This document shows, one piece after another, positions 1-64,000 of a stretch of 64,000 nt of DNA. The DNA comes from Escherichia phage A73. Both the position numbers and the translations under genes were made by a program. Under the pieces are notes generated by a model. The model had not been told where the DNA came from and did no database searches. It worked only from the letters and a program-made list of their open reading frames with translations. Where the stretch lies: sequence record OP778609. One strand, given 5' to 3'. How positions within the stretch are numbered: the stretch's first letter is position 1; every line of letters begins with the position of its first letter.

Positions 1-1488
1 ATGTCTGCTACATTCGCACCAGCGAGTCGAAAGCAACAAATGGTTCTCGAATCTGACGCACAAATAATGGTTATCGGTGGTGCAGCGGGATCAGGTAAGT
101 CCTACCTGCTCCAGTTGATGCCTTTGTTGATTGTAAACGACCCCAGAACAGCATGTATCATGTTCCGTCGTACCGTCCCTCAGATTCGTGGACAAGGTGG
201 TTTGTTCGACAAAGCTAAGGATATTTACAACCAACTACCTCCGGTAGTTAAGCCTAAGTTTAAAGAAAATGAAATGACTGCAACATTTCCTAACGGGGCT
301 ACCGTTAAATGGCAGTCTATGCAACACGTAAGCGATAAATTCGATATTCAGGGATTGGAGTTTACCTTTATCGGAGTTGACGAAGGAACACAGTTCGAAT
401 GGGAACAGTTGGAATATATGATGTCCCGTTTGCGTTCAAACTCAAAATACCCTTCCCGTATGGTAATAAGTTGCAACCCTGATCCTGATCATTACCTTCG
501 TAAGATGGTTGACTGGTATCTCGATAAGGATGGCTATCCTAATCCTGAAAAAGACGGAGTTATTCGTTATTTTGTCCGTGTTGATGACCAGTACATGTGG
601 GGCGAGTCAATAGAGGAGTTGAAGAAACGTTATGGTAAGAAATGTAAGCCAGTATCGTTCACATTCATATCTTCCACTATTTATGACAACCCGCCGATGC
701 TTATCAACAACCCCGAATACCTTGCCCAGTTGGAAGGTCTTAACGAGGTTGACCGTGCACGACTTCTTCATGGTAACTGGGATGCTCGTCCGCAGGGTGC
801 AAACTATTTTAAACGTTCTTTCCTCAAAAATGTAGATCATCTCCCGCTTAATTGCGACAAGGTTAGATCTTACGATAAAGCAGGTACAGAGCGTTCCACA
901 GGTAACAAAACACCTGACTTCACGGCAGGTATAGGTGTAGCGCGAGATCAGGATGGGTTCTACTACCTGTTCGGTGATTATTGTGATGAATTCGTTGATA
1001 CTGGCGATTGGTCCACTGGACAAGCCGGACGCTTCTGCAAAAAAGCAGGTGAGCGTGACAAGATTATTCTTAAACAGGCAATACATGACGGAGATGACGT
1101 TAGGATCATCTTCCCTGTTGACCCTGGTCAAGCAGGTCTATCCGAATTTACTACATCTTCTCGTGAGTTATTAAGTAAAGGGTTCATGGTTGAGAAAGAT
1201 CCAACACCAGGTAACAAGAAGAAGCTTGTACGCTTCTCTCCGTTTGCTAACTTAGCACAGAACGGATTTGTACGGATTGTTGAGAAATCTTTTCCTATGG
1301 ACACATTAGAAGCTTTATTGAAGGAACTTGAATCTTTCGACGGTGAGAGGTCAACTGGATCACGTAAGGACGACTGGGTGGATGCCATCTCTTCGGGTAT
1401 TAACTATCTGGAGAAAACAGAAATTGTCCGTGCTGTTCCAATACCACGACCTCACGCCCCTACGATGTATTCCAGGTATAGACGATAA
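1..1488 (+). CDS. terL: Terminase large subunit
   Basis: 495-aa ORF; Walker A GGAAGSGKS near N-terminus, Walker B-like VDEGTQF, C-terminal nuclease-like region; first gene of the structural block. ATG sits at window position 1, so the true N-terminus could lie upstream. Confidence 0.85.
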   Translation: MSATFAPASRKQQMVLESDAQIMVIGGAAGSGKSYLLQLMPLLIVNDPRTACIMFRRTVPQIRGQGGLFDKAKDIYNQLPPVVKPKFKENEMTATFPNGATVKWQSMQHVSDKFDIQGLEFTFIGVDEGTQFEWEQLEYMMSRLRSNSKYPSRMVISCNPDPDHYLRKMVDWYLDKDGYPNPEKDGVIRYFVRVDDQYMWGESIEELKKRYGKKCKPVSFTFISSTIYDNPPMLINNPEYLAQLEGLNEVDRARLLHGNWDARPQGANYFKRSFLKNVDHLPLNCDKVRSYDKAGTERSTGNKTPDFTAGIGVARDQDGFYYLFGDYCDEFVDTGDWSTGQAGRFCKKAGERDKIILKQAIHDGDDVRIIFPVDPGQAGLSEFTTSSRELLSKGFMVEKDPTPGNKKKLVRFSPFANLAQNGFVRIVEKSFPMDTLEALLKELESFDGERSTGSRKDDWVDAISSGINYLEKTEIVRAVPIPRPHAPTMYSRYRR

Positions 1489-1503
1489 CTGAGGGGAATT
1501 ATT

Positions 1504-3036
1504 TTGAAGAAGAAGAATAAAGGTCGCAACACACAGGTTCGTAAAGCGACGAGCGAAGAATTAAACGTTGCTCGTTTACGAATGAGTGAGCAAGGTACTT
1601 TTGCTTTAGCTAAGGTTCAGGTGGAAACTGAACGTATGAAAGCTGAAGAAATTAAATGGCCTCAATTGATCGGTACGGTTGAAGCTATGAAACAAGATGC
1701 TACGGTAGCGACTGGTCTTGATATGCTTTACACTTTCGTAGAGAAAGCATTCAAGGACTTCAAAGTAATCCCTGGCAAATCTAAAGAGTCTCAAGACGCA
1801 GCAGAGTTCATTACCTTCTGCCTTCGTAACATGGAAGGTCAAACCCTGCGTCAATTTGCCCGTGACGCTGCCACATTTAACGAATACGGCATCTCTGTAG
1901 TTGAGAAGGTATATACTCAGATCCAGACTGGTGAATATGCAGGACGATTTAAGATTAAAAACCTTGCATTCCGTCCACAGGCTTCTCTGAGTCGTAAAAA
2001 CCCTCTCGTGTACAGCGATGATGGTTCTCGTGTTGTAGGTGTTAAGCAATCCCTTGATTCTTTCAAGAACTACACTGCCAGTCCTCTTGGCGCTTCTATT
2101 AGTGGCCTTATCGGCTCTCGTAAAGGCAATGACGTTGTAATCCCAGCAAACAAGCTGATGATCATGACTACTGGTGGTTCTTCTTCTCAAGCACTCGGCG
2201 TTTCCCCGTTGGTTGCTTGTTACCGACCTTGGCGTGAAAAGGTTCTTATTGAGAACCTCGAAGTTGTTGGTGCTACGAAAGACATGGGCGGCGTTATCGA
2301 ACTGAAGATTCCTTCTGCCATCCTTAACAAAGCTGCCATCGATCCTTCCAGCTACGAAGCAGAAATGGTTCAGGGTTTGATGATGGATGCTGCAAACGCC
2401 CACTCCGGTGAGCAATCTTTCTTTATGCTACCATCTGACGTTAAAGACAACTCACCTTTGTACTCAATGTCTCTGAAAGGCATTGATGGTATGGGTAAAC
2501 AGTACAGTACTCGTGACCTGATCAGTGATCGTAAAAAATCAATCCTTGATCGTCTGGGTGCGGGATTCCTGAACGTAGGTAATGATGCTTCTGGTTCATA
2601 CAACCTGTCGGAATCAAAACAAACTATCCATACTCAATTTGTACAACGTGTTAATGAAATTATCGCTGAAGCACTGAATGAAAACCTGCTCCCTCAGCTT
2701 CTGGCTCTGAACGGTATTCGTCTGGCAGAAAAAGAAATGCCATTCGTTAAATTTGGTCAGATCGTTGATACAGACATGGAAGGTTTCTCTAAAGCGGTTC
2801 AGCGTATGGGTGCTGTCGGCTACTTGCCTAAGACACCGGAAGTTATTAATCGCATTCTTGATGTTCTTGGAATCGATTATCAAGTTGGTGAAGATATTTC
2901 GCAAGAAGAACTTATGCTTCTCCTTGGAGATAATACCAGTCGTTCTGGCGATGGCTTTGCACAGGGGACTTCTGGAAACGGGACTGCAAAGATTAGCGGA
3001 ACAAGAGATAATTCAGTTTCTAATTTAGAAAATTGA
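1504..3036 (+). CDS. Portal protein (putative)
   Basis: 510-aa ORF directly after terminase. TTG start at 1504 behind GAGGGGA; alternative in-frame ATG at 1582. Assigned by size and position, no motif confirmed. Confidence 0.6.
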   Translation: MKKKNKGRNTQVRKATSEELNVARLRMSEQGTFALAKVQVETERMKAEEIKWPQLIGTVEAMKQDATVATGLDMLYTFVEKAFKDFKVIPGKSKESQDAAEFITFCLRNMEGQTLRQFARDAATFNEYGISVVEKVYTQIQTGEYAGRFKIKNLAFRPQASLSRKNPLVYSDDGSRVVGVKQSLDSFKNYTASPLGASISGLIGSRKGNDVVIPANKLMIMTTGGSSSQALGVSPLVACYRPWREKVLIENLEVVGATKDMGGVIELKIPSAILNKAAIDPSSYEAEMVQGLMMDAANAHSGEQSFFMLPSDVKDNSPLYSMSLKGIDGMGKQYSTRDLISDRKKSILDRLGAGFLNVGNDASGSYNLSESKQTIHTQFVQRVNEIIAEALNENLLPQLLALNGIRLAEKEMPFVKFGQIVDTDMEGFSKAVQRMGAVGYLPKTPEVINRILDVLGIDYQVGEDISQEELMLLLGDNTSRSGDGFAQGTSGNGTAKISGTRDNSVSNLEN

Positions 3037-3102
3037 TCTTTGATTTAAATCAGACTCTTGCAAAACGAATCGTTCAGTGTTAAAATAAATATCACGGGAG
3101 CA

Positions 3103-3675
3103 ATGATGGAAAACATTACTATCTCCGACCTTCCTTCACAAACCTATCTGTCCCGAATCCAAAAGGGACGGGCTGTGAAAAAGGCCAATGAGCTACTTAA
3201 ACAGGGCTTCAATAAAGAGGCTTCTATTTCTGGAGCCATTGGCTCCGTTCTTGTCCAAAAAGCTGCACAGAAAGAAGAGATGATTTCTTACGAGATCATT
3301 TACGAACCTGATACGCCGGATGCTCATGGACAATGGATGAGCAAAGAGACACTAGTTAAAGCACAACAAGATTTCAAGAAAGCTCAAGAAATCGGTGCGG
3401 TAACTGAGAACTTGTACCACTTGGTTGATACCGAAGCATTCAAGATCGTAGATCATTGGATTCAGCCAGAAATTGATGTAACTGTCACACAAACAGGAGA
3501 AATCATAAAAGCAGGATCATGGGTAGCAAAGGTTCAATATTCACCTGAAGCATGGGAGTTAAAGAAAGCTGGCATCGTCGGTGGATTATCTCTTCAGTGC
3601 GGTGGTATGTTGAATGAGGAAACAAATGAGCTATCCGATCTTGATTTCAGTATCGAATTGGAAGAGGAAGAATAA
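3103..3675 (+). CDS. Head morphogenesis protein, possible prohead protease
   Basis: ORF track gives 3058 (TTG); in-frame ATG at 3103 follows a GGGAG RBS. Sits between portal and scaffold; function from position only. Confidence 0.35.
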   Translation: MMENITISDLPSQTYLSRIQKGRAVKKANELLKQGFNKEASISGAIGSVLVQKAAQKEEMISYEIIYEPDTPDAHGQWMSKETLVKAQQDFKKAQEIGAVTENLYHLVDTEAFKIVDHWIQPEIDVTVTQTGEIIKAGSWVAKVQYSPEAWELKKAGIVGGLSLQCGGMLNEETNELSDLDFSIELEEEE

Positions 3676-4769
3676 TGATTAAGACCCTTATAGAGAAAGG
3701 TCGCCAGATTAAATCTCGCGGAATTGCTCTAACTCACCGAGATCAAGGCTACAGTGCGAATAACCGCCACGTAAGCCTCCTCACTAAATCTGACATTGAC
3801 CCTAGCAAACTTACGGTTGATGTTATCAAAGCCCTTGAGCAAGTTCAAGTAACTATCAGTATGGAAGAGTTTTTACGTCGCTTCTTCCACATGTATTATG
3901 ATGATGCTGAGTTACTTACTAAGCTGCTGGGCTTCACAACTACCTTCGAAGACGAATATGCTGATAAAGATCCTGAAGACTTGGATTCTTATACGGCTGA
4001 TTACATCCGTCGTCATCAAGAATATCTCGATGAGAAGCTTGAAACAATCACTATCATCAAGAAAGCAAAAGAAGGTGCTGACCTTTCTCTCGTTGAACGC
4101 TTCGAGTTAATTAAGACTCGCAAGCAGTTTGAAGACGGATGTAAAGAATTGGGCCTTGACTTTGGTGACAATTCAGAATTATGCAAACCAGAAACTGGTG
4201 AAGTAGTTAAATCAGCTACTAAACCTGAACCTGTAAGCTCCGCTGGAGCGACCACAACCATCAAGGAGACTCCTGTGGAAAAAGAAGTAGATGTAACCAA
4301 GTCCCAACAATTCATTGATCTGATGAAAGCTAATGAAGCGTTGATGGCTCAGGTTGAAGGTATGAAAGAAACCTTCACCGCTGCTCAAGAAATCGTTAAA
4401 GCTCAGGCTGTTGCAAAACGTGAAGTTGCCTTGAACAAAGCTGCAAGTTTTGGTTTTGTTGCTGATGACCAACGTGAAGCTGTTGCTGACCTGATCGAAG
4501 ACCCAGCTAAAGCATCTGTTGTTGCTGTGCTGGAAAAAGCTGCTGCTGCTCTTAAAGAGAAAGACGAAGCTCTCGTCGCTAAAGATGCAGAAATCGAAGA
4601 GATCAAAAAATCCTTCGCTGACGGCAAAGAAGTAGGTGCTGATGGTCAACTGACTGAAGTTGCTAAAGGCTCTGAAGACGCTCAGGCTCGTTTGAACCGA
4701 GTAATCGCAGAACGTGCAGCAGAGATCGCTAAGGCTGCTAACGGCAATGCTGAATTTATTAACGCCTAA
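3675..4769 (+). CDS. Scaffolding protein (putative)
   Basis: 364 aa; start overlaps upstream stop (TAATG). C-terminal half is Ala/Glu/Lys-rich with coiled-coil character; lies just upstream of decoration and capsid genes. Confidence 0.5.
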   Translation: MIKTLIEKGRQIKSRGIALTHRDQGYSANNRHVSLLTKSDIDPSKLTVDVIKALEQVQVTISMEEFLRRFFHMYYDDAELLTKLLGFTTTFEDEYADKDPEDLDSYTADYIRRHQEYLDEKLETITIIKKAKEGADLSLVERFELIKTRKQFEDGCKELGLDFGDNSELCKPETGEVVKSATKPEPVSSAGATTTIKETPVEKEVDVTKSQQFIDLMKANEALMAQVEGMKETFTAAQEIVKAQAVAKREVALNKAASFGFVADDQREAVADLIEDPAKASVVAVLEKAAAALKEKDEALVAKDAEIEEIKKSFADGKEVGADGQLTEVAKGSEDAQARLNRVIAERAAEIAKAANGNAEFINA

Positions 4770-4789
4770 TTATTGAGGAAACGAATAGA

Positions 4790-5221
4790 ATGGCTAAAGC
4801 ACATGTTGTAACTCTCGAAGGTAACTACTCTGATATCGTACTGGGCCGTGTTGTTGCATTTGGTGACACTGGTTGGAACTTTGAAGAAGTAGAAATGGAT
4901 TATACTGCTGATCTGGTCGCAGGTCTGCTGGTTAAAGCTGATGGTACTCCGGCTGCTGTTGCAGACGCTGCTGACGTTTACGGTGTTCTGGTTGACCGTA
5001 AAGTTCTGCCTGGTGTTACCAAGCATGACGGCGCTACCCCGATGGCTGGTGAGAAGCTTCCTATGACTATCGCTGTTCGTGGTCTGACCCTGAACGCAAC
5101 CAAACTGGTCTACGCTGACGGTACTGCAATTGACGCTGCTGGTAAACTGGCTCTGTCTAAAGCTGGAAACCAAGTGACTGACCGTGTAGTAGCTACCGAA
5201 TTCCTGGGCGCTGTCCTGTAA
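4790..5221 (+). CDS. Head decoration protein (lambda gpD-like, putative)
   Basis: 143-aa Ala/Gly/Val-rich protein immediately upstream of the major capsid gene, in the D-E arrangement. Confidence 0.5.
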   Translation: MAKAHVVTLEGNYSDIVLGRVVAFGDTGWNFEEVEMDYTADLVAGLLVKADGTPAAVADAADVYGVLVDRKVLPGVTKHDGATPMAGEKLPMTIAVRGLTLNATKLVYADGTAIDAAGKLALSKAGNQVTDRVVATEFLGAVL

Positions 5222-5244
5222 CTTTTTCGAAGGAGAATATTTAA

Positions 5245-6240
5245 ATGCATAATGGTGATTTTCAAATCCTGGATTACACTGGCCTGATCTCTACTCTGCC
5301 GCGTGTTGATACCCTGCTTCAAAGCATGAACCTGTTCACTGAGAACTTTGGTCGTACCACTATCGCTAAAATCGAACGTCGTGATGACGGTGCTGGTCAG
5401 ATCAATGCTGTACAGCGTGGTAGCGTTCGTCAGCACCTGGGTAATGATCGTAAAAAGATCGTCAACCTGAATATCCCGTTCTTCCCTCTGGACCGTTCCA
5501 TTGACCGTGCTGATATCCAGAACTTCCGTGAATTCGGTACTGAAAATGCTCCGGCAACTGTTGAAGCTGAAGTAGCTCGTCACCTGGCTCGTATCCGTCG
5601 TAGTCATGCGGTTCTGAAATCCAAGGCAATGTACGCTGCTCTGAAAGGTACTTCCTGGTCGCCAAATGATCCGGTTTGTGATTACGACTACTACGATGTT
5701 TGGGGTGTAACCCAGCAGACTGCTGATGTTGACTTCACCTCTCTGGCTGTTGACCCGATTGAAGTGCTGGAAGCTGAAGCTCGTGCACATATCATCGATT
5801 ACGCAGGTGATCAAGGCGACAACTACGAGATCGTTGTTATGGCATCCCGTCAGTGGTTCTCTGCTCTGATTTCTCACCCGCAGGTAACTGGTGCATACTC
5901 TCAGTATCCGTCTACTCAGGAAATCCTGCGTCGTCGTCTGGGCGGTAATGCTAATAACCGTATCTTCGAACACAAGAACATCCTGTTCATCGAAGACATT
6001 TCCGGTAACATCCCTGCTGGTGAAGCATACATCTTCCCTCGTGGTATCGATCGTATGTTCGAAATCTATTACGCGCCGAGCGACACTCTGGAAGGTGCTA
6101 ACCAAGTAGCTCAGGAACTGTATGTATTCTTCAAAGAATCTCAGTACCTGCGTGAAGCGAAGATCGAATCTGAAACTTCCTTCCTGACTGTTAACAACCG
6201 TCCTGAACTGGTAGTTAAGTCTGTTGGTAAGTTTGAGTAA
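5245..6240 (+). CDS. Major capsid protein (lambda gpE-like family)
   Basis: 331 aa; strong AAGGAG RBS; followed by a strong terminator. Contains AALKG...DPV-type segment recalled from E-family capsid proteins. Confidence 0.7.
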   Translation: MHNGDFQILDYTGLISTLPRVDTLLQSMNLFTENFGRTTIAKIERRDDGAGQINAVQRGSVRQHLGNDRKKIVNLNIPFFPLDRSIDRADIQNFREFGTENAPATVEAEVARHLARIRRSHAVLKSKAMYAALKGTSWSPNDPVCDYDYYDVWGVTQQTADVDFTSLAVDPIEVLEAEARAHIIDYAGDQGDNYEIVVMASRQWFSALISHPQVTGAYSQYPSTQEILRRRLGGNANNRIFEHKNILFIEDISGNIPAGEAYIFPRGIDRMFEIYYAPSDTLEGANQVAQELYVFFKESQYLREAKIESETSFLTVNNRPELVVKSVGKFE

Positions 6241-6255
6241 TCTTAATAACTAATT

Positions 6256-6287
6256 AAAGGTCACCTTCGGGTGGCCTTTTTTATTAT
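6256..6287 (+). terminator. Rho-independent terminator after capsid gene
   Basis: aaaGGTCACCttcgGGTGGCCtttttt: 7-bp stem with one G-U pair, UUCG loop, T-run. Confidence 0.7.
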
Positions 6288-6364
6288 GCCTGTACAATTT
6301 AACCAAAATAGTGTACCATTATAAGATAGGCTATTAATCTAATCAATGACGAAGGAGTTATTTA

Positions 6365-6949
6365 ATGTCTAAGCAAACTCACTTGGAAGTCTTTAAGAGT
6401 GAATATCACATGCTCAAGTTCTTTGGTGAATATCTTGAAAAACTTGATGTAAACACCTCTGCACGTTTAGGTGCATTCCTTTATAGTTACGACGGTAAAC
6501 TGGTTCTTGCTCGTGGACTTTACGATTTCCTAACCCAAATGGAAAAGATGACCGCTCTCGGCATCGATACTCTGGCTTCTGCACAAAAAGGTACAAGTTT
6601 CTTAGTGTTTTTCAAAGAGAAACCTAAAGACCCTTTAAAATTTCGATTAGATGTTAAGAAAATCGAGGCTGTTAAAGAAGCTATCGTTGCTGACACCCCG
6701 TCTAAGGTAATGGAAGAGTCTGTTCTTGTCAATACCAAAGTTGAAGAAGTAGAAGTAAAGGCAGAATCATCTGACCGTACTGAAGAAGAAAAAGCACAGA
6801 TCTTGACTAAAGCTGAAGAACTGCGTGATGACAGCAAAAAGGCTGCATCTAAGGCTGCATTGGAAGCTTTCGCTGTGGAATATGGTATTTCACTGAGCAA
6901 AGGCAAAACCTTTGATGGGATGCTTGAAGATTTAGCTGCTGCACTATAA
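6365..6949 (+). CDS. Hypothetical protein, acidic C-terminal half
   Basis: 194-aa ORF with GGAG RBS between capsid and collagen-like genes; no recognisable motif. Confidence 0.45.
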   Translation: MSKQTHLEVFKSEYHMLKFFGEYLEKLDVNTSARLGAFLYSYDGKLVLARGLYDFLTQMEKMTALGIDTLASAQKGTSFLVFFKEKPKDPLKFRLDVKKIEAVKEAIVADTPSKVMEESVLVNTKVEEVEVKAESSDRTEEEKAQILTKAEELRDDSKKAASKAALEAFAVEYGISLSKGKTFDGMLEDLAAAL

Positions 6950-7002
6950 TCCCACCTCATGCCCCTGTTCAGGGGCTTAAAATCCCTAGGAGAATTTTAT
7001 AA

Positions 7003-10000
7003 ATGGCTGAATATAATGATAAGGTCGTGGAAGCATTCGTTACTGCCCCAGATCCTGTCGTAACTACCACTGGTGGTGGAGTTATTTTTGACGGTATTGA
7101 AACAGAAGATACTGTATCAACCCTGCTGATTGGTGATGGTACTGCATCCTCCCCTTTACAAGCGCAAGTCAAACTTTCTCGCCGTGCTGGTAACGCCCTG
7201 ACTATCGTTCAATCCGATACCGAGCAAGGCTTGTTTGCTACTGCCGGAGATGCTAAAGTTTCAGCTTCTCAAGTGAACATTGCAAAATACGTAACTGCGG
7301 AAGAAGCTGCTGCACAAGGCGATGCAGGTCTGGAAGGTATTTTGGTAGAGCCTGTCCATGCGACCACCACCGCAGTTGGCGATGCCTTGGAAATTACCGC
7401 AGATCCTTTGACGGCTAAAAAATCCCGCATTTCCCTGAAAGTTTCCCCTTCCGCAACCAACGCGTTATCTGTAGAGTCAGATGGATTGGCAGTTAAAGTC
7501 TCTCCTGCCGTTGACAACAGCCTGCAAGTCCGTGAAGGTGCACTTTACGTAGCTCCTGTTGGTGCTGATATTTCTCAAGACCCAGGTAACAAACTGGAAC
7601 AGCGTTCAGATGGACTGTTCGTAGAAACCATCAAAGGCGACAAAGGTGATCAGGGCGAGCAAGGACCAGAAGGTCCTCAAGGCCCAGCAGGGGAAGCTGG
7701 ACCTGCTGGACCACAGGGTGAAAAAGGCGACAAAGGCGATCAAGGTGAAGTCGGCCCTGCTGGCGCAACTGGCCCTGCTGGCCTGACTGGTGCAACTGGT
7801 CCTCGTGGTATAGAAGGACCTCGTGGCCCTGCTGGTATTGGTATTAATATCCTAGACACCCTTGCATCTGAAGACCAATTACCTTCTGTTGTTGATCTTT
7901 CGAATGGGGATACCTATGTAATAGGACAGAGTTTCTTTACCGTTATCACTGAAGGTGGTATCAAACAATGGAGAAACGTAGGTAACTTCGCTGGACCTGA
8001 AGGTCTTTCTGCATTTGAAGTTGCTGAAACCGCAGGCTTTGTTGGAACAGTTGATGACTGGTTGGCTACCCTTCGTGGTGCTGATGGAATCGGTCTGCAA
8101 TTACTCGGTTCTTTCCAACGAATTGAAGACCTTCCGGCAGAAGAGAACAACCCAGGCGATGCCTACATCATTCAAGAAAAGATGTATGTTTGGACTGGTG
8201 ATACAGATGGCTGGCAACCTGTAGGACAGATCGGTCCTGAAGGTCGTTCTGCTTATCAGGTCTGGCTGGCTAACGGGAACGTAGGTTCTCAGCGTGAATT
8301 CCTTGAATCACTGAAAGGTGAGAAAGGTGATACTGGCGATCAGGGTCCTCAGGGTATCCCAGGTGCAGATGGTAAAAATGCTAACGCCATTAATATCTTA
8401 GGTTCCGTTGCAGATCAGGCGAGTTTGCCAGAAGGTGCAGATGCAGGTGATGCTTACCTGATCGGTACTAACGTATTCGTTTCTGATGGTGCTGGCAACT
8501 GGCAAGACTTGGGATCTTTCCAAGGTCCGCAAGGTCCTACTGGTGCTAAAGGCGACAAGGGGGACAAAGGGGACAAAGGTGACAAAGGCGATAAAGGTGA
8601 TGACAACTATGCCATCGCAGTTGCTAACGGTTTCCAAGGATCAGTAAATGAATACCTTGCATCTATCAAGGGTGAGAAAGGTGACGTTGGTGCAACTGGC
8701 CCTCGTGGATTAGCTGGTCCACAAGGTGAACAAGGTCCTGTTGGTGCGGGTCTGAATATCCTTGGCTCAGTAGCTTCCGAAGACCAATTGCCTCAGACTG
8801 GTATTAGTGAAGGTGATGCTTATCTGATTGAAGCTGATCTTTATATCTTTACTGGCGGTCAGTGGACTAACGTTGGTAACATCAAAGGTCCCCAAGGGGA
8901 TGTAGGACCACAAGGTCCACAAGGTCCTATTGGTCTGACTGGTGCACAAGGACCGCAGGGTGCAACAGGGGCACAAGGTCCTGCTGGTCCCCAAGGTGAG
9001 ACTGGTCCACAAGGTGGTATTGGTCCACAGGGCGAGACTGGCGAGAAAGGTGACAAGGGCGATAAGGGTGATAAGGGTGATACTGGAATTGGTATCGTTG
9101 CTCGTGGTATTGTTGCAACTCAAGAAGCACTTCCTGCCGATGCCACCACTGGTGACTTCTACGTTGTAGAGTCTGAAGGTAATGGTTATGCTTGGGACGG
9201 CACTGCATGGGTACTGACTGGTCTTACTCGTGGACCTCAGGGTCTGAAGGGCGACAAAGGCGACACTGGTGAGAAAGGAGACAAAGGAGACAAAGGCGAC
9301 GCAGGTGATGCACTGAAGCTGAAAGGTTTGGTTGCAACCTCCGCTGAACTTCCTTCTACTGCTGAATTAGGTGACTTCTACGTAGCTGAAGACACTGGAA
9401 TCGGTTACGCTTGGGATGGCGTGGAATTCGTTTCTGCCGGAACCGTTAGAGGACCGCAAGGTGAAGTAGGGCCTCAGGGTGAAATTGGCCCTCAAGGACC
9501 GCAAGGCGAGAAGGGAGATGCTGGCGACCAAGGACCTCAAGGATTGGTCGGTGAAACAGGTGCAAAAGGTGATAAAGGGGATAAGGGTGACGTTGGCTCT
9601 GGTCTGATTCCGAGAGGAACTTTACCGTCTCAAGCAGACCTTCCTCAAACTGGTGAAGTTGGTGACTTCTACGTAGCTAACGATACTGGTATTGGATATG
9701 CTTTTGACGGAACTACATTCGTAGAAGCTGGCGTTGCCCGTGGTCCACAGGGTGAACAAGGACCTCAGGGTGAACAGGGACCTCAAGGTCTTAAAGGGGA
9801 TACTGGTGAAACAGGTGCTCAGGGACCTCAAGGTGCTCAAGGTGAGAAAGGTGATACCGGAGAACGTGGAGAGGTAGGTCCGCAAGGTGATCAGGGACCG
9901 CAAGGTGAGCAAGGTCCTCAGGGTGATATCGGACCAGGTGTAGAGATCATTGGACGATTTGATACCTCTGATGAATTACCTTCCACGGGTACTTTGGGTC

Positions 10001-10803
10001 AAGGTTACCTTATCCAAGGCGACTTCTGGGGTTGGACTGGTGCAGCATACGAGAACTTGGGTCGTATTCAAGGTCCGGTTGGACCAGTAGGTCCTACGGG
10101 TGACCAAGGACCACAAGGCCCTGTCGGTAACAAAGGCGATAAAGGCGACCAAGGGACCCTTTGGGTAGTTTTTGCTCGTGCACCAATGGTGAGCGATGGT
10201 CGTGTTAACGACCTGTACCTCAACTCTTCCACTCTGGAATATTACCGTAAAACTTCCGCAACGAACTGGGCACTGCTCGGATTCTTAGGTGGTGGTAACG
10301 TGTATGACGCACCAGGGGACGGAAAGCTGTATGTCCGTACTGATGGTGGTTGGGTTGAATTACCTACCGCAGAAGTTCTGGAAGCACCTCGTGATGGTAA
10401 CCAATACGTCCGTAAAGACGGCGCTTGGACAACTGTTACAGTTCCTGTAACGGAAGCACCACTTGAAGGTGGATTCTACGTCCGTGAAAATGGTGCGTGG
10501 GTTAAACTGGATCAGTACGATTTACGTGTTGTTGCTTCAACTGGTGCAATTGATGCAAGCTCTGGTAATGCTTGGACTTTAGATGGTACAACCAACAAGT
10601 CCTTGACTATCACCGGATTGCCAGCAGGAAGGGCTAAAACCATAGTTTTACGATTCACGGGTAACGGTGGTCAGATTAACTGGGATAGCCAGATCGCTTG
10701 GTCTAACGGAACAGCACCTACTCTCGGGGCTACTCGCACTATCCTAACCTTGTTCTGGGATGGTGAGTTCCTGACGGGTACTCAAGCAATGACTATAGGT
10801 TAA
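7003..10803 (+). CDS. Collagen-like repeat fibre protein
   Basis: 1266 aa; AGGAG RBS. Eight Gly-X-Y tracts alternate with ~40-aa modules (LP...GD[AF]Y[LV]...W...G); C-terminal globular region with three YVRxDGxW repeats. Confidence 0.8.
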   Translation: MAEYNDKVVEAFVTAPDPVVTTTGGGVIFDGIETEDTVSTLLIGDGTASSPLQAQVKLSRRAGNALTIVQSDTEQGLFATAGDAKVSASQVNIAKYVTAEEAAAQGDAGLEGILVEPVHATTTAVGDALEITADPLTAKKSRISLKVSPSATNALSVESDGLAVKVSPAVDNSLQVREGALYVAPVGADISQDPGNKLEQRSDGLFVETIKGDKGDQGEQGPEGPQGPAGEAGPAGPQGEKGDKGDQGEVGPAGATGPAGLTGATGPRGIEGPRGPAGIGINILDTLASEDQLPSVVDLSNGDTYVIGQSFFTVITEGGIKQWRNVGNFAGPEGLSAFEVAETAGFVGTVDDWLATLRGADGIGLQLLGSFQRIEDLPAEENNPGDAYIIQEKMYVWTGDTDGWQPVGQIGPEGRSAYQVWLANGNVGSQREFLESLKGEKGDTGDQGPQGIPGADGKNANAINILGSVADQASLPEGADAGDAYLIGTNVFVSDGAGNWQDLGSFQGPQGPTGAKGDKGDKGDKGDKGDKGDDNYAIAVANGFQGSVNEYLASIKGEKGDVGATGPRGLAGPQGEQGPVGAGLNILGSVASEDQLPQTGISEGDAYLIEADLYIFTGGQWTNVGNIKGPQGDVGPQGPQGPIGLTGAQGPQGATGAQGPAGPQGETGPQGGIGPQGETGEKGDKGDKGDKGDTGIGIVARGIVATQEALPADATTGDFYVVESEGNGYAWDGTAWVLTGLTRGPQGLKGDKGDTGEKGDKGDKGDAGDALKLKGLVATSAELPSTAELGDFYVAEDTGIGYAWDGVEFVSAGTVRGPQGEVGPQGEIGPQGPQGEKGDAGDQGPQGLVGETGAKGDKGDKGDVGSGLIPRGTLPSQADLPQTGEVGDFYVANDTGIGYAFDGTTFVEAGVARGPQGEQGPQGEQGPQGLKGDTGETGAQGPQGAQGEKGDTGERGEVGPQGDQGPQGEQGPQGDIGPGVEIIGRFDTSDELPSTGTLGQGYLIQGDFWGWTGAAYENLGRIQGPVGPVGPTGDQGPQGPVGNKGDKGDQGTLWVVFARAPMVSDGRVNDLYLNSSTLEYYRKTSATNWALLGFLGGGNVYDAPGDGKLYVRTDGGWVELPTAEVLEAPRDGNQYVRKDGAWTTVTVPVTEAPLEGGFYVRENGAWVKLDQYDLRVVASTGAIDASSGNAWTLDGTTNKSLTITGLPAGRAKTIVLRFTGNGGQINWDSQIAWSNGTAPTLGATRTILTLFWDGEFLTGTQAMTIG
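8548..8601 (+). repeat. Tandem 9-bp coding repeat (Lys-Gly-Asp units) inside collagen-like gene
   Basis: aaaggcgac aagggggac aaaggggac aaaggtgac aaaggcgat aaaggtgat: six near-identical 9-bp units; similar tracts near 9043-9084, 9249-9300, 9559-9590. Confidence 0.8.
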
Positions 10804-10812
10804 TTTTTAAAT

Positions 10813-10835
10813 GGGGGCTTAGGCCCCCTCTTTCA
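10813..10835 (+). terminator. Putative terminator after collagen-like gene
   Basis: GGGGGCttagGCCCCC hairpin followed by tcttt; T-run is short. Confidence 0.5.
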
Positions 10836-10848
10836 GAAAGGAGTTAAT

Positions 10849-11484
10849 ATGGTGATCGATAAGATTTATGGCTGGACCCCCATGATCCGCATGTCTGACA
10901 TGCGTTATCCGGTATACCTGGCCGACTACCGTGCTGAATATCCTAACGTATCTATTGGTAGCTTTGTTTACGCTGTCGGTATGGCTGAAGTTGGATATCA
11001 TGCGGTTTATGATGTACCGATGCCGCAAGGTGATGTTGTTACGGAAGGACTTCCAGAATTACGAGAAGACGGTTTCTGGTACAGAACTTGGAACGTTAGA
11101 GATTTCACCGAGCAAGAGATTGCCGATAATCTTATCCGTGAAAAAGAGCAACGCATCAATGAAGCTCGAATGGTTCTAGATAATGAAAGATCTGAGGGTG
11201 TTTTTGTATCCGGTAAAAGATATCAATCCGACGCTCAAGCTTTTACTTATTACAGTTCTATCTCTGCTGTTGCTAAAGATTCACCTGAAGGTGTTTTTCA
11301 CTTAGTGACCTCTGACAATCAGGTGGAGGAATTTTTTGGTGATGACGTTATTGTCCACATCAAAGAAATTCAAAAAGTAAATGCAAAAATTTACGATGAG
11401 TTTGCTAAAATTGTAAAAGTTATCCGCGAAGCAAAATCCCCTGAAGAAATCCCTCAAGTTCCTCCCTCGTTCCAAAATATCTAA
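10849..11484 (+). CDS. Hypothetical protein between the two collagen-like genes
   Basis: 211-aa ORF with AAGGAG RBS; no recognisable motif. Confidence 0.45.
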   Translation: MVIDKIYGWTPMIRMSDMRYPVYLADYRAEYPNVSIGSFVYAVGMAEVGYHAVYDVPMPQGDVVTEGLPELREDGFWYRTWNVRDFTEQEIADNLIREKEQRINEARMVLDNERSEGVFVSGKRYQSDAQAFTYYSSISAVAKDSPEGVFHLVTSDNQVEEFFGDDVIVHIKEIQKVNAKIYDEFAKIVKVIREAKSPEEIPQVPPSFQNI

Positions 11485-11516
11485 TTAATCTTCTAACGTA
11501 ACAGAAGGATGTAAAA

Positions 11517-13100
11517 ATGAGTAAAAGTATTAGCGGAATGGCAGGTCATAATAACGGTGTTTTTTACGGAAATGCCTTTTATGATTTAGAAAGAAAGGTT
11601 AAAATGGATTTTAAAGATATCATGGAAAAAGGTGATTCCAGCCAAACACCTGGTCCAGAAGGACCACAAGGACCAAAAGGGGATACTGGTCCTACCGGAC
11701 CTGTAGGCCCACAAGGTGATACCGGACCTCAGGGACCTGCGGGTTTTCAGGGTCCTGCGGGTTTTCAGGGTCCTGTTGGGGAGACAGGCCCTGCTGGCCC
11801 TGAAGGTAAAGAAGGACCCCAAGGCCCTCAAGGGGAGCAAGGTGTGGCTGGACCCACTGGACCTAAAGGTGATACTGGCGATCAGGGTCCTCAAGGAGAA
11901 CAAGGTCCTCAAGGTATTAAAGGGGACACTGGTGAACAGGGTCCTGCCGGACAAGAAGGACCAATAGGTCCAACTGGACCGACTGGCCCTGCCGGACCAA
12001 AAGGGGATGTTGGACCTCAGGGACCTAAAGGTGAAACTGGACCTCAGGGACCTATAGGACCACAAGGCCCTCAAGGGGATGTTGGCCCTGTAGGACCAGC
12101 AGGACTTACTTTCCGAGGTTTTTATGATCCTTTAGTTGAATACTCTCAGAACGATACTGTATCTTACAACGGATCTACTTATTTTTCCTTAAGAACAAGC
12201 ACAGGCGCTAGTCCAGACACATCACTTGAAGATTGGTCTTTATTGGCAGCAGAGGGAGCAAGAGGACCAGCAGGCCCTACAGGCCCTCAGGGACCTAAAG
12301 GCGATCAGGGTGAGATTGGTCCTGCCGGAGCTACTGGTCCTGAAGGTCCAATAGGTCCAACTGGCCCAACTGGCCCTCAAGGCCCTCAAGGGGATAAAGG
12401 AGATAAAGGAGAGGCTGGTCCTCAAGGACCTAAGGGTGATCAAGGGGTCAGAGGAGAACAAGGTCCACAAGGAATAACTGGGTCTACTGGCCCTGCTGGT
12501 CCGCAGGGGCCTAAAGGTGACAAAGGGGATGCAGGTCCTCAGGGTTTGGATGGGGCAACTGGATCAACTGGCGCTCAAGGCCCTCAAGGCCCTCAAGGCC
12601 CTCAAGGTATTAGAGGGGCAACTGGTCCGCAGGGGCCTAAAGGTGAAACTGGTGCTACCGGCCCACAGGGTCCAGCAGGTCAAAATAATACAAACAATCC
12701 AGTTTATACAACTCAACTTTCCGTATCGACAAGCTACTCAGCTATAGCTATACCAAACAACCCTGGCATCTCTTTTTCAGTCAGAAGGGTTGGGAATAAC
12801 ATTGAGTACTCTTTTATAGGCAACTCAATTGCAGGAAGGTATTTTGATGTTGAGGTTGTAAACTTTCCATCTGCTAACGTAGTTAAGAGATATCAGGCAA
12901 ATCACACAATTGCAGGAACTAGCAGGTATGTTGTAGGTGATCCTGCGGGTTATACTGGTGGAGGATATAAAAGGATTCAATTCTCAGCTAGAGATTGGGG
13001 AGATAAAAACATTATAATGATTGATGTTTTTCATCTTCAGCGCCCATCTGATACTAGTTTTAACATCGCCATTAGGATTGAGACATTCAAACTCCCTTGA
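11517..13100 (+). CDS. Collagen-like protein with C-terminal globular domain
   Basis: 527 aa; ~150-residue uninterrupted Gly-X-Y tract, short globular insert, second Gly-X-Y tract, then ~140-aa non-collagenous C-terminal domain. Confidence 0.8.
12575..12607 (+). repeat. Tandem 9-bp coding repeat (Gly-Pro-Gln units)
   Basis: tcaaggccc repeated about 3.5 times within the collagen-like gene. Confidence 0.75.
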
Positions 13101-13105
13101 TAATA

Positions 13106-13135
13106 AAAGCCACCCTCGGGTGGCTTTATTTTTAT
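13106..13135 (+). terminator. Rho-independent terminator
   Basis: aaaGCCACCCtcgGGTGGCtttatttttat hairpin plus T-run. Confidence 0.65.
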
Positions 13136-13191
13136 ACAAATGACTTTCTTTTTATTTTATGGTAAAATGTTCTAATACACTGGAGGAATAT

Positions 13192-13713
13192 ATGACTGAT
13201 GAAGAAGTAGTACAACTTGTCCGTAACTTTTTAGGCGGTCTTACTGAAGATGAAATGCCTGATAGCATGATTCTGTTTTTCTATAATAAATGGAAGGTCT
13301 GTTATGATTTAGAAAACAGACCTGATCAATTCTCCATTATTCTTTATAACACCGTATTAGATTGTGTCCGCTGGCTTCTGGTTCAAAGCGTTTCAAGTGG
13401 TGCTTCTGGCATCCGTGAAAGATTTGAGAAGGTAGGTGATGAGACGATATCTGTTAAGTATGGAGATAGCTCAGGTAATTGGCAAAATTTCTTGGATTAC
13501 CTGCTTGAACATCCCGAATATATAGATCCTTGTTTAAAAGAGGCAAACGGGAATGGTTTAGGTCTTGTCATCATTGGCGGCGTAAGAAGAAATGAAGTTA
13601 ACCGTGTTCGTAGAAACCCAAATTCTCATAACGGTTTCATGGAGCAAGGTATCTATCCCGCACCAGGTACAAGATCCAGTGTAAGAAAGCGTAATCCGTG
13701 GATGGTTAAGTAA
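13192..13713 (+). CDS. Putative head-tail connector/adaptor protein
   Basis: ORF track gives 13159; ATG at 13192 follows a GGAGG RBS. Function guessed from position between head and tail genes. Confidence 0.35.
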   Translation: MTDEEVVQLVRNFLGGLTEDEMPDSMILFFYNKWKVCYDLENRPDQFSIILYNTVLDCVRWLLVQSVSSGASGIRERFEKVGDETISVKYGDSSGNWQNFLDYLLEHPEYIDPCLKEANGNGLGLVIIGGVRRNEVNRVRRNPNSHNGFMEQGIYPAPGTRSSVRKRNPWMVK

Positions 13714-13776
13714 AGCTTTGAGTTTGTTGCTTTTGCTCATCTATTGTGGTAAAATAACTTTCATGGAGAAATAACC

Positions 13777-14238
13777 GTGAAGAAAACATCGACAATTGAT
13801 TTTTCTGTCATGGATCGCTATTTCGACCAACTCTCAGATTTAGAAACAAAAGAGATTGAGGTGGGCTTCTTTGATGAGGCTCATTACTCTGGTTTGAATA
13901 TGGCGACTCTCGCAGCTATTCACGAATTAGGATGGAACAATCTTCCTGAACGTAACTTCATGCTTTCTACTTCGATTCATTATCGCGGTGGACTTATCAA
14001 GAACCTGAAACGGCTTAATGATGATTTGCTGAAAGGTAAGTCATACAACCCTGCACTAAAGAAAATCGGTAAAGACTACGCTGACAGCATTCGTTTTACG
14101 ATTGACCAAGGTACGTTCTCTAATAACCGAGTATCTACAGCATGGGCGAGCTATAAAGGGTTCAGTGATGCAATGATCCATTACGGCGATCTTTCAGATT
14201 CAGCGAAGTTTAAGATTGTCCCTCTTACGAAAGACTAA
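13777..14238 (+). CDS. Hypothetical neck/head-completion protein
   Basis: 153-aa ORF, GTG start behind GGAG RBS; position only. Confidence 0.35.
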   Translation: MKKTSTIDFSVMDRYFDQLSDLETKEIEVGFFDEAHYSGLNMATLAAIHELGWNNLPERNFMLSTSIHYRGGLIKNLKRLNDDLLKGKSYNPALKKIGKDYADSIRFTIDQGTFSNNRVSTAWASYKGFSDAMIHYGDLSDSAKFKIVPLTKD

Positions 14239-14247
14239 GGAGGCATC

Positions 14248-14688
14248 ATGTCTCGTGGCTATTTATTGTTAAGCCGTCGCAATCAGCTTATTCCTCGTAT
14301 CGAGGTTGAAGGTCGCAGACGTGCTTATAAAAAGGTTGATCTGGATGACCCGTTTGATAACGGTGGTCTGGAGATTGAATATACACCATTCACGGCTGTT
14401 GAATGTGTCATTCAACCAATCAGAGGCAAAGCGCTTCGTGACCAGAACAACCAACTGACTACTGCTGGTGAGGAAGATTATGATTCCTACACTGTGTATT
14501 CAGAAACTGTATTGTATCGTGCACAAGAAGGAACGGATAAACTTTCTGATCAATTGTGGCTTCCCAATTCTGTTGGTGAGAATAGTTGGTTTACAGTAAT
14601 GAAAGCTGACCGTTACCCAAGTGCAGGCAACATGAGATATCGTTACTATCTGATCGCTGTACCTGTTGGAACAGAGGGTGGATTATAA
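14248..14688 (+). CDS. Hypothetical neck protein
   Basis: 146-aa ORF with AGGAGG RBS; no motif. Confidence 0.4.
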   Translation: MSRGYLLLSRRNQLIPRIEVEGRRRAYKKVDLDDPFDNGGLEIEYTPFTAVECVIQPIRGKALRDQNNQLTTAGEEDYDSYTVYSETVLYRAQEGTDKLSDQLWLPNSVGENSWFTVMKADRYPSAGNMRYRYYLIAVPVGTEGGL

Positions 14689-15347
14689 TGGATCAATTGC
14701 CTAATGAGTTTACAAACTCCGACGAGATTATGGGCAATCTCACAAGGGTTATCGGTCGTCTCTTGAAAGACGTAACCACTTATAAGGTGGTTGAAGCTGG
14801 TGAAACAATCCCTAAAGTTGAGGGACCATTCATCCTCGTAGACCTCTCAGATTTAAGCCCTCTCGATTGGGAAACAAATCAGATTGTTGAGAATGGTATT
14901 ACACACACTGTTCACAACTACACTGCAACATACACACTCACCGCATATCGTGGAAAACCTCACTGGGCATTGACTCGTTTTCATCAGGCATTGAGCCTTG
15001 CATGGATAAGAGATAAATACTTCCCTGTCGGATCACCTTATGCTTACTCGTCCACTTCTTCTATTGCAAGATTAAGAATTCCTCTTAATGAGCAATATTA
15101 TGAAAACAGGGCAAGGGTACTGATTACCTTTAACGTTACGTTCGTTGAAAGTGACTTTGGTCAGTTTGAAAATATCGAGAGCATCATTATCGACACCAGT
15201 GTTTCAGATCCTTCTGGAAACAAGATCGAAAATGAAGCCATTGTAGATATCAACGTCAAACCAGGTGGTGATGGTCCTAGTATCCCGCCAGAACCGGAGA
15301 TTCCTTTCACTTACATCGATACTATCGTTACTGTAAACGAGAAGTAA
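14688..15347 (+). CDS. Hypothetical tail-completion/terminator protein
   Basis: 219-aa ORF, start overlaps upstream stop (TAATG); lies just before the sheath gene. Confidence 0.35.
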   Translation: MDQLPNEFTNSDEIMGNLTRVIGRLLKDVTTYKVVEAGETIPKVEGPFILVDLSDLSPLDWETNQIVENGITHTVHNYTATYTLTAYRGKPHWALTRFHQALSLAWIRDKYFPVGSPYAYSSTSSIARLRIPLNEQYYENRARVLITFNVTFVESDFGQFENIESIIIDTSVSDPSGNKIENEAIVDINVKPGGDGPSIPPEPEIPFTYIDTIVTVNEK

Positions 15348-15387
15348 ATCCGGTTATTGATAGGCACACGCTTATCAGTGACAAATG

Positions 15388-15404
15388 AGGGGCTTTTAGC
15401 CCCT
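15388..15404 (+). other. Stem-loop in intergenic region upstream of sheath gene
   Basis: AGGGGCttttaGCCCCT perfect 6-bp hairpin; no T-run, so possibly a processing or regulatory structure rather than a terminator. Confidence 0.35.
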
Positions 15405-15459
15405 AATCAATTGGCACTTCCGGTGCTAGTCAATAATCGTCTAGAAGCAGAGGATAAAC

Positions 15460-16875
15460 ATGGCTTATGAAGATAAGGTAGTTGACGTCGAGGTAACGCT
15501 TGGCACTCAACCTATTGATACCGTAGGGTTTGAAACCCCAATGTTCTTAGCAGTACACAATAATTTCCCTGAACGTCTCCGTCTGTACGGATCTGTGGAA
15601 AGTCTGGTTGGTGATGGATTTGCAGTTGGGTCCGCAGCATATCAATTCGCATCCAATGCATTTGGTGGGTCTTTTGCCCCACAACTGGTAGCAATTGGTC
15701 GTATGTCTATGTCTGGTTCTCGAATCGACTTCACAGGCACTACCAATACCGAGCGTGTTGTGGTAAACATTACTATCAATAAGGTGGTAAAGGCAATAAC
15801 TATCACGATCAACCCTGGAAACACCCCTGGTCAGATCGCAACTGCTCTTGCAGAAGGTATTAACAATGATGTAGATTTGGCTGGTCGCGTTACTGCAACT
15901 GTTGAAGGCAGTACAGTCGTAGTTGTGCAATCCGCAGAGATTATCAGTGTAGGTAAAGGCGAAGGTAGCTACAAGATTGTAAACACCTCTGTTGAAACTG
16001 TTGCAACTGTTCTTCCGCAGGTACTTGCTGAAAACCACAACTGGTACTTCCTGTCTCACGAACAACGTTCTGATGCAGATATCGTTGCAGCGGCTGAATT
16101 TGCACAAGCTAATTACAAACTGCACGTATATAACTCCAGTGACAGCGATGCTCTGGCAGCAGCTAACCAAAGCGCTTCCGTGTTTGATACACTGAAAGCT
16201 CTGGGTTACAACTCTCTGGGTACTTACGACAAAGAAGCGGATGTAGAATTCACCGAAGGTTCTGTTATCGGCGCAATGGCTGCTAACGATCCTTCTTACG
16301 GTGACTCTATTCACCTGAAGACAATGCCTGGCATGAAGCCTTCTACGATTTCCGAAACTCAGCGTAGCAACGCTTGGGGACGTAACGCAAACATCTATCG
16401 TGCAATGTACGGCACTAACAGCTACATCGAAGGGCGTACCTCCAGCGGTCAGTATGTTGACGTTATTCGTTTCTCCCATTGGCTGAAATTCCGCATGGAA
16501 GAATCTGTATTCGGATACATGAAGCGTCGTTCTGATCAAGGCCAGTCCATGAAGATGAGTGATGAAGACCTTCCGGTTCTGCGATCTATCCTGTTTAATA
16601 ACCCAATCAACATCGGTATTCGTAACGGTGGCATTCTGACTGGTTATGACACAGTGAACCGTGTTAGCTATGATCCGATTATCACCATTCCTCGCCGTGC
16701 TGAAATCCCAAGTAATGACTTAGCTAACCGTATTCTGCGTGATGTTAAAGTTGAAGTGGTTTACAACAACTCCCTGCACTACGTTAAAATTCGCGCTGCT
16801 GTTGTTCTGGATCGTCCGCAAAACACGACCCAAAGCACTCAGACTCCTTTCACTAACTCTACTGTAGGGGTGTAA
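15460..16875 (+). CDS. Tail sheath protein (putative)
   Basis: 471-aa ORF with AGAGGA RBS, immediately upstream of a 160-aa tube-like gene and the chaperone/tape-measure pair. Confidence 0.55.
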   Translation: MAYEDKVVDVEVTLGTQPIDTVGFETPMFLAVHNNFPERLRLYGSVESLVGDGFAVGSAAYQFASNAFGGSFAPQLVAIGRMSMSGSRIDFTGTTNTERVVVNITINKVVKAITITINPGNTPGQIATALAEGINNDVDLAGRVTATVEGSTVVVVQSAEIISVGKGEGSYKIVNTSVETVATVLPQVLAENHNWYFLSHEQRSDADIVAAAEFAQANYKLHVYNSSDSDALAAANQSASVFDTLKALGYNSLGTYDKEADVEFTEGSVIGAMAANDPSYGDSIHLKTMPGMKPSTISETQRSNAWGRNANIYRAMYGTNSYIEGRTSSGQYVDVIRFSHWLKFRMEESVFGYMKRRSDQGQSMKMSDEDLPVLRSILFNNPINIGIRNGGILTGYDTVNRVSYDPIITIPRRAEIPSNDLANRILRDVKVEVVYNNSLHYVKIRAAVVLDRPQNTTQSTQTPFTNSTVGV

Positions 16876-16878
16876 TAG

Positions 16879-17361
16879 ATGGCACTGAATCCTAAGTTAA
16901 TTAGTCTCCAGGCATACGACCCAGCGAAGGTTCTGATCTTCATCGGCGGTCAACGTGTTTCTGGATTTGCCGCTGATACGAAAGTTGTTGTTTCTCGTAA
17001 CAACGATAACATTACCCCGCTGTCTGGTGTTGATGGTGAAGTAAGTTCGGCTATCGTTCGCGACAACTCTGGTGTAGTAACTATCTCCTTGCAGAATACT
17101 TCTGTATGGAACGGTTATCTTTCCCAATGGCAGTTGCAAGCCCGTCTGACCGGACTTGTTTACTTCCCAATCCAGATTGAAGGTTCTCAGGGTCTGTCCT
17201 TGAACACCTTTGGTTGGATTCAACGTCAACCAGACCTGACCTATGGATCTGAAGTAGGGCAGATGGACTGGGAAATCGGCGTTGTCGATGCACAACTGAG
17301 TGCTGACCAGATTCAGGGTGTTGCTGCCGGAATCGGTGGAATCCTCGGTCTGGATCAATAA
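16879..17361 (+). CDS. Tail tube protein (putative)
   Basis: 160-aa ORF starting 4 nt after the sheath stop; position between sheath and chaperone. Confidence 0.5.
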   Translation: MALNPKLISLQAYDPAKVLIFIGGQRVSGFAADTKVVVSRNNDNITPLSGVDGEVSSAIVRDNSGVVTISLQNTSVWNGYLSQWQLQARLTGLVYFPIQIEGSQGLSLNTFGWIQRQPDLTYGSEVGQMDWEIGVVDAQLSADQIQGVAAGIGGILGLDQ

Positions 17362-17441
17362 TTACGTGAGCCTCAAGGATGAGGCCCTTCTCACGCAATG
17401 GATGATATTCATATTAACAAAGTGGACACAGGAGTGTAAAC

Positions 17442-17912
17442 GTGCAAGGTTTTAAATTTAAAAAGACCACAGAGATTACTCTTTGCGGCGGTAAGCGATT
17501 CACAATCTATCATTGGTCACCTACTCAAGTTATCCGTAATATGCCTAAGATTGGTAAACTGGTAGCTGTTCCTTTGGGCACGATGGCAGGTTCTGCTATT
17601 TCCGGTGGACAAGATTTTCAAGACGCTGTACCAACAGCAATTCTCTACATCTTAGATCGCATAGATGAAGGTGGTCTGGAAATTATTAATCTTCTGTTGG
17701 AAGGTGTAGAAGTAGACAACATGGGTGGCCCTATTGATATAGACGAAGTGTTCGATGGTCACGTAGAAGATTTGTTTAAACTGCTGGCAGAAATTATACA
17801 GGTGAACTACGGCTGTTTTTTCGGCAAGAGCGGTTTCGGGACAATCGAAAGTCTCCTTCAGAAGTTCGGTCTGGTTCGCAAGGTGGAGCAACTGGATCAG
17901 ACGGAAGCCTGA
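17442..17912 (+). CDS. Tail assembly chaperone (short form)
   Basis: 156-aa ORF (GTG start) between tube and tape measure; contains slippery heptamer T_TTT_TTC at 17816-17822. Confidence 0.55.
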   Translation: MQGFKFKKTTEITLCGGKRFTIYHWSPTQVIRNMPKIGKLVAVPLGTMAGSAISGGQDFQDAVPTAILYILDRIDEGGLEIINLLLEGVEVDNMGGPIDIDEVFDGHVEDLFKLLAEIIQVNYGCFFGKSGFGTIESLLQKFGLVRKVEQLDQTEA

Positions 17913-18175
17913 GGCCGCTGAGTACAGTGGAAAGGGCCTTGGAGTATTGTAGAAAAAACTCTAGTCTGAAATGGTATGACTATCTCTATTTCCGTGTCAT
18001 GGAGAAATTCAAGGGAGTTAACGAACTTTCTATCGAAAGTGGAGACATGGAAGACCTTCTTAAGAAAAATGAATATATCGATATTCAAGAATATTTGGAA
18101 GGGGTTCAAGACAAAGAGAAGGAATACGAACGCCAGCGAATGGAACAAGAGGCCCAGTTGAAACGGAGAAAGTAA
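17442..18175 (+). CDS. Tail assembly chaperone, -1 frameshift extension product (predicted)
   Basis: A -1 shift at 17816-17822 fuses residues 1-127 to the 17822-18175 frame (...NYGCFF/RQERFRDN...ERALEYC...), giving ~244 aa. Confidence 0.45.
17816..17822 (+). promoter_or_regulatory. Candidate -1 programmed ribosomal frameshift site
   Basis: T TTT TTC fits X_XXY_YYZ in the chaperone frame; the -1 frame is open from 17780 to 18175. Confidence 0.5.
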
Positions 18176-18183
18176 ATAAATAG

Positions 18184-18220
18184 GGCTGGAGTCGAAAGAC
18201 TCTGGCCTTTATTTTTATTA
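18184..18220 (+). terminator. Rho-independent terminator
   Basis: GGCTGGAGTCgaaaGACTCTGGCC: 10-bp stem with two G-U pairs and GAAA loop, then tttatttttatt. Confidence 0.6.
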
Positions 18221-18232
18221 TGAGGAGTCAAA

Positions 18233-20656
18233 ATGGCTGTTGAAGTAATTGCAACAACAAAGAACCGAGTCATATTTGAAACTGACAAAGGTTCCTATCG
18301 AAAAGCTCGTGAGGAGATCCGAAAACTCTCCAACGAATGGAAAAAGGCTTCAACAGAGGCTACCGCTGCCGGAAAGAATTCTCCTGCTGAGGCTTATAAA
18401 CAATCCGCTCGTGAAATGAGACTAGTCAGTAAACGTTTGGAAGAGACTCGTAAACGAGAAGAGAAGAAAGCAACTGATTACCGTATTGCTCTGGCAAAGA
18501 AAGAGGCCAAGGCAAAGGAAGCAATCCAGAAGGTTTCTGCTGCAAGAATACGACAACAGGTTAAAAGCCTTACGGCTGCATCGCCTGGTTCTGCTGAGAT
18601 GAGAAAGTTTTATCAGGAACAGGAAAAAGCTGCTAGAGCGGCTGCAAGATCTGCAAACCGTACAGCGACACCATTGCCGCCTTTCAACATTCAACGTGTA
18701 GAAGCTGCAAACCAATTATTATCCCGTGGCAACAGAGAACCAGGGTCAGGGATTGTTGGAGATCCTAATAGTCGATTCAACCCTGAGTTAATTGCTGCAC
18801 AAAACAGAGCGATGCAACGTAGTTCTCGTATCAAGGAGAGGATGCAGAAGCAACAAACTCAAGAACAGGAACGTGAACGTGTCCGCGCTGCTCGCGCTGC
18901 TGCCCGTATTGATGATGTTACAGCACAACAACGTATTCGTCTATCCTCCAGATATGGTCGTGGTTATGCAGGCGCTTTGGGTCGTGATTCAGAGGGTCGT
19001 GGGATTGAAGATCTTAATAGACAATTCCGTGCGGGAACATTATCATCTGGACAATATCGACAAAGTGTTCAGGCACTCGAAAGACAATTTCGCGCCGCAC
19101 AATCAAGTGCTGGGTCTTTCTCTTCTACGTTGAGAGATATTCGTTCTAACTTGGTAAGTGCTACGGCTGCATATGGTGTTTTCTCCGCAGGTGCATCAAT
19201 CACTCGTCAAGGTCAATTCTTCGAAGGTATTAATGCAACCTCCTTGCTGATCTCTGATTCAGCAGAAGAGGCTGGTCAGCGTGTTAAGTTTGTTCGTGAC
19301 GAAGCATACCGTTTAGGTTTGGATCTGAAAACTGCATCGCAGGGATTTACCCAGTTAGCGATCTCTGCTGATGGTGTTATTAGTAAATCTCAAACAGACG
19401 AATTATTTAGTGCATTTTCTGAATATTCCACCGCACTTCAGGTCGATCCTGTAAGATATCAGCGTGGCATTACAGCAATTCAACAGATCCTTGGTAAAGG
19501 TCAAGTAATGGCTGAAGAACTTAAAGGTCAGTTGGCTGAAGCTATCCCAGGTTCTTTGCAAGTCTTCTTGAAAGCAACTCAAGAAGCATTTGGTGACACC
19601 TCTATCGACATTGCAAAATTACTAAAGTTGATGGAAGATGGTGAATTGAAAGCATCAAAGATCATCCCATTAGTTGGTAAATACTATGCAGAAGCTGCCA
19701 ATAAAGGTGGTGCGCTGGATAAAGCTTTGGAAAGTAACCGTGTTGCTTACCAACGTTTAACTCAGACCTTTGCAGAGTTTCAAAACAAAATATTCCAAGG
19801 TGGCTTTGGTGAACAACTGACAAGGGTGTTCAATAACTTAGCTACCATCCTATCGAGCAATGGTAACGTTGCAAGCACCATCGGTAGATTCTTCGGTAAC
19901 GTAATTGAAGGATTTACAGACATGGTTCTTGAAATACATGATAACCTTGTCCTTTTGGATCGTGTGGTGTCTTATTACTTCAAGAAAATAGGTGTTGAAG
20001 GTGATACTCTTCGTCAAGTGTTTGATTGGGGTTCTTATCTCCTTGGTATCGGATTGTTCCTCGGCGGTCTAACTAAAGTGTTTAATATCCTAGCTAAGAT
20101 TGCAGGATTAAAAGGTGCACTTAAGGAGATTCGTGGAACCCTTGGTGGAGATTTAGCTACGGGTGGAAAAACCACAACTGGTGCAAACACTACAGCCTCT
20201 GGTGGCGCAACTACCCCAGGTAAGACAAGTGTAGCTGGAAGATTCAGTCAACTTGGTAAGCTTGGTAAGCTTTTTGGCCTTGGTACGCTTTATTCAGCAG
20301 GGTCGGAAATCAATGACCGCTTTATCCAAAGTGGAGAGAGCCGATTGGCTGGAGCAGGGCTTGACGCAACAGCTTTCCAGCAGCAATATGGTGTAACTCC
20401 ACAACCTGTCGGGTTAACTGATGTGTTCAGAGAGTTGTTTGGTGGCTCTCGTGACATAACTGTAGATCCTAACACTATCTCGACTCCATCTGGTATTCGC
20501 CCTAGCGGATTTCCTCTGGAAACTCCAGCAGCACCACCTGAAGGTAAGATCACCGTTGAGATCAAGAGTGGAGAGATTCGTCAATATATCCGTGCAATTG
20601 TGGATGAAGAGAACGGATTCAATATCAACCTGCTCACTCAGGGTGGTAACCAATAA
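18233..20656 (+). CDS. Tail tape measure protein
   Basis: 807 aa; charged Arg/Glu/Ala/Gln-rich helical N-terminal third, hydrophobic segments mid-protein, Gly-rich region; directly after the frameshifted chaperone. Confidence 0.85.
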   Translation: MAVEVIATTKNRVIFETDKGSYRKAREEIRKLSNEWKKASTEATAAGKNSPAEAYKQSAREMRLVSKRLEETRKREEKKATDYRIALAKKEAKAKEAIQKVSAARIRQQVKSLTAASPGSAEMRKFYQEQEKAARAAARSANRTATPLPPFNIQRVEAANQLLSRGNREPGSGIVGDPNSRFNPELIAAQNRAMQRSSRIKERMQKQQTQEQERERVRAARAAARIDDVTAQQRIRLSSRYGRGYAGALGRDSEGRGIEDLNRQFRAGTLSSGQYRQSVQALERQFRAAQSSAGSFSSTLRDIRSNLVSATAAYGVFSAGASITRQGQFFEGINATSLLISDSAEEAGQRVKFVRDEAYRLGLDLKTASQGFTQLAISADGVISKSQTDELFSAFSEYSTALQVDPVRYQRGITAIQQILGKGQVMAEELKGQLAEAIPGSLQVFLKATQEAFGDTSIDIAKLLKLMEDGELKASKIIPLVGKYYAEAANKGGALDKALESNRVAYQRLTQTFAEFQNKIFQGGFGEQLTRVFNNLATILSSNGNVASTIGRFFGNVIEGFTDMVLEIHDNLVLLDRVVSYYFKKIGVEGDTLRQVFDWGSYLLGIGLFLGGLTKVFNILAKIAGLKGALKEIRGTLGGDLATGGKTTTGANTTASGGATTPGKTSVAGRFSQLGKLGKLFGLGTLYSAGSEINDRFIQSGESRLAGAGLDATAFQQQYGVTPQPVGLTDVFRELFGGSRDITVDPNTISTPSGIRPSGFPLETPAAPPEGKITVEIKSGEIRQYIRAIVDEENGFNINLLTQGGNQ

Positions 20657-20658
20657 TT

Positions 20659-20686
20659 ACAGGGGCTTCGGCCCCCTTTTTTATTG
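20659..20686 (+). terminator. Rho-independent terminator
   Basis: AGGGGCttcgGCCCCTtttttatt hairpin with UUCG loop and T-run. Confidence 0.75.
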
Positions 20687-20723
20687 TACTTATTCGTGTT
20701 AAAATACTGAAAGGAGGAAACTT

Positions 20724-21599
20724 ATGGCTACTGATTTAAAACCTAGCACTTACAAAATGGGTACGTATTCACCTGAGCAGATTGCTGCTATCGACAAGGC
20801 GTATCAGCAAGGTCAAGCTGAAGAGGCCCGTCAAAAACAGACGGCACAGAATACCAAGTTGCGTGAAGATGTTCAATACACACTCTTCGCTTCTGGTATA
20901 AATACAGGTAGAGCACCACTTCTTTACGACAAGAACCAAACAGACGATATTGCTATCCTGTTTGACGTTGTTACTACCCACACCTACACAAAGGATTATA
21001 ACAAGACCAGCTATGCTGTAGAGTCAAAAGCTAAAGCATCTGATCATGTTGTAACTCAAGATGGTAAATTTAGTTTTTCGGCAGTCATCACTGACTCTCC
21101 TTTAATTATAAACGAGAGAAACTATATTGATTTCGATACGGACAAAAATAACCCGTTACAATCCAAGCGTCCAGCAAAAGCTGTAGAGATCCTTAAGCAA
21201 ATTGGTGATGGTCATCAACTTGTTACCTTGGTAACAGAAGATGATATCCTGACGAACTATGTGATCACAAACTTCTCTGTTACTCGTGACAATGGTCAGG
21301 GAGGTAGCATTGCTGTTAGTTTGACCCTTGAAGAGTTCCGTTTCCGTGATATTTCTAAAACAGTTTTAGCAAGAACTACTGCTGATCCTAAGAAAGCTAA
21401 GAATGTAAACTCTGGCACTAAACAGACCGCAGAGAATGGTTCTGTTAGCGACAACGCTCAAGGTAAGCGTAAAACACCGTATCTCGGAAAGAATGCTGCT
21501 GCAAAAGAGCGAATCGAAAACGCACTTACAGGAACGACAGATTTCTCTGGAGAGGCAGGTAAGAAATATGAATTTGATCCAGCATCTTTGAAGAGGTAA
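20724..21599 (+). CDS. Tail/baseplate-associated protein (hypothetical)
   Basis: 291-aa ORF with AGGAGG RBS, first gene after tape measure. Confidence 0.45.
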   Translation: MATDLKPSTYKMGTYSPEQIAAIDKAYQQGQAEEARQKQTAQNTKLREDVQYTLFASGINTGRAPLLYDKNQTDDIAILFDVVTTHTYTKDYNKTSYAVESKAKASDHVVTQDGKFSFSAVITDSPLIINERNYIDFDTDKNNPLQSKRPAKAVEILKQIGDGHQLVTLVTEDDILTNYVITNFSVTRDNGQGGSIAVSLTLEEFRFRDISKTVLARTTADPKKAKNVNSGTKQTAENGSVSDNAQGKRKTPYLGKNAAAKERIENALTGTTDFSGEAGKKYEFDPASLKR

Positions 21600-21601
21600 T
21601 A

Positions 21602-21970
21602 ATGATTGATCTTAACAAGAAATATGTGAGAACATTCGATTTTGAATTGACTGGATACCCTGACGAAACATTCCGTGTGGTCCTCGACTCCGTAACTTAC
21701 GAGGTTCGTTTTACATGGAATGAAAGGGATGAGTCTTGGTTATTCTCTTTAGGTGATATCGGTGTTTCTCCTACGATAACTACCAAATTGACTTGCTATA
21801 GTGATATTATCGGACCTTATCGTTATTTGGATAATGTTCCCGATGGTAACCTGTATTTATTCCCATTGCGAGATATTGCTACTCGTGTGGGTCGTTATAA
21901 TGTTGGACCTCTTTCTGGTGTCCAGATGATTTATGCATCCAGAGAGGAAGATGTGGAGGCGATTAATTAA
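21602..21970 (+). CDS. Hypothetical tail protein
   Basis: 122-aa ORF 2 nt after the upstream stop. Confidence 0.4.
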   Translation: MIDLNKKYVRTFDFELTGYPDETFRVVLDSVTYEVRFTWNERDESWLFSLGDIGVSPTITTKLTCYSDIIGPYRYLDNVPDGNLYLFPLRDIATRVGRYNVGPLSGVQMIYASREEDVEAIN

Positions 21971-22926
21971 TGAAGGCATTGGAAAGGACATATACTTTAG
22001 TTATCGGAAGACCTGTTTATATTGGTGAAAAGCCTGTCAACATTGAGCGCTACGCCAGTAACAGTAACCAAGGTGAAGCATATGAGATCAAGGATCTTCA
22101 TATTACCTTTCAGTTAAAGAAAGACAACTCAAAGGAACCTAACAAGGGATACGTAAGTGTATTTAACCTTTCCGATGACGTTGTTAACTACCTCAGTATA
22201 AACCAAAGGGAATCTCTCGCTGTCCTTTTAAAAGCGGGATACAATGGTGACGAAAAGCTTATCTTTTCTGGAACAATCGAGTTTGTAGAGGATACTTTCT
22301 CAGAGGAAACACGAGAGACTAAGTTTATTTTTGGTGATGGAACACTAAACTTAACTACCGCCACAACCTCACGATCTTACAGAAAGGGAACGCCTGTGAA
22401 TCAGGTTCTTAATGACCTTATCTCTGATCTTAAGCTACCCAAAGGGCGTGTTGTTCCTTTTAGTACTGACACATTGCAGAGTTCTATGGCATTTACTGGG
22501 AATGCGGCACAGAACTTAGAAAACCTTGCAAAAAATACCGGATCTACCTTTTCCATACAGGATGGTGCTGTTTATTGGACAAAAGAAGGTTCTCGGTTTG
22601 CAAATGTTATGTTTGAGATCTCCGAAGAAGGCGGGATGGTTGGCACACCAACATTAAAGCAACCAAACATCTCGAAGAAGAAAAAGAAGAAAGATACAAA
22701 AGAGACTTCAAATAAGAAGGAGAAGAATGTAAAAGAGGACGTTGGTTTAACAGTAACTACACTCCTTAATGGTGCGATCCTTCCTGAGTCTACAGTATAC
22801 CTAAACACTCGCTACATTAAAGGTTTTTACAAAGTCATTGAGTTGACACACAGGGGCGGTTACGAAACAGGCGACTGGGTAACCGAATTAGGTCTTGCAG
22901 AAACACGAGGGGAGTTGATAAGATAA
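21970..22926 (+). CDS. Baseplate hub-like protein (putative, gpD/gp27-like position)
   Basis: 318-aa ORF, start overlaps upstream stop; contains a Lys-rich low-complexity insert (KKKKKKDTKETSNKKEKNVKED). Confidence 0.4.
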   Translation: MKALERTYTLVIGRPVYIGEKPVNIERYASNSNQGEAYEIKDLHITFQLKKDNSKEPNKGYVSVFNLSDDVVNYLSINQRESLAVLLKAGYNGDEKLIFSGTIEFVEDTFSEETRETKFIFGDGTLNLTTATTSRSYRKGTPVNQVLNDLISDLKLPKGRVVPFSTDTLQSSMAFTGNAAQNLENLAKNTGSTFSIQDGAVYWTKEGSRFANVMFEISEEGGMVGTPTLKQPNISKKKKKKDTKETSNKKEKNVKEDVGLTVTTLLNGAILPESTVYLNTRYIKGFYKVIELTHRGGYETGDWVTELGLAETRGELIR

Positions 22927-22929
22927 CTT

Positions 22930-23622
22930 ATGGCTTACGTAGATCGTTATGATGCAGCACTATCTGTCTTTGTCGGAAGATATCTGCGAAACAACGTGCA
23001 TACTAACATCCGAGGAACAGTGGTTGGCGTTAATTACGCCATTCCATCTGTTGATGTTAAACCTATGGCACAAACTGAATTTGAGAACGGAACAGTAGAA
23101 GCTTATCCGGTTATTTACGATGTTCCGATTAACTTCCCTTCCGGTGCAGGTGGAAAGGCAAGATTATCTATGCCTATAAAAGTCGGAGATCTGGTAGGTG
23201 TTGCTTTCTCTGAAAGAAACGAAGGTGACTTCAAGGATGTGAATACCCATCAATTGTTCCCTGGTTGGGCTGTGACACAGATATTTACCGAAGGTAATGG
23301 AAAGGCTGCTCATCCAGATAACGTTGTTCTTGAGAACGACAAAGGAGTTATGACATTGATGCCTGATGGTACGATGACGTTTCAGAATCCCGCTGCAAAT
23401 CTAAAGATTGAGCAAAGTGGCAAGATGACATTTTCGAATGGCCCTGCCAACATAGAAGTAATGGAATCTGGAATGGTAAGGGTGAATGGTTGCACCATAA
23501 CAACCTCCGGTAACGTGATCACAGCTTCCGGTGTTGATCTGGAAGATTTTTATGCCGACTACCTCAACCATAGACATAGTGGCGTTGAAAGAGGTGGTGA
23601 TACCAGTGGGGTTAAAGTATAA
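22930..23622 (+). CDS. Baseplate spike protein (gpV-like)
   Basis: 230 aa; N-terminal OB-like segment (GTVVGVNYAIPSVDVKP...) and C-terminal NHRHSG His-x-His motif as in P2 gpV-type spikes. Confidence 0.6.
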   Translation: MAYVDRYDAALSVFVGRYLRNNVHTNIRGTVVGVNYAIPSVDVKPMAQTEFENGTVEAYPVIYDVPINFPSGAGGKARLSMPIKVGDLVGVAFSERNEGDFKDVNTHQLFPGWAVTQIFTEGNGKAAHPDNVVLENDKGVMTLMPDGTMTFQNPAANLKIEQSGKMTFSNGPANIEVMESGMVRVNGCTITTSGNVITASGVDLEDFYADYLNHRHSGVERGGDTSGVKV

Positions 23623-24146
23623 TGGCTACAGTATTTAAAGACTTCCTTCTAGATCCCTTAACAGGGGATCTTGATTTCTCGACTAGAACTTTGCAGGTTG
23701 TCACCTCTAACCAGATGAGTTTACGACAGAGGCTTTATCTTCGCTTCGGGATCTGGCAGGGTACTTGGTATTTCGACGAAACAATAGGATTCCCCTATGG
23801 GATGTTTATTGCTAAGAAACTATCAAAAACTGTTCTTGATAACAGGATAAAGCAAGAAGTTCGTCAAGAACCTGATGTTATTGCGATAAAAGATTTCAAT
23901 TCCTCTGTGGATATCTATAGCCGTAGTTATAAATGCTTCTTTACAGTTGTAACGTCAGAGGGTGAGGAAATTAACTTCGCATTCTTAGGTGATGATACTT
24001 ATGAGTATCCAACACCGCCGGAAGGTAACGTTGAACTGTGTGGTGACGAAGGTTCTTTGATTGAGTTCAAGAACAAGCTTTACTACCTGATTAACTTCAG
24101 ATTGCCGAAATATGGTGACTCTACTTGGGTCAATACCTGGAAATAA
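23622..24146 (+). CDS. Baseplate wedge protein (gpW/gp25-like or GP46-like)
   Basis: 174 aa, start overlaps upstream stop; N-terminal pattern LDPLTGDLDF...RQRLYLRFGIWQGTWYFD. Confidence 0.5.
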   Translation: MATVFKDFLLDPLTGDLDFSTRTLQVVTSNQMSLRQRLYLRFGIWQGTWYFDETIGFPYGMFIAKKLSKTVLDNRIKQEVRQEPDVIAIKDFNSSVDIYSRSYKCFFTVVTSEGEEINFAFLGDDTYEYPTPPEGNVELCGDEGSLIEFKNKLYYLINFRLPKYGDSTWVNTWK

Positions 24147-24149
24147 CCT

Positions 24150-24178
24150 CAAGGGAGCCTCGTGCTCCCTTTTCTTTT
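24150..24178 (+). terminator. Rho-independent terminator
   Basis: AGGGAGCctcgtGCTCCCTtttctttt hairpin plus T-run. Confidence 0.65.
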
Positions 24179-24237
24179 AATTCTCTGGATATTATGATAA
24201 AATACGCTTATCGTCTAATTTTGGAGCAGGAGGAACA

Positions 24238-25722
24238 ATGGCGTCCAATTACGGTCTAACGGGTAGTGGATTTAACCTCCCGCCGATGGAAGACTTGATT
24301 CAGGAAACGAAGAAAACTTTCAAGAATGAATTTGGTGAAGATTTCAATACCGAAAGTAACTCAGTTGCTGACAAACTCATTTCTATCTTTAACGAACGTG
24401 AATATCAACTCTGGTTGTTGATGGGGTCTGTTTATTACGCACAGACAATGCAAGGTGCAGAAGGTATTTACCTTGACGACCTTTTATCTAAGCGTGGTAT
24501 TTATCGTAACGGGAAGACTCGAAGCACAGGTCAGGTTCAGTTGACCATTGATTCCACTATCCCTTACAACATGATTTACTCTGCCTCTGCATACACCATC
24601 GACAACGATTATCGTCTCTCTAACGATGTTCAGGTTGCAGGAAACATTTTTGCTCAGGTCATCCGTGGTTCGGATCTTTCTGTCGGGAGTTACAGATTAC
24701 AGATCCAGAACATCAATGATCAATCGATCAAGACCATGACATATCAATTGACAGCCACCACTGGTGCGCCTGTTATCGCATTCTTCTCTGCAATTAAAGA
24801 TTTCATTGTGGAGAACACTATCCTGTCCAACCGTGATAAAATCATTATTGATTCCGTAGCCAACTCTATCCACATTGGGTATGATAGTAACAAGAACCTT
24901 ATCGGCTTGTCAAGCAGAATCGATTTCCGTACTCAACCATTGGCAGGTACTAGAACTATCACAATGGATGTTAGAGCTACGGAGCCTGGTTTAACATCTC
25001 GTGATGCTTTCAGTGTTCGTGGAATAAGTCCTGTTCCGGCGGGTTTCCTTGACTTAACGAACCTGATTGCATTCACCCCAGGGTCAGACGTAGAATCAGA
25101 TAATGAATACCGTCTCCGTGCAATTGACGCAGTTAACACAGGAAAGGCCACTCGTGCAGCGATCCTTTCTGCACTGCTGAACAAAGTTGAGGGTATAGAG
25201 AAGGTAAGGATCTTTGCAAACAATACCGATAAGACAAACTCTGTTGGTGTACCTCCTTACTCCTTCATGCCTGTTGTTTACGGTGGTAACACTGCTGAAA
25301 TCAGTCAGGTACTTTACGACACTATTGCGGGTTCCAACAATACGTCAGGGAGTACTTTCTACAACATCACCACTGAAGATGACCAAGTAGAAACAATCTG
25401 GCACACGAAAGCCCAAGCCCGTAACCTGAGTATGAGGATCAGTTATCGTGGAAGACCTCTTTCTGTCGTCGAAGAAACAACTATCTCAAATAGCTTGATT
25501 ACTGCGATAAATGGTACTATTATAGCCGGAACTCTGTACAACGTTCAGTTGGTGGGTACGGTTATCAGTTCAACGGCATCATCTCGTTTCACTCAAGTTT
25601 TTGTTGAGATTAAGAACGTAGAAGAACCTGAGTCTTCATATGTTGGAACAGATGTATCTGCCGATGTTACTGAAGTATTCGCCCTGTCCGCAGAGAATAT
25701 TGAATTCCGTCAGATAGTTTAA
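24238..25722 (+). CDS. Baseplate J-like protein
   Basis: 494 aa with GGAGG RBS; N-terminal region with the spacing pattern of baseplate J/gp47 family; followed by an I-like gene. Confidence 0.7.
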   Translation: MASNYGLTGSGFNLPPMEDLIQETKKTFKNEFGEDFNTESNSVADKLISIFNEREYQLWLLMGSVYYAQTMQGAEGIYLDDLLSKRGIYRNGKTRSTGQVQLTIDSTIPYNMIYSASAYTIDNDYRLSNDVQVAGNIFAQVIRGSDLSVGSYRLQIQNINDQSIKTMTYQLTATTGAPVIAFFSAIKDFIVENTILSNRDKIIIDSVANSIHIGYDSNKNLIGLSSRIDFRTQPLAGTRTITMDVRATEPGLTSRDAFSVRGISPVPAGFLDLTNLIAFTPGSDVESDNEYRLRAIDAVNTGKATRAAILSALLNKVEGIEKVRIFANNTDKTNSVGVPPYSFMPVVYGGNTAEISQVLYDTIAGSNNTSGSTFYNITTEDDQVETIWHTKAQARNLSMRISYRGRPLSVVEETTISNSLITAINGTIIAGTLYNVQLVGTVISSTASSRFTQVFVEIKNVEEPESSYVGTDVSADVTEVFALSAENIEFRQIV

Positions 25723-25731
25723 GGAGAAAGA

Positions 25732-26373
25732 ATGGCAGAGGTTACAGAAAAGAAGGATGTTAACCACATCCATCCTCTGCCTGATTTCGTCAAAGGGGGT
25801 ATTGATTACTTACCCCCTGAGATCTTTGAGAATAAAGATAACATCCAAAAGGTCCTTGAGATCTTTTTGAAACGTCTTGAACTCATCGATCAGAAAGCTG
25901 TTGAACTGGCAGAGATGAGAACAATCATCAATGCAGAGGGCGACACTCTCGACGAGATAGGCAGACAAAACGGTATCTTCCGTAACGGATTGAATGATCC
26001 TGAGTACAGGGCTGTTATTATAATCCTTACAGGTATCGGATCTAAAAGTGGAACAAGATCTGAAATTATATCCACACTGAAGCAATTATTCGGTGAAGAG
26101 GGTGTGACTACTTATAAAGGTAGAAACTACCGTATGGATATTAACATCTTCAATACCTGTGTGGAAGTTGAGCTTATTCTTGACCAAATACTTGATATGC
26201 TCCCTCTGGTGACTCACTTGCGAGTTGTGGAGAATCAGGGATACCCGTTTGGATTTGAGGGTGACGAACAAGCATTTGGGTGGGCATCCGTCTACGACAC
26301 TGATCGTACTGGCGCGGGTGGACTTGCAACTTTAGTTTATGTATCTGACGACGAAGACCCTTGGGGCTTTTAA
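25732..26373 (+). CDS. Tail protein I-like (baseplate)
   Basis: 213 aa; segment GDTLDEIGRQNGIFRNGLNDPEYRAVI resembles the P2 gpI family; position after the J-like gene. Confidence 0.55.
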   Translation: MAEVTEKKDVNHIHPLPDFVKGGIDYLPPEIFENKDNIQKVLEIFLKRLELIDQKAVELAEMRTIINAEGDTLDEIGRQNGIFRNGLNDPEYRAVIIILTGIGSKSGTRSEIISTLKQLFGEEGVTTYKGRNYRMDINIFNTCVEVELILDQILDMLPLVTHLRVVENQGYPFGFEGDEQAFGWASVYDTDRTGAGGLATLVYVSDDEDPWGF

Positions 26374-26385
26374 TGGGAGAATTTA

Positions 26386-28020
26386 ATGGCTAGACCAACA
26401 ACACCGATTGTTGTCTTTGCGGCACAAGATGTTAACCTTCCTGGTACTGGAAGACCTAACAAATCAAAACCGATTGATGACCTTTTAGCAAAGGGCTATG
26501 ACAAAGGGCAAAAACCAGCGGCAGAAGAATTCAACTATATTCTTCACCAGTCTGGTGCTTGGCTTAATTGGATCGTAGAAGAGAAGTTTCCAGAGGTTGA
26601 AGAAGAATACAAGCGACTGATTCAGGAACTCGAAACACGAGTAAACAATCAACTGGAAGTTATTCGTGAAGATGTTGCGAACGTAAGACAATCTGTTGCA
26701 ACCTTAAGAACTTATGTAGAGCAGACTGTTGCAGATCTTCGTCGTGAGATCACTGCTGTTGATCAGCGTGTTACTCGTTTGTCTCAAGACTTGGATAATG
26801 CTGTTTCCAGATTGAACTCCCGTATTGATGAGCTTGAGCCTCGTTTAGTTCCGATCGGTGCAATCTTAACTTGGGCGGGTCAAACACCGCCAGCGGGATT
26901 TTTGGAATGTAATGGACAAGTGTTCAGTACATCTCAAAACCCACGACTGTACCAAGTTCTAGGACGAAACGTAGTTCCTGATTATCGTGGATTGTTCCTT
27001 CGTGGATGGGCGCATGGATCTGGAGCTTACGATCCTGACTCCGGTCGTGGTTTAGGTTCTATCCAAGGCGATGCAATTAGAAACATTACGGGTGTAATGG
27101 GTTACGAAAGTATTCGTACTGACCACGGTTATCGTGAACAAGGTGCGCTTTATACGCAATATAACTCAAATTCGGGTCCTGACCACGATCGTAAAAACCC
27201 AGCGGGTGATGTTCGATTCGATGCGAGCCGTGTAGTTCCGACAGCACCGGAAAACAGACCTAAAAACGTCGCAGTAATGTACATTATCAAGACTGACCAG
27301 GCACAAGGTACTGGAAGTCTGTCACCAACGGCACTTGTTACTACACCAGATAGCATTACAAACCGTGTAGGTTTTACCCGAGGTATCTCAGCACAGGTTC
27401 TCCCTGCAAACTTGGCGAGCCAATATCCTGTGACATGGACCTCTCAGAATGGTAATGTTGCAACCGTAGATAGTGCAGGTAATGTGAGATTAACTGGACC
27501 AGGTGAAACTAACATCATCGCCTCTATCTCTACAGGTATATCAGCACAGGTTAAAATAGTTTCATACACACCATTGACAGCGATCAGTATCGGTAGCATC
27601 CCCAATGTGGAAGTTAACGACTCTGAAATAATCCCTGTTAATAGAACACCTGCGAACTCTAATGAACCGCTTGTGTATTCCACCAGTAATGCTAACGTTG
27701 CTGTCGTTACACAAAGTGGATATGTATCGGGTGTTGCTCCAGGTACTGCTGTTATTACTGTTCGTGGATCTATTACGGGAATCCAAGCAACAAGGCAGGT
27801 TACAGTTATTCCAGCCGTAGTTGTTCAAACTATCGAAGATGTTCGTTTAGGTATTGAGCAACAAACGACAATGAATGGGGACAACTATACCAGTCCTGTA
27901 CGTGCTCCGGCAGGTTGCGTAATCACTGGTGTTGTTTCAGCGGGGCTTGGATTAAACCAAGGTTATTACAAACCAATCCAGAAGCGTATGTCTGGCGTAT
28001 GGGTAACGGTGGAGGGCTAA
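26386..28020 (+). CDS. Tail fibre protein with collar domain and Ig-like repeats
   Basis: 544 aa; tail-collar motif GAILTWAGQTPPAGFLECNGQVFS...YRGLFLRGW; C-terminal region with two Big_2-like Ig repeats. Confidence 0.75.
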   Translation: MARPTTPIVVFAAQDVNLPGTGRPNKSKPIDDLLAKGYDKGQKPAAEEFNYILHQSGAWLNWIVEEKFPEVEEEYKRLIQELETRVNNQLEVIREDVANVRQSVATLRTYVEQTVADLRREITAVDQRVTRLSQDLDNAVSRLNSRIDELEPRLVPIGAILTWAGQTPPAGFLECNGQVFSTSQNPRLYQVLGRNVVPDYRGLFLRGWAHGSGAYDPDSGRGLGSIQGDAIRNITGVMGYESIRTDHGYREQGALYTQYNSNSGPDHDRKNPAGDVRFDASRVVPTAPENRPKNVAVMYIIKTDQAQGTGSLSPTALVTTPDSITNRVGFTRGISAQVLPANLASQYPVTWTSQNGNVATVDSAGNVRLTGPGETNIIASISTGISAQVKIVSYTPLTAISIGSIPNVEVNDSEIIPVNRTPANSNEPLVYSTSNANVAVVTQSGYVSGVAPGTAVITVRGSITGIQATRQVTVIPAVVVQTIEDVRLGIEQQTTMNGDNYTSPVRAPAGCVITGVVSAGLGLNQGYYKPIQKRMSGVWVTVEG

Positions 28021-28022
28021 TT

Positions 28023-28535
28023 ATGAGAATGAATAACTTCAAGCTTTATACACCGGAAGTTAAAGCTTTTGGAGAGGGTGTTCAGTATTTTCAGGACGAT
28101 AAAGGTCGTGATTTCTACGACTCTCGTGAACTGTTCAAAAAGAAATATGTTGTTTTCTTTGATGAACATAGCATTGTCCGTGGCTGGGCAAAGAGTGAAG
28201 AGGTTACCCGTCTTCACCCAGGTGGTTTGTCTGTTGTGGATCTTAATACCTTACCTAAGGATTTCTCTTTACAGGAAGGCGTTTGGTCATTCAATGGAAA
28301 ACAGGTTGTTAAAGCAGATTATGACCCTGCTTTTAGCACCGCTGCAAGAAAGGCTGGCATTCTGCAAGTGATCGGTTCTGTTATCGTTCCGCTTCAGGAT
28401 GCTGTTGAATTGGGAGATGCTACAGACGATGAGCTTGAGAGATATAACGATCTTCGCAAGATGAGAGTTAAAGTCATGCGTATCCCTGATAGCACCTCCC
28501 CTGGTGATATCGACTGGTCAGAGTTCACCTTTTAA
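28023..28535 (+). CDS. Tail fibre assembly protein
   Basis: ATG 2 nt after the fibre stop (ORF track 27915 is an upstream extension); C-terminal pattern ...MRVKVMRIPDSTSPGDIDWSEFTF typical of Tfa-type chaperones. Confidence 0.7.
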   Translation: MRMNNFKLYTPEVKAFGEGVQYFQDDKGRDFYDSRELFKKKYVVFFDEHSIVRGWAKSEEVTRLHPGGLSVVDLNTLPKDFSLQEGVWSFNGKQVVKADYDPAFSTAARKAGILQVIGSVIVPLQDAVELGDATDDELERYNDLRKMRVKVMRIPDSTSPGDIDWSEFTF

Positions 28536-28574
28536 CCTTAGATGAGTCGGGCTTCGGCCCGACTATGGAGACTT

Positions 28575-28907
28575 ATGATTGTTGATATAATGGCAGTTCT
28601 GAAAGCACTTTGGGGTCTTTTAACATTCATTTTGCTGGGTGCACTAAAGATCTTTTACACCGACTTTAAAAAATTAGAGTCACGTCAAAGTGAGCTTGAA
28701 AAAGATGTTCTTCGTTTGAAGGAATCTGCGGTTACTAAGGATAGTATCGATGCCATTCTTGACCGTAAGATAAAGCATATCACTGATACGATTCAAGATA
28801 TCAGGACCGATATCACAGATATGCGAAAGGAAGCGAAAGAAGAAAACCACGCTCTACAGAAAGATATTCGAGAGTTACTAAACAAAATTATTGAGAACCG
28901 CAAATGA
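28575..28907 (+). CDS. Membrane-anchored coiled-coil protein (possible spanin/holin-like)
   Basis: ATG at 28575 behind GGAG (ORF track 28542 lies inside a hairpin); N-terminal TM helix then ~80-aa charged helical region. Confidence 0.45.
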   Translation: MIVDIMAVLKALWGLLTFILLGALKIFYTDFKKLESRQSELEKDVLRLKESAVTKDSIDAILDRKIKHITDTIQDIRTDITDMRKEAKEENHALQKDIRELLNKIIENRK

Positions 28908-29362
28908 TTACAGCCATAATATATGGCATTTGTTTCGTAATCCTTGCTACTCGAAAAGAGAGTGGAACAAAGATAATGGCTGGGCTTTGCCTAGCCTATC
29001 TCGTATTGGAGAACCTGATCCTTTGGTTCTTCTCTACGCAACAATATTTCGACATCACTCTTTATTTTAATGTTCTCTGGACATTGGATTCGATACTGCT
29101 TTTCACTATGGGTTGTACAGTGAAGGGATTACGACAAAAACTTATCGTATGCCTAAGTATTCCGTTCATGCTTATTCAAGTGTTTGCAATCCAATATCCA
29201 GAATTGTTCCCCTTATGGGTTTACGAATTCGCTCTTAGAGACGCTCACAAATATTTCATAGAAACCTTTGTGTTCGTTTATTCTTGGAAGGATAATACCG
29301 TACCGGAATGGATAAGAACAGCAGTAGTGATATTTCTAGTGCTCATTGCCCACATGGTATGA
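28904..29362 (+). CDS. Polytopic membrane protein
   Basis: 152 aa, start overlaps upstream stop (ATGA); 4-5 hydrophobic helices. Confidence 0.5.
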   Translation: MITAIIYGICFVILATRKESGTKIMAGLCLAYLVLENLILWFFSTQQYFDITLYFNVLWTLDSILLFTMGCTVKGLRQKLIVCLSIPFMLIQVFAIQYPELFPLWVYEFALRDAHKYFIETFVFVYSWKDNTVPEWIRTAVVIFLVLIAHMV

Positions 29363-29384
29363 ACATTGATAATGAAGGTGATCT

Positions 29385-29645
29385 ATGTTAAAATTTCTCA
29401 AAGACCTAGTGACCTCTGCGGTGGAACCAGATAAAGCTTCTCATACGAAGTTTTGGTCTAACGTAGGTATGGCTGCTATGACTGCCGTCTTTCTCTGGTA
29501 TGGATTCAACAATACATTGCCTGAATGGTACGTATGGCTTTATGCCCCTACGGTAGTGGCCCCACACCTGTTGAGTGACCTCATCAACCTCCGTTGGGGA
29601 TTATCTTTGAAAAAAGATAAAGACCCTTCCGACGAAAACAAGTAA
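29385..29645 (+). CDS. Small membrane protein
   Basis: 86 aa with GAAGGTGA RBS; one or two TM segments and charged C-terminus. Confidence 0.45.
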   Translation: MLKFLKDLVTSAVEPDKASHTKFWSNVGMAAMTAVFLWYGFNNTLPEWYVWLYAPTVVAPHLLSDLINLRWGLSLKKDKDPSDENK

Positions 29646-29657
29646 GAGGAGAAAACT

Positions 29658-32600
29658 GTGTCGTCTAATACTGATATATTGGCACTGGTAAGCACTGAAG
29701 CAGACCTCGCTGTTGATCAGATCATCGAAGACTCTCGAAGACTTCATTTGATCGTCAACGGAACTGCAACAGAACAAGCTGTTACAGAAGATGGTAGCTT
29801 AATTCCTAGTGTACGTAAAGCGATAATTGATAACTTTTATTTTAAAACTCCACCGTTACCGTGGAGAAATGGAAGTTCAGTTATTGAATTCAATCAGTTG
29901 TATGCCTTTACCGATGTAAATGGCAACGTAACTTGGTGGTATGCCCCAGGTGCAACCAGCAGTACCCCTGTCGTTATGCGAGATAGTCCAATCAACGACG
30001 GGAAGTTTAGACCTTTCTTCGATAAAGGTAACATTCAAGAAACTTACGCCCCTATCCTTTCCCCTGTCTTCCGTGGAAACCCTACCGTACCCCTTGCTGC
30101 TGAAGGCGATAGCTCATTTACTATCGCGAACACCGCTTGGGTTAGCCGAGAAATAGAAAAAGTACGTGGTGAGGTTCTTGAAGAATCCAGAGGTGAATTC
30201 CAAAACATTATCGTTGCAGATGATGCGAGTCTGAAAGATCTCTATGTAAGTGGAGAAACCATCTTTACTGGTGATAGGATCGCTGCTCTTGATGCCGAGT
30301 TATCTTTAAAAAGATTACGAATGACAGGTACAGGCGCAGAAATCGCATTTGAACAAAATGGTGTTCCACCCCAAGCAGGATTAACAAAAAGAACAAATAT
30401 CAAACCTTTCCAAGTCACCACTGGGGTTGTTGATACAGATAATATAACTGCGAGAGAGATCAAGGTTGGAAATACCTCTGTTTCCACGAATTCCCTCGAT
30501 GTTGATGGATTCATGCAAGGTGACTATCTTCACTTACAGGGTAATGCCAACAACGCAGAAGACCGCCCACAACTGATCGTTGACGGTGTTGCGGAAATAA
30601 ATACTCTTCGTGTGACGAACACCATTGAAGGATTGAAGGCTGACGTTGAAGGTCTGGATATTAATCCTAACAGTATTGTGGTTGAAAGAACTGCGGAGAT
30701 CAAGGGAAATACAACCCTTGGTGCAGATCTTTCCGTTTCTGGCAATACCGTATTGAAAGATGTACGCATCGATGGTACTCTTACTGGCGCGGGAATCGGC
30801 GTTGATGGTAAAGATATCTCTCCTCGTAACGTGAGTGCAACATCCGTAACAGTTGCAGAGAATTTAAATATCACAGGTCCAACTAATGCTTCCGGCGATG
30901 TTACAGTAAACAACCTCACTGTTAACGGGACACTTAGAGCAGATATCGATTTTGGAACAAGTGCTGTTGAATTTCAAGATTTAACTGTAACCAATAGAGC
31001 TACGATTAAAGATCTTGAGATCACGGGCAACGTTACAGGTTTTACTCCCTCTGTTGATGGAGAAGCAATATCCCCTTCATCTGTGACAACGACAGGGAAC
31101 ATTGATGTTGGAAACAATCTACGTGTCCGTGGCGATCTTAGCCTAGATGGTGAATTGAGCCTTCCAAGCTTAGATACTGGAGATATCTCCGCTGCTGAAA
31201 TTGACGCTGCAAGTCTTTCGGTTAGTGGTGACATTACCGCAGGGACAACCTCGACTACAACGGTTAATAATCTTGTGGTAACAGGAACCACTACAGGAAT
31301 CACTGTAACGGGCAATGTTGATGGACAAGACATTCTCCCATCGTCGGTAGAAACAACGTCTGTAGAAGCTTCTGAGAGCGTTACAACGGCAAACCTGACA
31401 GCCACTGGAGAAACTCAGGTAAATAACCTGACAATCACGGGAACTGTAACAGGTTTTGAAGTAGACCTCACTGGGCGGGACATTCAGGTTAATACCCTGA
31501 CGGTTACTCGTGGATCAACTTTTGACGAGGTTACTGCTAATAACATAACCAACAATCAAAAGATTACTACGGTAGATCTTCAGGTAACTGGAAACCTGAC
31601 AAATGCCAATGGTGAGCAATTCTTTGCAAACGTCACTGGTCAAGACATTCTTCCAAATAGTGTGCAGTCTGCAACGTCTGTGAGAACTAAAACGCTACGT
31701 GTCGAAGAGACTAGCCTCTTGGAAGGTGCTGTTACCTTAAATGATGGTTTGACTATCACCGCTGGTAATATCACATCTGTTCAAGGTCAAGCAAGCTTCA
31801 ATGACGTACAGGTATTTGGATCTCTTCTGGACGCGAATGGTAACGCCTTAGGGACAGCGGAAAGCATAAACGGTAAAGATATCTCTCCCCGTAGCGTAAC
31901 CGCTCAAGTTGAGATTCAGACTACTGCAATTGTTGCTACAGGTCAAGCTGAAGTTGGTTCTTTGATTTCAACTGGACAAGTAACGGCAGGAAGCTTAGAG
32001 GTTTCAGGGATAGGCAACATTGATCAAGTCATCACCGATGATATCCGTGCTGGTAAAGTGACTTCCGGTAACACTGTTATCACTCGCACTGTCGGGTCTA
32101 ATGACCCTGCTCTTGAAGTTCGTGGACCAGGTGAGATTCAGGGCGACCTTAATGTAACCGGAACTGTAACTGGTAACATCGACCTTAGCTCTCAGGACGT
32201 TAACGTTGCTTCTATGACCTCAACGGGAACAATAAATGCCCTTTCCATTGAGTCTCGTACATCGGTAATTGGATTATCTGGTACATTCGGTGAAGATTAT
32301 GAAGGTGCACCTACATACGGGATAACTTCTCTTTCCGGCGCAAACATCAACAAGAACCTTCGAGTTGGTGGAAACCTGACTGTTGTTGGTAACATCTCTG
32401 GCAATATCGACTTGTCTGGAAAGGCGATCGAGCCTGCATCTTTGTCTACCACGACAGCTACGTTAACGACGGCGAACATAACAGACCTGACTGTAACTGG
32501 TCAGTTTAATATCCCGACTGTACCGTTAAATGTTCAATCCCTTAGTTCTGAAAACGCTATTTCCGCAAGCAAGTTCAGCACCACACCAAAAGAAGTAAGC

Positions 32601-32891
32601 ACCACCTCTTCTTCTTATATCCCAGACGGCTCAACGAGCATATATAACGTAAACGTTATAAATGATGTTGAAGTGAAAGCGCCGATTGGCCTGTTGAGTT
32701 CAGGAAAAGGTGAGTCAGTATTCCTTTTCTTTGAACAGGATGGTACTGGTGGACATGCGGTAACATTCGGATCGGAGTTTGTTGTGCACGGTACTGAAAC
32801 CATCAACACAGATGCAAACACTGTATCGGTAGTTAACATGGTTTATCGTGGCAAAGGCCCATTGATTGACGTATTCATCACTCGTCGCTAA
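29658..32891 (+). CDS. Long tail fibre protein
   Basis: 1077 aa, GTG start behind GAGGAG RBS; at least six copies of a ~20-aa motif ([VI][DN]G[KQE][DA]I[SLE]P.S[VL]), Thr/Val/Asn-rich composition. Confidence 0.7.
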   Translation: MSSNTDILALVSTEADLAVDQIIEDSRRLHLIVNGTATEQAVTEDGSLIPSVRKAIIDNFYFKTPPLPWRNGSSVIEFNQLYAFTDVNGNVTWWYAPGATSSTPVVMRDSPINDGKFRPFFDKGNIQETYAPILSPVFRGNPTVPLAAEGDSSFTIANTAWVSREIEKVRGEVLEESRGEFQNIIVADDASLKDLYVSGETIFTGDRIAALDAELSLKRLRMTGTGAEIAFEQNGVPPQAGLTKRTNIKPFQVTTGVVDTDNITAREIKVGNTSVSTNSLDVDGFMQGDYLHLQGNANNAEDRPQLIVDGVAEINTLRVTNTIEGLKADVEGLDINPNSIVVERTAEIKGNTTLGADLSVSGNTVLKDVRIDGTLTGAGIGVDGKDISPRNVSATSVTVAENLNITGPTNASGDVTVNNLTVNGTLRADIDFGTSAVEFQDLTVTNRATIKDLEITGNVTGFTPSVDGEAISPSSVTTTGNIDVGNNLRVRGDLSLDGELSLPSLDTGDISAAEIDAASLSVSGDITAGTTSTTTVNNLVVTGTTTGITVTGNVDGQDILPSSVETTSVEASESVTTANLTATGETQVNNLTITGTVTGFEVDLTGRDIQVNTLTVTRGSTFDEVTANNITNNQKITTVDLQVTGNLTNANGEQFFANVTGQDILPNSVQSATSVRTKTLRVEETSLLEGAVTLNDGLTITAGNITSVQGQASFNDVQVFGSLLDANGNALGTAESINGKDISPRSVTAQVEIQTTAIVATGQAEVGSLISTGQVTAGSLEVSGIGNIDQVITDDIRAGKVTSGNTVITRTVGSNDPALEVRGPGEIQGDLNVTGTVTGNIDLSSQDVNVASMTSTGTINALSIESRTSVIGLSGTFGEDYEGAPTYGITSLSGANINKNLRVGGNLTVVGNISGNIDLSGKAIEPASLSTTTATLTTANITDLTVTGQFNIPTVPLNVQSLSSENAISASKFSTTPKEVSTTSSSYIPDGSTSIYNVNVINDVEVKAPIGLLSSGKGESVFLFFEQDGTGGHAVTFGSEFVVHGTETINTDANTVSVVNMVYRGKGPLIDVFITRR

Positions 32892-32892
32892 T

Positions 32893-32919
32893 AGAGGCCC
32901 TTCGGGGCCTTTTCTTTTT
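32893..32919 (+). terminator. Rho-independent terminator
   Basis: AGGCCCttcgGGGCCTtttcttttt hairpin with UUCG loop and T-run. Confidence 0.7.
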
Positions 32920-32930
32920 AGGAGGACAAC

Positions 32931-34166
32931 ATGATCCCTTTTCCAATTATTAATTTCGGTGGCGGTGTTCCACTACCTGTAGGCGTTACAATCAAGTATG
33001 CAGTAAGTACCAGCACCGGAAATATTTTTATTCTGCTTACCAATGGGCATCTATATGTAACCGGATCTAATTATCTAAACGGGCTTGGTAAAACAGGGAC
33101 CACAAATAATGCAACTTCGGGATGGTCACTTACTAACACAGGTGTTGAAGAAGTTTATGAGGTAGGAACAGAAAGTACACTGTACGGCGGTGTGTGGGTT
33201 AAGAAAAATAATAACCACTATGAATATATCTCTGCCGTAGTCTTTCCCACTGTTGACACAACTCTCCAAAACAGTTGGAACGTCTTGCCTGAATCCGCAT
33301 ACATCGTTGATGGTGTAAATATCTTATCTTCAGCAATACAAATAGCCAGATCATACGCGATCCAACCCGACGGCACTGTTTACAGACTGCTTCCAGAGGG
33401 GCCGCAAGTAGCTTGGCCTGAAAAAACAAAATACCTGTATTTTGCAAACTATAATGCCATTCGTGTCGAGGTGGATGGGACTTTAAAATACCGAGGCGAC
33501 AATGGTGTAGATCAAGTGGCAGGCACTTCTGCCGGAACAACATTATCAACTTGGACAACCATCGGGGATTCTTCTGTAAGGTATATTAGGGCAAAATGTG
33601 CTCGTGGTCAAGTGGCTAACACGAGTGGCGGTTCAGGTGCTCAATCTATTGTACTTGTTGTTGCACAGAGGGAAGATGGGTCATGGGATGCAGTTGGATC
33701 GACAGCAAGAGCAGGGATAAACTCAACCAACGTCCTCGGTCCTAATTTAGCACCTATGACAAGCATACCTGCGGGGGTTGAAGTTTATGTCACTAACCAG
33801 GTCAGTTATACAAACGCAAGTGTGGGAACAAGGGGAGCATTGCAAGTGTTCATCTCCGATAGGGTTAATGGCATCTATCAATCAACGGGTGGACAAGGTG
33901 GATACACCTATTCTTTATTTAGGAATCTTTCTATAACCACTAATGCAACATCTTTCGATAATATATCTGAAGATATTATAAACGATGGTGGTATCCTTCA
34001 CATGACGGGTTCATTATCCGATACTTTCAAAGTGATTGTTAGTGGTAATGGTAATCTTTACTGGACAGGGAGAGGATATTCAGGGGCTATGTACCCTGCT
34101 GACTTTACGGCCTCTAATACGATAGCTCAGAAGTTTAACTTGGAAGGTATAGTTATTCCAGCATAA
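32931..34166 (+). CDS. Putative distal fibre/adhesin protein
   Basis: 411-aa Gly/Thr/Ser/Asn-rich ORF with AGGAGGA RBS; last gene of the + strand block, after the long fibre. Confidence 0.4.
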   Translation: MIPFPIINFGGGVPLPVGVTIKYAVSTSTGNIFILLTNGHLYVTGSNYLNGLGKTGTTNNATSGWSLTNTGVEEVYEVGTESTLYGGVWVKKNNNHYEYISAVVFPTVDTTLQNSWNVLPESAYIVDGVNILSSAIQIARSYAIQPDGTVYRLLPEGPQVAWPEKTKYLYFANYNAIRVEVDGTLKYRGDNGVDQVAGTSAGTTLSTWTTIGDSSVRYIRAKCARGQVANTSGGSGAQSIVLVVAQREDGSWDAVGSTARAGINSTNVLGPNLAPMTSIPAGVEVYVTNQVSYTNASVGTRGALQVFISDRVNGIYQSTGGQGGYTYSLFRNLSITTNATSFDNISEDIINDGGILHMTGSLSDTFKVIVSGNGNLYWTGRGYSGAMYPADFTASNTIAQKFNLEGIVIPA

Positions 34167-34200
34167 AGAAAAGGCGCTCAAATGAGCGCCTTTATTTTTA
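34165..34200. terminator. Bidirectional terminator at strand switch
   Basis: aaagaaaaGGCGCTCAaaTGAGCGCCtttattttta: 8-bp stem flanked by A-run and T-run, between convergent gene blocks. Confidence 0.75.
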
Positions 34201-34214
34201 TCTAAATTTTACGA

Positions 34215-35390
34215 TCAAAACGGAATATCGTCGTCAAAATCCATATCATCTACAGACATATTTACATGTCCTTCAATATCAGGGGTAGGTGAATCTTCTG
34301 CTGACGGAGTTAACTGCGGTTCCGGCTCAGGTTTCTTTTCCTCTTGCTTAGGAGTTGAAGCACCGTTACGGATCTTATCTTCCAATTGACAGATGAATCG
34401 GAAATTCTCTTCAGTCTTAGCAATAAAGGTTTCGATATTGTCACGACCCCAACGGGCAGAAAGAATGCCACACTGGCCTAAACGAGCACCGAAAGAGTAA
34501 TCATCCATAGATTTAAACTCTTCACGCAGTTTTGCTTTGATCGAATCCATCGCTGCAAGAACTTGTTCTACGATCACACCCTGATTTGCAATAGTTTCAT
34601 CAGGGAACATTGCATCGGTAATAGATAGTGCATTACCTAAACGAATAGGTAGATCATCTTTACCTTTACCTGAACGTGATCCTGTTCCAGTACTTGCACC
34701 TTTTGGACCGTAAGCTTTAAAGCCTGTAACCGTACCATCATCTGAACGAACACCTGCAATACGACCACCTTCTGTAATCTGACCCGTCTGTTCATCAGTG
34801 AGGTTTACAGTAACTTCTGTGCCGTCTTCCAGCTTAACAACTACCTTATTGCCTTCGATAGATGTGATATCACCATAAATCTTCTTAGCTGCACCACCAG
34901 ACGGCTTTTGCTGCTGTTGGGAACCACTTGATTGCTGCTGTTGCTGACGAGGCTCACGAGCACCGGATGCGTCAGTAATCTTGATACGTGCTTTCTTACC
35001 TTCTGTAGAAGAACCTTGACTACCATCTTGTTTGGTATAGGTCTTGATAACAACAGGTAAACGAATTTTCATACCCTCTTTAAGATCGGTGTAACCACCT
35101 TCAGGATTTTTAATCTGGAACTGATTCTCATACTTCAGATTTTTAACTTCACCCTCACCAAAAGAAATCCATGCTTGATCTTCACCTTCTTTAAGAAGAA
35201 CCGCATAGCGGTGGGTATTGTTAATGCTTTTCTGCTGACCAGTATTCTTGTCTTTGAAGGTAGTCACTCGTGGGCTACCATCTTCATTAATACGTTTGAT
35301 CATGATACGTTCAATCGTACCTGCTGCAATGTTTACTGTGGTATCGGAAACAGCATCGTATACAGCATTGATAACTTTAACTTCAGACAT
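34215..35390 (-). CDS. SSB-like protein with C-terminal acidic DDDIPF tail
   Basis: 391 aa; ends ...SVDDMDFDDDIPF, matching the bacterial SSB C-terminal tail; Gln-rich linker; N-terminal OB fold not verified. Confidence 0.5.
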   Translation of the reverse strand: MSEVKVINAVYDAVSDTTVNIAAGTIERIMIKRINEDGSPRVTTFKDKNTGQQKSINNTHRYAVLLKEGEDQAWISFGEGEVKNLKYENQFQIKNPEGGYTDLKEGMKIRLPVVIKTYTKQDGSQGSSTEGKKARIKITDASGAREPRQQQQQSSGSQQQQKPSGGAAKKIYGDITSIEGNKVVVKLEDGTEVTVNLTDEQTGQITEGGRIAGVRSDDGTVTGFKAYGPKGASTGTGSRSGKGKDDLPIRLGNALSITDAMFPDETIANQGVIVEQVLAAMDSIKAKLREEFKSMDDYSFGARLGQCGILSARWGRDNIETFIAKTEENFRFICQLEDKIRNGASTPKQEEKKPEPEPQLTPSAEDSPTPDIEGHVNMSVDDMDFDDDIPF

Positions 35391-35473
35391 TTAAATCTCC
35401 TTTAACTATTGAACACACCACTTAAGGCCGAGAAACTATATTACAACTAACTTATTTGAATTGCAAACAACTT

Positions 35474-35854
35474 TTAGAGATAAACTCGCTTAACTTTTTC
35501 ATGAACATTATCAAACAAAGTGTTGATCATCTGCAAGTCTTTAATAAGTTCTTCCGTAAATTGTTCTTCTTTGTGAGCAAACACACGAGAACGGTCAATG
35601 TTTACAGGATCTGAACTTTGGTCGCCTGACAGATCGAAAATGTCGATACCGATACGAGCACGGCCTTTTTCAATCTTGTTGTTTTCATCAATACCGAAGA
35701 CACTCATGATTTGCATTTCACGATCTTCTTCACTGTTTGTGTAAATGATCGTCGTATTCAAATTCTTAACACCATCGTAAATGTGAATGTTACGTGTCGC
35801 AGAGATAGGAATCCAATCAGCAACCAAATAATCTTTACCGTCGAAAATACTCAT
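35474..35854 (-). CDS. Hypothetical protein
   Basis: 126-aa ORF in the - strand early block; no motif. Confidence 0.45.
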   Translation of the reverse strand: MSIFDGKDYLVADWIPISATRNIHIYDGVKNLNTTIIYTNSEEDREMQIMSVFGIDENNKIEKGRARIGIDIFDLSGDQSSDPVNIDRSRVFAHKEEQFTEELIKDLQMINTLFDNVHEKVKRVYL

Positions 35855-35908
35855 CTTCTTTCCTCTTTTGTTTAAGTGGGGCCATTATGCCCCACACTTA
35901 ACTTTCTG

Positions 35909-36481
35909 TCAAGGACGTTTCGGTGGACTAACGACACCTTTTTTAGATAAAGGTAATTCGTCTGCATCTTTTCCACGGAGAGATTCTAACCACTCATCTA
36001 AAGATAGAGGTACTTTGCCAACACCCTTGGACCATACAGATAAGCAATACAGGTCGTATGCAGATGGGCCAGCATCACCCTTGTCACCATACGGCCCTTT
36101 TAAACTCGCCAACCAATCCTTTTCATTCAGTGGGATAGTGCCTGGATCTTCTTGTCGAAGAACTCTTAGGTATGTTTCATAAGCAGACTCTCCACGGGGA
36201 CCCATTGGACCAGGTAAACCTTGCGGTCCCTTTGCATAGTCTAAATATGCAGACTTTGAACCATCATTGACCACTGAAACTTTATACAATGACCAAGCCA
36301 ACAGAACTATCCAACAAGCAAACAATGCAAGCGGGTAAGGGATCATTGAAGTAAAGAATGACAGGGCTAAAATTACAACCTTGTTCTTGTGATCACGACG
36401 GAAAGCGATGATCACAGGGGCTAACCAGATAGCAAAGATAACCCACGCAGATAAGATAAACAACCAACTAATGTATTCCAT
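35909..36481 (-). CDS. Membrane protein with collagen-like/fibre-type motifs
   Basis: 190 aa; three N-terminal TM helices, then [39 protein letters not shown] and SLRGKD segments. Confidence 0.5.
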   Translation of the reverse strand: MEYISWLFILSAWVIFAIWLAPVIIAFRRDHKNKVVILALSFFTSMIPYPLALFACWIVLLAWSLYKVSVVNDGSKSAYLDYAKGPQGLPGPMGPRGESAYETYLRVLRQEDPGTIPLNEKDWLASLKGPYGDKGDAGPSAYDLYCLSVWSKGVGKVPLSLDEWLESLRGKDADELPLSKKGVVSPPKRP

Positions 36482-36669
36482 TAAGCCTCCTCAGTATCGT
36501 CTTTAAAGTAATCTAACATCCAACTCTCTACAGGTTTCGCATAGTAACCCGTTCGCCCTTTCTTTTGGAACTCCATAACAATTTCATTTGCAATACCTTT
36601 TGTGATTGCGATCCCGATCAGTGCACCACCAGGCCCCATTACTGCATGTGAACTAAGATCATTACTCAT
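36481..36669 (-). CDS. Hypothetical small protein
   Basis: 62-aa ORF, start overlaps upstream stop. Confidence 0.35.
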   Translation of the reverse strand: MSNDLSSHAVMGPGGALIGIAITKGIANEIVMEFQKKGRTGYYAKPVESWMLDYFKDDTEEA

Positions 36670-36961
36670 TTTTAACCCCCTTCATTTTATCTCTTAAACT
36701 TTGAGCATCCCACGTATAACCTGAGGAGATACCTTTTTCACGTTCACTATCTTTGAACTTGCAAATTACAGATTTTGCTTCACCATCAACAACAACCGCA
36801 TAACTGTTGTAGTAATTGTGTTGCTTCTTGCAAAATTCGTGTAACTCCTTGACCTCTATTGGCATCAGAGAAGGTAGATTTTTGTATCGCTTTGTCTGAT
36901 CATCTTCACCCTCTCCGCAACCAACAAGAAGAAGTATACATAAAATGATTAACCTTTTCAA
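36662..36961 (-). CDS. Putative lipoprotein
   Basis: 99 aa; N-terminus MKRLIILCILLLVGCGEG with lipobox LVGC. Confidence 0.5.
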   Translation of the reverse strand: MKRLIILCILLLVGCGEGEDDQTKRYKNLPSLMPIEVKELHEFCKKQHNYYNSYAVVVDGEAKSVICKFKDSEREKGISSGYTWDAQSLRDKMKGVKNE

Positions 36962-37113
36962 TAGCTACCCCCAAAATATTTTGTAGTCTCTACTGCAAAT
37001 ATTGTCCCAAGTATGAACCATGTCGCACTTAGCACGTTGAAAGGTAAAAACCTCGATCCTGCAAGAGAAACCATAATAAAAAACGTTACAAAAATCTCTG
37101 GAGGAATCATCAT
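36958..37113 (-). CDS. Small hydrophobic peptide (not in ORF track)
   Basis: 51-aa ORF MMIPPEIFVTFFIMVSLAGSRFLPFNVLSATWFILGTIFAVETTKYFGGSY; ATG overlaps stop of upstream gene (ATGA). Confidence 0.35.
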   Translation of the reverse strand: MMIPPEIFVTFFIMVSLAGSRFLPFNVLSATWFILGTIFAVETTKYFGGSY

Positions 37114-37511
37114 TGTTTGATAGTCCCTTTGGCGATCATCTCGTCAAGTTCATCTTCCGCACGACACATGATTTGGTAGATAGTTTCTGGATTGTTTAAG
37201 AATTCTGTGTACTTCTTGATACGACAAACTAAACGTGCACGAACTTTACGCTCACGGGCCACATGATTAAAGTAATGTCCCTTTTGTCTGTAGACCCAAG
37301 CATAATATACAGTTTTTGCTCTCTGGCGATCAGAACCTAAACGTTCAGCTAATTCTGTGTACGGGTCATTGTTGGTTGGACCAAACAAAAATATTTCTGC
37401 AAAACTTTCCTTCATGATACGAGCTTCTTCATCCGTAACTCGCGGACATTCTTCAGAACCGTAACGTGGGGTTTTAGTGGCATTTGGCTTCTTAGGGTAT
37501 ACTTTACGCAT
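37110..37511 (-). CDS. Hypothetical protein, possible HTH regulator
   Basis: 133-aa basic protein; segment YTELAERLGSDRQRAKTVYYAW is helix-turn-helix-like. Confidence 0.4.
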   Translation of the reverse strand: MRKVYPKKPNATKTPRYGSEECPRVTDEEARIMKESFAEIFLFGPTNNDPYTELAERLGSDRQRAKTVYYAWVYRQKGHYFNHVARERKVRARLVCRIKKYTEFLNNPETIYQIMCRAEDELDEMIAKGTIKQ

Positions 37512-37578
37512 TTCATCACTCCTCTAATTAAAACTCTTACTCCCGATGTGAGGAGCCTTTCGGCCCCTCCCTTAAATA

Positions 37579-38187
37579 TCAATCACAACTGCTTGAAGAA
37601 CTGCTACTGCTACTATCCGAAGAATAACTATCGTAAGATGATGAGCTATCATACGAACTTGATCGACTTGGAGAACAGTAAGAACTTGAACTACTTGTAC
37701 GATCTTCACTGGATGACATTACGGCAGCATACGTTGCCACACCACCTAAAGCTGCCACCTGAGGATCAACCTGGCTAGTCCCGTACCCGTTTGGGGAGTC
37801 GCTCATCTTACGTGGTGCTGCCCGACGTGCCTGATCAATATACTGTCGCTTTGCCTTCGGCGGTAATTTCTTACCTTGAGCATAGGACGGTAATTCAACG
37901 CCCTTCAGTTGTTCATCCAAGGACTTAGGCGGTGTAGCCTGAGCTTTTGGGCGTTCAATTGAGATATCTACAACCTTCATTGTTTTATCTTTAAGGTTTA
38001 CCCCTACCAACGCTTCATTTTCCTTTAGTGGTTCTTCTAAAGATCGTGTTTCAACTGGACTGAATTTAACGCTTGCAGTTTCTTGACGTTGTTCAGCTTG
38101 CTTTGCGATATACTTATCGATCGCCGCAGTTTCTACTTCCAGAGGAATAAATAATGATTTTACCCAAGCAACAAACTTCTTGATCAT
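37579..38187 (-). CDS. Hypothetical protein with poly-Ser C-terminal tail
   Basis: 202 aa; last ~50 residues almost exclusively Ser/Tyr/Asp. Confidence 0.45.
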   Translation of the reverse strand: MIKKFVAWVKSLFIPLEVETAAIDKYIAKQAEQRQETASVKFSPVETRSLEEPLKENEALVGVNLKDKTMKVVDISIERPKAQATPPKSLDEQLKGVELPSYAQGKKLPPKAKRQYIDQARRAAPRKMSDSPNGYGTSQVDPQVAALGGVATYAAVMSSSEDRTSSSSSYCSPSRSSSYDSSSSYDSYSSDSSSSSSSSSCD

Positions 38188-38408
38188 ACTCTTTCTCCTT
38201 TTTCATCAATAACGATTAATGGCTCAATAACTAAAAGGCGCTGCTTCATAAGACTTTTTATAGTCTCATCGATATCAGATAGAAGAATATCTTTTTGACT
38301 TTCTATCCAATTACGTGCTGCCTTTTCTGAAACAAATGCAATACCTTCTTGACCAATATCCCATTCACAGAATACTTTATACACCATCATCTTCTCCCTT
38401 GTCAACAT
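38184..38408 (-). CDS. Hypothetical small protein
   Basis: 74-aa ORF, start overlaps upstream gene. Confidence 0.35.
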   Translation of the reverse strand: MLTREKMMVYKVFCEWDIGQEGIAFVSEKAARNWIESQKDILLSDIDETIKSLMKQRLLVIEPLIVIDEKGERV

Positions 38409-38694
38409 TTTTCGGATTAAGTTTCTTTTCTGCGGCCTTCAAAATAATATCCAGCTTTTCAATTTCCTTATGTAAAGGCTCAGATAATAACTTCTCACCA
38501 AAAAGCCAGAATTTCTTCATGCCTTTCTTAACGCACTTTCCCATAAAGCCCGCGAGGTCTTCTAGTCGCCAAGCAATAAAACTAAATATTGCAGCTAAAA
38601 GGTGAATCAAGGCCAGTAGTAAACGATGCGGGTTTAGTACAGCAAGGCACAGGATCATAAAGATTATTTTAGTAAAACCCCAAATAATTTTCAT
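38377..38694 (-). CDS. Small membrane protein
   Basis: 105 aa; two N-terminal hydrophobic helices, charged C-terminus. Confidence 0.4.
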   Translation of the reverse strand: MKIIWGFTKIIFMILCLAVLNPHRLLLALIHLLAAIFSFIAWRLEDLAGFMGKCVKKGMKKFWLFGEKLLSEPLHKEIEKLDIILKAAEKKLNPKNVDKGEDDGV

Positions 38695-39077
38695 TCGTAA
38701 TTGATCTCCACTTTAACAATTTTACCAGTTTTATCATTGAATACTTCAATGTCATAGTATTCAACAACGCCTTCATCATCAAAAGAACTTTTTTGTTTGC
38801 AAGGTGATACCCAAAAACCGTGGATTACTGCCTCCTCCAGTCCGTCGGTATGTGATACAACACTCAATGTTGGGTAAGGGACCATAATAGGTTTTACCTC
38901 ACCACAACCACACGTACAGCAAAATACTTCATCTTCTTCCAGTTGGTACAGTCGCTTTTCTGGAACAAAGGTCAGATGCGCCAAAGGATATTTAGAGACG
39001 ATGGCATTAATATAAGGTTTTCCTGCCAAGCTGTCAATAAATTCATTAAACTCTTTTCTATTTTTTGATAAGCTCAT
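38691..39077 (-). CDS. Hypothetical Cys-cluster protein
   Basis: 128 aa; CCTCGCG cluster. Confidence 0.4.
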   Translation of the reverse strand: MSLSKNRKEFNEFIDSLAGKPYINAIVSKYPLAHLTFVPEKRLYQLEEDEVFCCTCGCGEVKPIMVPYPTLSVVSHTDGLEEAVIHGFWVSPCKQKSSFDDEGVVEYYDIEVFNDKTGKIVKVEINYE

Positions 39078-39310
39078 CGAGTACCTCCAAAAATATTTAA
39101 AGCTTTAGAATAATCAATGTGACCTGGAACAGTGTGGGCCTCTTGTACAAGGCATTGCCGACAAATACGTGACACAACTGTTGTCTTGATCTCTTCTGTA
39201 TCGTAGAAGCGAGACATTACCTTTGTAACTTGATTGCATTGAGTAATAACAAAATCGTGTTTACAACTTGGTTTGTTTTCTTCAGTTTCTTTCTTTTTAA
39301 AAGGCCACAT
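39074..39310 (-). CDS. Hypothetical small protein, possible zinc ribbon
   Basis: 78 aa; C-x8-C ... CxxC arrangement. Confidence 0.35.
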   Translation of the reverse strand: MWPFKKKETEENKPSCKHDFVITQCNQVTKVMSRFYDTEEIKTTVVSRICRQCLVQEAHTVPGHIDYSKALNIFGGTR

Positions 39311-39318
39311 GGTGACTC

Positions 39319-39501
39319 CTATTCTTCAACTATTTCGTATTCATCTTTCAAGAGCATAAATTGATAGCCCTTGCCCTTATTCGCAATAATAGTACCAGAC
39401 GCGCTCTCTTTTGTCACGAAAAGAATTGAATCTTTTTGGACACCGTAATACTTAAGTTGCTCAAGCAGTTTGGTCTTTGATTCTAAGATTTTGACTTTCA
39501 T
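39319..39501 (-). CDS. Hypothetical small protein
   Basis: 60-aa ORF. Confidence 0.3.
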   Translation of the reverse strand: MKVKILESKTKLLEQLKYYGVQKDSILFVTKESASGTIIANKGKGYQFMLLKDEYEIVEE

Positions 39502-39596
39502 TAGATATCAATTACTACGATTTCAAGCATTGAGTTTTCAACAGCTTCCTTATGTTTTGCTGAGTAAAATTTCATTTAATTATCCTCTCTGCCAGT

Positions 39597-39863
39597 TTAT
39601 AATTTTTCTTTGCCTAAAGTAAGACTAATTTCGAAAGTTTTTGTGATAACTTTATCGTCTTTGTCGAAGAAATCAAATTGGACATAACTCTCGGTCGAAC
39701 TGACAACCAGACCTACAGAGACAGTCCCTTCTGGTACGAGAGCCTTATATTCTTCTTTTAGCACAACGTCGTAAAAATACAACGCTCCACAATAAACTTC
39801 ATCCCAACCATCAAAAGATTCGATGAAAGCTTTTTCAATACCAACTAAAGTATTTTCTGACAT
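39597..39863 (-). CDS. Hypothetical small acidic protein
   Basis: 88-aa ORF. Confidence 0.35.
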   Translation of the reverse strand: MSENTLVGIEKAFIESFDGWDEVYCGALYFYDVVLKEEYKALVPEGTVSVGLVVSSTESYVQFDFFDKDDKVITKTFEISLTLGKEKL

Positions 39864-39886
39864 TATATTATCCTCTTCGTTTCAAG

Positions 39887-40153
39887 TTAGATATAGTCTA
39901 CACCAGCTTGTTCCAACAAGTCAAGCCTTAATTTAAGTTCTTTTTCACGATAGTCGGAAACAAGTTTATCCTTTTTCTTTTCTTCTTCGTCGAACTGTTC
40001 GAGTGGAAGAATACGAATAATGTGCTCTGCCTTCATGTAGGACGTTGATCCGATAAGCTGAACATTACCATTTGGTAACAATCGACCCTTGATCACCCGA
40101 TAACGAGGGAACAAGTCATATTTAACAATCGCGGTAACTGCTAGATTACTCAT
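39887..40153 (-). CDS. Hypothetical small protein
   Basis: 88-aa ORF. Confidence 0.35.
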   Translation of the reverse strand: MSNLAVTAIVKYDLFPRYRVIKGRLLPNGNVQLIGSTSYMKAEHIIRILPLEQFDEEEKKKDKLVSDYREKELKLRLDLLEQAGVDYI

Positions 40154-40472
40154 GTGTATTCTCCATATCGCGAATTCGATCTTCTACCCAACCACGACGA
40201 TAAATGTTGAGGTAAGATTTACCTTTTGAACCATGATGGGCATATTCGTCAAAATCAAAATCAAAAGGCGTCTCGGTGTTAAGACCCGCATCAAAGAATT
40301 GATTCTTCATTTCGAATTGCACTTTCATGTCTGGATCATTTTTACCTAAAAATGAAGACAAATTAAAACAAAGGCCAGCACCTCGGTAAAAAGCCCCATC
40401 TTTTGGTGCACCGATATCTAACCATTTTTTATATTCTCGGTAGAAATTCAGAAGTTGCGGACTGCTTTTCAT
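40146..40472 (-). CDS. Hypothetical protein, paralog family B (copy 1)
   Basis: Start set at MKSSPQLL behind GAGGAG RBS (ORF track 40523 extends through an inverted repeat); shares FY..Y..WLD.GAP...GLC..L...DAGL...PFD with ORF 49858-50154. Confidence 0.45.
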   Translation of the reverse strand: MKSSPQLLNFYREYKKWLDIGAPKDGAFYRGAGLCFNLSSFLGKNDPDMKVQFEMKNQFFDAGLNTETPFDFDFDEYAHHGSKGKSYLNIYRRGWVEDRIRDMENTHE

Positions 40473-40491
40473 TTTGTTCTCCTCATTTGTT

Positions 40492-40523
40492 TTGATAGGA
40501 CTACTATAACATAGTCCTATCAA
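40492..40523 (-). promoter_or_regulatory. Perfect 11-bp inverted repeat upstream of family-B gene
   Basis: TTGATAGGACT-N10-AGTCCTATCAA, 20-51 nt upstream of the start codon; candidate operator or 5'-UTR hairpin. Confidence 0.4.
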
Positions 40524-40605
40524 CTTGTATACTATTTAATTAAAGATTTTATGAATGCTTGGTAGGACCCTTCTTTAAATACTCATCTGGATAATAAAAA
40601 TCATC

Positions 40606-40983
40606 CTATACTCCAAATGTGGATTTGATTTCAGCAATAACCTCATGCACATTGTTTTCGTTTACTTCAAATGTGTAGGACGTTGGTTTAAGGAACGTCT
40701 GAGGTGAAACATTAACAAAGAATTCAAATTCATCATTAAAAATTTCAAAGTATTTTCCAGGTGTTGATTCTTGGCTTTTGAAAACAGTACCATCTTCCAT
40801 AGTAACAGAAGAAACAGATTTTTCACCAAGGGTGTATGTTTTTAGCTCGTCAACAACGAAACTGGGGCCGTGGCGACGGAGTATTTCAACCATAGTTCGG
40901 TTAGCTCCACAAATACCAGTACGATTAATAAATAACTCTTCACACCGAGGATTGAGAATATAAGTTTTTCCTACTTGCATCAT
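40606..40983 (-). CDS. Acidic small protein, paralog family A (copy 3 in transcript order)
   Basis: 125 aa; shares M.[VI]GKTY.LN...HGP.F[IV]V...YFE...EF.FF...SNA.E[VT][IL].[LE]IK[SA]TF with the two adjacent ORFs. Confidence 0.5.
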   Translation of the reverse strand: MMQVGKTYILNPRCEELFINRTGICGANRTMVEILRRHGPSFVVDELKTYTLGEKSVSSVTMEDGTVFKSQESTPGKYFEIFNDEFEFFVNVSPQTFLKPTSYTFEVNENNVHEVIAEIKSTFGV

Positions 40984-40993
40984 TACAATCTCC

Positions 40994-41353
40994 TTATGCT
41001 AAGTTAAATGTGGATTTGATCAGGTCAATAACCTCTTGTGCGTTGCTCTCCGACACAGATACCTGAATAATTTTAAGGTCGCTGACCTCTTCAAAGTATT
41101 CGAACTCAGATTCACGAAGTTCAAAGTACATTGCCCCACAGCCCACACTGAATGAATCACACCCTACAGCACCATCTTCTGTTGTGATGTTATTAACATA
41201 CTCATCACCTTCGATCATGCTCATGTTGTTAACAATAAATCGTGGCCCGTGCTCATCCAGAAAAGAAACAATCTCGTGATTGTAACTTGGGTCAGCCTGA
41301 ATAAATTCTTCTACGAGTTTTGGATTAAGTTTATAAGTTTTTCCGACTTCCAT
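40994..41353 (-). CDS. Acidic small protein, paralog family A (copy 2)
   Basis: 119 aa; same motif set; own RBS. Confidence 0.5.
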   Translation of the reverse strand: MEVGKTYKLNPKLVEEFIQADPSYNHEIVSFLDEHGPRFIVNNMSMIEGDEYVNNITTEDGAVGCDSFSVGCGAMYFELRESEFEYFEEVSDLKIIQVSVSESNAQEVIDLIKSTFNLA

Positions 41354-41364
41354 CTTTGTTCTCC

Positions 41365-41739
41365 TTACGCCAGGTTAAAGGTAGCTTTAATCAAATCTAA
41401 AGTTTCTTGTGCATTACTACGAGAGACGGCAACCTGAATAATAACAGGGTCTTCATCTTCCCCGACTTCTTTGAAGAAGGGAAATTCACTCTCTGCAAGT
41501 TCAAAGTATACACACTTGTTACCTTCGCAGTCGTGAAAAACGTCACTACCTAAAGTACCATCTTCAAATATGACATTGTTAACATATGCAACATTATCAT
41601 AGAAGTGGGTGGTGTTGACAACAAATTTAGGACCGTGCTTATAAATAAGGTCAACCAATTCTTGATTGTAGCTAGGGTCCATATTGATAAAAGCTTTTTC
41701 TAAGTCTTTATTAAGAATGTAAGTTTTTCCGATTTCCAT
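41365..41739 (-). CDS. Acidic small protein, paralog family A (copy 1)
   Basis: Start at MEIGKTY behind GAGGAGAG RBS (ORF track 41826 runs through promoter and terminator). Confidence 0.5.
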   Translation of the reverse strand: MEIGKTYILNKDLEKAFINMDPSYNQELVDLIYKHGPKFVVNTTHFYDNVAYVNNVIFEDGTLGSDVFHDCEGNKCVYFELAESEFPFFKEVGEDEDPVIIQVAVSRSNAQETLDLIKATFNLA

Positions 41740-41768
41740 CTTTGCTCTCCTCTTCAGTTGATGGATAC

Positions 41769-41798
41769 ATCTTAGTTGATATAGACATGTCTTGTCAA
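41769..41798 (-). promoter_or_regulatory. Sigma70-like promoter with palindromic spacer element
   Basis: On - strand TTGACA-N18-TAAGAT; spacer contains perfect 10-bp palindrome AGACATGTCT (41783-41792); ~30 nt upstream of the copy-1 start. Confidence 0.5.
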
Positions 41799-41819
41799 TA
41801 ACTTTTTGCACATAAAAGA

Positions 41820-41842
41820 AAACCACCCTTCGGGGTGGTTTA
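41820..41842 (-). terminator. Rho-independent terminator after DNA polymerase exon 2
   Basis: On - strand AAACCACCCcgaaGGGTGGTTTtcttttatg: 9-bp stem plus T-run. Confidence 0.7.
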
Positions 41843-41847
41843 AATTA

Positions 41848-42198
41848 CTAGTGGCACGCCCCCCAGTTCATCCCTGTGAGGTATTCACCTGTTATGTGGA
41901 CAGGAGATTTCATCATTCGTGCTGCTTGCTCTACACAACGAACAACCATCTCTCCAACTGGACAATACATGATCGTGTAGATTCCATTCTCATCAGGATC
42001 ACACTTAAACTTCCCTTCTTTCACACAATGACCATCCAAGATCATTTTCTTAGCCAAGCAAGCTTCTACAAATTTCTTCGCGTCAGCTTCGTTGTCAAAG
42101 GTCCAGGTCTTCTTGAACTTGTGCGGTACTTCAAGCTGGTATTCATCCAAAAGTTTAACGAGGTCGTTACTCTCGCCCACATCATTACATGTTGCCAT
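41848..42198 (-). CDS. DNA polymerase (family A, T7-type), 3' exon
   Basis: 116-aa ORF ending ...GMNWGACH, like the family-A C-terminus; contains LLDEYQLEV, a candidate motif C. Frame is closed 2 codons upstream of the ATG; true exon start is probably near 42180. Confidence 0.65.
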   Translation of the reverse strand: MATCNDVGESNDLVKLLDEYQLEVPHKFKKTWTFDNEADAKKFVEACLAKKMILDGHCVKEGKFKCDPDENGIYTIMYCPVGEMVVRCVEQAARMMKSPVHITGEYLTGMNWGACH

Positions 42199-42954
42199 AC
42201 GTTTTCACATATGGATCGGACTATATCACCATCCTTTTCAGGATGCTCCCCATTTCGACGGCACTTGCTCGCCTACGCCTCTCGGCTAGTCTCTGAACGT
42301 TAGGACCATGTGTAGTCACAAGAGATGTGTGTCCAGTTTTTACGGATTTTTATGGACCTTACCACGTTGTAAGGATAACCCATATCCCGAATCTGTGCAC
42401 TTCCATAACCTTGCCCCAGGAAGTTGCAAATCTCTCTAACCTCTTCTTCGGTAACTATACTTCTGGCGTTATCAACCCCTGTTGCTGAACGACATTTATC
42501 AGCAAAGGTTTTCTTGATATTTCCACCACGAGTTGTCCATTGGAGGTTTGAATAGTGGTTATTCCTTTTGTCAGGCCACTTATGATCAACCTCCGGCAAA
42601 CCTTCAGGGTTTGGTACAAAACACTCTGCCACCAAAACGTGAACAGCCTTTGTAGTCGTCCTTTTGTTGAGATACAGACTTACAATAAGATACCCACGTC
42701 CATTATCAACTGCCGCCATTGGTTTCCCTCGACGACCTATAATGGTCCCGTCTTCATAAACCTTGTAACCGAAATAATCTTTATATTCCACATGATCCTC
42801 TTCGCTGCTGATTAACATAGTCTCATACTAACTCACACTTGAATTAATATCAACCTTAGTCTTCCAGCAATTAAAGGAGTTTTCGATGTGAGTTACCTCA
42901 CAAAGCCACAATGTTACTTATGGTAATAGATAATACGTCTAACGCCTTCATCAT
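42180..42954 (-). mobile_element. Group I intron with HNH homing endonuclease ORF (boundaries approximate)
   Basis: On the - strand RNA, in order: P-like AAUUGCUGGAAG (42861-42872), Q-like AAUCAGCAGC (42804-42813), HNH ORF, R-like GUUCAGAGACUAG (42286-42298), S-like GAUAUAGUCC (42218-42227). P/Q and R/S cores are complementary. Confidence 0.7.
42300..42818 (-). CDS. HNH homing endonuclease (intron-encoded)
   Basis: 172 aa; NUMOD4-like N-terminus (YFGYKVYEDGTIIGRRGK...GYLIVSL) and HNH_3-like core (KAVHVLVAECF...VDHKWPDKRNNHYSNLQWTTRGGN). Confidence 0.8.
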   Translation of the reverse strand: MLISSEEDHVEYKDYFGYKVYEDGTIIGRRGKPMAAVDNGRGYLIVSLYLNKRTTTKAVHVLVAECFVPNPEGLPEVDHKWPDKRNNHYSNLQWTTRGGNIKKTFADKCRSATGVDNARSIVTEEEVREICNFLGQGYGSAQIRDMGYPYNVVRSIKIRKNWTHISCDYTWS

Positions 42955-45250
42955 ACCAACCTTTCTTGACCAACTGCCAGTGCAGGAGGATACCCACCAA
43001 GTCAAACAGTGCAGCACCACCATTCTGCTGATAAGCATTAAGCAATGAGTGTTTGGAACGAGTGTAGATCTTACGTCCATCAAGACCGTAGATGAATCGC
43101 TTACCGTTAGCTTCCCAAAACTTCTCTAATGCTTCTTTACGACCTTTCAAGCCGATGTTGCTATCCCAGAATGCGTCGATTACTGCCTGGGCCTTCTCAA
43201 GAGTGATCCCCAGCATTGATGCAATCTTCGCTGCCTGTGCCCCGTACATAATTCCGTATGTCACACCTTTACCTTCACCACGAGAAACCTTCTTCCCTGC
43301 CGCTTTGGTATACGCTTCTGCGTTTCGGGAGTGAGCATCTCCAGATTCCATGATACGAAGATAAGCACCGCCATCGAAATCATAAGCGCCCCATGCTGCG
43401 ATCATACCTTCTAGGTTTGAACCGTCGATACCTACCTGATATTTACCCTCAGAGGCTCTGAATAGTTCACGCATCTCTTTACCGAGAAGAACTTTCTCAT
43501 CCGGCTTAGGTACGTTTGCTACGATCGTATGCTTACGACGACCTGTGTTAGTTATTCCACTATAACGGGCCGGAAGTTTACCGTCAACTCGTAGACGTGG
43601 ATGGTTAAGCCATCCGGTATCAACCTTCTCTTCTTTCAGCGGGTCAAGAACAGATCGTCGGTTACGTAAAGACAGCCATTTAACAATCTGTTTAGCCATT
43701 TCACCATCTACTCGCTCAAGGTTAGGGCAAAGACCCTGTTGATCCTTAAGTTGTGGAGATGTAGGTAATGCACGAGCTTTCTTACGGAAAAACTTGAACA
43801 TCTTTTCTTTATCTGACCACTGCTTAGGTGTGATCGCCAAGCTTTTCAGAATCAGATCACGATACTCCGTCTGATCCAAATCTTCAATGTATTGACGAAC
43901 AATCAGATCAACTTCACTATCGGGACGTTGTTTCTTGAACTGATCTTTAGTTGCATCCTTTGTACGCCAAATTGTTGGGACCCATCCTGCATCACGGATC
44001 AGGAACTTCTTAACGTCGTCCTGGTTACCAATACGCATCGGAATCATAATGTCCGGCATCTTTTGTTCTTTGATATCCATCAAAGCACGAGCCATATCTT
44101 CCGGCGGCAAAGGAACAAGCCCTTGCTGCTTAACGTTTTGTGCACGGATAAAATCACCCATTTTGGATTCGTCCTCTACACCGTGTTCAACACAATACTT
44201 GATCGCGGCAGCAGTAAGAGATCCGTCAGCCTTAAACGGCTTACTTGGTGCACCTTTAAATTCCAAGGCTTCCCAATTGATATTATAACCTAACTTCTCT
44301 AACCATTTCCAACCTGTACCGGAAAGAGATCCATCACCCTTGAAAGGTTTGGATGGGAATGTCGGTTGTGCTGATTTCGACATCTCTTTCTTCGGCAACT
44401 TAGGTTCAACCTCTAACTCAATGTCAGTCATCATCTTATCGATACGATCACGAAGCTTGAGTGCTTTTTCTTCATCAAATGAAACACCCTGAATTTCTTG
44501 CTCAATCATCAGGTAGTCAGTCAACATACCTCGACGCAGGGCATTCTTCCAGTTGATCATTTTATACTTCTTCTGATCTTTGTCTGTTTCATCCTTAAAC
44601 ATGAAGCGTTTATCATCCGGCATGGATTCACAGGAGATCTCTTTCATCAGAGCATCCCACACCATTTCGTTGATAATTACGTCTTCAATAATACGATCGC
44701 AATACTTCCAAAGTGGAAGGCCACGCCAATCTTCAATCGCCACTTTCTGGTTAGCTACTCGCATACCCCAAGCTTCAAGCCCGTGTGGCCCTACAGGCTT
44801 CATTTTACCTGTGACGGGGTTCTTTACCATCTCAGGACAACCGCGAGGCAGAGGGCGATCTGGATACAATGTACGGGACATTGAAAGTGTATCGAAGATG
44901 GTTACTTGTTTACCATTGATCGTCCCCATGCAACCAGGGTCTGCAAACATATCGTAAGTTGTTCCTAGCATCTTCTTAAACAACTGGAGGTCATAGCCGA
45001 AGATGTTGTGGATAGCAACTGCTTTAGGCTCGGTAACGAACCATTCGTTTAATTCTTCAAGGGTGCGGATCTTGAAGTTTTTACCTTTAGATTGGATAAA
45101 TTTAACAGCTTGATCGTAACCTTCTCGCTGTGGATCAAGAAAGATGTTCCAGTTATCTTTTTTGTACTCTTTAAACAAGATGCAGTGGATTAGATCAACT
45201 TCTGTCAACAGACCATTAGCTTCCGCATCTCCAATAAATAAGCCTTTCAT
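42914..45250 (-). CDS. DNA polymerase (family A, T7-type), 5' exon with 3'-5' exonuclease domain
   Basis: 778 aa; Exo I-like FIGDAEANGL, HGLEAWG segment, motif A-like QVGIDGSNLEGMIAAW, motif B-like RGEGKGVTYGIMYGAQAAK, GRKIY...NGGAALFDL; stops just before the expected motif C. Confidence 0.85.
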   Translation of the reverse strand: MKGLFIGDAEANGLLTEVDLIHCILFKEYKKDNWNIFLDPQREGYDQAVKFIQSKGKNFKIRTLEELNEWFVTEPKAVAIHNIFGYDLQLFKKMLGTTYDMFADPGCMGTINGKQVTIFDTLSMSRTLYPDRPLPRGCPEMVKNPVTGKMKPVGPHGLEAWGMRVANQKVAIEDWRGLPLWKYCDRIIEDVIINEMVWDALMKEISCESMPDDKRFMFKDETDKDQKKYKMINWKNALRRGMLTDYLMIEQEIQGVSFDEEKALKLRDRIDKMMTDIELEVEPKLPKKEMSKSAQPTFPSKPFKGDGSLSGTGWKWLEKLGYNINWEALEFKGAPSKPFKADGSLTAAAIKYCVEHGVEDESKMGDFIRAQNVKQQGLVPLPPEDMARALMDIKEQKMPDIMIPMRIGNQDDVKKFLIRDAGWVPTIWRTKDATKDQFKKQRPDSEVDLIVRQYIEDLDQTEYRDLILKSLAITPKQWSDKEKMFKFFRKKARALPTSPQLKDQQGLCPNLERVDGEMAKQIVKWLSLRNRRSVLDPLKEEKVDTGWLNHPRLRVDGKLPARYSGITNTGRRKHTIVANVPKPDEKVLLGKEMRELFRASEGKYQVGIDGSNLEGMIAAWGAYDFDGGAYLRIMESGDAHSRNAEAYTKAAGKKVSRGEGKGVTYGIMYGAQAAKIASMLGITLEKAQAVIDAFWDSNIGLKGRKEALEKFWEANGKRFIYGLDGRKIYTRSKHSLLNAYQQNGGAALFDLVGILLHWQLVKKGWYDEGVRRIIYYHK

Positions 45251-45416
45251 TTTTTCTCCTTCTTTTAAACTCCAACTAGACTAAAACAAAGCCTAGCCGG
45301 AGGTATGACCCTTCGGCTAGGTTATCAAAAGTGTCGGTATCCTTCATCAACAAAATAAAGTATTACCAAGATGGCAAACACGACACCCAAGAATATTAAT
45401 CCTAGTGAAGTTGGCA

Positions 45417-45650
45417 TCAGTCTTCTATTACCTCAAATTCATCATTAAAAGCTACGATAGTTTCACCGTAGCCCATGTTTAATCGGGCAGTTGTAGGTTT
45501 GCCATTCCTAGATAGATAGTACACCCTCGCTTCGTAAATGTCACCAACTTTTACACCGTAAGCCTGTAGGTCTTTGTTATTGATATCTTTATTTTCAGCA
45601 TTGATTATTCGAACACTGCTGATCTCTGAGTATACAGAATTATCTTTCAT
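45417..45650 (-). CDS. Hypothetical small protein
   Basis: Start set at MKDNSVYSE (45650), adjacent to the upstream stop; ORF track extends to 45692. Confidence 0.35.
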   Translation of the reverse strand: MKDNSVYSEISSVRIINAENKDINNKDLQAYGVKVGDIYEARVYYLSRNGKPTTARLNMGYGETIVAFNDEFEVIED

Positions 45651-45940
45651 CAGTATTTTTCCTCTGGACGGAAAACTCCACGGCAAGCCCACATACTTGC
45701 TTCTTTGAGGCGATCTTTAGCCTTAGATAAGCAATCAGATGCAAAAAGCACGGAATCTAGATCCCCTTCGGGAATCGAAGAGTCATTAGCCAGTCGATTA
45801 TATTCCTCAATAATCTCGTCTTCTAATGCTTTTAAAATAAGACCTAAACGAATTTCAGCATCTTTAATGGCATTCACCTTACCGATTTTTTCATCGGTGT
45901 GTGGTTTGTAGCCCTTAATGTCATCAATAGCCATTACCAA
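45650..45940 (-). CDS. Hypothetical protein
   Basis: 96-aa ORF. Confidence 0.4.
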   Translation of the reverse strand: MVMAIDDIKGYKPHTDEKIGKVNAIKDAEIRLGLILKALEDEIIEEYNRLANDSSIPEGDLDSVLFASDCLSKAKDRLKEASMWACRGVFRPEEKY

Positions 45941-46422
45941 TCCTCTTCTGTTTGTTCATACTCGGAAGGGGTGATGAAGTAATTCTGCCCCCGCTTGCAC
46001 TGGTTGAAAGTCCCAACATACCAAGTACCGATATCCATGTTGATGAAAGTTTCTTCTTGAACAAAGATCAGATCAGTAAGATTATTGTCTGATCGTTGGG
46101 TCGCTAACAAAATATGCTCAAAATCTGCTAATGTTATGTTGTAACAGAAACCATCTTCGTCCTCCATAACTGCAACAACAGAGCTACGCCCTTGGGTGAA
46201 TTGACGAAACTGTAAACGTAAATGACGATGTTCATGTTCATTCGTCTTCACCTTTTTCCGATTTTCGAAATATTCTTCGGAATAATTTGGATGCTTTAAT
46301 TTCAGCTTTTCGATCTCTTCGGTAGAAAGAGCATCCTTATCCCAACCAGTAAACCATTTACCGTTATCATTAAATACCGCAGGGTATTTACGCTTACTCA
46401 AATCTTTAAACATTTGAATCAT
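45934..46422 (-). CDS. Hypothetical protein
   Basis: 162-aa ORF. Confidence 0.4.
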   Translation of the reverse strand: MIQMFKDLSKRKYPAVFNDNGKWFTGWDKDALSTEEIEKLKLKHPNYSEEYFENRKKVKTNEHEHRHLRLQFRQFTQGRSSVVAVMEDEDGFCYNITLADFEHILLATQRSDNNLTDLIFVQEETFINMDIGTWYVGTFNQCKRGQNYFITPSEYEQTEEDW

Positions 46423-46792
46423 CTCCTTCAGCTAGGCTACGAATATACTTGAAAATTTCTTCATGATCATTACCAAATGCAACATATCCCTTTTCAGCAT
46501 CAAGTCCATAATTATGCTCTATTTTCTCTAAAAAGCAATTTCCGTAAGTAATTTTTTCAACCAGGGGATCGGATTCTGAAAAACCCAACCCAAAAGCTTT
46601 CCAGTGCTCACGTTTAAGCTCCACGTATTCCCACGGTTTATCTCCATCGTGGAATAACACAAGGGTGTCTTGATCTTTCTTTTCTACATTGACATGACCA
46701 TAAAATCCACTGGGCGATTTGTTAAATTTCATAATCTTCTCCGTAAATATCTTTAATTTTTGAACTGAGGTATCCAGGATCGCAGCCATCAT
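46406..46792 (-). CDS. Hypothetical protein
   Basis: 128-aa ORF; true start may be the internal Met at 46732. Confidence 0.35.
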   Translation of the reverse strand: MMAAILDTSVQKLKIFTEKIMKFNKSPSGFYGHVNVEKKDQDTLVLFHDGDKPWEYVELKREHWKAFGLGFSESDPLVEKITYGNCFLEKIEHNYGLDAEKGYVAFGNDHEEIFKYIRSLAEGDDSNV

Positions 46793-47054
46793 ACCACACT
46801 TCTACGAAAACCTTTTGGGAATCTTTGATGATCTTTGCCCCGACTCTTTCAATCCCCTTGAAGAAAGATTGTAAGATGTAATCATCTAACACGTTTACTC
46901 CATAAGCATCGTGGAGGGATTTTTCATCGTGAACATACACAACCATCTTACCATCATACGTAACTTGAATGCAAGGGTCATCTTCCCAAGTAATAGCCGG
47001 AGAATCCGGCTCAAGCTTTGCAATAACACCAATAGTCAATCGGTTGTCACTCAC
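46722..47054 (-). CDS. Hypothetical protein
   Basis: 110-aa ORF, start overlaps stop of the GHKL-like gene. Confidence 0.4.
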   Translation of the reverse strand: MSDNRLTIGVIAKLEPDSPAITWEDDPCIQVTYDGKMVVYVHDEKSLHDAYGVNVLDDYILQSFFKGIERVGAKIIKDSQKVFVEVWYDGCDPGYLSSKIKDIYGEDYEI

Positions 47055-48268
47055 TCTTTACCCCCTGCGATGCGTAACATTTGGATAGTTTTCTCCAGTT
47101 CTTTACGAGGTTTGGCAACTAAACGACGTTCGTGTCGCTTCAGGAAGCCTTCTAAGAACTCTAACGGTTTAAAGGATAACACTTCCTGTACTGATTCGTC
47201 AACAGCATACTCTTTCTGGACCATACGATAAACCGGATTTTTTACAGTTACAGGAGTATAACCCTTACTGATCGCCATTTGGGTAACAACACGCTTCTTG
47301 CCATCGGTCCATGAGTCATCGATCGGGAAAGAATCTTTACCGTATTTTTCAGAGAATAACTTAACTGCTGTTTTTGTCAAGTCATCCTGATCTTCTTGTG
47401 TTCGACTTTGACCCCAATAATAACCACCAGAGGTCTTAGCACGACGTTCCGAGAACAAAGCAAGGTCATCGTACTGCTCAAGAGCTAAACGCGCCAGAAG
47501 CTCGATATCGTCGCTTTCTGACAGCAGTCGGTTTGCTTCGTACTTAACTTCAAAAGTATTTGCACTATCACGATCACGGTCAAGGGTGAAAGCTTCTGGC
47601 TTGAAGTCGTAATCGAATTTAAAATTACCTGGAACACGAGTAACGAACAGTCCATTTACAAACAGGTTGCAGTCACCGCCTGTGATAGATCCATCCTCTT
47701 CTTCATTTTGGTATTCATCAGCCGCATTGTACAGCTTAGTATAAGCTTTGCCTCGATCATTCTGAATAACGACTGTACGTTCAGTTGTTGGTGCATAGTT
47801 ATCCATAATTTCTGACATAGCGTACTGAGGGATGTTTTCAATGATCACAGTTACAGTATTTGAATCACGGCCCGACAAAGCATTTTCATGGATATCTACA
47901 GCCAAAATGTTCTGTTCGTATGTGGTATCGTAAACCATATTTGGAATCCAAAGATCATTACCATTTTCGATAACGATATCTGCACCTTCACGAACAAGCA
48001 CTAAAAGACCTACTTTCAGACCTTCGCCAAACTTACCGATCTTACTGTCATCATCACGTTTGGTTGAAACACCCATCAAAAGGCCGGAGACAGGAACAAC
48101 GCCACCACGAGAGATGATTGTGATCTTGCCTTGATTACTGTCATCATTGCCAAAATAAATATTGAAATCTTCCGTATCGATAGCGTTTTGCATGAGTTCA
48201 CGAGCACCTTGCCACCATGACCAGTGGCTGACGTAATTTTCAGTGATGCTCAATTTAATCTGTTTCAT
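47051..48268 (-). CDS. GHKL-type ATPase-like protein (putative)
   Basis: 405 aa; N-box-like RELMQNAID (E24, N28, D31) and G2-box-like GKFGEGLKVG (78-87); G1 box not clear. Confidence 0.4.
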   Translation of the reverse strand: MKQIKLSITENYVSHWSWWQGARELMQNAIDTEDFNIYFGNDDSNQGKITIISRGGVVPVSGLLMGVSTKRDDDSKIGKFGEGLKVGLLVLVREGADIVIENGNDLWIPNMVYDTTYEQNILAVDIHENALSGRDSNTVTVIIENIPQYAMSEIMDNYAPTTERTVVIQNDRGKAYTKLYNAADEYQNEEEDGSITGGDCNLFVNGLFVTRVPGNFKFDYDFKPEAFTLDRDRDSANTFEVKYEANRLLSESDDIELLARLALEQYDDLALFSERRAKTSGGYYWGQSRTQEDQDDLTKTAVKLFSEKYGKDSFPIDDSWTDGKKRVVTQMAISKGYTPVTVKNPVYRMVQKEYAVDESVQEVLSFKPLEFLEGFLKRHERRLVAKPRKELEKTIQMLRIAGGKE

Positions 48269-48280
48269 TTATTTACCCTC

Positions 48281-48997
48281 TTATTTGTTGTATTGATAAA
48301 TTGCTTCAGCTAAACCCCGTGGAGTTAGTGACCGGATCATCTTAGTTCTTGCTGACTTACCTCCCAACTTATTCTGCTGATCTGACCAACCAGGTGCAAC
48401 AGGAACCGGAGAGGTTTTTGGAATTATAAACCCATTTCCTGTCCAAAGTCCAGTCTTTTTCGGATAAGCATCCCGTGGTTTAATGTATTGAGGAAAATAA
48501 GGGTTAACATCATTTACCGGAAGGTAACCACCATATTCCCAAGGGTTAAAATATACAGTAGGTTTTCGCCATTGTCCAGCTAAAACACTTACTGGGTTTT
48601 CAATCATATACGGACAATCGAAAACAAATTCAGCAAGCCAGGCTGCAATCTTCGCAGTTCTTACCGCCTTGATCTGGAAGAAAGGATCTTTTGCTTTCTT
48701 CGATGCAAAGTGACGAGAACCACTAACAGCCATATCGGTACATGGAGGGTAGGCAAGGATCAGGTCCGGCGCAGGCAATCCTAAGTTCTCTACATTCTCC
48801 ATCCATTCAATATCGATAAAGGCGTTAACGTAAGTGATGTTGGGATGAATTTCCTTTACGCCTTCATAATCCCCGTGATCAGCATCATCATAGTTGAAGC
48901 AGTAGCATTTGTGCCCTGCCTTCGCCCAGGGAAGAACATCAATCCCTGAGCCAGAAAAGAGACTCCAGATAATCTTTTTATTCATCGTAGCATCCAT
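48281..48997 (-). CDS. Compact C5-cytosine methyltransferase-like protein
   Basis: 238 aa; motif I-like SLFSGSG (12-18), motif IV-like YPPC (83-86), motif VI-like ENP (133-135), RSLTPRGLAEAI near C-terminus; very short region where a target-recognition domain would sit. Confidence 0.5.
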   Translation of the reverse strand: MDATMNKKIIWSLFSGSGIDVLPWAKAGHKCYCFNYDDADHGDYEGVKEIHPNITYVNAFIDIEWMENVENLGLPAPDLILAYPPCTDMAVSGSRHFASKKAKDPFFQIKAVRTAKIAAWLAEFVFDCPYMIENPVSVLAGQWRKPTVYFNPWEYGGYLPVNDVNPYFPQYIKPRDAYPKKTGLWTGNGFIIPKTSPVPVAPGWSDQQNKLGGKSARTKMIRSLTPRGLAEAIYQYNK

Positions 48998-49290
48998 ATA
49001 GTGGTTAATTTACAAATACACCAGAAAATCCCGATCAGTGTAGCAAGAGCAATAACACAAGTCAATGCCATAGGTAAGAATATTGTCATAATCACTGCAA
49101 ATACTGAAATACCTACGCTTGCAATAAGATCCGGTACGAAATAGTGAAATGGTTCTCTGGCCTTTTTAACGTTGTCCCATGTTATCACTACGGAGGTAAT
49201 AGCGAGCCAGAATAAAAAGTACAAAGTGCAAGAAAATAAAGTCATATTTGACTTAATCATATCAAACCACATGTTGTAGAATTCAATCAT
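48982..49290 (-). CDS. Small 3-TM membrane protein
   Basis: 102 aa; begins MIE like the upstream neighbour; overlaps the MTase-like gene start. Confidence 0.45.
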   Translation of the reverse strand: MIEFYNMWFDMIKSNMTLFSCTLYFLFWLAITSVVITWDNVKKAREPFHYFVPDLIASVGISVFAVIMTIFLPMALTCVIALATLIGIFWCICKLTTIWMLR

Positions 49291-49610
49291 TCAGTTTTCC
49301 TCGGTACAGATGCAATAACAGCCTTTTCGACGAGACATACAATAAATCTCCCAATCCCTGCCAAAAGGAGAGCAAAGACTGTAAAAGGCAACCCATAAAT
49401 AAGAACTAGGGCCATCAATCCAAAACCAATGGCAAACAGGGTTTCTGTGCCTAGCCACATCTTAGAGTAATTGATATAATTATACCGCAATTTTAAAAAC
49501 AGTCCAGCAATAGAGCCTACAGAAAATATACCAATCAACCAAGGTGCGGTTACAAATGAACGACTGAACCCTTCCCAAAAAACAAAAACATTAATGATTG
49601 CTTCGATCAT
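49287..49610 (-). CDS. Small 3-TM membrane protein
   Basis: 107 aa; start-stop overlaps on both sides. Confidence 0.45.
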   Translation of the reverse strand: MIEAIINVFVFWEGFSRSFVTAPWLIGIFSVGSIAGLFLKLRYNYINYSKMWLGTETLFAIGFGLMALVLIYGLPFTVFALLLAGIGRFIVCLVEKAVIASVPRKTE

Positions 49611-49861
49611 AAACCATACCTCGCTTCATATAAGAATTCATCAAGATCTTTACTGTCGTCTGAACCTTCTACTGTCAGTGGCATTAGATGTTCTTTAAAA
49701 TAATAGCAAAGATTGCCGGAACTTGTTTCTACTAAACATGTTGTTTTGCAAACCATTTTAACCCTTACCGATAGTCCGGCATCTTCATGGCTGTGGACCA
49801 TTGCAAGGCAACCATCGTAAAGCTTATCCTCATAAGGTAAGCAAGGATCTGGATTTTTCAT
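49607..49861 (-). CDS. Hypothetical Cys-rich small protein
   Basis: 84-aa ORF. Confidence 0.35.
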   Translation of the reverse strand: MKNPDPCLPYEDKLYDGCLAMVHSHEDAGLSVRVKMVCKTTCLVETSSGNLCYYFKEHLMPLTVEGSDDSKDLDEFLYEARYGL

Positions 49862-50154
49862 TGGGAACTTTCCTCCTCTGCATGTTTACGTACCCAAGCT
49901 ACACGGGCCGGATTGAGGTGTTTCTTAGTGTCTTTATGATATGTATACCGGCCTTTATCAAAAGGGAACTCACAGCACAGTCCAGCGTCGGTAAACTGTT
50001 GTTGCATCTCTTCAGACAAATCAAAATTATAGTCCGGCCAATGGTCCAGTGAGTAACATAACCCCTTACGACGATTAAACGGATCGCGGTCAGGTGCGCC
50101 ATCGTCAAGCCACGCGGCATAGGCTTTATAGAATGCTTTAAGTTGCTCGCTCAT
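49858..50154 (-). CDS. Hypothetical protein, paralog family B (copy 2)
   Basis: 98 aa; MSEQLKAFYKAYAAWLDDGAP...GLCYSL...FTDAGL..EFPFD aligns with ORF 40146-40472. Confidence 0.45.
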   Translation of the reverse strand: MSEQLKAFYKAYAAWLDDGAPDRDPFNRRKGLCYSLDHWPDYNFDLSEEMQQQFTDAGLCCEFPFDKGRYTYHKDTKKHLNPARVAWVRKHAEEESSQ

Positions 50155-50550
50155 TTATTCCTCCTCTGCATATGCAATCTTAGTCATGTAGTCAATACAA
50201 TCATATTGAACATTGTGGCTATTAAAAACAGCCTTGCCTTTGTAAATAACTTCCCAATAATTAATACTTTCAATTTCGGAAAGGTAGGCAACACACTCCC
50301 CCTTCGGATTAATAAGTTCAACCTGCTCAGTTTCTCGTAATTTCCAACCAGTAGGCAACTGAACAACTTGTTCCTTAAAAATCATAATATTGTCACGGTA
50401 ACCCGTTGCCCTTTTAAATGCTCGGAGTAATTCTTTGTATTCACGATATTTCACATAAAGGCCGTCCTCTGATTTTTCCATACGGGCTTCATTGATATTG
50501 CAATTACCATCCATATCTCCAACCAGGTCGTAACGATATACAGGTTTCAT
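50155..50550 (-). CDS. Hypothetical protein
   Basis: 131-aa ORF. Confidence 0.4.
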   Translation of the reverse strand: MKPVYRYDLVGDMDGNCNINEARMEKSEDGLYVKYREYKELLRAFKRATGYRDNIMIFKEQVVQLPTGWKLRETEQVELINPKGECVAYLSEIESINYWEVIYKGKAVFNSHNVQYDCIDYMTKIAYAEEE

Positions 50551-50759
50551 TTTTTAACTTTCTCCTTTTTCTCAGGTTTTACATCGCAAACTTTTTGTTG
50601 ATAACTGATCGGTGTTACATAGCGCCACGTCTTTTTAAGGTTCTCAACGAGGATTCGCATTTGTTCCTCATCAGCACCCCAGCCTGCGGTATGTGCTATT
50701 TCATCAACACTCATCTGGCATTTAACGTACCATCTTGTAATTGTCTTCGATTGTATCAT
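50547..50759 (-). CDS. Hypothetical small protein
   Basis: 70-aa ORF, start-stop overlap. Confidence 0.35.
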   Translation of the reverse strand: MIQSKTITRWYVKCQMSVDEIAHTAGWGADEEQMRILVENLKKTWRYVTPISYQQKVCDVKPEKKEKVKK

Positions 50760-50786
50760 TATCGTTTCCTTGAGGTCAAGAGATTT

Positions 50787-51083
50787 TTATTTAATACCTA
50801 ATTCTTTTGCACTGTAAATATCATTACCTTCATAGCCTTTGTAGTAGATCAGGATATCTTTGACAATCTCTCCCGTCGGTCCGCTCCGGCGAGTACGTGG
50901 TCGCTGTGCATTGACCAAATAAACTTCACCACGAGTATTTATTTTTGTTGTACGATGGCCTTCGACAAAGGTCAAAGTTGTATATGCAGGAACCTTAACA
51001 AGAACTTCTACCTGGTCACCAGCAGTATTCTGTTGTTCATTTGCCATATCATCTTTAACAACAGTAGTCATAAGTTTGGTCAT
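50787..51083 (-). CDS. Hypothetical protein
   Basis: 98-aa ORF. Confidence 0.4.
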   Translation of the reverse strand: MTKLMTTVVKDDMANEQQNTAGDQVEVLVKVPAYTTLTFVEGHRTTKINTRGEVYLVNAQRPRTRRSGPTGEIVKDILIYYKGYEGNDIYSAKELGIK

Positions 51084-51085
51084 TT

Positions 51086-51349
51086 TTATTCTCCTTTGTT
51101 CAGTGTGGATACGAATTCGATATAAGATTCTGCATTTCGTTTATGATAAATCTTAGGGTAACTTTCGGTTACTTTGCTGTATTTGATGTATCGCTCAAAC
51201 ATACCGACGACACCACCAATGGAATGCACAACAACGCCCTCTTCACCAACAAAGGTAACAACCTCTACGAATGGAGTATTATCGTAAGAGCGATTTACAA
51301 TCAGGTCGCCAACTTCAAATTCGATTTTATCATTTTGTGAGTAGTACAT
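51086..51349 (-). CDS. Hypothetical protein
   Basis: Start set at MYYSQNDK behind AAGGAG RBS (ORF track 51409 runs into the promoter). Confidence 0.4.
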   Translation of the reverse strand: MYYSQNDKIEFEVGDLIVNRSYDNTPFVEVVTFVGEEGVVVHSIGGVVGMFERYIKYSKVTESYPKIYHKRNAESYIEFVSTLNKGE

Positions 51350-51380
51350 TTGTTTTCTCCTTTCTGTTTGGTATGGGAGA

Positions 51381-51409
51381 AGTATAGGGGAGTTTGATGA
51401 GGGTGTCAA
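51381..51409 (-). promoter_or_regulatory. Sigma70-like promoter
   Basis: On - strand TTGACA-N17-TATACT, ~32 nt upstream of the start at 51349 and just downstream of the helicase terminator. Confidence 0.55.
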
Positions 51410-51411
51410 TA

Positions 51412-51440
51412 GAAAAAACCGCCCGAAGGCGGTTTATTTT
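51412..51440 (-). terminator. Rho-independent terminator after primase-helicase
   Basis: AACCGCCcgaaGGCGGTT hairpin with A-run and T-run flanks (bidirectional in form). Confidence 0.7.
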
Positions 51441-51445
51441 TAGGA

Positions 51446-53491
51446 TCAGAAAGGTGCGTCGTCGTCCCAATCATCCGGCTCTGTGTCCGGCACATCAGGA
51501 ATATCACCTGTGGATTCAACGATACTTTGTTGTTCCCACGTAGGTTCTTCTGAAGGTTGTTCCATTTCTTCCATAACCTTCTTGATCTCTTCCTCTTGCT
51601 CACGCAGGAAGTTATCATCCGGCTCAGGAATATCTTCCTCTTTAATATCTGAACGAGTGAGATCACTGTTTTGTTCAGACAGAGGTTGAATCTCTGCTGC
51701 TTTAGGCTTAAAGTCTGGAGAACGATGATCATCTTCTGGATGAGCGGCATACCACTCACGAAGAGTTTCATAAGGACTCTCTAAGAAGCCCTCTGGCGGT
51801 TCCAGATAATCACCCGTGTCAATGTCATAGAACACAGGGAATTTACCAGCACGACCGTGTTTACGGTCATCCAGAATAACAAAGTAAGAAGTGTTACGTT
51901 GTTTCATCGGGAGTTCTGGATCTTTGTTACGTTCAATACCCCACATGTAATAAGTGTTACGCATCATTGCACGGCTACCAGCAAACTGCGCTGACTGGAC
52001 TTGACCACCAAATTCATGAGGCTTACCAGATTCAGGCTTGTTAAGGTGACAGAAGCAATAATAGGTAAAGCCAAGCTCTTTTGCCAGTTTGGAGATCTCA
52101 TCAGAGAATCGTTCCAGTTCCTGGTTAGCTTCGGAAGCACTCATACCTTGCACAAGACGAGTGATTGGGTCAATAAAGATATCTTCACAACCTTCTACGA
52201 TCACTGCGTGACGGATAGCACCTTTCAGTTCATCCCATACTGCACGACCATAGTTGTTATAATAGATAACACTATCACCAACTTCATCAGTAGCCTTGAT
52301 CAGTTCTTCTTGCTTAAAGTAGCCACGTTGACCTTCAAATACTTCATTACCCCAAATGTCACGGAAAGTTCCATCTTCTTGAGGAATCATTACCTTTTCT
52401 GCGTTAACAAAGTCTTTATGATAACGCTTACCTGCGATCTTTTTACAGGTAATTTCGTTCTCTTCTTCAAACTTAAACACCGCAGCCTTTGACTTCTCAA
52501 TGCCTGTAATGTGTTCTACCATCTGGTTAAGAAGTTCACTCTTACCCATCTTGACCCCAGCCCCGATAAAGTAACCTTCACCTGGGCGACGGCCTAAAGT
52601 AAGCTTGGTCATGGTAGGCCAAGGGAATTTCTTACCAAGTTTAGGGATCTCATGGGCTTTTTCACGGAACTGTGAATAAGTCGAGAAACCATCCGGCACA
52701 TATTCCTTTGGCTTCATTGCAGCCCAAAACAACTGATCAGAAAGTCCTTTGTTATACATGTCGCAAGGGTCCATATCTTCTGGAATGTCCACGACTTTCA
52801 TTTGTGGAATTACAGAGTATACCGCTGCAACTGCATCTTTACCTTTCATGATCCCTTTGGCCTTCTCTGCCTCTGTTGCACGGTCAGCGTCGAAAGCTAC
52901 GATAATCTCTTCAAACTTACTCAGAAGCTTATAGTTATTCTTCTGTGATAAGTTTTGCACGGCATTGGATGTACCGTTAGAGATTGATACTACGGTGAAG
53001 TTAGGTTTACGGGTGGAACCATCCTTCGGTTTGTACTTCTCTGTCAATACCTGCCACAAGATTGCAGCATCATATTCACCTTCAGTGATAAAGATCATAC
53101 GTTTGGAAGACTTATTTGCACCTTCCAGCCCAAACATATCACAAGCCACAGATTGGAAACCAATAGTTGTAAAGTGACCTTTCTGTTGCTTAGGGATCGT
53201 AAGATCACGCTTCTTAAAACCTACAACCTTACCTTCCAATGTGTACGGAAAATAATGTGCTTCTGGAGTCATACCGTCTTTAGCTGACAACTTGGTACGA
53301 ATACCAAATCGTTTAGCTGTCTTTTCGTCGATACCACGCTCAGGGATACTTTTACACGGATAAGTCAATACGTCTTCAACTGTTTCTTCCACACGAGACA
53401 CACCACCACCATAATTACGTGCTACTGAAGCTTTAGGATTTTTATGTCCAAACTTATAACCGCCAAACAGACTTTCGCCAATAGTGCTCAT
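51446..53491 (-). CDS. Primase-helicase (T7 gp4-like)
   Basis: 681 aa; TOPRIM-like FITEGEYDAAIL and AFDADRA, DnaB-type Walker A GAGVKMGKSELLNQM; acidic C-terminus ending DDWDDDAPF. Confidence 0.8.
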   Translation of the reverse strand: MSTIGESLFGGYKFGHKNPKASVARNYGGGVSRVEETVEDVLTYPCKSIPERGIDEKTAKRFGIRTKLSAKDGMTPEAHYFPYTLEGKVVGFKKRDLTIPKQQKGHFTTIGFQSVACDMFGLEGANKSSKRMIFITEGEYDAAILWQVLTEKYKPKDGSTRKPNFTVVSISNGTSNAVQNLSQKNNYKLLSKFEEIIVAFDADRATEAEKAKGIMKGKDAVAAVYSVIPQMKVVDIPEDMDPCDMYNKGLSDQLFWAAMKPKEYVPDGFSTYSQFREKAHEIPKLGKKFPWPTMTKLTLGRRPGEGYFIGAGVKMGKSELLNQMVEHITGIEKSKAAVFKFEEENEITCKKIAGKRYHKDFVNAEKVMIPQEDGTFRDIWGNEVFEGQRGYFKQEELIKATDEVGDSVIYYNNYGRAVWDELKGAIRHAVIVEGCEDIFIDPITRLVQGMSASEANQELERFSDEISKLAKELGFTYYCFCHLNKPESGKPHEFGGQVQSAQFAGSRAMMRNTYYMWGIERNKDPELPMKQRNTSYFVILDDRKHGRAGKFPVFYDIDTGDYLEPPEGFLESPYETLREWYAAHPEDDHRSPDFKPKAAEIQPLSEQNSDLTRSDIKEEDIPEPDDNFLREQEEEIKKVMEEMEQPSEEPTWEQQSIVESTGDIPDVPDTEPDDWDDDAPF

Positions 53492-53649
53492 TACTGCTCC
53501 TTGATCATTGTCGCCAAATAAATAGTGTTACCGTTTGAATTAATGCCTGCTGTTACAGGACCCATCAATTTATAACCATAATCGTAATGCTTCAGTATAT
53601 ATTTTTGAAGAGACAACAAATTTGTATACGATAGGATCTTAATGTCCAT
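53491..53649 (-). CDS. Small ORF coupled to primase-helicase (not in ORF track)
   Basis: 52 aa MDIKILSYTNLLSLQKYILKHYDYGYKLMGPVTAGINSNGNTIYLATMIKEQ; GGAGG RBS; start overlaps upstream stop (TGATG), stop overlaps helicase start (TAATG). Confidence 0.35.
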   Translation of the reverse strand: MDIKILSYTNLLSLQKYILKHYDYGYKLMGPVTAGINSNGNTIYLATMIKEQ

Positions 53650-53957
53650 CAAAAACCTCCAGTTTCTTCATCAAATGCCTGACTTACTTGTGCATCACGG
53701 ACACGTTCTTCAATACAACGATACACTACTTCATACGGGATATCAAGAGCAATTTCTTCACCATCTTCATAAACAGTGATTGAAAAAATATCTAAGTAAT
53801 CTTCGGCATCCCAATCCGACTCCGCATCTGGAATACCTTTGTACATAACAACCTCTGCTTCAACAACTACCTCTTTACCGATCGCTTTATGAAAATGTGT
53901 GAATTCGAAGTTTACTGTACGCATTTTATTTTCTCCTGATAATTTATATTTATTCAA
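53649..53957 (-). CDS. Hypothetical acidic protein
   Basis: 102-aa ORF. Confidence 0.4.
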   Translation of the reverse strand: MNKYKLSGENKMRTVNFEFTHFHKAIGKEVVVEAEVVMYKGIPDAESDWDAEDYLDIFSITVYEDGEEIALDIPYEVVYRCIEERVRDAQVSQAFDEETGGF

Positions 53958-53960
53958 TTC

Positions 53961-54152
53961 TTACTTTTTGGAAATGATATGCTCTTCACGAACCTGAAGC
54001 TTAGTGCCATCTGTCATCTCGACAAGGTAGGCATTGCAAAGAATGTATTCTTGCAGCATCAAGATCTTACCATCACCTTTCTTACCATACTTTTCGCCAA
54101 CCTGATCGAAGCTTACATCATCATTGATTGCGTATTTGAACACATTATTCAT
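53961..54152 (-). CDS. Hypothetical small protein
   Basis: 63-aa ORF. Confidence 0.3.
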   Translation of the reverse strand: MNNVFKYAINDDVSFDQVGEKYGKKGDGKILMLQEYILCNAYLVEMTDGTKLQVREEHIISKK

Positions 54153-54352
54153 GCGTATTCAACCTCACTAATCATTTCAAAACCATCATTTTGGATCAGT
54201 GTTTTAACAAAGCCGATATTACCCTCTTCTATGTTTCTATGCAACCACATATACCCTTCAGCACAGTAAAGATTAACACCGTAACCTAGTTTAGCTGCTC
54301 GTTCAAAATCACCACTTTCTTTCTTAACCAAACAACGAACCGTCTTTTTCAT
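54149..54352 (-). CDS. Hypothetical small protein
   Basis: 67-aa ORF, start-stop overlap. Confidence 0.3.
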   Translation of the reverse strand: MKKTVRCLVKKESGDFERAAKLGYGVNLYCAEGYMWLHRNIEEGNIGFVKTLIQNDGFEMISEVEYA

Positions 54353-54516
54353 CAGTCTTTCCCCTTATGATCAGGAACAACGTGTTTATTGATTACCTTA
54401 ACAAGACGTTCCCGTAATTGTTGTGTATGACCATACTTTGAAACAGTTTCCATAATCTCACCAATGTACTTATTGAACAGATGAGGTGGAATTTTTAACT
54501 TTTCAAGTTGGTCCAT
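54352..54516 (-). CDS. Hypothetical small protein
   Basis: Start set at MDQLEKLK behind GAGGA RBS, 1 nt after the upstream stop; ORF track extends to 54582. Confidence 0.3.
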   Translation of the reverse strand: MDQLEKLKIPPHLFNKYIGEIMETVSKYGHTQQLRERLVKVINKHVVPDHKGKD

Positions 54517-54517
54517 A

Positions 54518-54742
54518 TCAATCCTCAATAATTTCAAGCTTACCGTTAATAGTATACAGAGTTGTCGCCTTCTCTTCAACAACTTTTAACGCGTTAATGA
54601 CAGAATCATAAAACTCTTCAGATTCCTTAACTTCTTGTTTGCACTTCTTGATATGGTCGGCACTAATATCACGAAGACTCAACAGTTGTGCACGATTAAG
54701 TACAGACAAGTCTACAGAAAAATCATCAACTTTAAAACTCAT
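54518..54742 (-). CDS. Hypothetical small protein
   Basis: 74-aa ORF with AAGGAG RBS. Confidence 0.35.
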   Translation of the reverse strand: MSFKVDDFSVDLSVLNRAQLLSLRDISADHIKKCKQEVKESEEFYDSVINALKVVEEKATTLYTINGKLEIIED

Positions 54743-54789
54743 ATTTAATCTCCTTGTTTGTGTTCAGTTACTTTATCACTTTGAGAGAA

Positions 54790-54820
54790 AGATGCAACAA
54801 GATTATCGCATCTTTTTTAA
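54790..54820. terminator. Hairpin with T-run between helicase and downstream operon
   Basis: AGATGC-N12-GCATCT followed by tttttt on + strand; on the gene-bearing - strand the U-run is weak (uucucuc). Confidence 0.35.
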
Positions 54821-54824
54821 TTAT

Positions 54825-56183
54825 TTACTGGTTATTGAAAATACTCGGGAACTTCTCGTGATAGAAGTCTACAACATCCTGATCAACGATGATATCTTTT
54901 ACTCGCAGACGCTTCATCAGGCGAAGACCTTCTACGGATGTGGCACGAGATAGCATGACGTAGGCTTGCCCAGGTGTAAAAGTACCAAAACCAAGATCAA
55001 TATTTACTTTACCCAAGGTAAGACCCTGCGCTTTATGACCCGTGATTGCATAACCTAACTTAAATGGGTACTGGATATACTCACCGATAGATTTATCAAC
55101 AAGAACAGTTTTTTCAACCATCTTCTTGATCGTCTTTTTGGTTCCGTCCGGCATATCCACCTCTTCCTCTTCAAGCATCATCTTTTTCTCAGGTACTTGA
55201 GCAACGTTGTTCCATGTTGCAGGGCCTATTGGGACCATCTTGCCATCGATATCTACAACAACAAAGGTTTTTGCGATACGACGAACAATGCCGACTGTAC
55301 CGTTGACATAATCAGGCACTTTCTTCTTCTGATCATTGTCGTTAACAACAATCATTACTTTAAGACCTTCCTTGAGAAAGAGTTTTTCATTAACTGGACG
55401 TTCAACAAACTCACCAGTAATACGGGCATTAAATTCATGCTGTTCAGCATTAATCTTTGCGTACTCTTTGTTGTTAATCTCTTCTGCCAGCTTGTTTGTG
55501 GTAGTTAAAGTTACTGCCCCGTCAAGTGGACGACCAAAGCAACGCTGGTTAAAGAAGTTAACGGCATCAGGGATGTTTTTCCCGATACGAATATTGTTCA
55601 GGTGTTCTGCAAACACTGGATCACTTTGACGATGAACTTTAGGAAGATAAGCATAGGTCAGATTCAAAGATTCCCAAGTTTCACACCCAAAAGGAATTTC
55701 TTTCCCGTGCAGTTCACGGAACAAAGGAACTTCTTCTTTCTTAAGTACAGGCTTGATCTGGAAGCCGTCACCAAACATGATGATCTGGAGTCCACCAAAA
55801 GGCTTATCGGATTTACGATGGTGGCGAAGTTTCATATCGATTTCTTTCAGTTTGTCACTTCTAGTCATACCGATCTCATCGAACACGATACCATCGAGTG
55901 CATCAGATGCCATAAGCATAGCTGCCTTTTTAGATTTTGCTTTATAATCCTCGGAAGTTGTGACACCAAAGGTTAAACCAAACGCTTTATGGGTAGTAAC
56001 ACCACGGATGTTTAATGATGCCACGCCTGTTGGACCAACAAACAGAAAACTATCAGCAAAGAAGTCACGCAGTGCTGCGATCATCATACTTTTACCACTA
56101 CCACCAGGTCCGGTGATAAAAACGTTTTCCCCATTCATGATTGCTTGCATTGCCGCTTCGTTACCGATCACTGTCTTAGTCAT
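54825..56183 (-). CDS. SF1 DNA helicase (Dda/RecD/PIF1-like)
   Basis: 452 aa; Walker A ITGPGGSGKS, Walker B VFDEIGM, motif V-like AYAITGHKAQGLT, motif VI-like YVMLSRATS. Confidence 0.8.
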   Translation of the reverse strand: MTKTVIGNEAAMQAIMNGENVFITGPGGSGKSMMIAALRDFFADSFLFVGPTGVASLNIRGVTTHKAFGLTFGVTTSEDYKAKSKKAAMLMASDALDGIVFDEIGMTRSDKLKEIDMKLRHHRKSDKPFGGLQIIMFGDGFQIKPVLKKEEVPLFRELHGKEIPFGCETWESLNLTYAYLPKVHRQSDPVFAEHLNNIRIGKNIPDAVNFFNQRCFGRPLDGAVTLTTTNKLAEEINNKEYAKINAEQHEFNARITGEFVERPVNEKLFLKEGLKVMIVVNDNDQKKKVPDYVNGTVGIVRRIAKTFVVVDIDGKMVPIGPATWNNVAQVPEKKMMLEEEEVDMPDGTKKTIKKMVEKTVLVDKSIGEYIQYPFKLGYAITGHKAQGLTLGKVNIDLGFGTFTPGQAYVMLSRATSVEGLRLMKRLRVKDIIVDQDVVDFYHEKFPSIFNNQ

Positions 56184-56373
56184 TATTTAGTTCCTCATAT
56201 TCGTATGGGTAGATTTGATACTCTTTGTTGTCTTTTAGTGCGACGGCTGTAACACTTTCAACGTAAAAATCATCATCATAGTGTATTTCCTCAATTACGA
56301 GAATATCACCTTTCTTTGGATGATCATCACGATCACTGAAATCATTTAATAGCTTTATTTTTACGTTTTTCAT
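56176..56373 (-). CDS. Hypothetical small protein
   Basis: 65-aa ORF overlapping helicase start. Confidence 0.3.
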   Translation of the reverse strand: MKNVKIKLLNDFSDRDDHPKKGDILVIEEIHYDDDFYVESVTAVALKDNKEYQIYPYEYEELNND

Positions 56374-56554
56374 ACAACATCTCCGCTGCTACAAGTGATA
56401 AGATCATTGCCATATACATCACAATAGAGGTCACACTGATTTGAATGAATAGTTCATCAGTAACATGATTGAAGTAAACATTCTTTACATATCGAACCCC
56501 TATAAGCCAAAATGCCATCACCACAGCAAATGTTAGTATCATACGTTTTATCAT
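56342..56554 (-). CDS. Small 2-TM membrane protein (possible holin)
   Basis: 70 aa; two hydrophobic helices, basic C-terminus KRKNKAIK; immediately downstream of the hydrolase gene with overlapping stop-start. Confidence 0.35.
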   Translation of the reverse strand: MIKRMILTFAVVMAFWLIGVRYVKNVYFNHVTDELFIQISVTSIVMYMAMILSLVAAEMLYEKRKNKAIK

Positions 56555-57066
56555 TTCTTCTTCTCCTCTTTGTCTTTATAAAAGATGTGATTTTCTATGG
56601 TTACTGTTCTTTTTAGAAGTTTACGCCAAACGGGTTTAACCTTCTTCGTATGATAATACAGAGATCCATATGTCGGGTCAAACCTTTTGTACAAAATCTC
56701 GTTATTTTTTAGCTTATGTACGAATTTTGATATACTAAGAGCACCCTCCCAAGAATCTTTATCTGTTATATTATAGGAAGATTTGGTTAGTGTCCACGAG
56801 AACTGAGAGGCTTGATACACAACACCCTTCATAGTGGTTGGGAACTTATCATGCTTCATACGATTCATGGTTACAAATGCAACAGCCATCTGACCATTAA
56901 CAGTCTCACCTCTTGCTTCCATATAGACATTACAGGCTAAGGCATTTACAGAATTATCCTTTTTCGTACATTTATGAATAACCTTCTGTGCTCTCTCTTT
57001 GGCATAAGTGACACCTGGTGCCAGAGACAGAGTACAAATCAAACCACATAAAACTAATTTTTTCAT
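56551..57066 (-). CDS. Cell-wall hydrolase (SleB/Hydrolase_2-like) with signal peptide
   Basis: 171 aa; N-terminal MKKLVLCGLICTLSLAPGVTYA looks like a Sec signal; core ALACNVYMEARGE...VAFVTMNRMKHDKFP...GVVYQASQFSW. Confidence 0.7.
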   Translation of the reverse strand: MKKLVLCGLICTLSLAPGVTYAKERAQKVIHKCTKKDNSVNALACNVYMEARGETVNGQMAVAFVTMNRMKHDKFPTTMKGVVYQASQFSWTLTKSSYNITDKDSWEGALSISKFVHKLKNNEILYKRFDPTYGSLYYHTKKVKPVWRKLLKRTVTIENHIFYKDKEEKKK

Positions 57067-57112
57067 TTTTCCTCCAATTGAGGACCCAGCTTATCACTGG
57101 GTCACCCTCTTG

Positions 57113-57499
57113 TCAACTACCTTCGATATGCTTCTGAATTTGATCAGCAATGCCTTTCCATAAACCATTAAGGAAAGGGTTACTTGTGATGATTTCGCCC
57201 AACCAAGGGCCATACAGGCGGTATACGTAGTCATCTGTGATCGCATAGATACTTCCATCACGTACAGCAAGACCACGTACAAGGGAGGTTGTTACACGAC
57301 GACCTGCAAACCCCGTCTTTTGGTATTCCAGTTCAGAATGTTCAATATAACCTACCAGATTTACCAGATTTTGAGTTCCATCAATTGCAAACCCACATTT
57401 CTTTTCAAGGTCTTCTGAAATCTTACTGACCCCCTCTAATGCGAAGTTACCTCCAAATTTTAGGCCGTACTTAGCTGCAAGTTTATCGTGCGCTGTCAT
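57113..57499 (-). CDS. Hypothetical protein
   Basis: 128-aa ORF. Confidence 0.4.
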   Translation of the reverse strand: MTAHDKLAAKYGLKFGGNFALEGVSKISEDLEKKCGFAIDGTQNLVNLVGYIEHSELEYQKTGFAGRRVTTSLVRGLAVRDGSIYAITDDYVYRLYGPWLGEIITSNPFLNGLWKGIADQIQKHIEGS

Positions 57500-57690
57500 T
57501 TTACACTTTCCTTGATCAGTTGTTCAAAAGTTTCAACATCCTGAGTGATATGTGCTGTACTTCCATCACGGAAGACAACAACGGTAGTTTCTTCACCAAA
57601 ATGATTACCTTCACGAAAGAGAAGAATCTCTTCTACACGTAGAGCAACTTTAAGACCACCCTCACCTGTCAAATTTGCTTTTACGAACAT
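57496..57690 (-). CDS. Hypothetical small protein
   Basis: 64-aa ORF. Confidence 0.3.
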   Translation of the reverse strand: MFVKANLTGEGGLKVALRVEEILLFREGNHFGEETTVVVFRDGSTAHITQDVETFEQLIKESVK

Positions 57691-57881
57691 TATAAACCTC
57701 CCATGCTACGAAGAATAACATCTTTCATACGAATAAGAATTTCATTCTTATCCACCTCAGGAAAAATTTCAACCAGTTTAATAAGTAAACTTCTTCCACT
57801 TTTATACTCACCCGATCTTGCAAGGTGTAGAACAGTTCTTGCAAACTCTAACTCGTCTAAAGGTACTTTTCCTTCAACCAT
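57690..57881 (-). CDS. Hypothetical small protein
   Basis: 63-aa ORF. Confidence 0.3.
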   Translation of the reverse strand: MVEGKVPLDELEFARTVLHLARSGEYKSGRSLLIKLVEIFPEVDKNEILIRMKDVILRSMGGL

Positions 57882-58135
57882 TCCGCAGCCTCCTTCAAGT
57901 TGTCAAACACTTTATAAGCAACACCTGTATATTCTGAATCCCAATCGTCACTTGGGTCATAATCCTCGTTAATCTCTTCTACATCAACATGATACTTATT
58001 TTCGTAGTCCTTTTCAACAAGAATACGAAGATCATGATAAACAGATGCTTCAACTTGGTCTGCTATTTTATCAAAGTAATCTCGATCTGTCATCTTTATA
58101 CCCCACAACGTTGGAGAAAAGCTTCGCAAATGCAC
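57857..58135 (-). CDS. Hypothetical acidic protein
   Basis: 92-aa ORF. Confidence 0.35.
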   Translation of the reverse strand: MHLRSFSPTLWGIKMTDRDYFDKIADQVEASVYHDLRILVEKDYENKYHVDVEEINEDYDPSDDWDSEYTGVAYKVFDNLKEAAEWLKEKYL

Positions 58136-58347
58136 AAAAAATCTTCTTTTTCTACATTCTTGATATCCATACCGATCTCTTTAAAAAGTTTAGGAAGATC
58201 AAGAGCCTTCGCGTCCTTTTCTAACTTGAAATAGCCGTTCTTATCATACGGAATTTTTTGGAGGAATAGAACATCTGGATTATCAGAGCCTTTTGTTTTT
58301 GTTGCTAGATAATCATAAATATCTTCACGAGGTACTGGCTTCTTCAT
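58096..58347 (-). CDS. Hypothetical small protein
   Basis: 83-aa ORF. Confidence 0.35.
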   Translation of the reverse strand: MKKPVPREDIYDYLATKTKGSDNPDVLFLQKIPYDKNGYFKLEKDAKALDLPKLFKEIGMDIKNVEKEDFLCICEAFLQRCGV

Positions 58348-58348
58348 A

Positions 58349-58792
58349 TTATTCTCCTGTCAAATTTAATTTGTCACCTTTTCGCATCTCAAGGAAGGCT
58401 TTGAGATCTCCAAACTTAGTTTCCGTAAACGCAGAACCTGCCGGAGCTTTGTTATAATCCCATGTTTCCTTTGCTTCGTCAATATCTCCCACACGAGATT
58501 CAATTTTCTTTCTGAATTCGTAAACGGAATACTTTGAACGAATAACTTTCGGCGGTACGTAACGCATAATGCCTGCGTCGCTTGATCTCTTTGATAATGA
58601 AACCTTTTGTTGATGCATTTTAACACATCTTAAAACGTACTCCTCGAATTCCTTTTTAAAAGCCAGGTGAATCAAGGATTCTGGTGCAGAGAAGTGAACC
58701 TTACGATAAGACCCATCATCATCCATAAGGTAACACACTTCTGGTTTTCCTGCAAAAACTTCAACATCAAAACTTTCAATCTGGAACTTCAT
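58349..58792 (-). CDS. Hypothetical protein
   Basis: 147-aa ORF. Confidence 0.4.
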   Translation of the reverse strand: MKFQIESFDVEVFAGKPEVCYLMDDDGSYRKVHFSAPESLIHLAFKKEFEEYVLRCVKMHQQKVSLSKRSSDAGIMRYVPPKVIRSKYSVYEFRKKIESRVGDIDEAKETWDYNKAPAGSAFTETKFGDLKAFLEMRKGDKLNLTGE

Positions 58793-58836
58793 AAAGTAAA
58801 ACCCCCATCGGTTAGGATAGGGGTATATTACATTGG

Positions 58837-59031
58837 TTACTCTACAGAGTCAACCGTTTCAACAAAGATAATATCACCATATTTCAGCTTACGGCGGTTG
58901 TCACCTTTGTGGGTGTGGTCCACAGGGTTAAATGATCCAATATCATTGGAATGTTTCCAGCCAGATTTAACAGAAAACTGCTTAACAACAGCAGCAAAAT
59001 CTTCCGGCTTTAACTCAATCATATGCTCCAT
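58837..59031 (-). CDS. Hypothetical small protein
   Basis: 64-aa ORF. Confidence 0.3.
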   Translation of the reverse strand: MEHMIELKPEDFAAVVKQFSVKSGWKHSNDIGSFNPVDHTHKGDNRRKLKYGDIIFVETVDSVE

Positions 59032-59119
59032 TACATACTCCTTTCATAAGAAATTTCTCTATAGGGGCTTCATAGAGTAAAAACCCCTATTGATTAAGAT
59101 AGAACCTATTATCAGTTAT

Positions 59120-59509
59120 TTACTCGTCAACAACTTTCCAACTCCAAAGATAACCATCTTTAGGCATAGTGGAACCTTTAACAAATATCATTTCGTCATA
59201 AAGATCATTTTCGTTAGGCAAATCTTCTAGGAGTTTAAACTCAACATTGTTATACTCATTATAGATGATTTGTGCACGGAGTTTCTTGCCTACCTTAATG
59301 GAGTTAGTTTCTGATCGAACACATTCAATAATGTATCCCTTTTCATAAGAAATTTCTTCACGAGATACCTTATAGACCTTGACCAACGCAGGAAATTCCT
59401 TTTGTATTTTCAAAGCTGTATGCTGCGCTTCTTGTTCACTATCATAACCCTTGAAGAATTTAAAAACTTCACCTTCCCACTTGATCCAGACTTCATATTC
59501 TTTTTCCAT
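59120..59509 (-). CDS. Hypothetical protein
   Basis: Start set at MEKEYEV behind AAGAGG RBS; ORF track extends to 59617. Confidence 0.4.
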   Translation of the reverse strand: MEKEYEVWIKWEGEVFKFFKGYDSEQEAQHTALKIQKEFPALVKVYKVSREEISYEKGYIIECVRSETNSIKVGKKLRAQIIYNEYNNVEFKLLEDLPNENDLYDEMIFVKGSTMPKDGYLWSWKVVDE

Positions 59510-59519
59510 GTATCGCCTC

Positions 59520-59837
59520 TTAAGAAATAAGTTGGATTTTTGGACCTTTTTCTTTTTCTGCTTGACGCAGGCGTTCACGAACGTACAGTTCGATATCAGT
59601 TGGTCGCCACAATTCAACTATAACCACATCGAAACGGTTTTCGTGAGCACCAGGTTGTTTATTCATGTAGCTTGCCATCAGGTCTGCACTTTCTTGATCA
59701 GCAAATACAGCTTTTGCTACGATTGGCTTACCATCTTCAGTTTGTCCCATACTCATGCTCGGAATGTTGTGACCTGCATCATTATCACGAATAGCAAACA
59801 CAAGAGTAGTTTCAGCATTTTTCAGAAAGTCAGTCAT
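59520..59837 (-). CDS. Hypothetical protein
   Basis: 105-aa ORF. Confidence 0.4.
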   Translation of the reverse strand: MTDFLKNAETTLVFAIRDNDAGHNIPSMSMGQTEDGKPIVAKAVFADQESADLMASYMNKQPGAHENRFDVVIVELWRPTDIELYVRERLRQAEKEKGPKIQLIS

Positions 59838-60063
59838 TAATAATCTCCACGTCAGAATTGATATCAGTTTTATAAAACAGTCCCAGAGTTTCTGCGACCC
59901 CTATCTCTATGAAAACAGCATCCTCATACACAACTGCATCAGAGGTTGCGTATACTTTATTATAAATTGGCTGGCCTGTAAAGTCACAATCAACAATATA
60001 TTTAAACTTTTGGCCTTTCTTTACATCACGGGCCTTGATCAGCTTAACATTAATCATCGGCAC
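59830..60063 (-). CDS. Hypothetical small protein
   Basis: 77-aa ORF. Confidence 0.35.
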   Translation of the reverse strand: MPMINVKLIKARDVKKGQKFKYIVDCDFTGQPIYNKVYATSDAVVYEDAVFIEIGVAETLGLFYKTDINSDVEIIND

Positions 60064-60745
60064 TCCCTATTTGTAATGGTACAATACCTAAAGCTTCCAA
60101 ACCTGCCTCCACGACCTTACGATTTACAGAAGCCTCAAACTCTGCTTGTGCTTTCGCCTTAACAACCTCGGAGTTTTCCTTAAACACGTTAATCGCATGT
60201 TGAGTGATATCCGGCAGCTTTGAATGAACACGAGTGATCTTATTCTTAAGTTCAGTCAATTCTTTCTTTGTTGCCTTACCTTTCTCAATAAGTTGCTGGA
60301 CTTCAATTACGGCTTCCAGATGGTCCTTTAAAAGATCTTTTAAGTCTTTATCCACGTTCAAGCCGATCATGTCAGAACTGTTTTGTTGTCCCTCAATGCC
60401 AGGAACATATCCATCGCCCTTGATATATCTTAATGTGATTGGTACGCCTTGTCCACTATGGGATGCCACTAACTCTGCCCATTGGTAAGATGTTAATTCA
60501 ATCTCAATGACACGAGAGTTTCGTGACGTATAATAAGACGGCAAACCATAAGAAATCTCCTGGTATGCGGTATCAATACGTAAACAAACACGTTGATTAT
60601 GGGTCGTGTCTGATCCGAACATTTCCACATTCCCACCAGTTGGGTGAGTGATTGATGCCAACCCATAAGCGGGGTGTGTCTGGATTACACGCTCAAATAC
60701 GCCAGCTTCAGACAATTTTACTTCGGGCTTCATTACGTTTCTCAT
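60050..60745 (-). CDS. Hypothetical protein
   Basis: 231-aa ORF; C-terminal half helical and charged. Confidence 0.45.
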   Translation of the reverse strand: MRNVMKPEVKLSEAGVFERVIQTHPAYGLASITHPTGGNVEMFGSDTTHNQRVCLRIDTAYQEISYGLPSYYTSRNSRVIEIELTSYQWAELVASHSGQGVPITLRYIKGDGYVPGIEGQQNSSDMIGLNVDKDLKDLLKDHLEAVIEVQQLIEKGKATKKELTELKNKITRVHSKLPDITQHAINVFKENSEVVKAKAQAEFEASVNRKVVEAGLEALGIVPLQIGSADD

Positions 60746-60753
60746 AAAATCCC

Positions 60754-60954
60754 CTATTTTATTTTTACAATGTATTTAGAAGTTCTTCGGATTCTTTGGG
60801 TCCTTGTCCAAGTTGGGTCAACATACTCTATTTCTGCCAGACCCTTACTCGGGATGATTCTGGTGATAATCCCCTTAAATATAGTTTTACGATCGTCATA
60901 AGTAAAATCTACTTTGTCACCAACTTTCATCTCTATACCCATTAAATCTTTCAA
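60754..60954 (-). CDS. Hypothetical small protein
   Basis: 66-aa ORF. Confidence 0.3.
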   Translation of the reverse strand: MKDLMGIEMKVGDKVDFTYDDRKTIFKGIITRIIPSKGLAEIEYVDPTWTRTQRIRRTSKYIVKIK

Positions 60955-60958
60955 ATCA

Positions 60959-61183
60959 TCAACCCCGTCTTTCTTTCAGTTCCTGTAAGAATAACTCATC
61001 CGCAAGATTATTTAAACTATTTGCCAGATTTCGGGCTTGTTCACGAGTAACACGAATACCAACAGAATCACAACCTTCGCGATCGCAGTAGTCAATACCA
61101 ATCAGAATTTTACCTTTTTCAGTTGAAGGGGTGATGTTAATTTCTGCCTGATAATCTACACCAATATCTTGAAATGCCATCAT
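60959..61183 (-). CDS. Hypothetical small protein
   Basis: 74-aa ORF. Confidence 0.3.
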   Translation of the reverse strand: MMAFQDIGVDYQAEINITPSTEKGKILIGIDYCDREGCDSVGIRVTREQARNLANSLNNLADELFLQELKERRG

Positions 61184-61337
61184 TTTGTATATACCTCTTG
61201 TATTTCTGCGATTAATGTTTCAGAGGAACTGGCAATTTCTGCTCGGACTTCCTCTGCTTTTTCTTTATCTTCAAACAGGGTCGGATGAATTTGAGCATCC
61301 TCACCACAATGAAGACACAGTATAGCATAATACTTCA

Positions 61338-61700
61338 TCACTTATTACCTTTTTCTTCTTCATGCGGCTTAACAATAATCTCTTCAATAATCTCAGGATC
61401 AATGTTTTTAGTATACATAAAAGTATAAAGCGCCGTTTTCAAAGCGGCACGTTTACCATAGTAATGATCTGCGATGCCATTCTGTTTTGATAGTTTATGA
61501 ATCTCCACTATTTTGCTTTCAACTTCTTCGTTGGAGATCTCTATGTACTCGACTGCTGACATACGTTCAATAAATATTGCATTAAGACCGTATAACTTGG
61601 CATCTCGCTCCACGTATTCTTTGAATCGCTGCCACTCTACCTCATCTTTGATAAGGTCTGCAATTTTAAAGATTACTGGGTGCTTACGTGATTTGGTCAT
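61338..61700 (-). CDS. Hypothetical protein
   Basis: 120-aa ORF. Confidence 0.4.
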   Translation of the reverse strand: MTKSRKHPVIFKIADLIKDEVEWQRFKEYVERDAKLYGLNAIFIERMSAVEYIEISNEEVESKIVEIHKLSKQNGIADHYYGKRAALKTALYTFMYTKNIDPEIIEEIIVKPHEEEKGNK

Positions 61701-61756
61701 TTATTCTCTCCTCGTTTGTTTTGATAGGGTCATATTACACAACCCTTGATATGGTG

Positions 61757-62014
61757 TCAACTAAAAATTAAAGAAACAACGTGGTAAATTACTTGGGGAA
61801 AGATAACTACGAAGTACAGATCAACAAATCCAGAGATAAAGTGATAAGCCTTCAGTTTTGTACGTTTACCTTTGTAAAAATCAGAGATGATTTTGAAATA
61901 TTTATAAAGATTCCTTAAAAGTGCAAAACCGATCAACCCCAACCCACTAAGAACCACAACAAAAAGTGAAAACTGGACGTCCGCACTAAAAACACCAATA
62001 ATAAGATCTAACAT
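61757..62014 (-). CDS. Small membrane protein
   Basis: 85 aa with two hydrophobic helices. Confidence 0.4.
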   Translation of the reverse strand: MLDLIIGVFSADVQFSLFVVVLSGLGLIGFALLRNLYKYFKIISDFYKGKRTKLKAYHFISGFVDLYFVVIFPQVIYHVVSLIFS

Positions 62015-62289
62015 TAAATTTCCTCCAATTCAGACTCTACGATGTAAAAACCTTGTAATATTTCATAAACCCACGTATTAAAATGGTCAGAATATACTAT
62101 ACCCTTTACACTATAAGTTTTATTTTCAAACTTAACTGTTGGGTTATTGACCCTCACCACAGTATCACTTGCAAACTTGGGCATACCGTGCTTTGAAATT
62201 GCTTCACGATCAACTTTATAAACATTCCTCCCAAAGAACTTTTCCAGTGGGCAAAGATTATTCTCAAAATCAGTACCCATAGTCAACAT
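62014..62289 (-). CDS. Hypothetical small protein
   Basis: 91-aa ORF. Confidence 0.35.
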   Translation of the reverse strand: MLTMGTDFENNLCPLEKFFGRNVYKVDREAISKHGMPKFASDTVVRVNNPTVKFENKTYSVKGIVYSDHFNTWVYEILQGFYIVESELEEI

Positions 62290-62536
62290 CCCCTGTAATT
62301 ACTGAAGTGCTTTTCTTTGTCTTACCATTTGAAGTCTTGATATGAGTATCTGCATGAGGACAATACACCACATTCAGACTCATATCTCCTGGGTTAGCTT
62401 TGAGACGATAAATCTTACAACCTGCCTCTTTCATTTCTTGCGGTAAAATGTAATTAGTAGTCTTATCGACAACGCCCTTTTGATCACAACCGGAAATGAA
62501 ACATACCATAAAAATCGCAGCAATAATCTTTTTCAT
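62270..62536 (-). CDS. Putative lipoprotein
   Basis: 88 aa; N-terminus MKKIIAAIFMVCFISGCDQ with lipobox ISGC. Confidence 0.45.
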   Translation of the reverse strand: MKKIIAAIFMVCFISGCDQKGVVDKTTNYILPQEMKEAGCKIYRLKANPGDMSLNVVYCPHADTHIKTSNGKTKKSTSVITGDVDYGY

Positions 62537-62883
62537 TTTACCTCCATCATAAATACTTTAACTTTTCGTACCTCTAATCTTACTTTATTAGAGCCTTGAA
62601 GTCTATTTCTTTTTTCAATTGCGTCATTAATGTCGCCATAGAAGTAGTGATCCTTACCTATTGTTGGTATTCCATTGCCGCCTTGCATAGCCAGTGTATA
62701 CATTTCTTTTCCACCTTGCAACCCTTTTGATACTTTTTCTTCAAAATATTTATTGAATTGGGTTGGTGAAGTGTCAATTTCTACATCATCTTCCCATCCC
62801 ATAACTTTATCCCAAAAACGGTCAATCTTGTCAAGAACTTTGTTACTAATCTTTTTAATCTTCTTCAACATAATCTTCCCCAT
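62533..62883 (-). CDS. Hypothetical protein
   Basis: 116-aa ORF. Confidence 0.4.
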   Translation of the reverse strand: MGKIMLKKIKKISNKVLDKIDRFWDKVMGWEDDVEIDTSPTQFNKYFEEKVSKGLQGGKEMYTLAMQGGNGIPTIGKDHYFYGDINDAIEKRNRLQGSNKVRLEVRKVKVFMMEVK

Positions 62884-63343
62884 TATTTATTTGGATACCG
62901 AAACGATTTTCATTAGTGGAAAAGAAACCATTTTCCATGCGGCGAATCTCTTCTTTCATCACTTCCTGCATCGTTAATTTAAGGATTTCTTTGTTTAATT
63001 TTGGCTTAACTTCACGGAGCTTGTCAAGAAGTTTTTCCATTTCTTCTTTTACTTTTTCTTCCTCATTTTCTACCTCTAATTGGTCCATTGCATCTTTACA
63101 AACACAGCAATGGCCCACAACTCTTAAAATATGATTTTGTATAGGTAATGCTTTTCTTCCACAATACCCACAAACAATAGACCCACCGGAGGACCGGGCA
63201 TCTATCGTCAATGTAGGCTTGGCCCCTTCTGCTTGAGAATGCCAAGTCTTTTTACCCTGGTAATCATACATAAAGAATTCGTAGGATCTTTCATCAACGT
63301 GGTCTTCGAGCATATGTAAAGTTCGTGTATTGAAATGTTTCAT
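62855..63343 (-). CDS. Hypothetical zinc-binding protein (first gene of - strand block)
   Basis: 162 aa; CGYCG...HCCVCK Cys cluster, charged coiled-coil region; GAGGAG RBS; lies just downstream of a - strand promoter. Confidence 0.45.
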   Translation of the reverse strand: MKHFNTRTLHMLEDHVDERSYEFFMYDYQGKKTWHSQAEGAKPTLTIDARSSGGSIVCGYCGRKALPIQNHILRVVGHCCVCKDAMDQLEVENEEEKVKEEMEKLLDKLREVKPKLNKEILKLTMQEVMKEEIRRMENGFFSTNENRFGIQINNGEDYVEED

Positions 63344-63372
63344 TTTTAACTCCTCGTCGTTTGTATGTGCTA

Positions 63373-63401
63373 ACTATACGAGAACTTGAGGGGAAGATCA
63401 A
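63373..63401 (-). promoter_or_regulatory. Sigma70-like promoter for the - strand early block
   Basis: On - strand TTGATC-N17-TATAGT, ~30 nt upstream of the ATG at 63343. Confidence 0.55.
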
Positions 63402-63404
63402 TAC

Positions 63405-63432
63405 TTGATTTGCATTTTATTTTCATTATACT
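63405..63432 (+). promoter_or_regulatory. Sigma70-like promoter for the + strand HD-domain gene
   Basis: TTGATT-N16-TATACT on + strand, back-to-back with the - strand promoter; AAGGAGA RBS before the ATG at 63464. Confidence 0.5.
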
Positions 63433-63463
63433 GTGCACATCTAAAACGAGAAGGAGATGACAA

Positions 63464-64000
63464 ATGAGTCAAGATAAAGAGTTAGCCATTGCGATATCCG
63501 TAGCTGCTTCTGCCCATGTTGACCAAGTAGATAAAGGGGGGAATATCTATATTCTTCATCCTTTGCAGGTGATGCAAACATTGCAGCAAAAGGGAAGGGA
63601 AGATTTAATGGCAGCAGGAGTTTTGCATGATGTGATTGAAGATACTGAAATCACTATGGAACACCTCTTTAAAAAGGGGATTTCAGAAAGAACCTTAGTG
63701 ATTGTCGATGCAGTGACAAAGAAACGTAAGCAATCTTCATCTGATTACCTAGAGGGGATTTTAGAGAGTGAGGGTGCTTGTCATGTTAAGCTTGCGGATC
63801 TTAAACACAACTTAGATATTCTGCGAACTTGTAGCACCACAGAAAAAGACTTGCAACGGGTCAGGAAGTATGTAACAATGCACTTGTTGATTACGGAGAT
63901 GGTTGATTGGTATGAAAGTATCGGAAGGTATCTCGATTATTGTGATTCTTTTGCCTATTCTAGCTATCTCGACGAACGTAAAGAATTTGTTCAGAAACTT
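63464..64000 (+). CDS. HD-domain protein, RelA/SpoT-type hydrolase-like (3' partial)
   Basis: ORF runs off the window end (absent from ORF track); HD signature ...AHVDQVDKGGNIYILHPLQV...AAGVLHDVIEDT. Confidence 0.6.
   Translation, partial: MSQDKELAIAISVAASAHVDQVDKGGNIYILHPLQVMQTLQQKGREDLMAAGVLHDVIEDTEITMEHLFKKGISERTLVIVDAVTKKRKQSSSDYLEGILESEGACHVKLADLKHNLDILRTCSTTEKDLQRVRKYVTMHLLITEMVDWYESIGRYLDYCDSFAYSSYLDERKEFVQKL

What the first reader, a model, noticed from the sequence alone, without database searches (positions are those of the whole stretch)
36481..37113. Lipoprotein and small-membrane-peptide cluster in the early block
A lipobox protein (LVGC) is flanked by a 62-aa ORF and an unannotated 51-aa hydrophobic peptide whose ATG overlaps the upstream stop, directly next to the collagen-motif membrane protein. 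Phage lipoproteins expressed early commonly block the phage's own receptor; a second lipobox protein sits at 62270-62536.
Basis: inference. Interest (0 to 1): 0.45.

Follow-up and report, generated by a model that had tools for sequence, protein, structure and literature searches.

The report
Lipoprotein beside a T4 Imm-like gene
A small, conserved group of phage genes encodes a lipoprotein, a tiny membrane peptide and a relative of the phage T4 "Imm" protein. Together they probably stop further phages from entering an already infected cell, but nobody has tested this.

Summary
On the minus strand, four translationally coupled genes encode a 51-aa two-helix peptide, a 99-aa lipoprotein (TTG start, lipobox LVGC), a 62-aa protein and a 190-aa membrane protein with collagen repeats. 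All the small ORFs are under purifying selection.

The window is an E. coli Septuagintavirus, 100% identical to phage W70 at this locus.

- **Module:** the peptide, lipoprotein and membrane protein co-occur, adjacent, only in Septuagintavirus, Certrevirus and a few relatives. This clade also shares a tail-fibre type.
- **Imm link:** the membrane protein is a divergent relative of T4 Imm (superinfection immunity). In T4, imm is itself preceded by a lipoprotein gene, imm.1.
- **Not a spanin:** the real Rz/Rz1 pair lies next to the terminase gene.
- **Not Llp-like:** no sequence or fold match to Llp, Rtp45, Spackle or anything solved.
- **Dispensable:** sibling phage A7_1 has lost the mature domain and still plaques on K-12.
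- **Sorting unclear:** 10 of the 28 family members seen carry Asp after the lipid cysteine, an inner-membrane retention signal. That fits poorly with a conserved outer-membrane receptor target.

Best reading (about 0.4): an Imm-centred envelope module that blocks entry after adsorption. Receptor masking stays possible (about 0.2). Early timing is unproven. Novelty: a new variant of a known kind. Interest is moderate.

The parts
36958..37113 (-). 51-aa small membrane peptide (W70_100 homologue) with two hydrophobic helices joined by a conserved AGSRF turn. Its ATG overlaps the upstream stop, and its stop overlaps the lipoprotein's TTG.
   Evidence: ORF and hydropathy. phrog_22594, E 1.8e-12. 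42-48% identical homologues sit in the same slot in Certrevirus. pN/pS 0.07-0.29.
36662..36961 (-). 99-aa prolipoprotein (W70_101 homologue). Signal peptide is residues 1-14 (36920-36961) and the lipid-modified Cys15 codon is 36917-36919. An acidic tether of about 18 aa follows, then a compact alpha-beta3-alpha domain with two invariant cysteines (C44, C67).
   Evidence: Sequence. Family alignment with invariant G14, C15, C44 and C67. AlphaFold model at pLDDT 78, with the core above 90. phrog_15849, E 1.9e-22. Only 12 clusters among 1.84 billion representative proteins.
36481..36669 (-). 62-aa protein (W70_102 homologue) with a weakly hydrophobic Gly-rich N-terminal segment and an acidic C-terminus. 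It is an insertion between the lipoprotein and Imm-like genes that is specific to Septuagintavirus.
   Evidence: ORF. Found in only 5 phage records, all Septuagintavirus, and absent from CR8, SSBI34 and metagenomic relatives. pN/pS 0.00-0.15. No family match.
35909..36481 (-). 190-aa inner-membrane protein (W70_103 homologue). It has an N-terminal Imm-like transmembrane domain (residues 1-72), then short collagen G-X-Y runs interleaved with tail-fibre-like SAYE...WL.SLKG modules, then an invariant C-terminal peptide GKDADE(I/L)PLSKxGV.
   Evidence: Pfam PF14373 E 1.5e-3 and phrog_1039 'immunity to superinfection' E 8.9e-6. Family members reach 25 bits. hhalign against T4 Imm gives 78% probability. 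Family alignment. AlphaFold transmembrane domain at pLDDT about 90.
37110..37511 (-). 133-aa soluble protein (W70_99 homologue), possibly helix-turn-helix. It is the first gene of the coupled chain, and its role in the module is unknown.
   Evidence: ORF and strong SD. phrog_12333, E 3e-38. Conserved directly upstream of the peptide in all relatives.
37550..37570 (-). Stem-loop (GAAA loop) in the 67-nt gap upstream of the chain. It has no U-tract.
   Evidence: Sequence. RNA fold -16.6 kcal/mol, z -2.6.
35876..35912 (-). Downstream boundary of the chain: a TTGACA-N17-CATAAT promoter-like site whose -10 hexamer sits in the loop of a strong hairpin (35876-35895). It lies just after the Imm-like gene's stop and before the DUF7325 gene.
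   Evidence: RNA fold -19.1 kcal/mol, z -4.1. A similar promoter-like site precedes the DUF7325 gene in CR8, SSBI34 and L010.
38376..38407 (-). Candidate Certrevirus-type sigma-70 promoter (TGTTGAC-N19-TATAAA) about 0.9 kb upstream of the chain. It could drive the chain's transcription.
   Evidence: Consensus from PMC7344957. The window scan found 3 sites against 0.9 expected. The site is conserved in LTH01 and A7_1.
62270..62536 (-). Second lipobox protein, 88 aa, lipobox ISGC with Asp at +2. It is unrelated in sequence to the first.
   Evidence: phrog_902. 85 phage records, including jumbo phages.

Best explanation
The lipoprotein and the 51-aa peptide belong to a conserved, non-structural envelope module whose anchor is a divergent homologue of the phage T4 Imm protein. 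Septuagintavirus adds the 62-aa protein.

I propose that the infected cell makes these proteins by coupled translation from one mRNA. The two-helix peptide and the Imm-like protein insert in the inner membrane. The lipoprotein is exported, lipidated and disulfide-bonded, and hangs in the periplasm on a flexible acidic tether.

Together they would alter the periplasm and inner-membrane zone so that a second phage of the same entry type can still adsorb but cannot complete tail penetration or DNA transfer. This is the stage at which T4 Imm and Spackle act, not the receptor-masking stage of Llp or Cor.

The Imm-like protein probably has both termini in the periplasm. Its collagen-like, probably trimeric stalk would then hold a conserved C-terminal peptide away from the membrane.

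**Shown:** the gene anatomy, conservation, co-occurrence, Imm relatedness, dispensability of the lipoprotein, and absence from virions.

**Inferred:** lipidation, the disulfide, the topology, any physical interaction between the parts, and the exclusion function itself.
For: 1. **Tight coupling.** Gene boundaries overlap as ATGA, TTGA, 8 nt and 1 nt, and stable stem-loops bracket the chain.
2. **Co-occurrence.** Peptide, lipoprotein and Imm-like protein occur in the same roughly 27 phage records and always in the same order. This holds in metagenomic relatives only 40% identical.
3. **Imm relatedness of the neighbour.** PF14373 is the top transmembrane-domain hit in 4 of 5 members, E down to 1.8e-5. 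phrog_1039 'immunity to superinfection' scores 8.9e-6. hhalign against T4 Imm gives 78% probability, E 1.8e-5, across both transmembrane helices. Three relatives carry precomputed PF14373, and UniProt names two others 'Superinfection immunity protein'.
4. **T4 parallel.** imm is immediately preceded by imm.1, whose product starts MKIAILVIALGLAGC, a lipobox. Both lie just downstream of the DNA polymerase gene. Two other T4-like phages also have a lipoprotein gene touching imm.
5. **Periplasmic hallmarks.** The lipobox and two mature-domain cysteines are present in all 28 members seen. T4 Spackle is likewise a small disulfide-bonded periplasmic protein (PMC7677548).
6. **Accessory, not essential.** A7_1 has lost 224 nt of the mature domain while keeping the SD of the next gene, and it still forms plaques on MG1655 (PMC11370258). 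The module proteins are absent from the virion proteome.
7. **Link to the entry route.** The module's clade is roughly the clade holding the full-length W70_107-type tail fibre, 31 records (PMC11370258).
8. **Mixed sorting signals.** The +2 residue is D in 10 of 28 members and N, G, K, F or L in the rest. This fits a periplasmic or inner-membrane target better than a fixed outer-membrane receptor.
Against: - No experiment exists for any of these proteins.
- W70's own Imm-like domain scores below Pfam's gathering threshold (18.8-20.7 bits against 27.9). The hhalign probability of 78% is moderate.
- Only T4 Imm itself has been studied in the PF14373 family. From memory, cloned imm alone suffices in T4, so a lipoprotein partner is not required.
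- Four other phage lineages with Imm genes have no lipoprotein within 1.5 kb: Sf11, an Acinetobacter phage, SETP3 and Proteus phiP4-3. The pairing therefore occurs in only 2 of 6 lineages.
- The lipoprotein domains of T4 Imm.1 and W70 are not detectably related.
- The topology of the Imm-like protein is inferred only from helix lengths and the positive-inside rule.
- Expression timing is unknown.
Confidence: 0.4

Rival explanations
1. Receptor masking. [quoted passage not shown] T5 Llp does this to FhuA, Cor to FhuA, and Rtp45 to LptD.
For: - It is a small exported lipoprotein encoded by a virulent phage. It is dispensable and not in virions.
- It lies within about 2.5 kb of the tail-fibre genes, and its clade matches that of a tail-fibre type.
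- Known exclusion lipoproteins are equally small and mutually unrelated in sequence (PMC12685063; PMC11990801). Lack of homology is therefore weak evidence against.
- Most Certrevirus members have Asn at +2, which is compatible with outer-membrane sorting.
Against: - No fold or sequence match to Llp, Rtp45 or any structure.
- 10 of 28 family members have Asp at +2, predicting inner-membrane retention. From memory of Seydel et al. 1999, W70's own Gly at +2 can also retain in some contexts.
- Its strictly conserved neighbours are inner-membrane proteins.
- The primary receptor reported for the sister genus is the flagellum (PMC7344957; PMC11370258). A periplasmic lipoprotein cannot mask that. 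The terminal receptor is unknown.
- The gene is on the opposite strand from the fibre genes, beyond a bidirectional terminator.
Confidence: 0.2
2. Another envelope function, unrelated to exclusion. Examples are stabilising or remodelling the infected cell's envelope, tuning lysis timing (T4 imm and sp mutants also affect lysis inhibition), or shutting off flagellar function in a flagellum-dependent phage clade.
For: - All products are predicted to be membrane or periplasmic proteins and are conserved as a unit.
- T4 Imm is also linked to resistance against damage from secondary adsorption and to lysis-inhibition stability (PMC6832632).
- The module is restricted to the clade whose relatives are reported to be flagellotropic.
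Against: - There is no positive evidence for any specific alternative.
- The only family with an experimentally studied member that matches any part of the module is Imm.
Confidence: 0.2
3. Lysis cassette. The lipoprotein is an outer-membrane spanin subunit, and the small membrane proteins are a holin or antiholin, or the inner-membrane spanin subunit.
For: A lipoprotein next to small membrane proteins resembles Rz/Rz1 and holin arrangements. T4 Imm has been said to resemble a holin (PMC6832632).
Against: - The genome has a canonical spanin pair elsewhere. W70_140 has an N-terminal transmembrane segment and coiled coil, and W70_139 is a lipobox protein. Their genes overlap stop to start, just upstream of the terminase gene. 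Certrevirus, rV5 and PVP-SE1 are reported to have the same arrangement (PMC7344957).
- The endolysin and holin candidates are elsewhere.
- No protein here has the architecture of an inner-membrane spanin subunit.
- The lipoprotein is not proline-rich.
- It is deleted in the viable phage A7_1.
Confidence: 0.05
4. The small ORFs are chance ORFs or annotation artefacts and have no protein product.
For: Lipobox-like ORFs arise by chance at about 0.67 per 64 kb in shuffled sequence. The 62-aa ORF has no homologue outside one genus.
Against: - All ORFs show purifying selection.
- Protein-level conservation reaches 33-48% identity across genera for the peptide and the lipoprotein.
- The functional residues are invariant.
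- SD sequences and coupled overlaps are present.
Confidence: 0.02

Closest known systems
Phage T4 Imm (superinfection immunity protein, Pfam PF14373) with its upstream neighbour Imm.1
   Same: - The protein next to the lipoprotein shares the two-helix membrane domain and the P-x-(I/F)-(I/V)-A...R/H motif with T4 Imm.
- In both phages a lipoprotein gene sits just upstream of the imm-type gene, inside the replication-gene block.
- Both are non-structural genes of virulent myoviruses.
   Different: - The W70 protein is 190 aa against 83 aa. It carries a collagen-like and tail-fibre-like extension and a conserved C-terminal peptide that T4 Imm lacks.
- Its score is below Pfam's threshold.
- The lipoprotein domains of Imm.1 and W70 are unrelated.
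- W70 adds a conserved 51-aa peptide and a 62-aa protein.
- The function of Imm.1 is itself unknown.
Exclusion lipoproteins that mask receptors: T5 Llp (FhuA), T1/phi80 Cor (FhuA), Rtp45 (LptD)
   Same: Small lipobox proteins of virulent coliphages, made in the infected cell and dispensable for growth (PMC9586334; PMC12685063; PMC11990801).
   Different: - No sequence or fold similarity.
- Those genes sit directly beside the receptor-binding-protein gene. This one does not.
- This family has mixed inner- and outer-membrane sorting signals and obligatory inner-membrane neighbours.
Phage T4 Spackle (gp61.3)
   Same: A small (75 to 85 aa mature) compact periplasmic protein with conserved cysteines, working alongside an Imm-type protein (PMC7677548).
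   Different: - Spackle is a soluble all-helical bundle with an ordinary signal peptide. This protein is a lipid-anchored alpha-beta3-alpha domain.
- The PDB fold searches returned no significant match of any kind. Whether the Spackle entries are in those libraries was not checked.
- No tail lysozyme target has been identified here.
Rz/Rz1 spanins
   Same: A lipoprotein gene overlapping a neighbouring membrane-protein gene.
   Different: - The true spanin pair of this phage group lies next to the terminase gene.
- No partner with the architecture of an inner-membrane spanin subunit is present.
- The mature domain is deleted in a viable sibling.
Plasmid entry-exclusion lipoproteins (TrbK of RP4, EexN of IncN)
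   Same: Small lipoproteins that block DNA entry after surface contact. Both appear as the best, though weak, NCBIfam hits for the two lipoproteins.
   Different: The scores are far below threshold (13.4 against 33 bits, and 12.2 against 23) and mainly cover the signal peptide. This is an analogy, not homology.

Membership tests
Bacterial lipoprotein (signal peptidase II substrate) | N-terminal basic region, hydrophobic core, lipobox [LVI][ASTVI][GAS]C with the Cys within about 15-30 residues of the start | tested here: met
   The protein starts MKRLIILCILLLVGC. The G-C is present in all 28 family members seen. It is one of only two ORFs in the window that fit a strict lipobox pattern.
Bacterial lipoprotein (signal peptidase II substrate) | Actual lipidation and globomycin-sensitive cleavage | not testable with these tools
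   This needs palmitate labelling or a globomycin assay.
Receptor-masking exclusion lipoproteins (Llp / Cor / Rtp45) | Sequence or fold relatedness to a known member | tested here: not met
Receptor-masking exclusion lipoproteins (Llp / Cor / Rtp45) | Gene directly adjacent to the receptor-binding-protein gene | tested here: not met
   The nearest tail-fibre gene ends at 32891 on the opposite strand. Four genes and a bidirectional terminator at 34170-34193 lie between.
Receptor-masking exclusion lipoproteins (Llp / Cor / Rtp45) | Outer-membrane localisation and binding to the phage's outer-membrane receptor | tested here: inconclusive
   The +2 residue is Gly in the window's protein, Asn in most Certrevirus members, and Asp (inner-membrane retention) in 10 of 28 members. 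Binding cannot be tested here.
T4 Imm / Pfam PF14373 Imm_superinfect (applies to the neighbouring 190-aa protein) | Match to the family profile above the curated threshold | tested here: inconclusive
   The window protein scores 18.8-20.7 bits against a threshold of 27.9. Relatives reach 25.0 bits, and three relatives carry a precomputed PF14373 hit. hhalign against T4 Imm gives 78% probability, E 1.8e-5, over 52 columns.
T4 Imm / Pfam PF14373 Imm_superinfect (applies to the neighbouring 190-aa protein) | Small inner-membrane protein with two hydrophobic helices separated by a short basic loop | tested here: met
   Hydropathy. AlphaFold helices 2-28 and 34-72 (kinked at P47/P48), with the loop RRDHKNK, at pLDDT about 90.
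T4 Imm / Pfam PF14373 Imm_superinfect (applies to the neighbouring 190-aa protein) | Blocks DNA transfer from superinfecting phage | not testable with these tools
   This needs exclusion and DNA-entry assays.
Two-component spanin (Rz/Rz1) | Outer-membrane lipoprotein subunit paired with an adjacent or embedded inner-membrane subunit (N-terminal transmembrane segment plus periplasmic coiled coil); required for lysis | tested here: not met
   No such partner is present here. The canonical pair W70_140/139 lies beside the terminase gene (PMC7344957). The mature domain is deleted in the viable phage A7_1.
T4 Spackle | Helical-bundle fold that binds the tail lysozyme | tested here: not met
   The model is alpha-beta3-alpha. 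The PDB fold searches gave no significant match at all. Whether Spackle entries are in those libraries was not checked.

The most novel reading that the evidence does not exclude
The three conserved proteins form one periplasm-facing exclusion machine. A trimeric, collagen-stalked Imm homologue in the inner membrane presents its invariant C-terminal peptide (DADEIPLSxxGV) to the tethered lipoprotein, with the 51-aa hairpin peptide as a membrane co-factor. The assembly would then obstruct the incoming tail tube or DNA conduit. On this reading, 'Imm plus lipoprotein' is a general two-part design, and T4's classical immunity has an overlooked lipoprotein partner, Imm.1.
Probability: 0.12. Interest if true: 0.7.

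Novelty: new variant of a known kind. Interest (0 to 1): 0.4.

Why it matters
How Imm-type proteins stop phage DNA at the inner membrane has been unclear since the 1970s, and only T4 Imm has been studied. This module offers a second, architecturally richer Imm system, with a collagen-like stalk, a conserved terminal peptide, a lipoprotein and a micro-peptide. It sits in a phage that grows on E. coli K-12, and a natural lipoprotein deletion (A7_1) is already available for comparison.

If the parts interact, they would point to what Imm-type proteins contact in the periplasm. They would also prompt a test of T4 imm.1.

There is a practical side too. Septuagintavirus and Certrevirus phages are being considered for therapy and biocontrol, and exclusion genes affect how phages behave in cocktails.

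Tried and rejected
- **Spanin or lysis cassette:** rejected. The true Rz/Rz1 pair was found at the end of the W70 record, and the literature places the endolysin and holin elsewhere.
- **Homology of the lipoprotein to known proteins:** nothing usable.
  - Pfam gave only a weak dsrm hit, E 0.016. PHROGs gave families of unknown function. NCBIfam gave sub-threshold EexN. PADLOC gave nothing.
- **Homology between W70's lipoprotein and T4 Imm.1:** only the signal peptides align.
- **General sigma-70 promoter scan to establish 'early' timing:** uninformative, 18 sites against 19.5 expected. A scan with the published Certrevirus consensus gave one conserved candidate 0.9 kb upstream, which is only suggestive.
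- **IMG/VR locus search with the lipoprotein profile:** only one locus, a CR3-like genome.
- **Is a lipoprotein next to Imm a general rule?** Tested on seven Imm loci. It holds in the T4-like lineage only and not in four other lineages.
- **Does stalk length track the lipoprotein's +2 sorting residue?** Five pairs examined, no pattern.
- **Complex modelling of lipoprotein, peptide and Imm-like protein:** not attempted.
- **Literature on Septuagintavirus:** three papers read, none mentions these genes.
Full report
**Where the window comes from.** Region 35800-37600 is 100% identical to Escherichia phage W70 (OP778610), a virulent 137-kb myovirus of the genus Septuagintavirus, subfamily Vequintavirinae. 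It is 93-96% identical to four siblings: A5-4, A7_1, LTH01 and UPEC06. The window is not the W70 record itself, though. Beyond about 51 kb it lacks an HNH endonuclease insertion present in W70, and 46-64 kb is closer to A5-4 (96.8%) than to W70 (94.7%). It may be the fourth published isolate, A73, which is not in the collection searched.

**Checking the observation.** Every feature is present at the stated coordinates, all on the minus strand.
- A 133-aa soluble protein (37110-37511) ends in ATGA, which starts the 51-aa ORF (36958-37113).
- The 51-aa ORF ends in TTGA, which starts the 99-aa lipoprotein (36662-36961). The lipoprotein has a TTG start with GGGGG 6 nt upstream and begins MKRLIILCILLLVGC.
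- The 62-aa ORF (36481-36669) overlaps the lipoprotein's end by 8 nt.
- The stop of the 62-aa ORF overlaps the ATG of the 190-aa collagen-motif membrane protein (35909-36481).
- Stable stem-loops bracket the chain: 37550-37570 (z -2.6) and 35876-35895 (z -4.1).

A lipobox ORF alone is not improbable, since shuffled windows give 0.67 per 64 kb against 2 observed. Conservation settles the matter.
- The lipobox G-C and two further cysteines are present in all 28 family members seen.
- pN/pS among five sibling genomes is 0.07-0.29 for the peptide, 0.12-0.25 for the lipoprotein and 0.00-0.15 for the 62-aa ORF.

- The 51-aa ORF is annotated in W70 as W70_100. It is unannotated in CR8.
- 'Early' is unproven. 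The genes lie at the distal end of the replication-gene block.

**What the genes are part of.** tblastn finds the peptide, the lipoprotein and the 190-aa protein in essentially the same 27 or so phage records.
- The set comprises the five Septuagintavirus genomes and the Certrevirus phages of Cronobacter, Pectobacterium, Enterobacter, Klebsiella and Pantoea.
- Salmonella phage SSBI34 has the lipoprotein and the membrane protein, with a non-homologous 58-aa two-helix peptide in the same slot.
- The order is always 130-aa protein, peptide, lipoprotein, membrane protein. This holds in CR8, SSBI34 and metagenomic contigs at only about 40% identity.
- The 62-aa protein occurs only in Septuagintavirus.
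- The lipoprotein family is tiny: 12 clusters among 1.84 billion representative proteins.
- None of these proteins is among the 28 virion proteins found by mass spectrometry in W70, whose table starts at W70_106.
- The clade is roughly the one that has the full-length W70_107-type tail fibre, 31 records. The Septuagintavirus paper notes that W70 shares tail-fibre proteins only with Certrevirus, whose members are reported to use flagella as primary receptor.

**The neighbour is a relative of T4 Imm.**
- Pfam's Imm_superinfect (PF14373) is the top transmembrane-domain hit for four of five family members tested. Scores reach 25.0 bits (E 1.8e-5), against 18.8-20.7 bits for the window protein and a threshold of 27.9.
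- PHROGs gives 'immunity to superinfection' at 8.9e-6.
- A profile of the family's membrane domain aligns with T4 Imm across both helices, at 78% probability and E 1.8e-5.
- Three relatives carry a precomputed PF14373 hit, and UniProt calls two others 'Superinfection immunity protein'.
- The family alignment shows three parts: an invariant membrane domain, a spacer of variable length, and an invariant C-terminal peptide G(K/R)DA(D/E)E(I/L)PLSxxGVxKP. The spacer holds two to nine G-X-Y triplets, and in W70 also two tail-fibre-like modules.
- AlphaFold models the membrane domain confidently, with helices 2-28, 34-46 and 48-72.
- A 13-residue helix cannot cross the bilayer, so I infer two crossings. 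With the basic loop RRDHKNK in the cytoplasm, the stalk would then be periplasmic. This topology is an inference.

**A parallel in T4.** While fetching T4 imm for the comparison, I saw that its upstream neighbour imm.1 encodes MKIAILVIALGLAGC..., a lipobox protein. Both genes lie directly after the DNA polymerase gene.
- A lipoprotein gene also touches imm in a Klebsiella Jiaodavirus and in phage VR25. Those three lipoproteins are weakly related to each other, so they count as one lineage.
- Four other lineages with stand-alone imm genes have no lipoprotein nearby.
- The mature domains of Imm.1 and the W70 lipoprotein are not detectably related.
- The pairing is therefore seen in two of six lineages. 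That is suggestive, not a rule.

**The lipoprotein itself.** The AlphaFold model has mean pLDDT 78, with the core above 90. It shows an acidic tether of about 18 residues followed by an alpha-beta3-alpha domain. The invariant cysteines lie on helix 1 and strand 2, which is consistent with a periplasmic disulfide, though I could not verify the bond.
- Sequence searches of the PDB and of four profile libraries gave nothing above threshold.
- The residue after the lipid cysteine varies: Gly or Lys in Septuagintavirus, Asn in most Certrevirus, Leu or Phe in some, and Asp in 10 of 28. By the established +2 rule for Enterobacterales, Asp retains a lipoprotein in the inner membrane. The family thus seems to work from either membrane. 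That fits a periplasmic or inner-membrane partner better than a fixed outer-membrane receptor.

**Dispensability.** Phage A7_1 carries a clean 224-nt deletion that leaves only MKRLIILCILLLVGCGENKGG*. The deletion preserves the Shine-Dalgarno sequence of the next gene. A7_1 forms clear plaques on MG1655 like its siblings. The mature domain is therefore an accessory function.

**Excluding a lysis role.** W70 has a canonical spanin pair immediately upstream of the terminase gene. W70_140 has an N-terminal transmembrane segment and a coiled coil, and W70_139 is a lipobox protein. Their genes overlap stop to start. The CB7 paper describes the same arrangement for Certrevirus, rV5 and PVP-SE1, and places the endolysin and holin candidates elsewhere.

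[quoted passage not shown] That is the stage at which T4 Imm and Spackle act: they block genome translocation, not adsorption. The lipoprotein would be the periplasmic component, and the peptide and Imm-like protein the inner-membrane components.

Rivals:
- Receptor masking in the manner of Llp, Cor or Rtp45 remains possible at about 0.2. Such lipoproteins are small and mutually unrelated. The mixed sorting signals, the inner-membrane partners and the gene's position count against it.
- A different envelope role, such as lysis timing, envelope stabilisation or flagellar shut-off, gets about 0.2.
- A lysis cassette gets about 0.05.
- Chance ORFs get about 0.02.

**Timing.** The generic promoter scan was no better than chance. 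The published Certrevirus early/middle promoter consensus matches once on the correct strand, 0.9 kb upstream at 38376-38407. That site is conserved in two siblings. It is compatible with host-polymerase transcription but does not prove early expression.

**Novelty.** No paper on Septuagintavirus or Certrevirus that I could read mentions these genes beyond 'putative lipoprotein'. The system is best filed as a new variant of a known kind: an Imm-type module with a collagen-like stalk and lipoprotein and micro-peptide partners. Interest is moderate at 0.4. The most novel reading still open is a physically coupled three-part periplasmic barrier, with the implication that T4 Imm.1 is an overlooked partner of Imm (probability about 0.12).

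Noticed in passing
L014:4637-5014 (phage T4, AF158101 26636-27013): T4 imm.1, annotated only as 'hypothetical predicted membrane protein', starts MKIAILVIALGLAGC, a clear lipobox. It sits immediately upstream of imm and downstream of DNA polymerase gene 43. Related lipoprotein genes touch imm in Klebsiella phage LAL003 (L018:1026-1469) and phage VR25 (L020:1885-2388).
   Followed up: partly
L003:2386-2449 (phage A7_1), aligned to window 36688-36911: Natural 224-nt deletion of the lipoprotein's mature domain. It leaves a 21-codon remnant with an intact signal peptide and lipobox, and it keeps the ribosome-binding site of the next gene.
   Followed up: yes
window 46000-64000, and 51446-53491: The window is not identical to any record searched. 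It lacks the HNH homing-endonuclease insertion that splits the primase/helicase gene in W70, so the window has an intact 681-aa ORF. This stretch is closer to A5-4 (96.8%) than to W70 (94.7%), which points to a mosaic sibling, possibly A73.
   Followed up: partly
L022:1176-1475 (UPEC06) and L004:2816-2968 (CR8): Annotation gaps in relatives. The UPEC06 lipoprotein is intact with the same TTG start but is annotated as a 67-aa fragment. The 50-aa peptide gene is not annotated at all in CR8.
   Followed up: yes
window 35876-35912 (-); L005:2344-2390 and 3964-4010 (SSBI34): Recurrent promoter design in this phage group: a TTGACA -35 element and a (C/T)ATAAT -10 element, with a strong GC-rich hairpin between them or enclosing the -10. 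It could couple termination or RNA stability of the upstream unit with initiation of the next.
   Followed up: partly
window 62270-62536 (-): The second lipoprotein has Asp at +2 (predicted inner-membrane retention). Its homologues occur in 85 phage records, including 350-kb jumbo phages (121Q/PBECO4 type, and Yersinia, Erwinia and Serratia jumbo phages). One record labels it 'lytic conversion lipoprotein'. It is unrelated to the first lipoprotein.
   Followed up: partly
window 37579-38187 (-): The 202-aa protein just upstream of the chain ends in an extreme serine-rich tail (SSSSSSYCSPSRSSSYDSSSSYDSYSSDSSSSSSSSSCD). It falls in phrog_13005, of unknown function.
   Followed up: no
window 34215-35390 (-): The last gene of the minus-strand block encodes a 391-aa protein ending in DFDDDIPF. 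That is the acidic tail typical of single-stranded-DNA-binding proteins, yet the gene is annotated as hypothetical in all relatives.
   Followed up: no
window 36662-37511 compared with L002 (LTH01): Synonymous divergence between the window and LTH01 drops from 0.40 in the 133-aa gene to 0.03 in the lipoprotein gene a few hundred bases away. This indicates recent recombination within the module.
   Followed up: no
L008:2566-3224 (W70 record 136565-137223): The canonical spanin pair lies just upstream of the terminase gene, with overlapping stop and start codons: an inner-membrane subunit with an N-terminal transmembrane segment and coiled coil, and an outer-membrane subunit with lipobox LVGC. 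Both are annotated as hypothetical in W70.
   Followed up: yes
L004:4734-4919 (CR8) and L010:4469-4654: Certrevirus-type relatives carry an extra, highly conserved 61-aa glycine-rich membrane protein between the DUF7325 gene and the SSB-like gene. The window has only an 83-nt gap there.
   Followed up: no

Follow-up and report, generated by a model that had tools for sequence, protein, structure and literature searches.

PeSLs are described as elements in which an AT-rich region is followed by a sigma-70 promoter, a stem-loop that often overlaps the -10 and in which G-T pairs are allowed, a Shine-Dalgarno (SD) sequence and an ATG (PMC2839356). They are multi-copy elements that cluster in hyperplastic regions (PMC2839356; PMC4122927) and are enriched at sites where closely related phages have gained, lost or replaced genes (PMC2839356). 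Promoter and attenuator activity and the formation of mini-circles are among their features (PMC2839356; PMC4122927); terminator activity was measured only on a GC-rich stem from RB49 (Arbiol et al. 2010, PMC2839356). The T4/PST subtype has the promoter TTTACW-N17-TAYWAT and an AGNA-loop-TCNT stem (Comeau et al. 2014, PMC4122927). T4 has a protein, Alt, that stimulates some of its early promoters. The early promoters of T4 have also been described, as a combination of UP, -35, TGn and -10 elements with additional conserved positions (Hinton 2010, PMC2988021). In the papers listed by a full-text search of the literature, PeSLs are described in T4-type phages only, and none of the papers listed deals with both PeSLs and Vequintavirinae. 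Septuagintavirus is a genus of E. coli myoviruses within the Vequintavirinae, and the paper on it makes no mention of promoters or terminators (PMC11370258).

The locus presented here is found in a 64,000-nt stretch of the genome of Escherichia phage A73 (OP778609), termed the window, and all genes of the region are on the minus strand. An inverted repeat situated between the last of three FRD2 genes and the first of two homologous small genes (family B) is most probably, judging from its sequence, the stem-loop of a T-even-type PeSL cassette.

Phage A73 is reported to be 96% identical to phage W70 (PMC11370258). The window and W70 (OP778610) are 100% identical at 39-42 kb, where window coordinates are one lower than those of the record, but identity is only ~95% at 45-64 kb, where phage A5-4 is closer (96.7%). 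Thus the relationship has a mosaic pattern, and the ~95% identity at 45-64 kb rules out that the window is W70 itself, of which it is a close relative.

Structure of the cassette

Coordinates of the cassette and of related features are in Table 1.

Table 1. Positions of the predicted elements and genes in the window.
Feature	Position	Strand	Remarks
Probable T-even-type PeSL cassette	40466..40554	-	AT-rich region, promoter, stem-loop, conserved 5' leader, SD
-35, TATACA	40526..40531	-	T-even early type gTTTACA/gTATACA; consensus TTTACW (PMC4122927)
Stem 5' arm, TTGATAGGACTA	40512..40523	-	Fills promoter spacer
Extended -10, TGtTATAGT	40503..40511	-	TG 40511-40510, hexamer 40508-40503
Stem 3' arm, TAGTCCTATCAA	40492..40503	-	Last -10 base, predicted transcription start, first leader bases
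SD, GAGGAG	40479..40484	-	6 nt before ATG
Family-B copy 1	40146..40472	-	108 aa, phrog_2510; ATG start at 40472
Three tandem FRD2-family genes (PF03197, T4 frd.2)	40606-40983, 40994-41353, 41365-41826	-	Directly upstream
Family-B copy 2	49858..50154	-	98 aa, phrog_2510
Terminator-like GC hairpin, then directly TTGACA-N17-TATACT	51381..51435	-	Native element
Second, weak T-even-like promoter	61716..61762	-	TTGACA-N17-TAATAT; 5-bp AGGGT/ACCCT stem around -10

The cassette lies between the stop of the last FRD2 gene, FRD2c (40606), and the ATG of family-B copy 1. An AT-rich, UP-like stretch (ATAAAATCTTTAATTAAATA) precedes the -35, and the -35 and -10 are separated by 17 nt. The initial transcribed region, CCTATCAAAACAA, which is conserved, is found between the -10 and the SD. 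With respect to the limits of a PeSL, the upstream stop and the downstream ATG enclose the cassette, and the SD is at its 3' end. The promoter reads TATACA-N17-TATAGT with a TG, with one mismatch per hexamer.

An earlier note on this DNA had described the inverted repeat as TTGATAGGACT-N10-AGTCCTATCAA, with 11-bp arms, at 40492-40523. The position is correct, but the arms are longer than given and form 12+12 bp of perfect complementarity around an 8-nt loop. The -10 occupies this loop plus the first base of the 3' arm. The 12-bp stem, ..AGGActa / tagTCCT.., has the -10 in its loop as in PeSLs, and 4/12 pairs are G-C. The free energy of the repeat as folded DNA is -9.8 kcal/mol (z -6.1), and an RNA fold of the 91 nt around it has a value of -19 kcal/mol (z -3.8). 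The repeat occurs nowhere else in the window when up to 3 mismatches are allowed, with 0 occurrences expected (100 shuffles). Thus a second copy upstream of 50154, in front of the other family-B gene, which the earlier note had proposed to look for, is not present at this threshold. A search of Rfam for known RNA families gave only a sub-threshold match to RybB (E 0.69).

The cassette thus shares with the T4/PST PeSL the AT-rich region, the promoter, the N17 spacer, an AGNA...TCNT-type stem that overlaps the -10, and the SD. With the T4 'uber' early promoters (PMC2988021) it shares the UP-like AT-rich region, a -35, TGn and -10 at canonical spacing, and extra conserved positions beyond the elements that RNA polymerase contacts, but complementarity between the spacer and the start site is not treated as a promoter element in that review.

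It had been noted previously that a predicted open reading frame folds the repeat wrongly into a coding region, and evidence on the start site bears this out. The ORF concerned starts with TTG, has 125 aa, and is considered an artefact; the ATG at 40472, with GAGGAG 6 nt upstream, is preferred. Across four relatives, consisting of W70_90 (GenBank) and orthologues, the annotated start is the equivalent of this ATG. In phages A5-4 and LTH01 the TTG is changed to GCG, and alignments of the protein family begin at the Met encoded by the ATG at 40472. In addition, the DNA counterpart of the repeat in T-even phages is intergenic promoter sequence. On account of these several observations, i.e., the ATG with its SD, the annotated starts, the change of TTG to GCG, the alignments that begin at Met and the intergenic counterpart, the repeat is regarded as non-coding.

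Homologous cassettes in T-even phages

About 85-95 nt around the repeat match sequences of T-even phages (Mosigvirus, RB69, phiD1 and others) with 78-86% identity, in 5-9 places per genome, while the rest of the neighbourhood is without such a match. An 87-nt core is 86% identical to positions 111258-111344 of Mosigvirus FP43. A search of the whole FP43 genome with nhmmer gave ~30 candidate copies, all on the early-gene strand, and 28 of these were kept for analysis. Every one of the 28 is situated just upstream of an ATG. The features common to them are gTTTACA, a 17-nt spacer, TGtTATAGT or GATACTAT, CCTATCAAAACAA, an SD and the ATG, and both hexamer variants of the window also occur among these copies. 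The FP43 copy that precedes its frd.2-like gene has a core, GATAGGACTATGTTATAGTAGTCCTATCAAAACAAATGAG, that is identical to that of the window. Related cassettes are also found in RB69 and T4, so that homologs of the element are present in FP43, RB69 and T4.

These matches to T-even early-promoter cassettes uphold the view that the repeat is upstream regulatory DNA. They do not uphold the gene-specific protein-binding site that had been implied, since the cassette, ~90 nt in length, is common to T-even phages and precedes many unrelated genes.

The cassette might also be read from the side of the FRD2 genes: the hairpin would then be mainly a terminator or a 3'-end stabiliser for these genes, and the promoter-like hexamers would be incidental. 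The repeat is 83 nt past the FRD2c stop, its RNA hairpin is stable, and the PeSL literature does give the stem-loop a terminator or attenuator role. However, the stem is followed by AAAACAAA, which is without a U-run, and a canonical intrinsic terminator is discounted because of this lack of a U-tract; when examined as an intrinsic (Rho-independent) terminator the stem did not qualify, and a terminator scan made no call. Moreover, the -35, TGn, -10, leader and SD are found at fixed spacing in ~30 T-even copies, an arrangement that only a promoter explains. A role mainly in termination is thus improbable, and a promoter cassette that includes a stem-loop is the preferred reading.

Covariation in the stem

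The arms of the FP43 copies vary in sequence yet remain complementary to one another. Examples are AGGAGCA/TGCTCCT, CAGAGTAAT/ATTACTCTG and GGTACAGGT/ACCTGTACC, and further complementary pairs are AGGATGAT/ATCATCCT and CCAGTAGTTG/CAACTACTGG. Complementarity between cognate arms averages 6.86 bp, as opposed to 5.10 bp between non-cognate arms, and 0/2000 permutations reach the observed value. The T4 cassette upstream of mobD.2, TTGACAAGATTA-TGGTATAG-TAATCTTGTCAA, displays the same geometry with a 13-bp stem and has three compensatory changes relative to the stem of the window.

An alignment of 33 cassettes was anchored on the promoter hexamers and not on the stem, and is essentially ungapped. 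In this alignment 65.6% of cells pair when the register is that of W70 and the window, compared with 30-44% in slid registers, and double changes are found in 11/12 stem pairs. The covariation score is 0.262, vs 0.177 +/- 0.015 in shuffled alignments, with 0/500 shuffles reaching it. It should be noted that the covariation statistics are partly inflated, since the structure under test was taken from a sequence that is itself in the alignment, and many of the FP43 copies are closely related. Where mismatches occur, a comparison of G:T with A:C gives 26 vs 36 observed and 32 vs 47 expected, and this does not favour a structure maintained at the RNA level.

The aligned sequences argue that the stem is selected and not accidental. 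This bears on another possible explanation of the palindrome, in which it is an operator: a dimeric regulator of phage or host origin would bind there, occlude the -10, and switch the operon of the first paralog on and off. A selected stem-loop of the PeSL type is preferred over a fixed operator because the arms change while staying complementary, and do so before many unrelated genes. The operator explanation is thus rather improbable.

Copy number and native promoters

A profile made from the FP43 promoters was searched against an assembly of ~137 kb, made up of the window and the remainder of the W70 record, in which ~1 kb is duplicated at the join and no sequence is missing. Only two matches were obtained, at 40487-40536 (E 5e-9) and at 61716-61762 (E 0.009). 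The leader of the second, weak match carries the same CCTATCAAAACAAAcGAGGAGA as the cassette at 40.5 kb. Its T-even-like leader, CCCTATCAAAACAAACGAGGAGA, has an 86% match to the sequence upstream of cef in the Salmonella T4-like phage S16.

The high copy number of PeSLs, which is seen in T-even genomes, is thus not found in this ~137-kb assembly, where there is one strong and one weak match. The locus also differs from the PeSLs of T4-like phages in its setting, a Septuagintavirus (Vequintavirinae) genome with one strong copy instead of dozens.

The native early promoters of this phage group are of a different kind and consist of TTGACA-N17-TAAATT, behind which the leader contains a GC-rich stem. 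In the W70 record, at ~74-81 kb, units of aaaaagtagTTGACA-N17-TAAATT/TAAACT/TATAAT are repeated before small ORFs; each has a GC-rich leader stem-loop, e.g., GGCGGGGaatggaCCCGC or GGGGAGAatagtTCTCCCC, and then an SD. The native cassettes of W70 (64.5-82 kb of the record) resemble the RB49/phi1-type PeSL, with its GN-loop-CN stem. As in the cassette at 40.5 kb, a promoter and a stem-loop precede small early ORFs, although the native unit is a repeated one. In the native cassettes, however, the stem is downstream of the start site, and their sequences are not similar to that of the 40.5-kb cassette.

FRD2 genes and the left-hand junction

The three FRD2 genes that precede the cassette score 73.1, 73.0 and 67.9 bits against the Pfam family, for which the gathering threshold is 29 bits. 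In a phage collection 318 FRD2 matches were found; the records listed are of T4-like phage size, ~160-190 kb, with the exception of the closest relatives of the window (4 records at >=95% aa identity).

Among close relatives the sequence to the left of the cassette differs. W70 and UPEC06 have a 133-nt spacer at this point, A5-4 has an extra gene of 243 nt, and LTH01 has the end of a different FRD2-like gene. Thus three left contexts converge at the cassette and are the same from there rightwards, and in this the locus shows the association with insertion, deletion or replacement that is described for PeSLs. In LTH01 the gene and cassette together are 76% identical over 464 nt to FP43 110889-111344. 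The FRD2c-cassette spacer at 40524-40605 is unusually long and is in part similar to the 3'-terminal portion of the additional gene in A5-4; this similarity suggests a deletion remnant.

In the simplest reading of the locus, co-infecting coliphages exchanged a T-even-type module made up of the FRD2 array with the cassette at its end, and the family-B gene merely came to lie behind this cassette.

That the resemblance to T-even phages reflects convergence on a strong sigma-70 promoter, with a repeat that is a chance or neutral palindrome, is very improbable. The 87 nt with 86% identity take in parts of the spacer and leader that are not read by RNA polymerase, and in LTH01 the similarity extends over 464 nt and reaches into the upstream gene. 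A repeat of this kind did not arise in any of 100 shuffles, and the native promoters of the group, TTGACA-N17-TAAATT with a GC-rich leader stem, are different. A T-even-type cassette thus accounts better for the sequence.

Several other features of the surrounding region may be mentioned. The DNA polymerase is in two pieces, of 778 aa (42914-45250) and 116 aa (41848-42198). Between them is a 172-aa ORF (42300-42818) with a sub-threshold match to HNH_3 (23.9 vs 24.8 bits), probably a free-standing homing endonuclease that splits the DNA polymerase gene. At 51446-53491 the window has one uninterrupted ORF of 681 aa for a primase/helicase, the W70 counterpart of which is annotated as three CDS, including an HNH homing endonuclease. 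W70 is ~1.06 kb longer than the window between this ORF and 61.7 kb. The difference at 51446-53491 has the appearance of a polymorphism in which a homing endonuclease is either present or absent. An ORF of 238 aa at 48281-48997 matches C-5 cytosine DNA methylase weakly, with a score below the threshold (20.8 vs 22 bits).

The two family-B genes

The gene that is first behind the cassette has a homolog elsewhere in the window, as had been noted from the motif FY..Y..WLD.GAP...GLC...DAGL...PFD, which both ORFs indeed carry. A BLASTP alignment of copy 1 with copy 2 shows 39/93 identities (42%; E 2e-18), and each protein matches phrog_2510 along its entire length (E 1.8e-22 for copy 1 and 2.2e-26 for copy 2). 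Their homology is thus confirmed. The description of the two as a paralog pair is acceptable as regards homology, but not if it is taken to mean local duplication. Copy 2 is 65% identical to gp19 of Shigella phage Sf12, to which copy 1 is 41% identical, and a recent or local duplication is discounted because copy 2 is closer to Sf12 gp19 than to copy 1. From these comparisons the two genes are taken to be divergent members, inherited separately, of a phage-specific family of very large size.

The two genes had also been assigned to different operons, and this agrees with the positions of the promoters. Copy 1 is behind the cassette, and copy 2 is ~1.2 kb downstream of the native hairpin and TTGACA promoter at 51381-51435, where its operon probably begins. 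No promoter of its own is present for copy 2. Its ATG abuts the stop of the preceding gene (TAAATG), and its SD, GAGGAGG, is inside that gene.

A profile of the pair and their homologues collected 1741 representatives at 50% clustering. Family members are found in phAPEC8-like, phi92-like, N4-like, Rhizobium and jumbo phages, with up to six per genome. As in the window, members of phrog_2510 are single-domain proteins of ~100 aa, and several copies are present in some phages; some relatives, unlike the single-domain pair of the window, are fused tandem proteins with two to three domains. Searches with the family-B protein against Pfam, NCBIfam and PDB sequences gave no significant match, and in the sources searched there was no name or Pfam domain for any member of the family. 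An AlphaFold model displays five helices in an all-alpha bundle (pLDDT 80), for which no convincing structural relative was found. The usual position of the family among early or accessory genes prompts a guess, and a weak one, that the protein might be an early accessory or host-interaction protein. Phrog_2510 is flagged here as a very large phage protein family that is without annotation.

Possible roles of the cassette

Host sigma-70 RNA polymerase would be expected to start at ~40497, early in infection, and the transcript would cover family-B copy 1 and roughly ten small genes after it. Since the 5' arm precedes the start site, this transcript would be unable to form the hairpin. The hairpin would be confined to unwound DNA and to RNA that reads through from the FRD2 genes, and may there insulate the operon from upstream transcription or attenuate that transcription. 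The conserved patch of ~90 bp could in addition serve as a recombination site for the exchange of modules, a role that has been put forward for PeSLs. T-even phages of the same host may have been the source of the cassette and the FRD2 array, or the partners in their exchange.

A further proposal is that the T-even PeSL is a self-contained mobile regulatory cassette that crosses phage families, with a hairpin that acts at the DNA level. This is considered unlikely. If true, the hairpin with the -10 in its loop, kept at a fixed geometry by covariation, could be a cruciform or a hot spot of recombination, or could present the -10 strand to RNA polymerase, and would not be merely an RNA attenuator.

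The stem around the -10 covaries at fixed geometry in T-even phages. This AU-rich stem is without a U-tract, and the published terminator explanation is not obviously sufficient for it.

What appeared to be a gene-specific operator is thus read instead as a phage regulatory cassette of a known type. The type of element is already known, and its location in an unexpected phage subfamily is the only new part. The locus is a clear example of a promoter cassette of the T4 family, with T4-type genes beside it, in another subfamily, and this speaks for the proposed transfer of genes between genomes by PeSLs.

Follow-up and report, generated by a model that had tools for sequence, protein, structure and literature searches.

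Three adjacent minus-strand genes of Escherichia phage W70 (Vequintavirinae, Septuagintavirus), which come right behind the terminator of polA, the gene for DNA polymerase, are almost certainly, to judge from their sequences, paralogues of the phage T4 gene frd.2, whose product belongs to the GoF/MotB.1/Frd.2 group. The locus is a new setting for the known FRD2 family and not a new kind of gene or system. The window analyzed here is a 64,000-nucleotide stretch of the W70 genome, where the triplet (c3, c2, and c1; Table 1) stands nearest the promoter in a long series of small genes on the minus strand. The products are acidic proteins of 13–14 kDa, each gene is preceded by an AGGAG-type ribosome-binding site, and the intergenic gaps within the triplet are only 10–11 nt long. 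In GenBank, c3 begins at an upstream GTG codon (153 aa), and such a gene would overlap the terminator and the promoter; the c3 orthologues are annotated at 123–124 aa, and the ATG adopted here lies 7 nt after a GAGGAG ribosome-binding site. An earlier note, made from the sequence alone, had described a tandem triplication of a gene for a small acidic protein. The triplication is real: the three adjacent ORFs are homologous, and even the most distant pair is recognized by BLASTP with E 5e-20 at 36% identity. The acidity holds for all three products. The lengths given in that note (125, 119, and 125 aa) are correct for c2 and c1 and exceed that of c3 by one codon, while its list of shared motifs is approximately right, except that EF.FF reads EFEYF in c2 and SNA reads NNV in c1. 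Plus-strand antisense ORFs at 40778–40963, 41249–41437, and 41407–41553 were rejected as unsupported, the substitution pattern matching the minus-strand frames. [quoted passage not shown]

Table 1. Features of the FRD2-family triplet and its flanks in the W70 window
Feature	Position	Strand	Description
c3 (W70_87)	41365-41739	-	FRD2-family gene, 124 aa, pI 4.36, net charge -13
c2 (W70_88)	40994-41353	-	FRD2-family gene, 119 aa, pI 4.14, net charge -16
c1 (W70_89)	40606-40983	-	FRD2-family gene, 125 aa, pI 5.03, net charge -5
Intrinsic terminator ending the DNA polymerase unit	41820-41841	-	AAACCACCCCGAAGGGTGGTTT then TCTTTTAT; 9-bp stem, 5 GC pairs, T-run
Sigma-70-type promoter-like site	41769-41798	-	TTGACA-N18-TAAGAT, 10/12 consensus matches
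Perfect 10-bp palindrome in the promoter spacer	41783-41792	.	AGACATGTCT, once in window
Module bounding the triplet downstream	40492-40531	-	TATACA-N17-TATAGT overlapping inverted repeat TTGATAGGACTA-N8-TAGTCCTATCAA

The earlier note recognized no known family and proposed profile searches as a check; these searches do recover one. All three copies match the Pfam family FRD2 (PF03197) with 73.1, 73.0, and 67.9 bits against a curated gathering threshold of 29 bits, covering profile positions 2–95 of 96 (E 3.2e-20 for c1, 3.3e-20 for c2, and 1.3e-18 for c3, the copy with 67.9 bits). They also match phrog_622 over positions 3–131 of 132 (E 2.5e-23, 1.2e-20, and 2.8e-22, the last for c3), the PHROG in which T4p241 frd.2 is listed too. 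The relationship is visible in direct comparison, with residues 1–116 of c2 aligning collinearly with T4 Frd.2 in BLASTP (35% identity, E 6e-20). Seven residues, namely Y7, N25, F39, E85, F89, N109, and F121, are invariant in 30 family members, all three copies included. A profile built from the three copies reaches proteins of the GoF cluster with E 6e-5 to 1e-4 among 1.84 billion proteins. The copies found no match in NCBIfam, nothing below E 0.9 in a sequence profile search of the PDB, and no match to Pfam CarD_TRCF RID at E <= 1; further FRD2 copies elsewhere in the window were not detected at E < 0.9. Long "homologues" of 1,700–6,000 aa with several matched stretches were discarded as compositional false positives, those scanned (P0017, P0036, and P0042) carrying cadherin/Ig-like repeats.

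The duplications are old and maintained by selection, as had been claimed from the sequence alone. Synonymous divergence between the paralogues is saturated (dS 1.5–2.2), and the three copies occur in the same order in all five related phages. Between orthologues, dN/dS is 0.11–0.31 for c3, 0.06–0.31 for c2, and 0.04–0.08 for c1 (the latter among four phages), with no sign of positive selection at the whole-gene level in any copy. It is hardly conceivable, then, that the triplet consists of decaying duplicates or mis-called ORFs devoid of function. Such a reading could draw on the normal plating of a T4 frd.2 amber mutant (PMC12152347); it is contradicted by the selection analysis, by frames of c1, c2, and c3 that are intact in five of five phages with a strong ribosome-binding site before each, and by the conservation of the family core residues. 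The copies c3 and c2 are 56% identical, and 35 columns are invariant in the alignment of the copies. In a neighbor-joining tree, c2 is the sister paralogue of c3 (bootstrap 0.99), and c1 is the most divergent copy; with weak support, c1 groups with c1 of phage LTH01 and the Frd.2 allele of the T4-like phage T4_ev151, and the frd.2b cluster of Shigella phage SP18 joins the wider W70 clade. LTH01 c1 is a mosaic allele whose N-terminal domain is 55% identical to W70 c1 and whose C-terminal domain is 83% identical to T4 Frd.2. In LTH01, this mosaic allele has taken the place of c1, and between T4-like and W70-like phages the N- and C-terminal modules have been exchanged.

A structure prediction, also suggested in the earlier note, was obtained for c3 with AlphaFold2 (pLDDT 88, pTM 0.68). 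In the model, an N-terminal SH3-like β-barrel with a two-helix insert is followed by a short acidic linker and a C-terminal strand-plus-helix module, a layout predicted for each of the three proteins. The strands are predicted at residues 6–9, 38–47, 50–58, 63–65, and 89–92, so that the N-terminal domain takes the form of a bent antiparallel sheet; the linker varies in length and is much shorter in c2 and c3 than in T4 Frd.2. Against viral models, Foldseek returned FRD2 proteins (E 1e-12), T4 MotB.1 (P39415, E 1.6e-4), and GoF of phage VR7 (E 1.8e-4), and the N-terminal domain as modeled is structurally similar to those of GoF and MotB.1. Generic SH3, Tudor, and FeoA barrels matched the model weakly, and nothing significant was found by Foldseek in the PDB.

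The bent sheet, together with the name "LSm-like fold proteins" and a weak PHROG match of c3 to goF, annotated as "mRNA metabolism modulator" (E 0.1), might suggest that the proteins act on RNA directly, as LSm/Hfq-type chaperones or binders that alter the stability or translation of phage or host RNAs. This seems improbable. Specific structural similarity to Sm/Hfq proteins was sought for the predicted fold and not found, and the proteins are strongly acidic, with net charges from -5 to -16; the pI of the family as a whole is 4.1–5.3 (median 4.5), which speaks against direct contact with RNA or DNA and in favor of proteins as binding partners. Data on the T4 relatives point the same way: in a reporter assay, GoF and MotB.1 were inactive in their wild-type forms, the active GoF mutant has lost an acidic residue, and no confident AlphaFold3 homo-oligomer model was obtained for either GoF or MotB.1 (Kim et al., PMC12152347).

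The flanks of the triplet were described in the earlier note as a terminator and an own promoter with a palindromic element. The terminator, placed there at 41820–41842, is present one nucleotide shorter and is the sole minus-strand terminator-like site within 38000–46000; the same hairpin is kept in UPEC06 and LTH01 with changes in the loop only, and phages A5-4 and A7_1 have a homologous hairpin ahead of their longer operon. On the other side of the triplet there is no terminator, the next convincing one on the minus strand lying 6.4 kb further on, at 34170–34193. The promoter-like site is where it had been seen and should start transcription near 41762, which leaves about 22 nt up to the ATG of c3. 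Sites of this kind are not in excess in the region (23 versus 18.2 ± 4.1 in shuffles). W70, UPEC06, and LTH01 have identical sequences in both hexamers while the spacer varies at 5 of 18 positions, and it is this pattern that makes a promoter after the terminator plausible. That the promoter belongs to the triplet alone is not supported: in A5-4 and A7_1, a site TTGACA-N16-TGgTATGAT follows the equivalent terminator, and three additional genes lie between it and the triplet; in W70, the next convincing minus-strand terminator comes only at 34170–34193. As for the palindrome, it does lie in the spacer, and it is probably coincidental. A role as an operator was rejected, as the palindrome is broken in UPEC06 (AGACATATCC) and LTH01 (GGACATACCC) and absent from the equivalent promoter of A5-4 and A7_1, and perfect 10-bp palindromes are common in the window (44, fewer than the 70 ± 10 of shuffles).

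Downstream, the triplet is bounded by a module, a promoter-like site overlapping an inverted repeat, that stands upstream of the next gene, W70_90, and lacks a T-run, thus not being an intrinsic terminator. About 60 nt of it are almost invariant in all five phages regardless of what lies upstream. The RNA of the gap after the triplet is predicted to fold into a 13-bp hairpin (z -2.5).

About 500 genomes, most of them T4-like, encode Frd.2, as a rule once and at a fixed locus. The number of FRD2 genes in T4-like phages is one or two, and three is the largest number seen in this analysis; in these phages the genes lie between gene 32 and frd/td, in the T4-type context beside frd.3 and frd.1. Domains of FRD3, DUF5417 (frd.1), DHFR, and gp32 are absent from the nine W70 neighbors scanned, so that the T4-type context is missing here; it is typical of the FRD2 family and not its defining feature. 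In two other Vequintavirinae, AV124 and CR9, the region syntenic to the locus has no FRD2 gene, and the neighborhood of the triplet is rich in indels among close relatives. A word-index protein search with a single copy returned only four near-identical orthologues, and a search for related loci with a three-sequence alignment yielded only three loci in IMG/VR. A 59-aa gene upstream of the triplet in A5-4 and A7_1 was considered as a free-standing FRD2 C-terminal module and rejected (HMM E 0.043, hhalign probability 2.8%).

Since replication genes adjoin the FRD2 genes in both lineages (polA in W70; gene 32 and frd/td in T4-like phages), the proteins could be thought of as accessory factors of replication or nucleotide metabolism that bind the polymerase, the ssDNA-binding protein, or the dNTP-synthetase complex. 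There is little to recommend this reading: the FRD2 gene alone is common to the two contexts, a terminator separates polA from the triplet, and small early gene clusters commonly sit between replication genes, so the linkage is weak evidence.

A more serious competitor, still unlikely, is that the triplet is an anti-defense array, a role already considered in the earlier note; each copy would neutralize a different host immunity protein or variant, and an arms race would have driven the copies apart. In favor of this are the small size, acidity, and non-structural nature of the proteins and the host-type promoter ahead of their genes; their distribution looks accessory, as seen in AV124 and CR9, and the indel-rich surroundings, the copy number ranging from 1 to 3, the exchange of c1 in LTH01, and the shuffling of terminal modules would all fit. 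However, the presence of Frd.2 at a fixed locus in so many T4-like genomes looks more like a conserved takeover function than a counter-defense confined to particular strains, and T4 frd.2 knock-down costs some fitness in a laboratory host. Nor do the low dN/dS values, with whole-gene positive selection not seen, agree with an arms race, and the structural matches include no known anti-defense or DNA-mimic protein of the Ocr, ArdA, or Arn type.

The explanation preferred here combines the family identity with a mode of action and, taken as a whole, is only somewhat better than an even bet. The triplet would be transcribed early in infection by host RNA polymerase from the sigma-70-type promoter, this timing being read solely from the match to the promoter consensus, of a kind not enriched over shuffles. 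Once made, the proteins would serve as small adaptors or inhibitors that bind other proteins and retune the gene-expression machinery of the cell (transcription and mRNA fate) for the phage, probably being neither enzymes nor direct nucleic-acid binders. The range of binding specificities would come from having three copies and from the exchangeability of their N- and C-terminal modules. The mode of action by itself, i.e., protein-binding modulation of gene expression, is put forward tentatively, as a possibility that falls well short of even. The three copies may also be redundant rather than specialized. [quoted passage not shown] 2025, PMC12152347). In a CRISPRi-ART screen, the score "Fit" went to a single gene of unknown function, T4 frd.2, the effect being small (log2FC 0.83, p 0.027, four guides; PMC11879866). 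The normal plating of the T4 frd.2 amber mutant and the inactivity of wild-type GoF and MotB.1 in the reporter assay count against the proposal.

More speculatively, and with a rather low probability, the N-terminal barrel shared by FRD2, GoF, and MotB.1 might be a phage version of the Tudor-like module with which CarD, Mfd, and UvrD would attach to the β lobe of RNA polymerase, or it might dock on some other central machine of the host, with the interchangeable C-terminal modules as effectors or specificity determinants. The triplet would then be a three-member toolkit of modular binders of host machines, traded between the unrelated T4-like and rV5-like coliphage lineages, and it might equally target defense proteins.

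The FRD2 family has passed into a myovirus lineage unrelated to the T4-like phages and has been kept there as three selected paralogues, and its N- and C-terminal modules recombine independently. The W70 copies are natural variants with which one could look for partners, swap domains, and attempt to complement T4 frd.2. The matter is of interest as frd.2 is widely conserved and is the sole gene of unknown function scored for fitness in the transcriptome-wide knock-down screen of T4 (PMC11879866); should the proteins indeed bind a host machine or defense proteins, the decades-old question of what T4 Frd.2 and GoF do would be solved.

Among the closest known systems is T4 Frd.2. The homology is full-length and collinear, at 31–35% identity (best E 6e-20); T4 Frd.2 is likewise an acidic protein (pI 4.40) within the range of about 120–130 aa, has the same invariant residues, and shares the predicted layout of an N-terminal barrel, an acidic linker, and a C-terminal helix. 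The differences concern the setting: the W70 genes belong to a Vequintavirinae phage of the genus Septuagintavirus, follow polA, and form three tandem copies, whereas the T4 gene is found in Straboviridae, between gene 32 and frd, as one copy. The frd.2/frd.2b pairs of T4-like phages, for instance those of Shigella phage SP18, Escherichia phage CJ20, and metagenomic contigs, are also multi-copy FRD2 loci with diverged paralogues. Most of the T4-like loci examined, however, are arranged as FRD2-FRD3-FRD2, the pair at one locus (L010) being directly adjacent, while the W70 group has three adjacent, closely spaced copies without FRD3. With GoF and MotB.1, described as early, non-essential small proteins (PMC12152347), the W70 proteins have the predicted N-terminal barrel in common; the sequence similarity is marginal, the C-terminal domains differ, and a phenotype (mRNA stabilization) is known for mutant GoF alone. 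Finally, the N-terminal domain of CarD/CdnL, the RNA-polymerase-interacting domain of Mfd, the C-terminal domain of UvrD/PcrA, FeoA, and domain I of EF-P show 10–17% identity. These cellular SH3/Tudor-like barrels lack the helical hairpin insert and the C-terminal module of the W70 proteins, and the resemblance to them, as far as the model goes, is at the level of fold only.

Three tandem minus-strand genes of Escherichia phage W70 (OP778610.1; Vequintavirinae, genus Septuagintavirus, 137 kb), called c3, c2, and c1 in the order of transcription (GenBank W70_87, W70_88, and W70_89), lie within a long run of minus-strand genes directly downstream of the gene for a family-A DNA polymerase. The window aligns to this record with 100% identity. 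Each of the three genes is preceded by an AGGAG-type ribosome-binding site, and the spacers within the triplet are 10–11 nt. The earlier note had described three adjacent ORFs for acidic proteins of 125, 119, and 125 aa with shared motifs, and this is essentially right, except that c3 was read one codon too long and the motifs have small exceptions (EFEYF in c2, NNV in place of SNA in c1). The three paralogues are clearly homologous in sequence: c3 is 56% identical to c2 and 38% to c1, and the most distant pair still gives a BLASTP E-value of 5e-20. In GenBank, W70_87 starts from a GTG at 41826 (minus strand) to give 153 aa, with an extension (41740–41826) that would share sequence with the terminator tail and the promoter. 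This start is probably mis-called; a GAGGAG ribosome-binding site precedes the ATG at 41739, and a start there fits the c3 orthologues, annotated as 123–124 aa.

Features of the triplet region and of the c3 model (nucleotide positions are those of OP778610.1 minus 1)
Feature	Position	Strand	Remarks
Family-A DNA polymerase gene, split	41848–45250	-	778-aa part 42914–45250; 116-aa part 41848–42198
HNH endonuclease ORF between the polymerase parts	42300–42818		Pfam HNH_3, E 3e-5
Putative group I intron	~42196–42929		Rfam RF00028, whole-model match 42196–42929, 39.7 bits, E 1.1e-7, under the gathering score of 50
Terminator	41820–41841	-	hairpin and T-run; sole minus-strand terminator-like site within 8 kb
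Promoter-like TTGACA-N18-TAAGAT	41798–41769	-	21 nt after the terminator
c3	41365–41739	-	124 aa, pI 4.36, net charge -13
c2	40994–41353	-	119 aa, pI 4.14, net charge -16
c1	40606–40983	-	125 aa, pI 5.03, net charge -5
Conserved module	40492–40531	-	promoter-like TATACA-N17-TATAGT overlapping 12-bp inverted repeat TTGATAGGACTA-N8-TAGTCCTATCAA, no T-run
W70_90 to W70_95, six small genes	38691–40472	-	no Pfam match at E ≤ 0.01, save one sub-threshold
W70_105	34215–35390	-	last annotated minus-strand gene examined
Bidirectional terminator	34170–34193	both	strong; 10-bp stem, 6 GC pairs, T-runs on both strands
c3 model, β-strands	residues 6–9, 38–47, 50–58, 63–65, 89–92
c3 model, two-helix insert	residues 11–35
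c3 model, acidic linker	residues ~93–100		low confidence
c3 model, C-terminal helix	residues 107–120

The three copies score 68–73 bits with Pfam PF03197 (“Bacteriophage FRD2 protein”; gathering score 29) and cover the full length of PHROG 622, to which T4 frd.2 also belongs; c2 aligns with T4 Frd.2 end to end (35% identity, E 6e-20). By these matches, the triplet genes are new members of the already known FRD2/Frd.2 family, so the earlier statement that no known family was recognised was wrong. Searches of NCBIfam and of PDB sequences with the triplet proteins gave no match. With c2 as a tblastn query, the family is found in 506 phage records at 546 places, three of them in W70. Besides the five genomes of the W70 group, records sampled across the ranking are nearly all genomes of 160–175 kb, and those with taxonomy checked (T4, CJ20) are Straboviridae. 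When 1.84 billion representatives were searched exhaustively with a profile, 39 matches reached E ≤ 0.001; about 31 of them are FRD2 proteins comparable in length, and two belong to the GoF cluster (GoF being a distant T4 paralogue). The long matches were treated as false positives because the ones scanned (P0017, P0036, P0042) proved to contain cadherin or Ig-like repeats.

The copies are kept, in the same order, in all four sister phages (A5-4, A7_1, UPEC06, and LTH01). Nei–Gojobori dN/dS between orthologues is 0.11–0.31 for c3, 0.06–0.31 for c2, and 0.04–0.08 for c1 (four phages with the W70-type allele; W70/UPEC06 and W70/A7_1 comparisons), while dS between paralogues is saturated (1.5–2.2). 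Thus, the triplication is genuine and of ancient standing, and the old duplications kept under selection that had been proposed earlier are upheld as duplications under purifying selection. That the copies are non-functional duplicates is contradicted by this analysis and hardly credible.

The split polymerase gene is uninterrupted in UPEC06 and A7_1, and the interruption looks like a mobile group I intron with a homing endonuclease. Weak linkage to replication genes is the sole point in favor of a replication accessory factor, a role that seems improbable for the triplet. The terminator placed by the earlier note at 41820–41842 was found ahead of the triplet, followed by the promoter that was said to drive it. 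In W70, UPEC06, and LTH01, both promoter hexamers are invariant, and 5 of the 18 spacer positions vary; the region shows no enrichment of promoter-like matches in general (23 versus 18.2 ± 4.1 in shuffles). In A5-4 and A7_1, an equivalent terminator and TTGACA-N16-TGgTATGAT stand upstream of three extra small genes preceding the triplet, so the W70 site, though present and conserved, looks like an operon promoter and not like one reserved for the triplet. The palindrome AGACATGTCT does lie in the variable spacer, but as a regulatory element it was rejected: it is destroyed in the UPEC06 and LTH01 promoters, the window has 44 perfect 10-bp palindromes including this one, and it is regarded as coincidental.

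No terminator was found after c1. The next convincing one on the minus strand is the bidirectional hairpin just beyond W70_105, which probably ends the small-gene cluster starting with the triplet; this cluster spans about 7 kb. The 132-nt gap downstream of c1 closes in a module of about 60 nt (40492–40531) upstream of W70_90. This module hardly varies among the five Septuagintavirus-type phages, whichever gene precedes it, and could be an operator, an RNA-processing hairpin, or a promoter.

An alignment of 24 sequences was used to model c3 with AlphaFold2, giving a mean pLDDT of 88 and a pTM of 0.68. [quoted passage not shown] 2025 (PMC12152347) is thus independently reproduced. A Foldseek search of PDB folds gave nothing significant. 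The model is matched to CarD (score 5.6), FeoA (5.5), EF-P domain I (5.4), the UvrD C-terminal domain bound to the RNAP lobe (5.3), Mfd (5.2), and CdnL (5.2), and neither Hfq nor Sm proteins occur among its top 60 structural matches. What the model predicts is thus a generic barrel of the SH3/Tudor-like kind, and the models do not specifically support the label “LSm-like”. A direct LSm-type RNA chaperone is accordingly quite doubtful, as the proteins are acidic and lack Sm/Hfq matches.

T4 Frd.2 is termed an early protein, and a frd.2 amber mutant plates normally (PMC12152347). Its knock-down with dCas13d lowers fitness slightly but significantly (log2FC 0.83, p 0.027), frd.2 being the sole “Fit” gene of unknown function in that screen (PMC11879866). 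The D25Y mutant of GoF stabilizes gene 41 mRNA post-transcriptionally, whereas in this assay the wild-type proteins GoF and MotB.1 show no activity (PMC12152347). c1–c3 are missing from the 28 proteins that mass spectrometry detected in W70 virions (PMC11370258). Because the whole FRD2 family is acidic (median pI 4.5), the barrel is typical of protein-interaction modules, the C-terminus is modular, and the promoter is of host type, the favored, though tentative, reading is that the triplet proteins are made early in infection and serve as protein-binding adaptors or inhibitors targeting the host gene-expression machinery.

By neighbor joining, c2 and c3 are sister paralogues (bootstrap 0.99); the grouping of c1 with LTH01 c1 and the T4_ev151 Frd.2 allele is weakly supported, and the wider W70 clade also takes in a cluster with “frd.2b” of Shigella phage SP18, whose genome is T4-like in size. 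In AV124 and CR9, which are other Vequintavirinae, the syntenic region has no FRD2, and the triplet is AT-rich (GC 37.6% versus 42.2% in the window and 44.2% in polA; c1 GC3 28%). Taken with the tree, this suggests acquisition from T4-like phages with local duplication afterwards. T4_ev151 Frd.2 is 100% identical to T4 in the C-terminal module and 34% in the N-terminal domain. LTH01 c1 has been replaced by an allele with an N-terminal domain 55% identical to W70 c1 and a C-terminal module 83% identical to T4 Frd.2 (compared: LTH01 c1, L004 1733–2122; P0008; T4 frd.2, L006 2144–2530). Judging by these alignments, the two domains have separate histories, and C-terminal modules recurring on divergent N-terminal domains point to recombination across the acidic linker and to exchange between T4-like and rV5-like coliphages. 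Between the terminator–promoter module and the triplet, A5-4 and A7_1 carry the three extra genes (59, 78, and 141 aa; L002 3123–4074, L005 3954–4905), and A5-4 has an additional 80-aa gene after c1; the neighborhood is, on genome comparison, an indel hot spot among phages more than 90% identical. An anti-defence role would be in keeping with an accessory distribution, the replacement of an allele, and a varying copy number, but is rather unlikely given the broad conservation of FRD2 in T4-like phages, the low dN/dS, and no match to known anti-defence proteins.

The natural paralogue and domain-swap variation of the triplet could help to solve Frd.2/GoF function. T4-like phages have one or two FRD2 copies, typically in the order gp32-FRD2-FRD3-FRD2-frd.1...frd, and one IMG/VR contig bears a tandem pair, while the largest array among the matches seen here is that of three adjacent copies.
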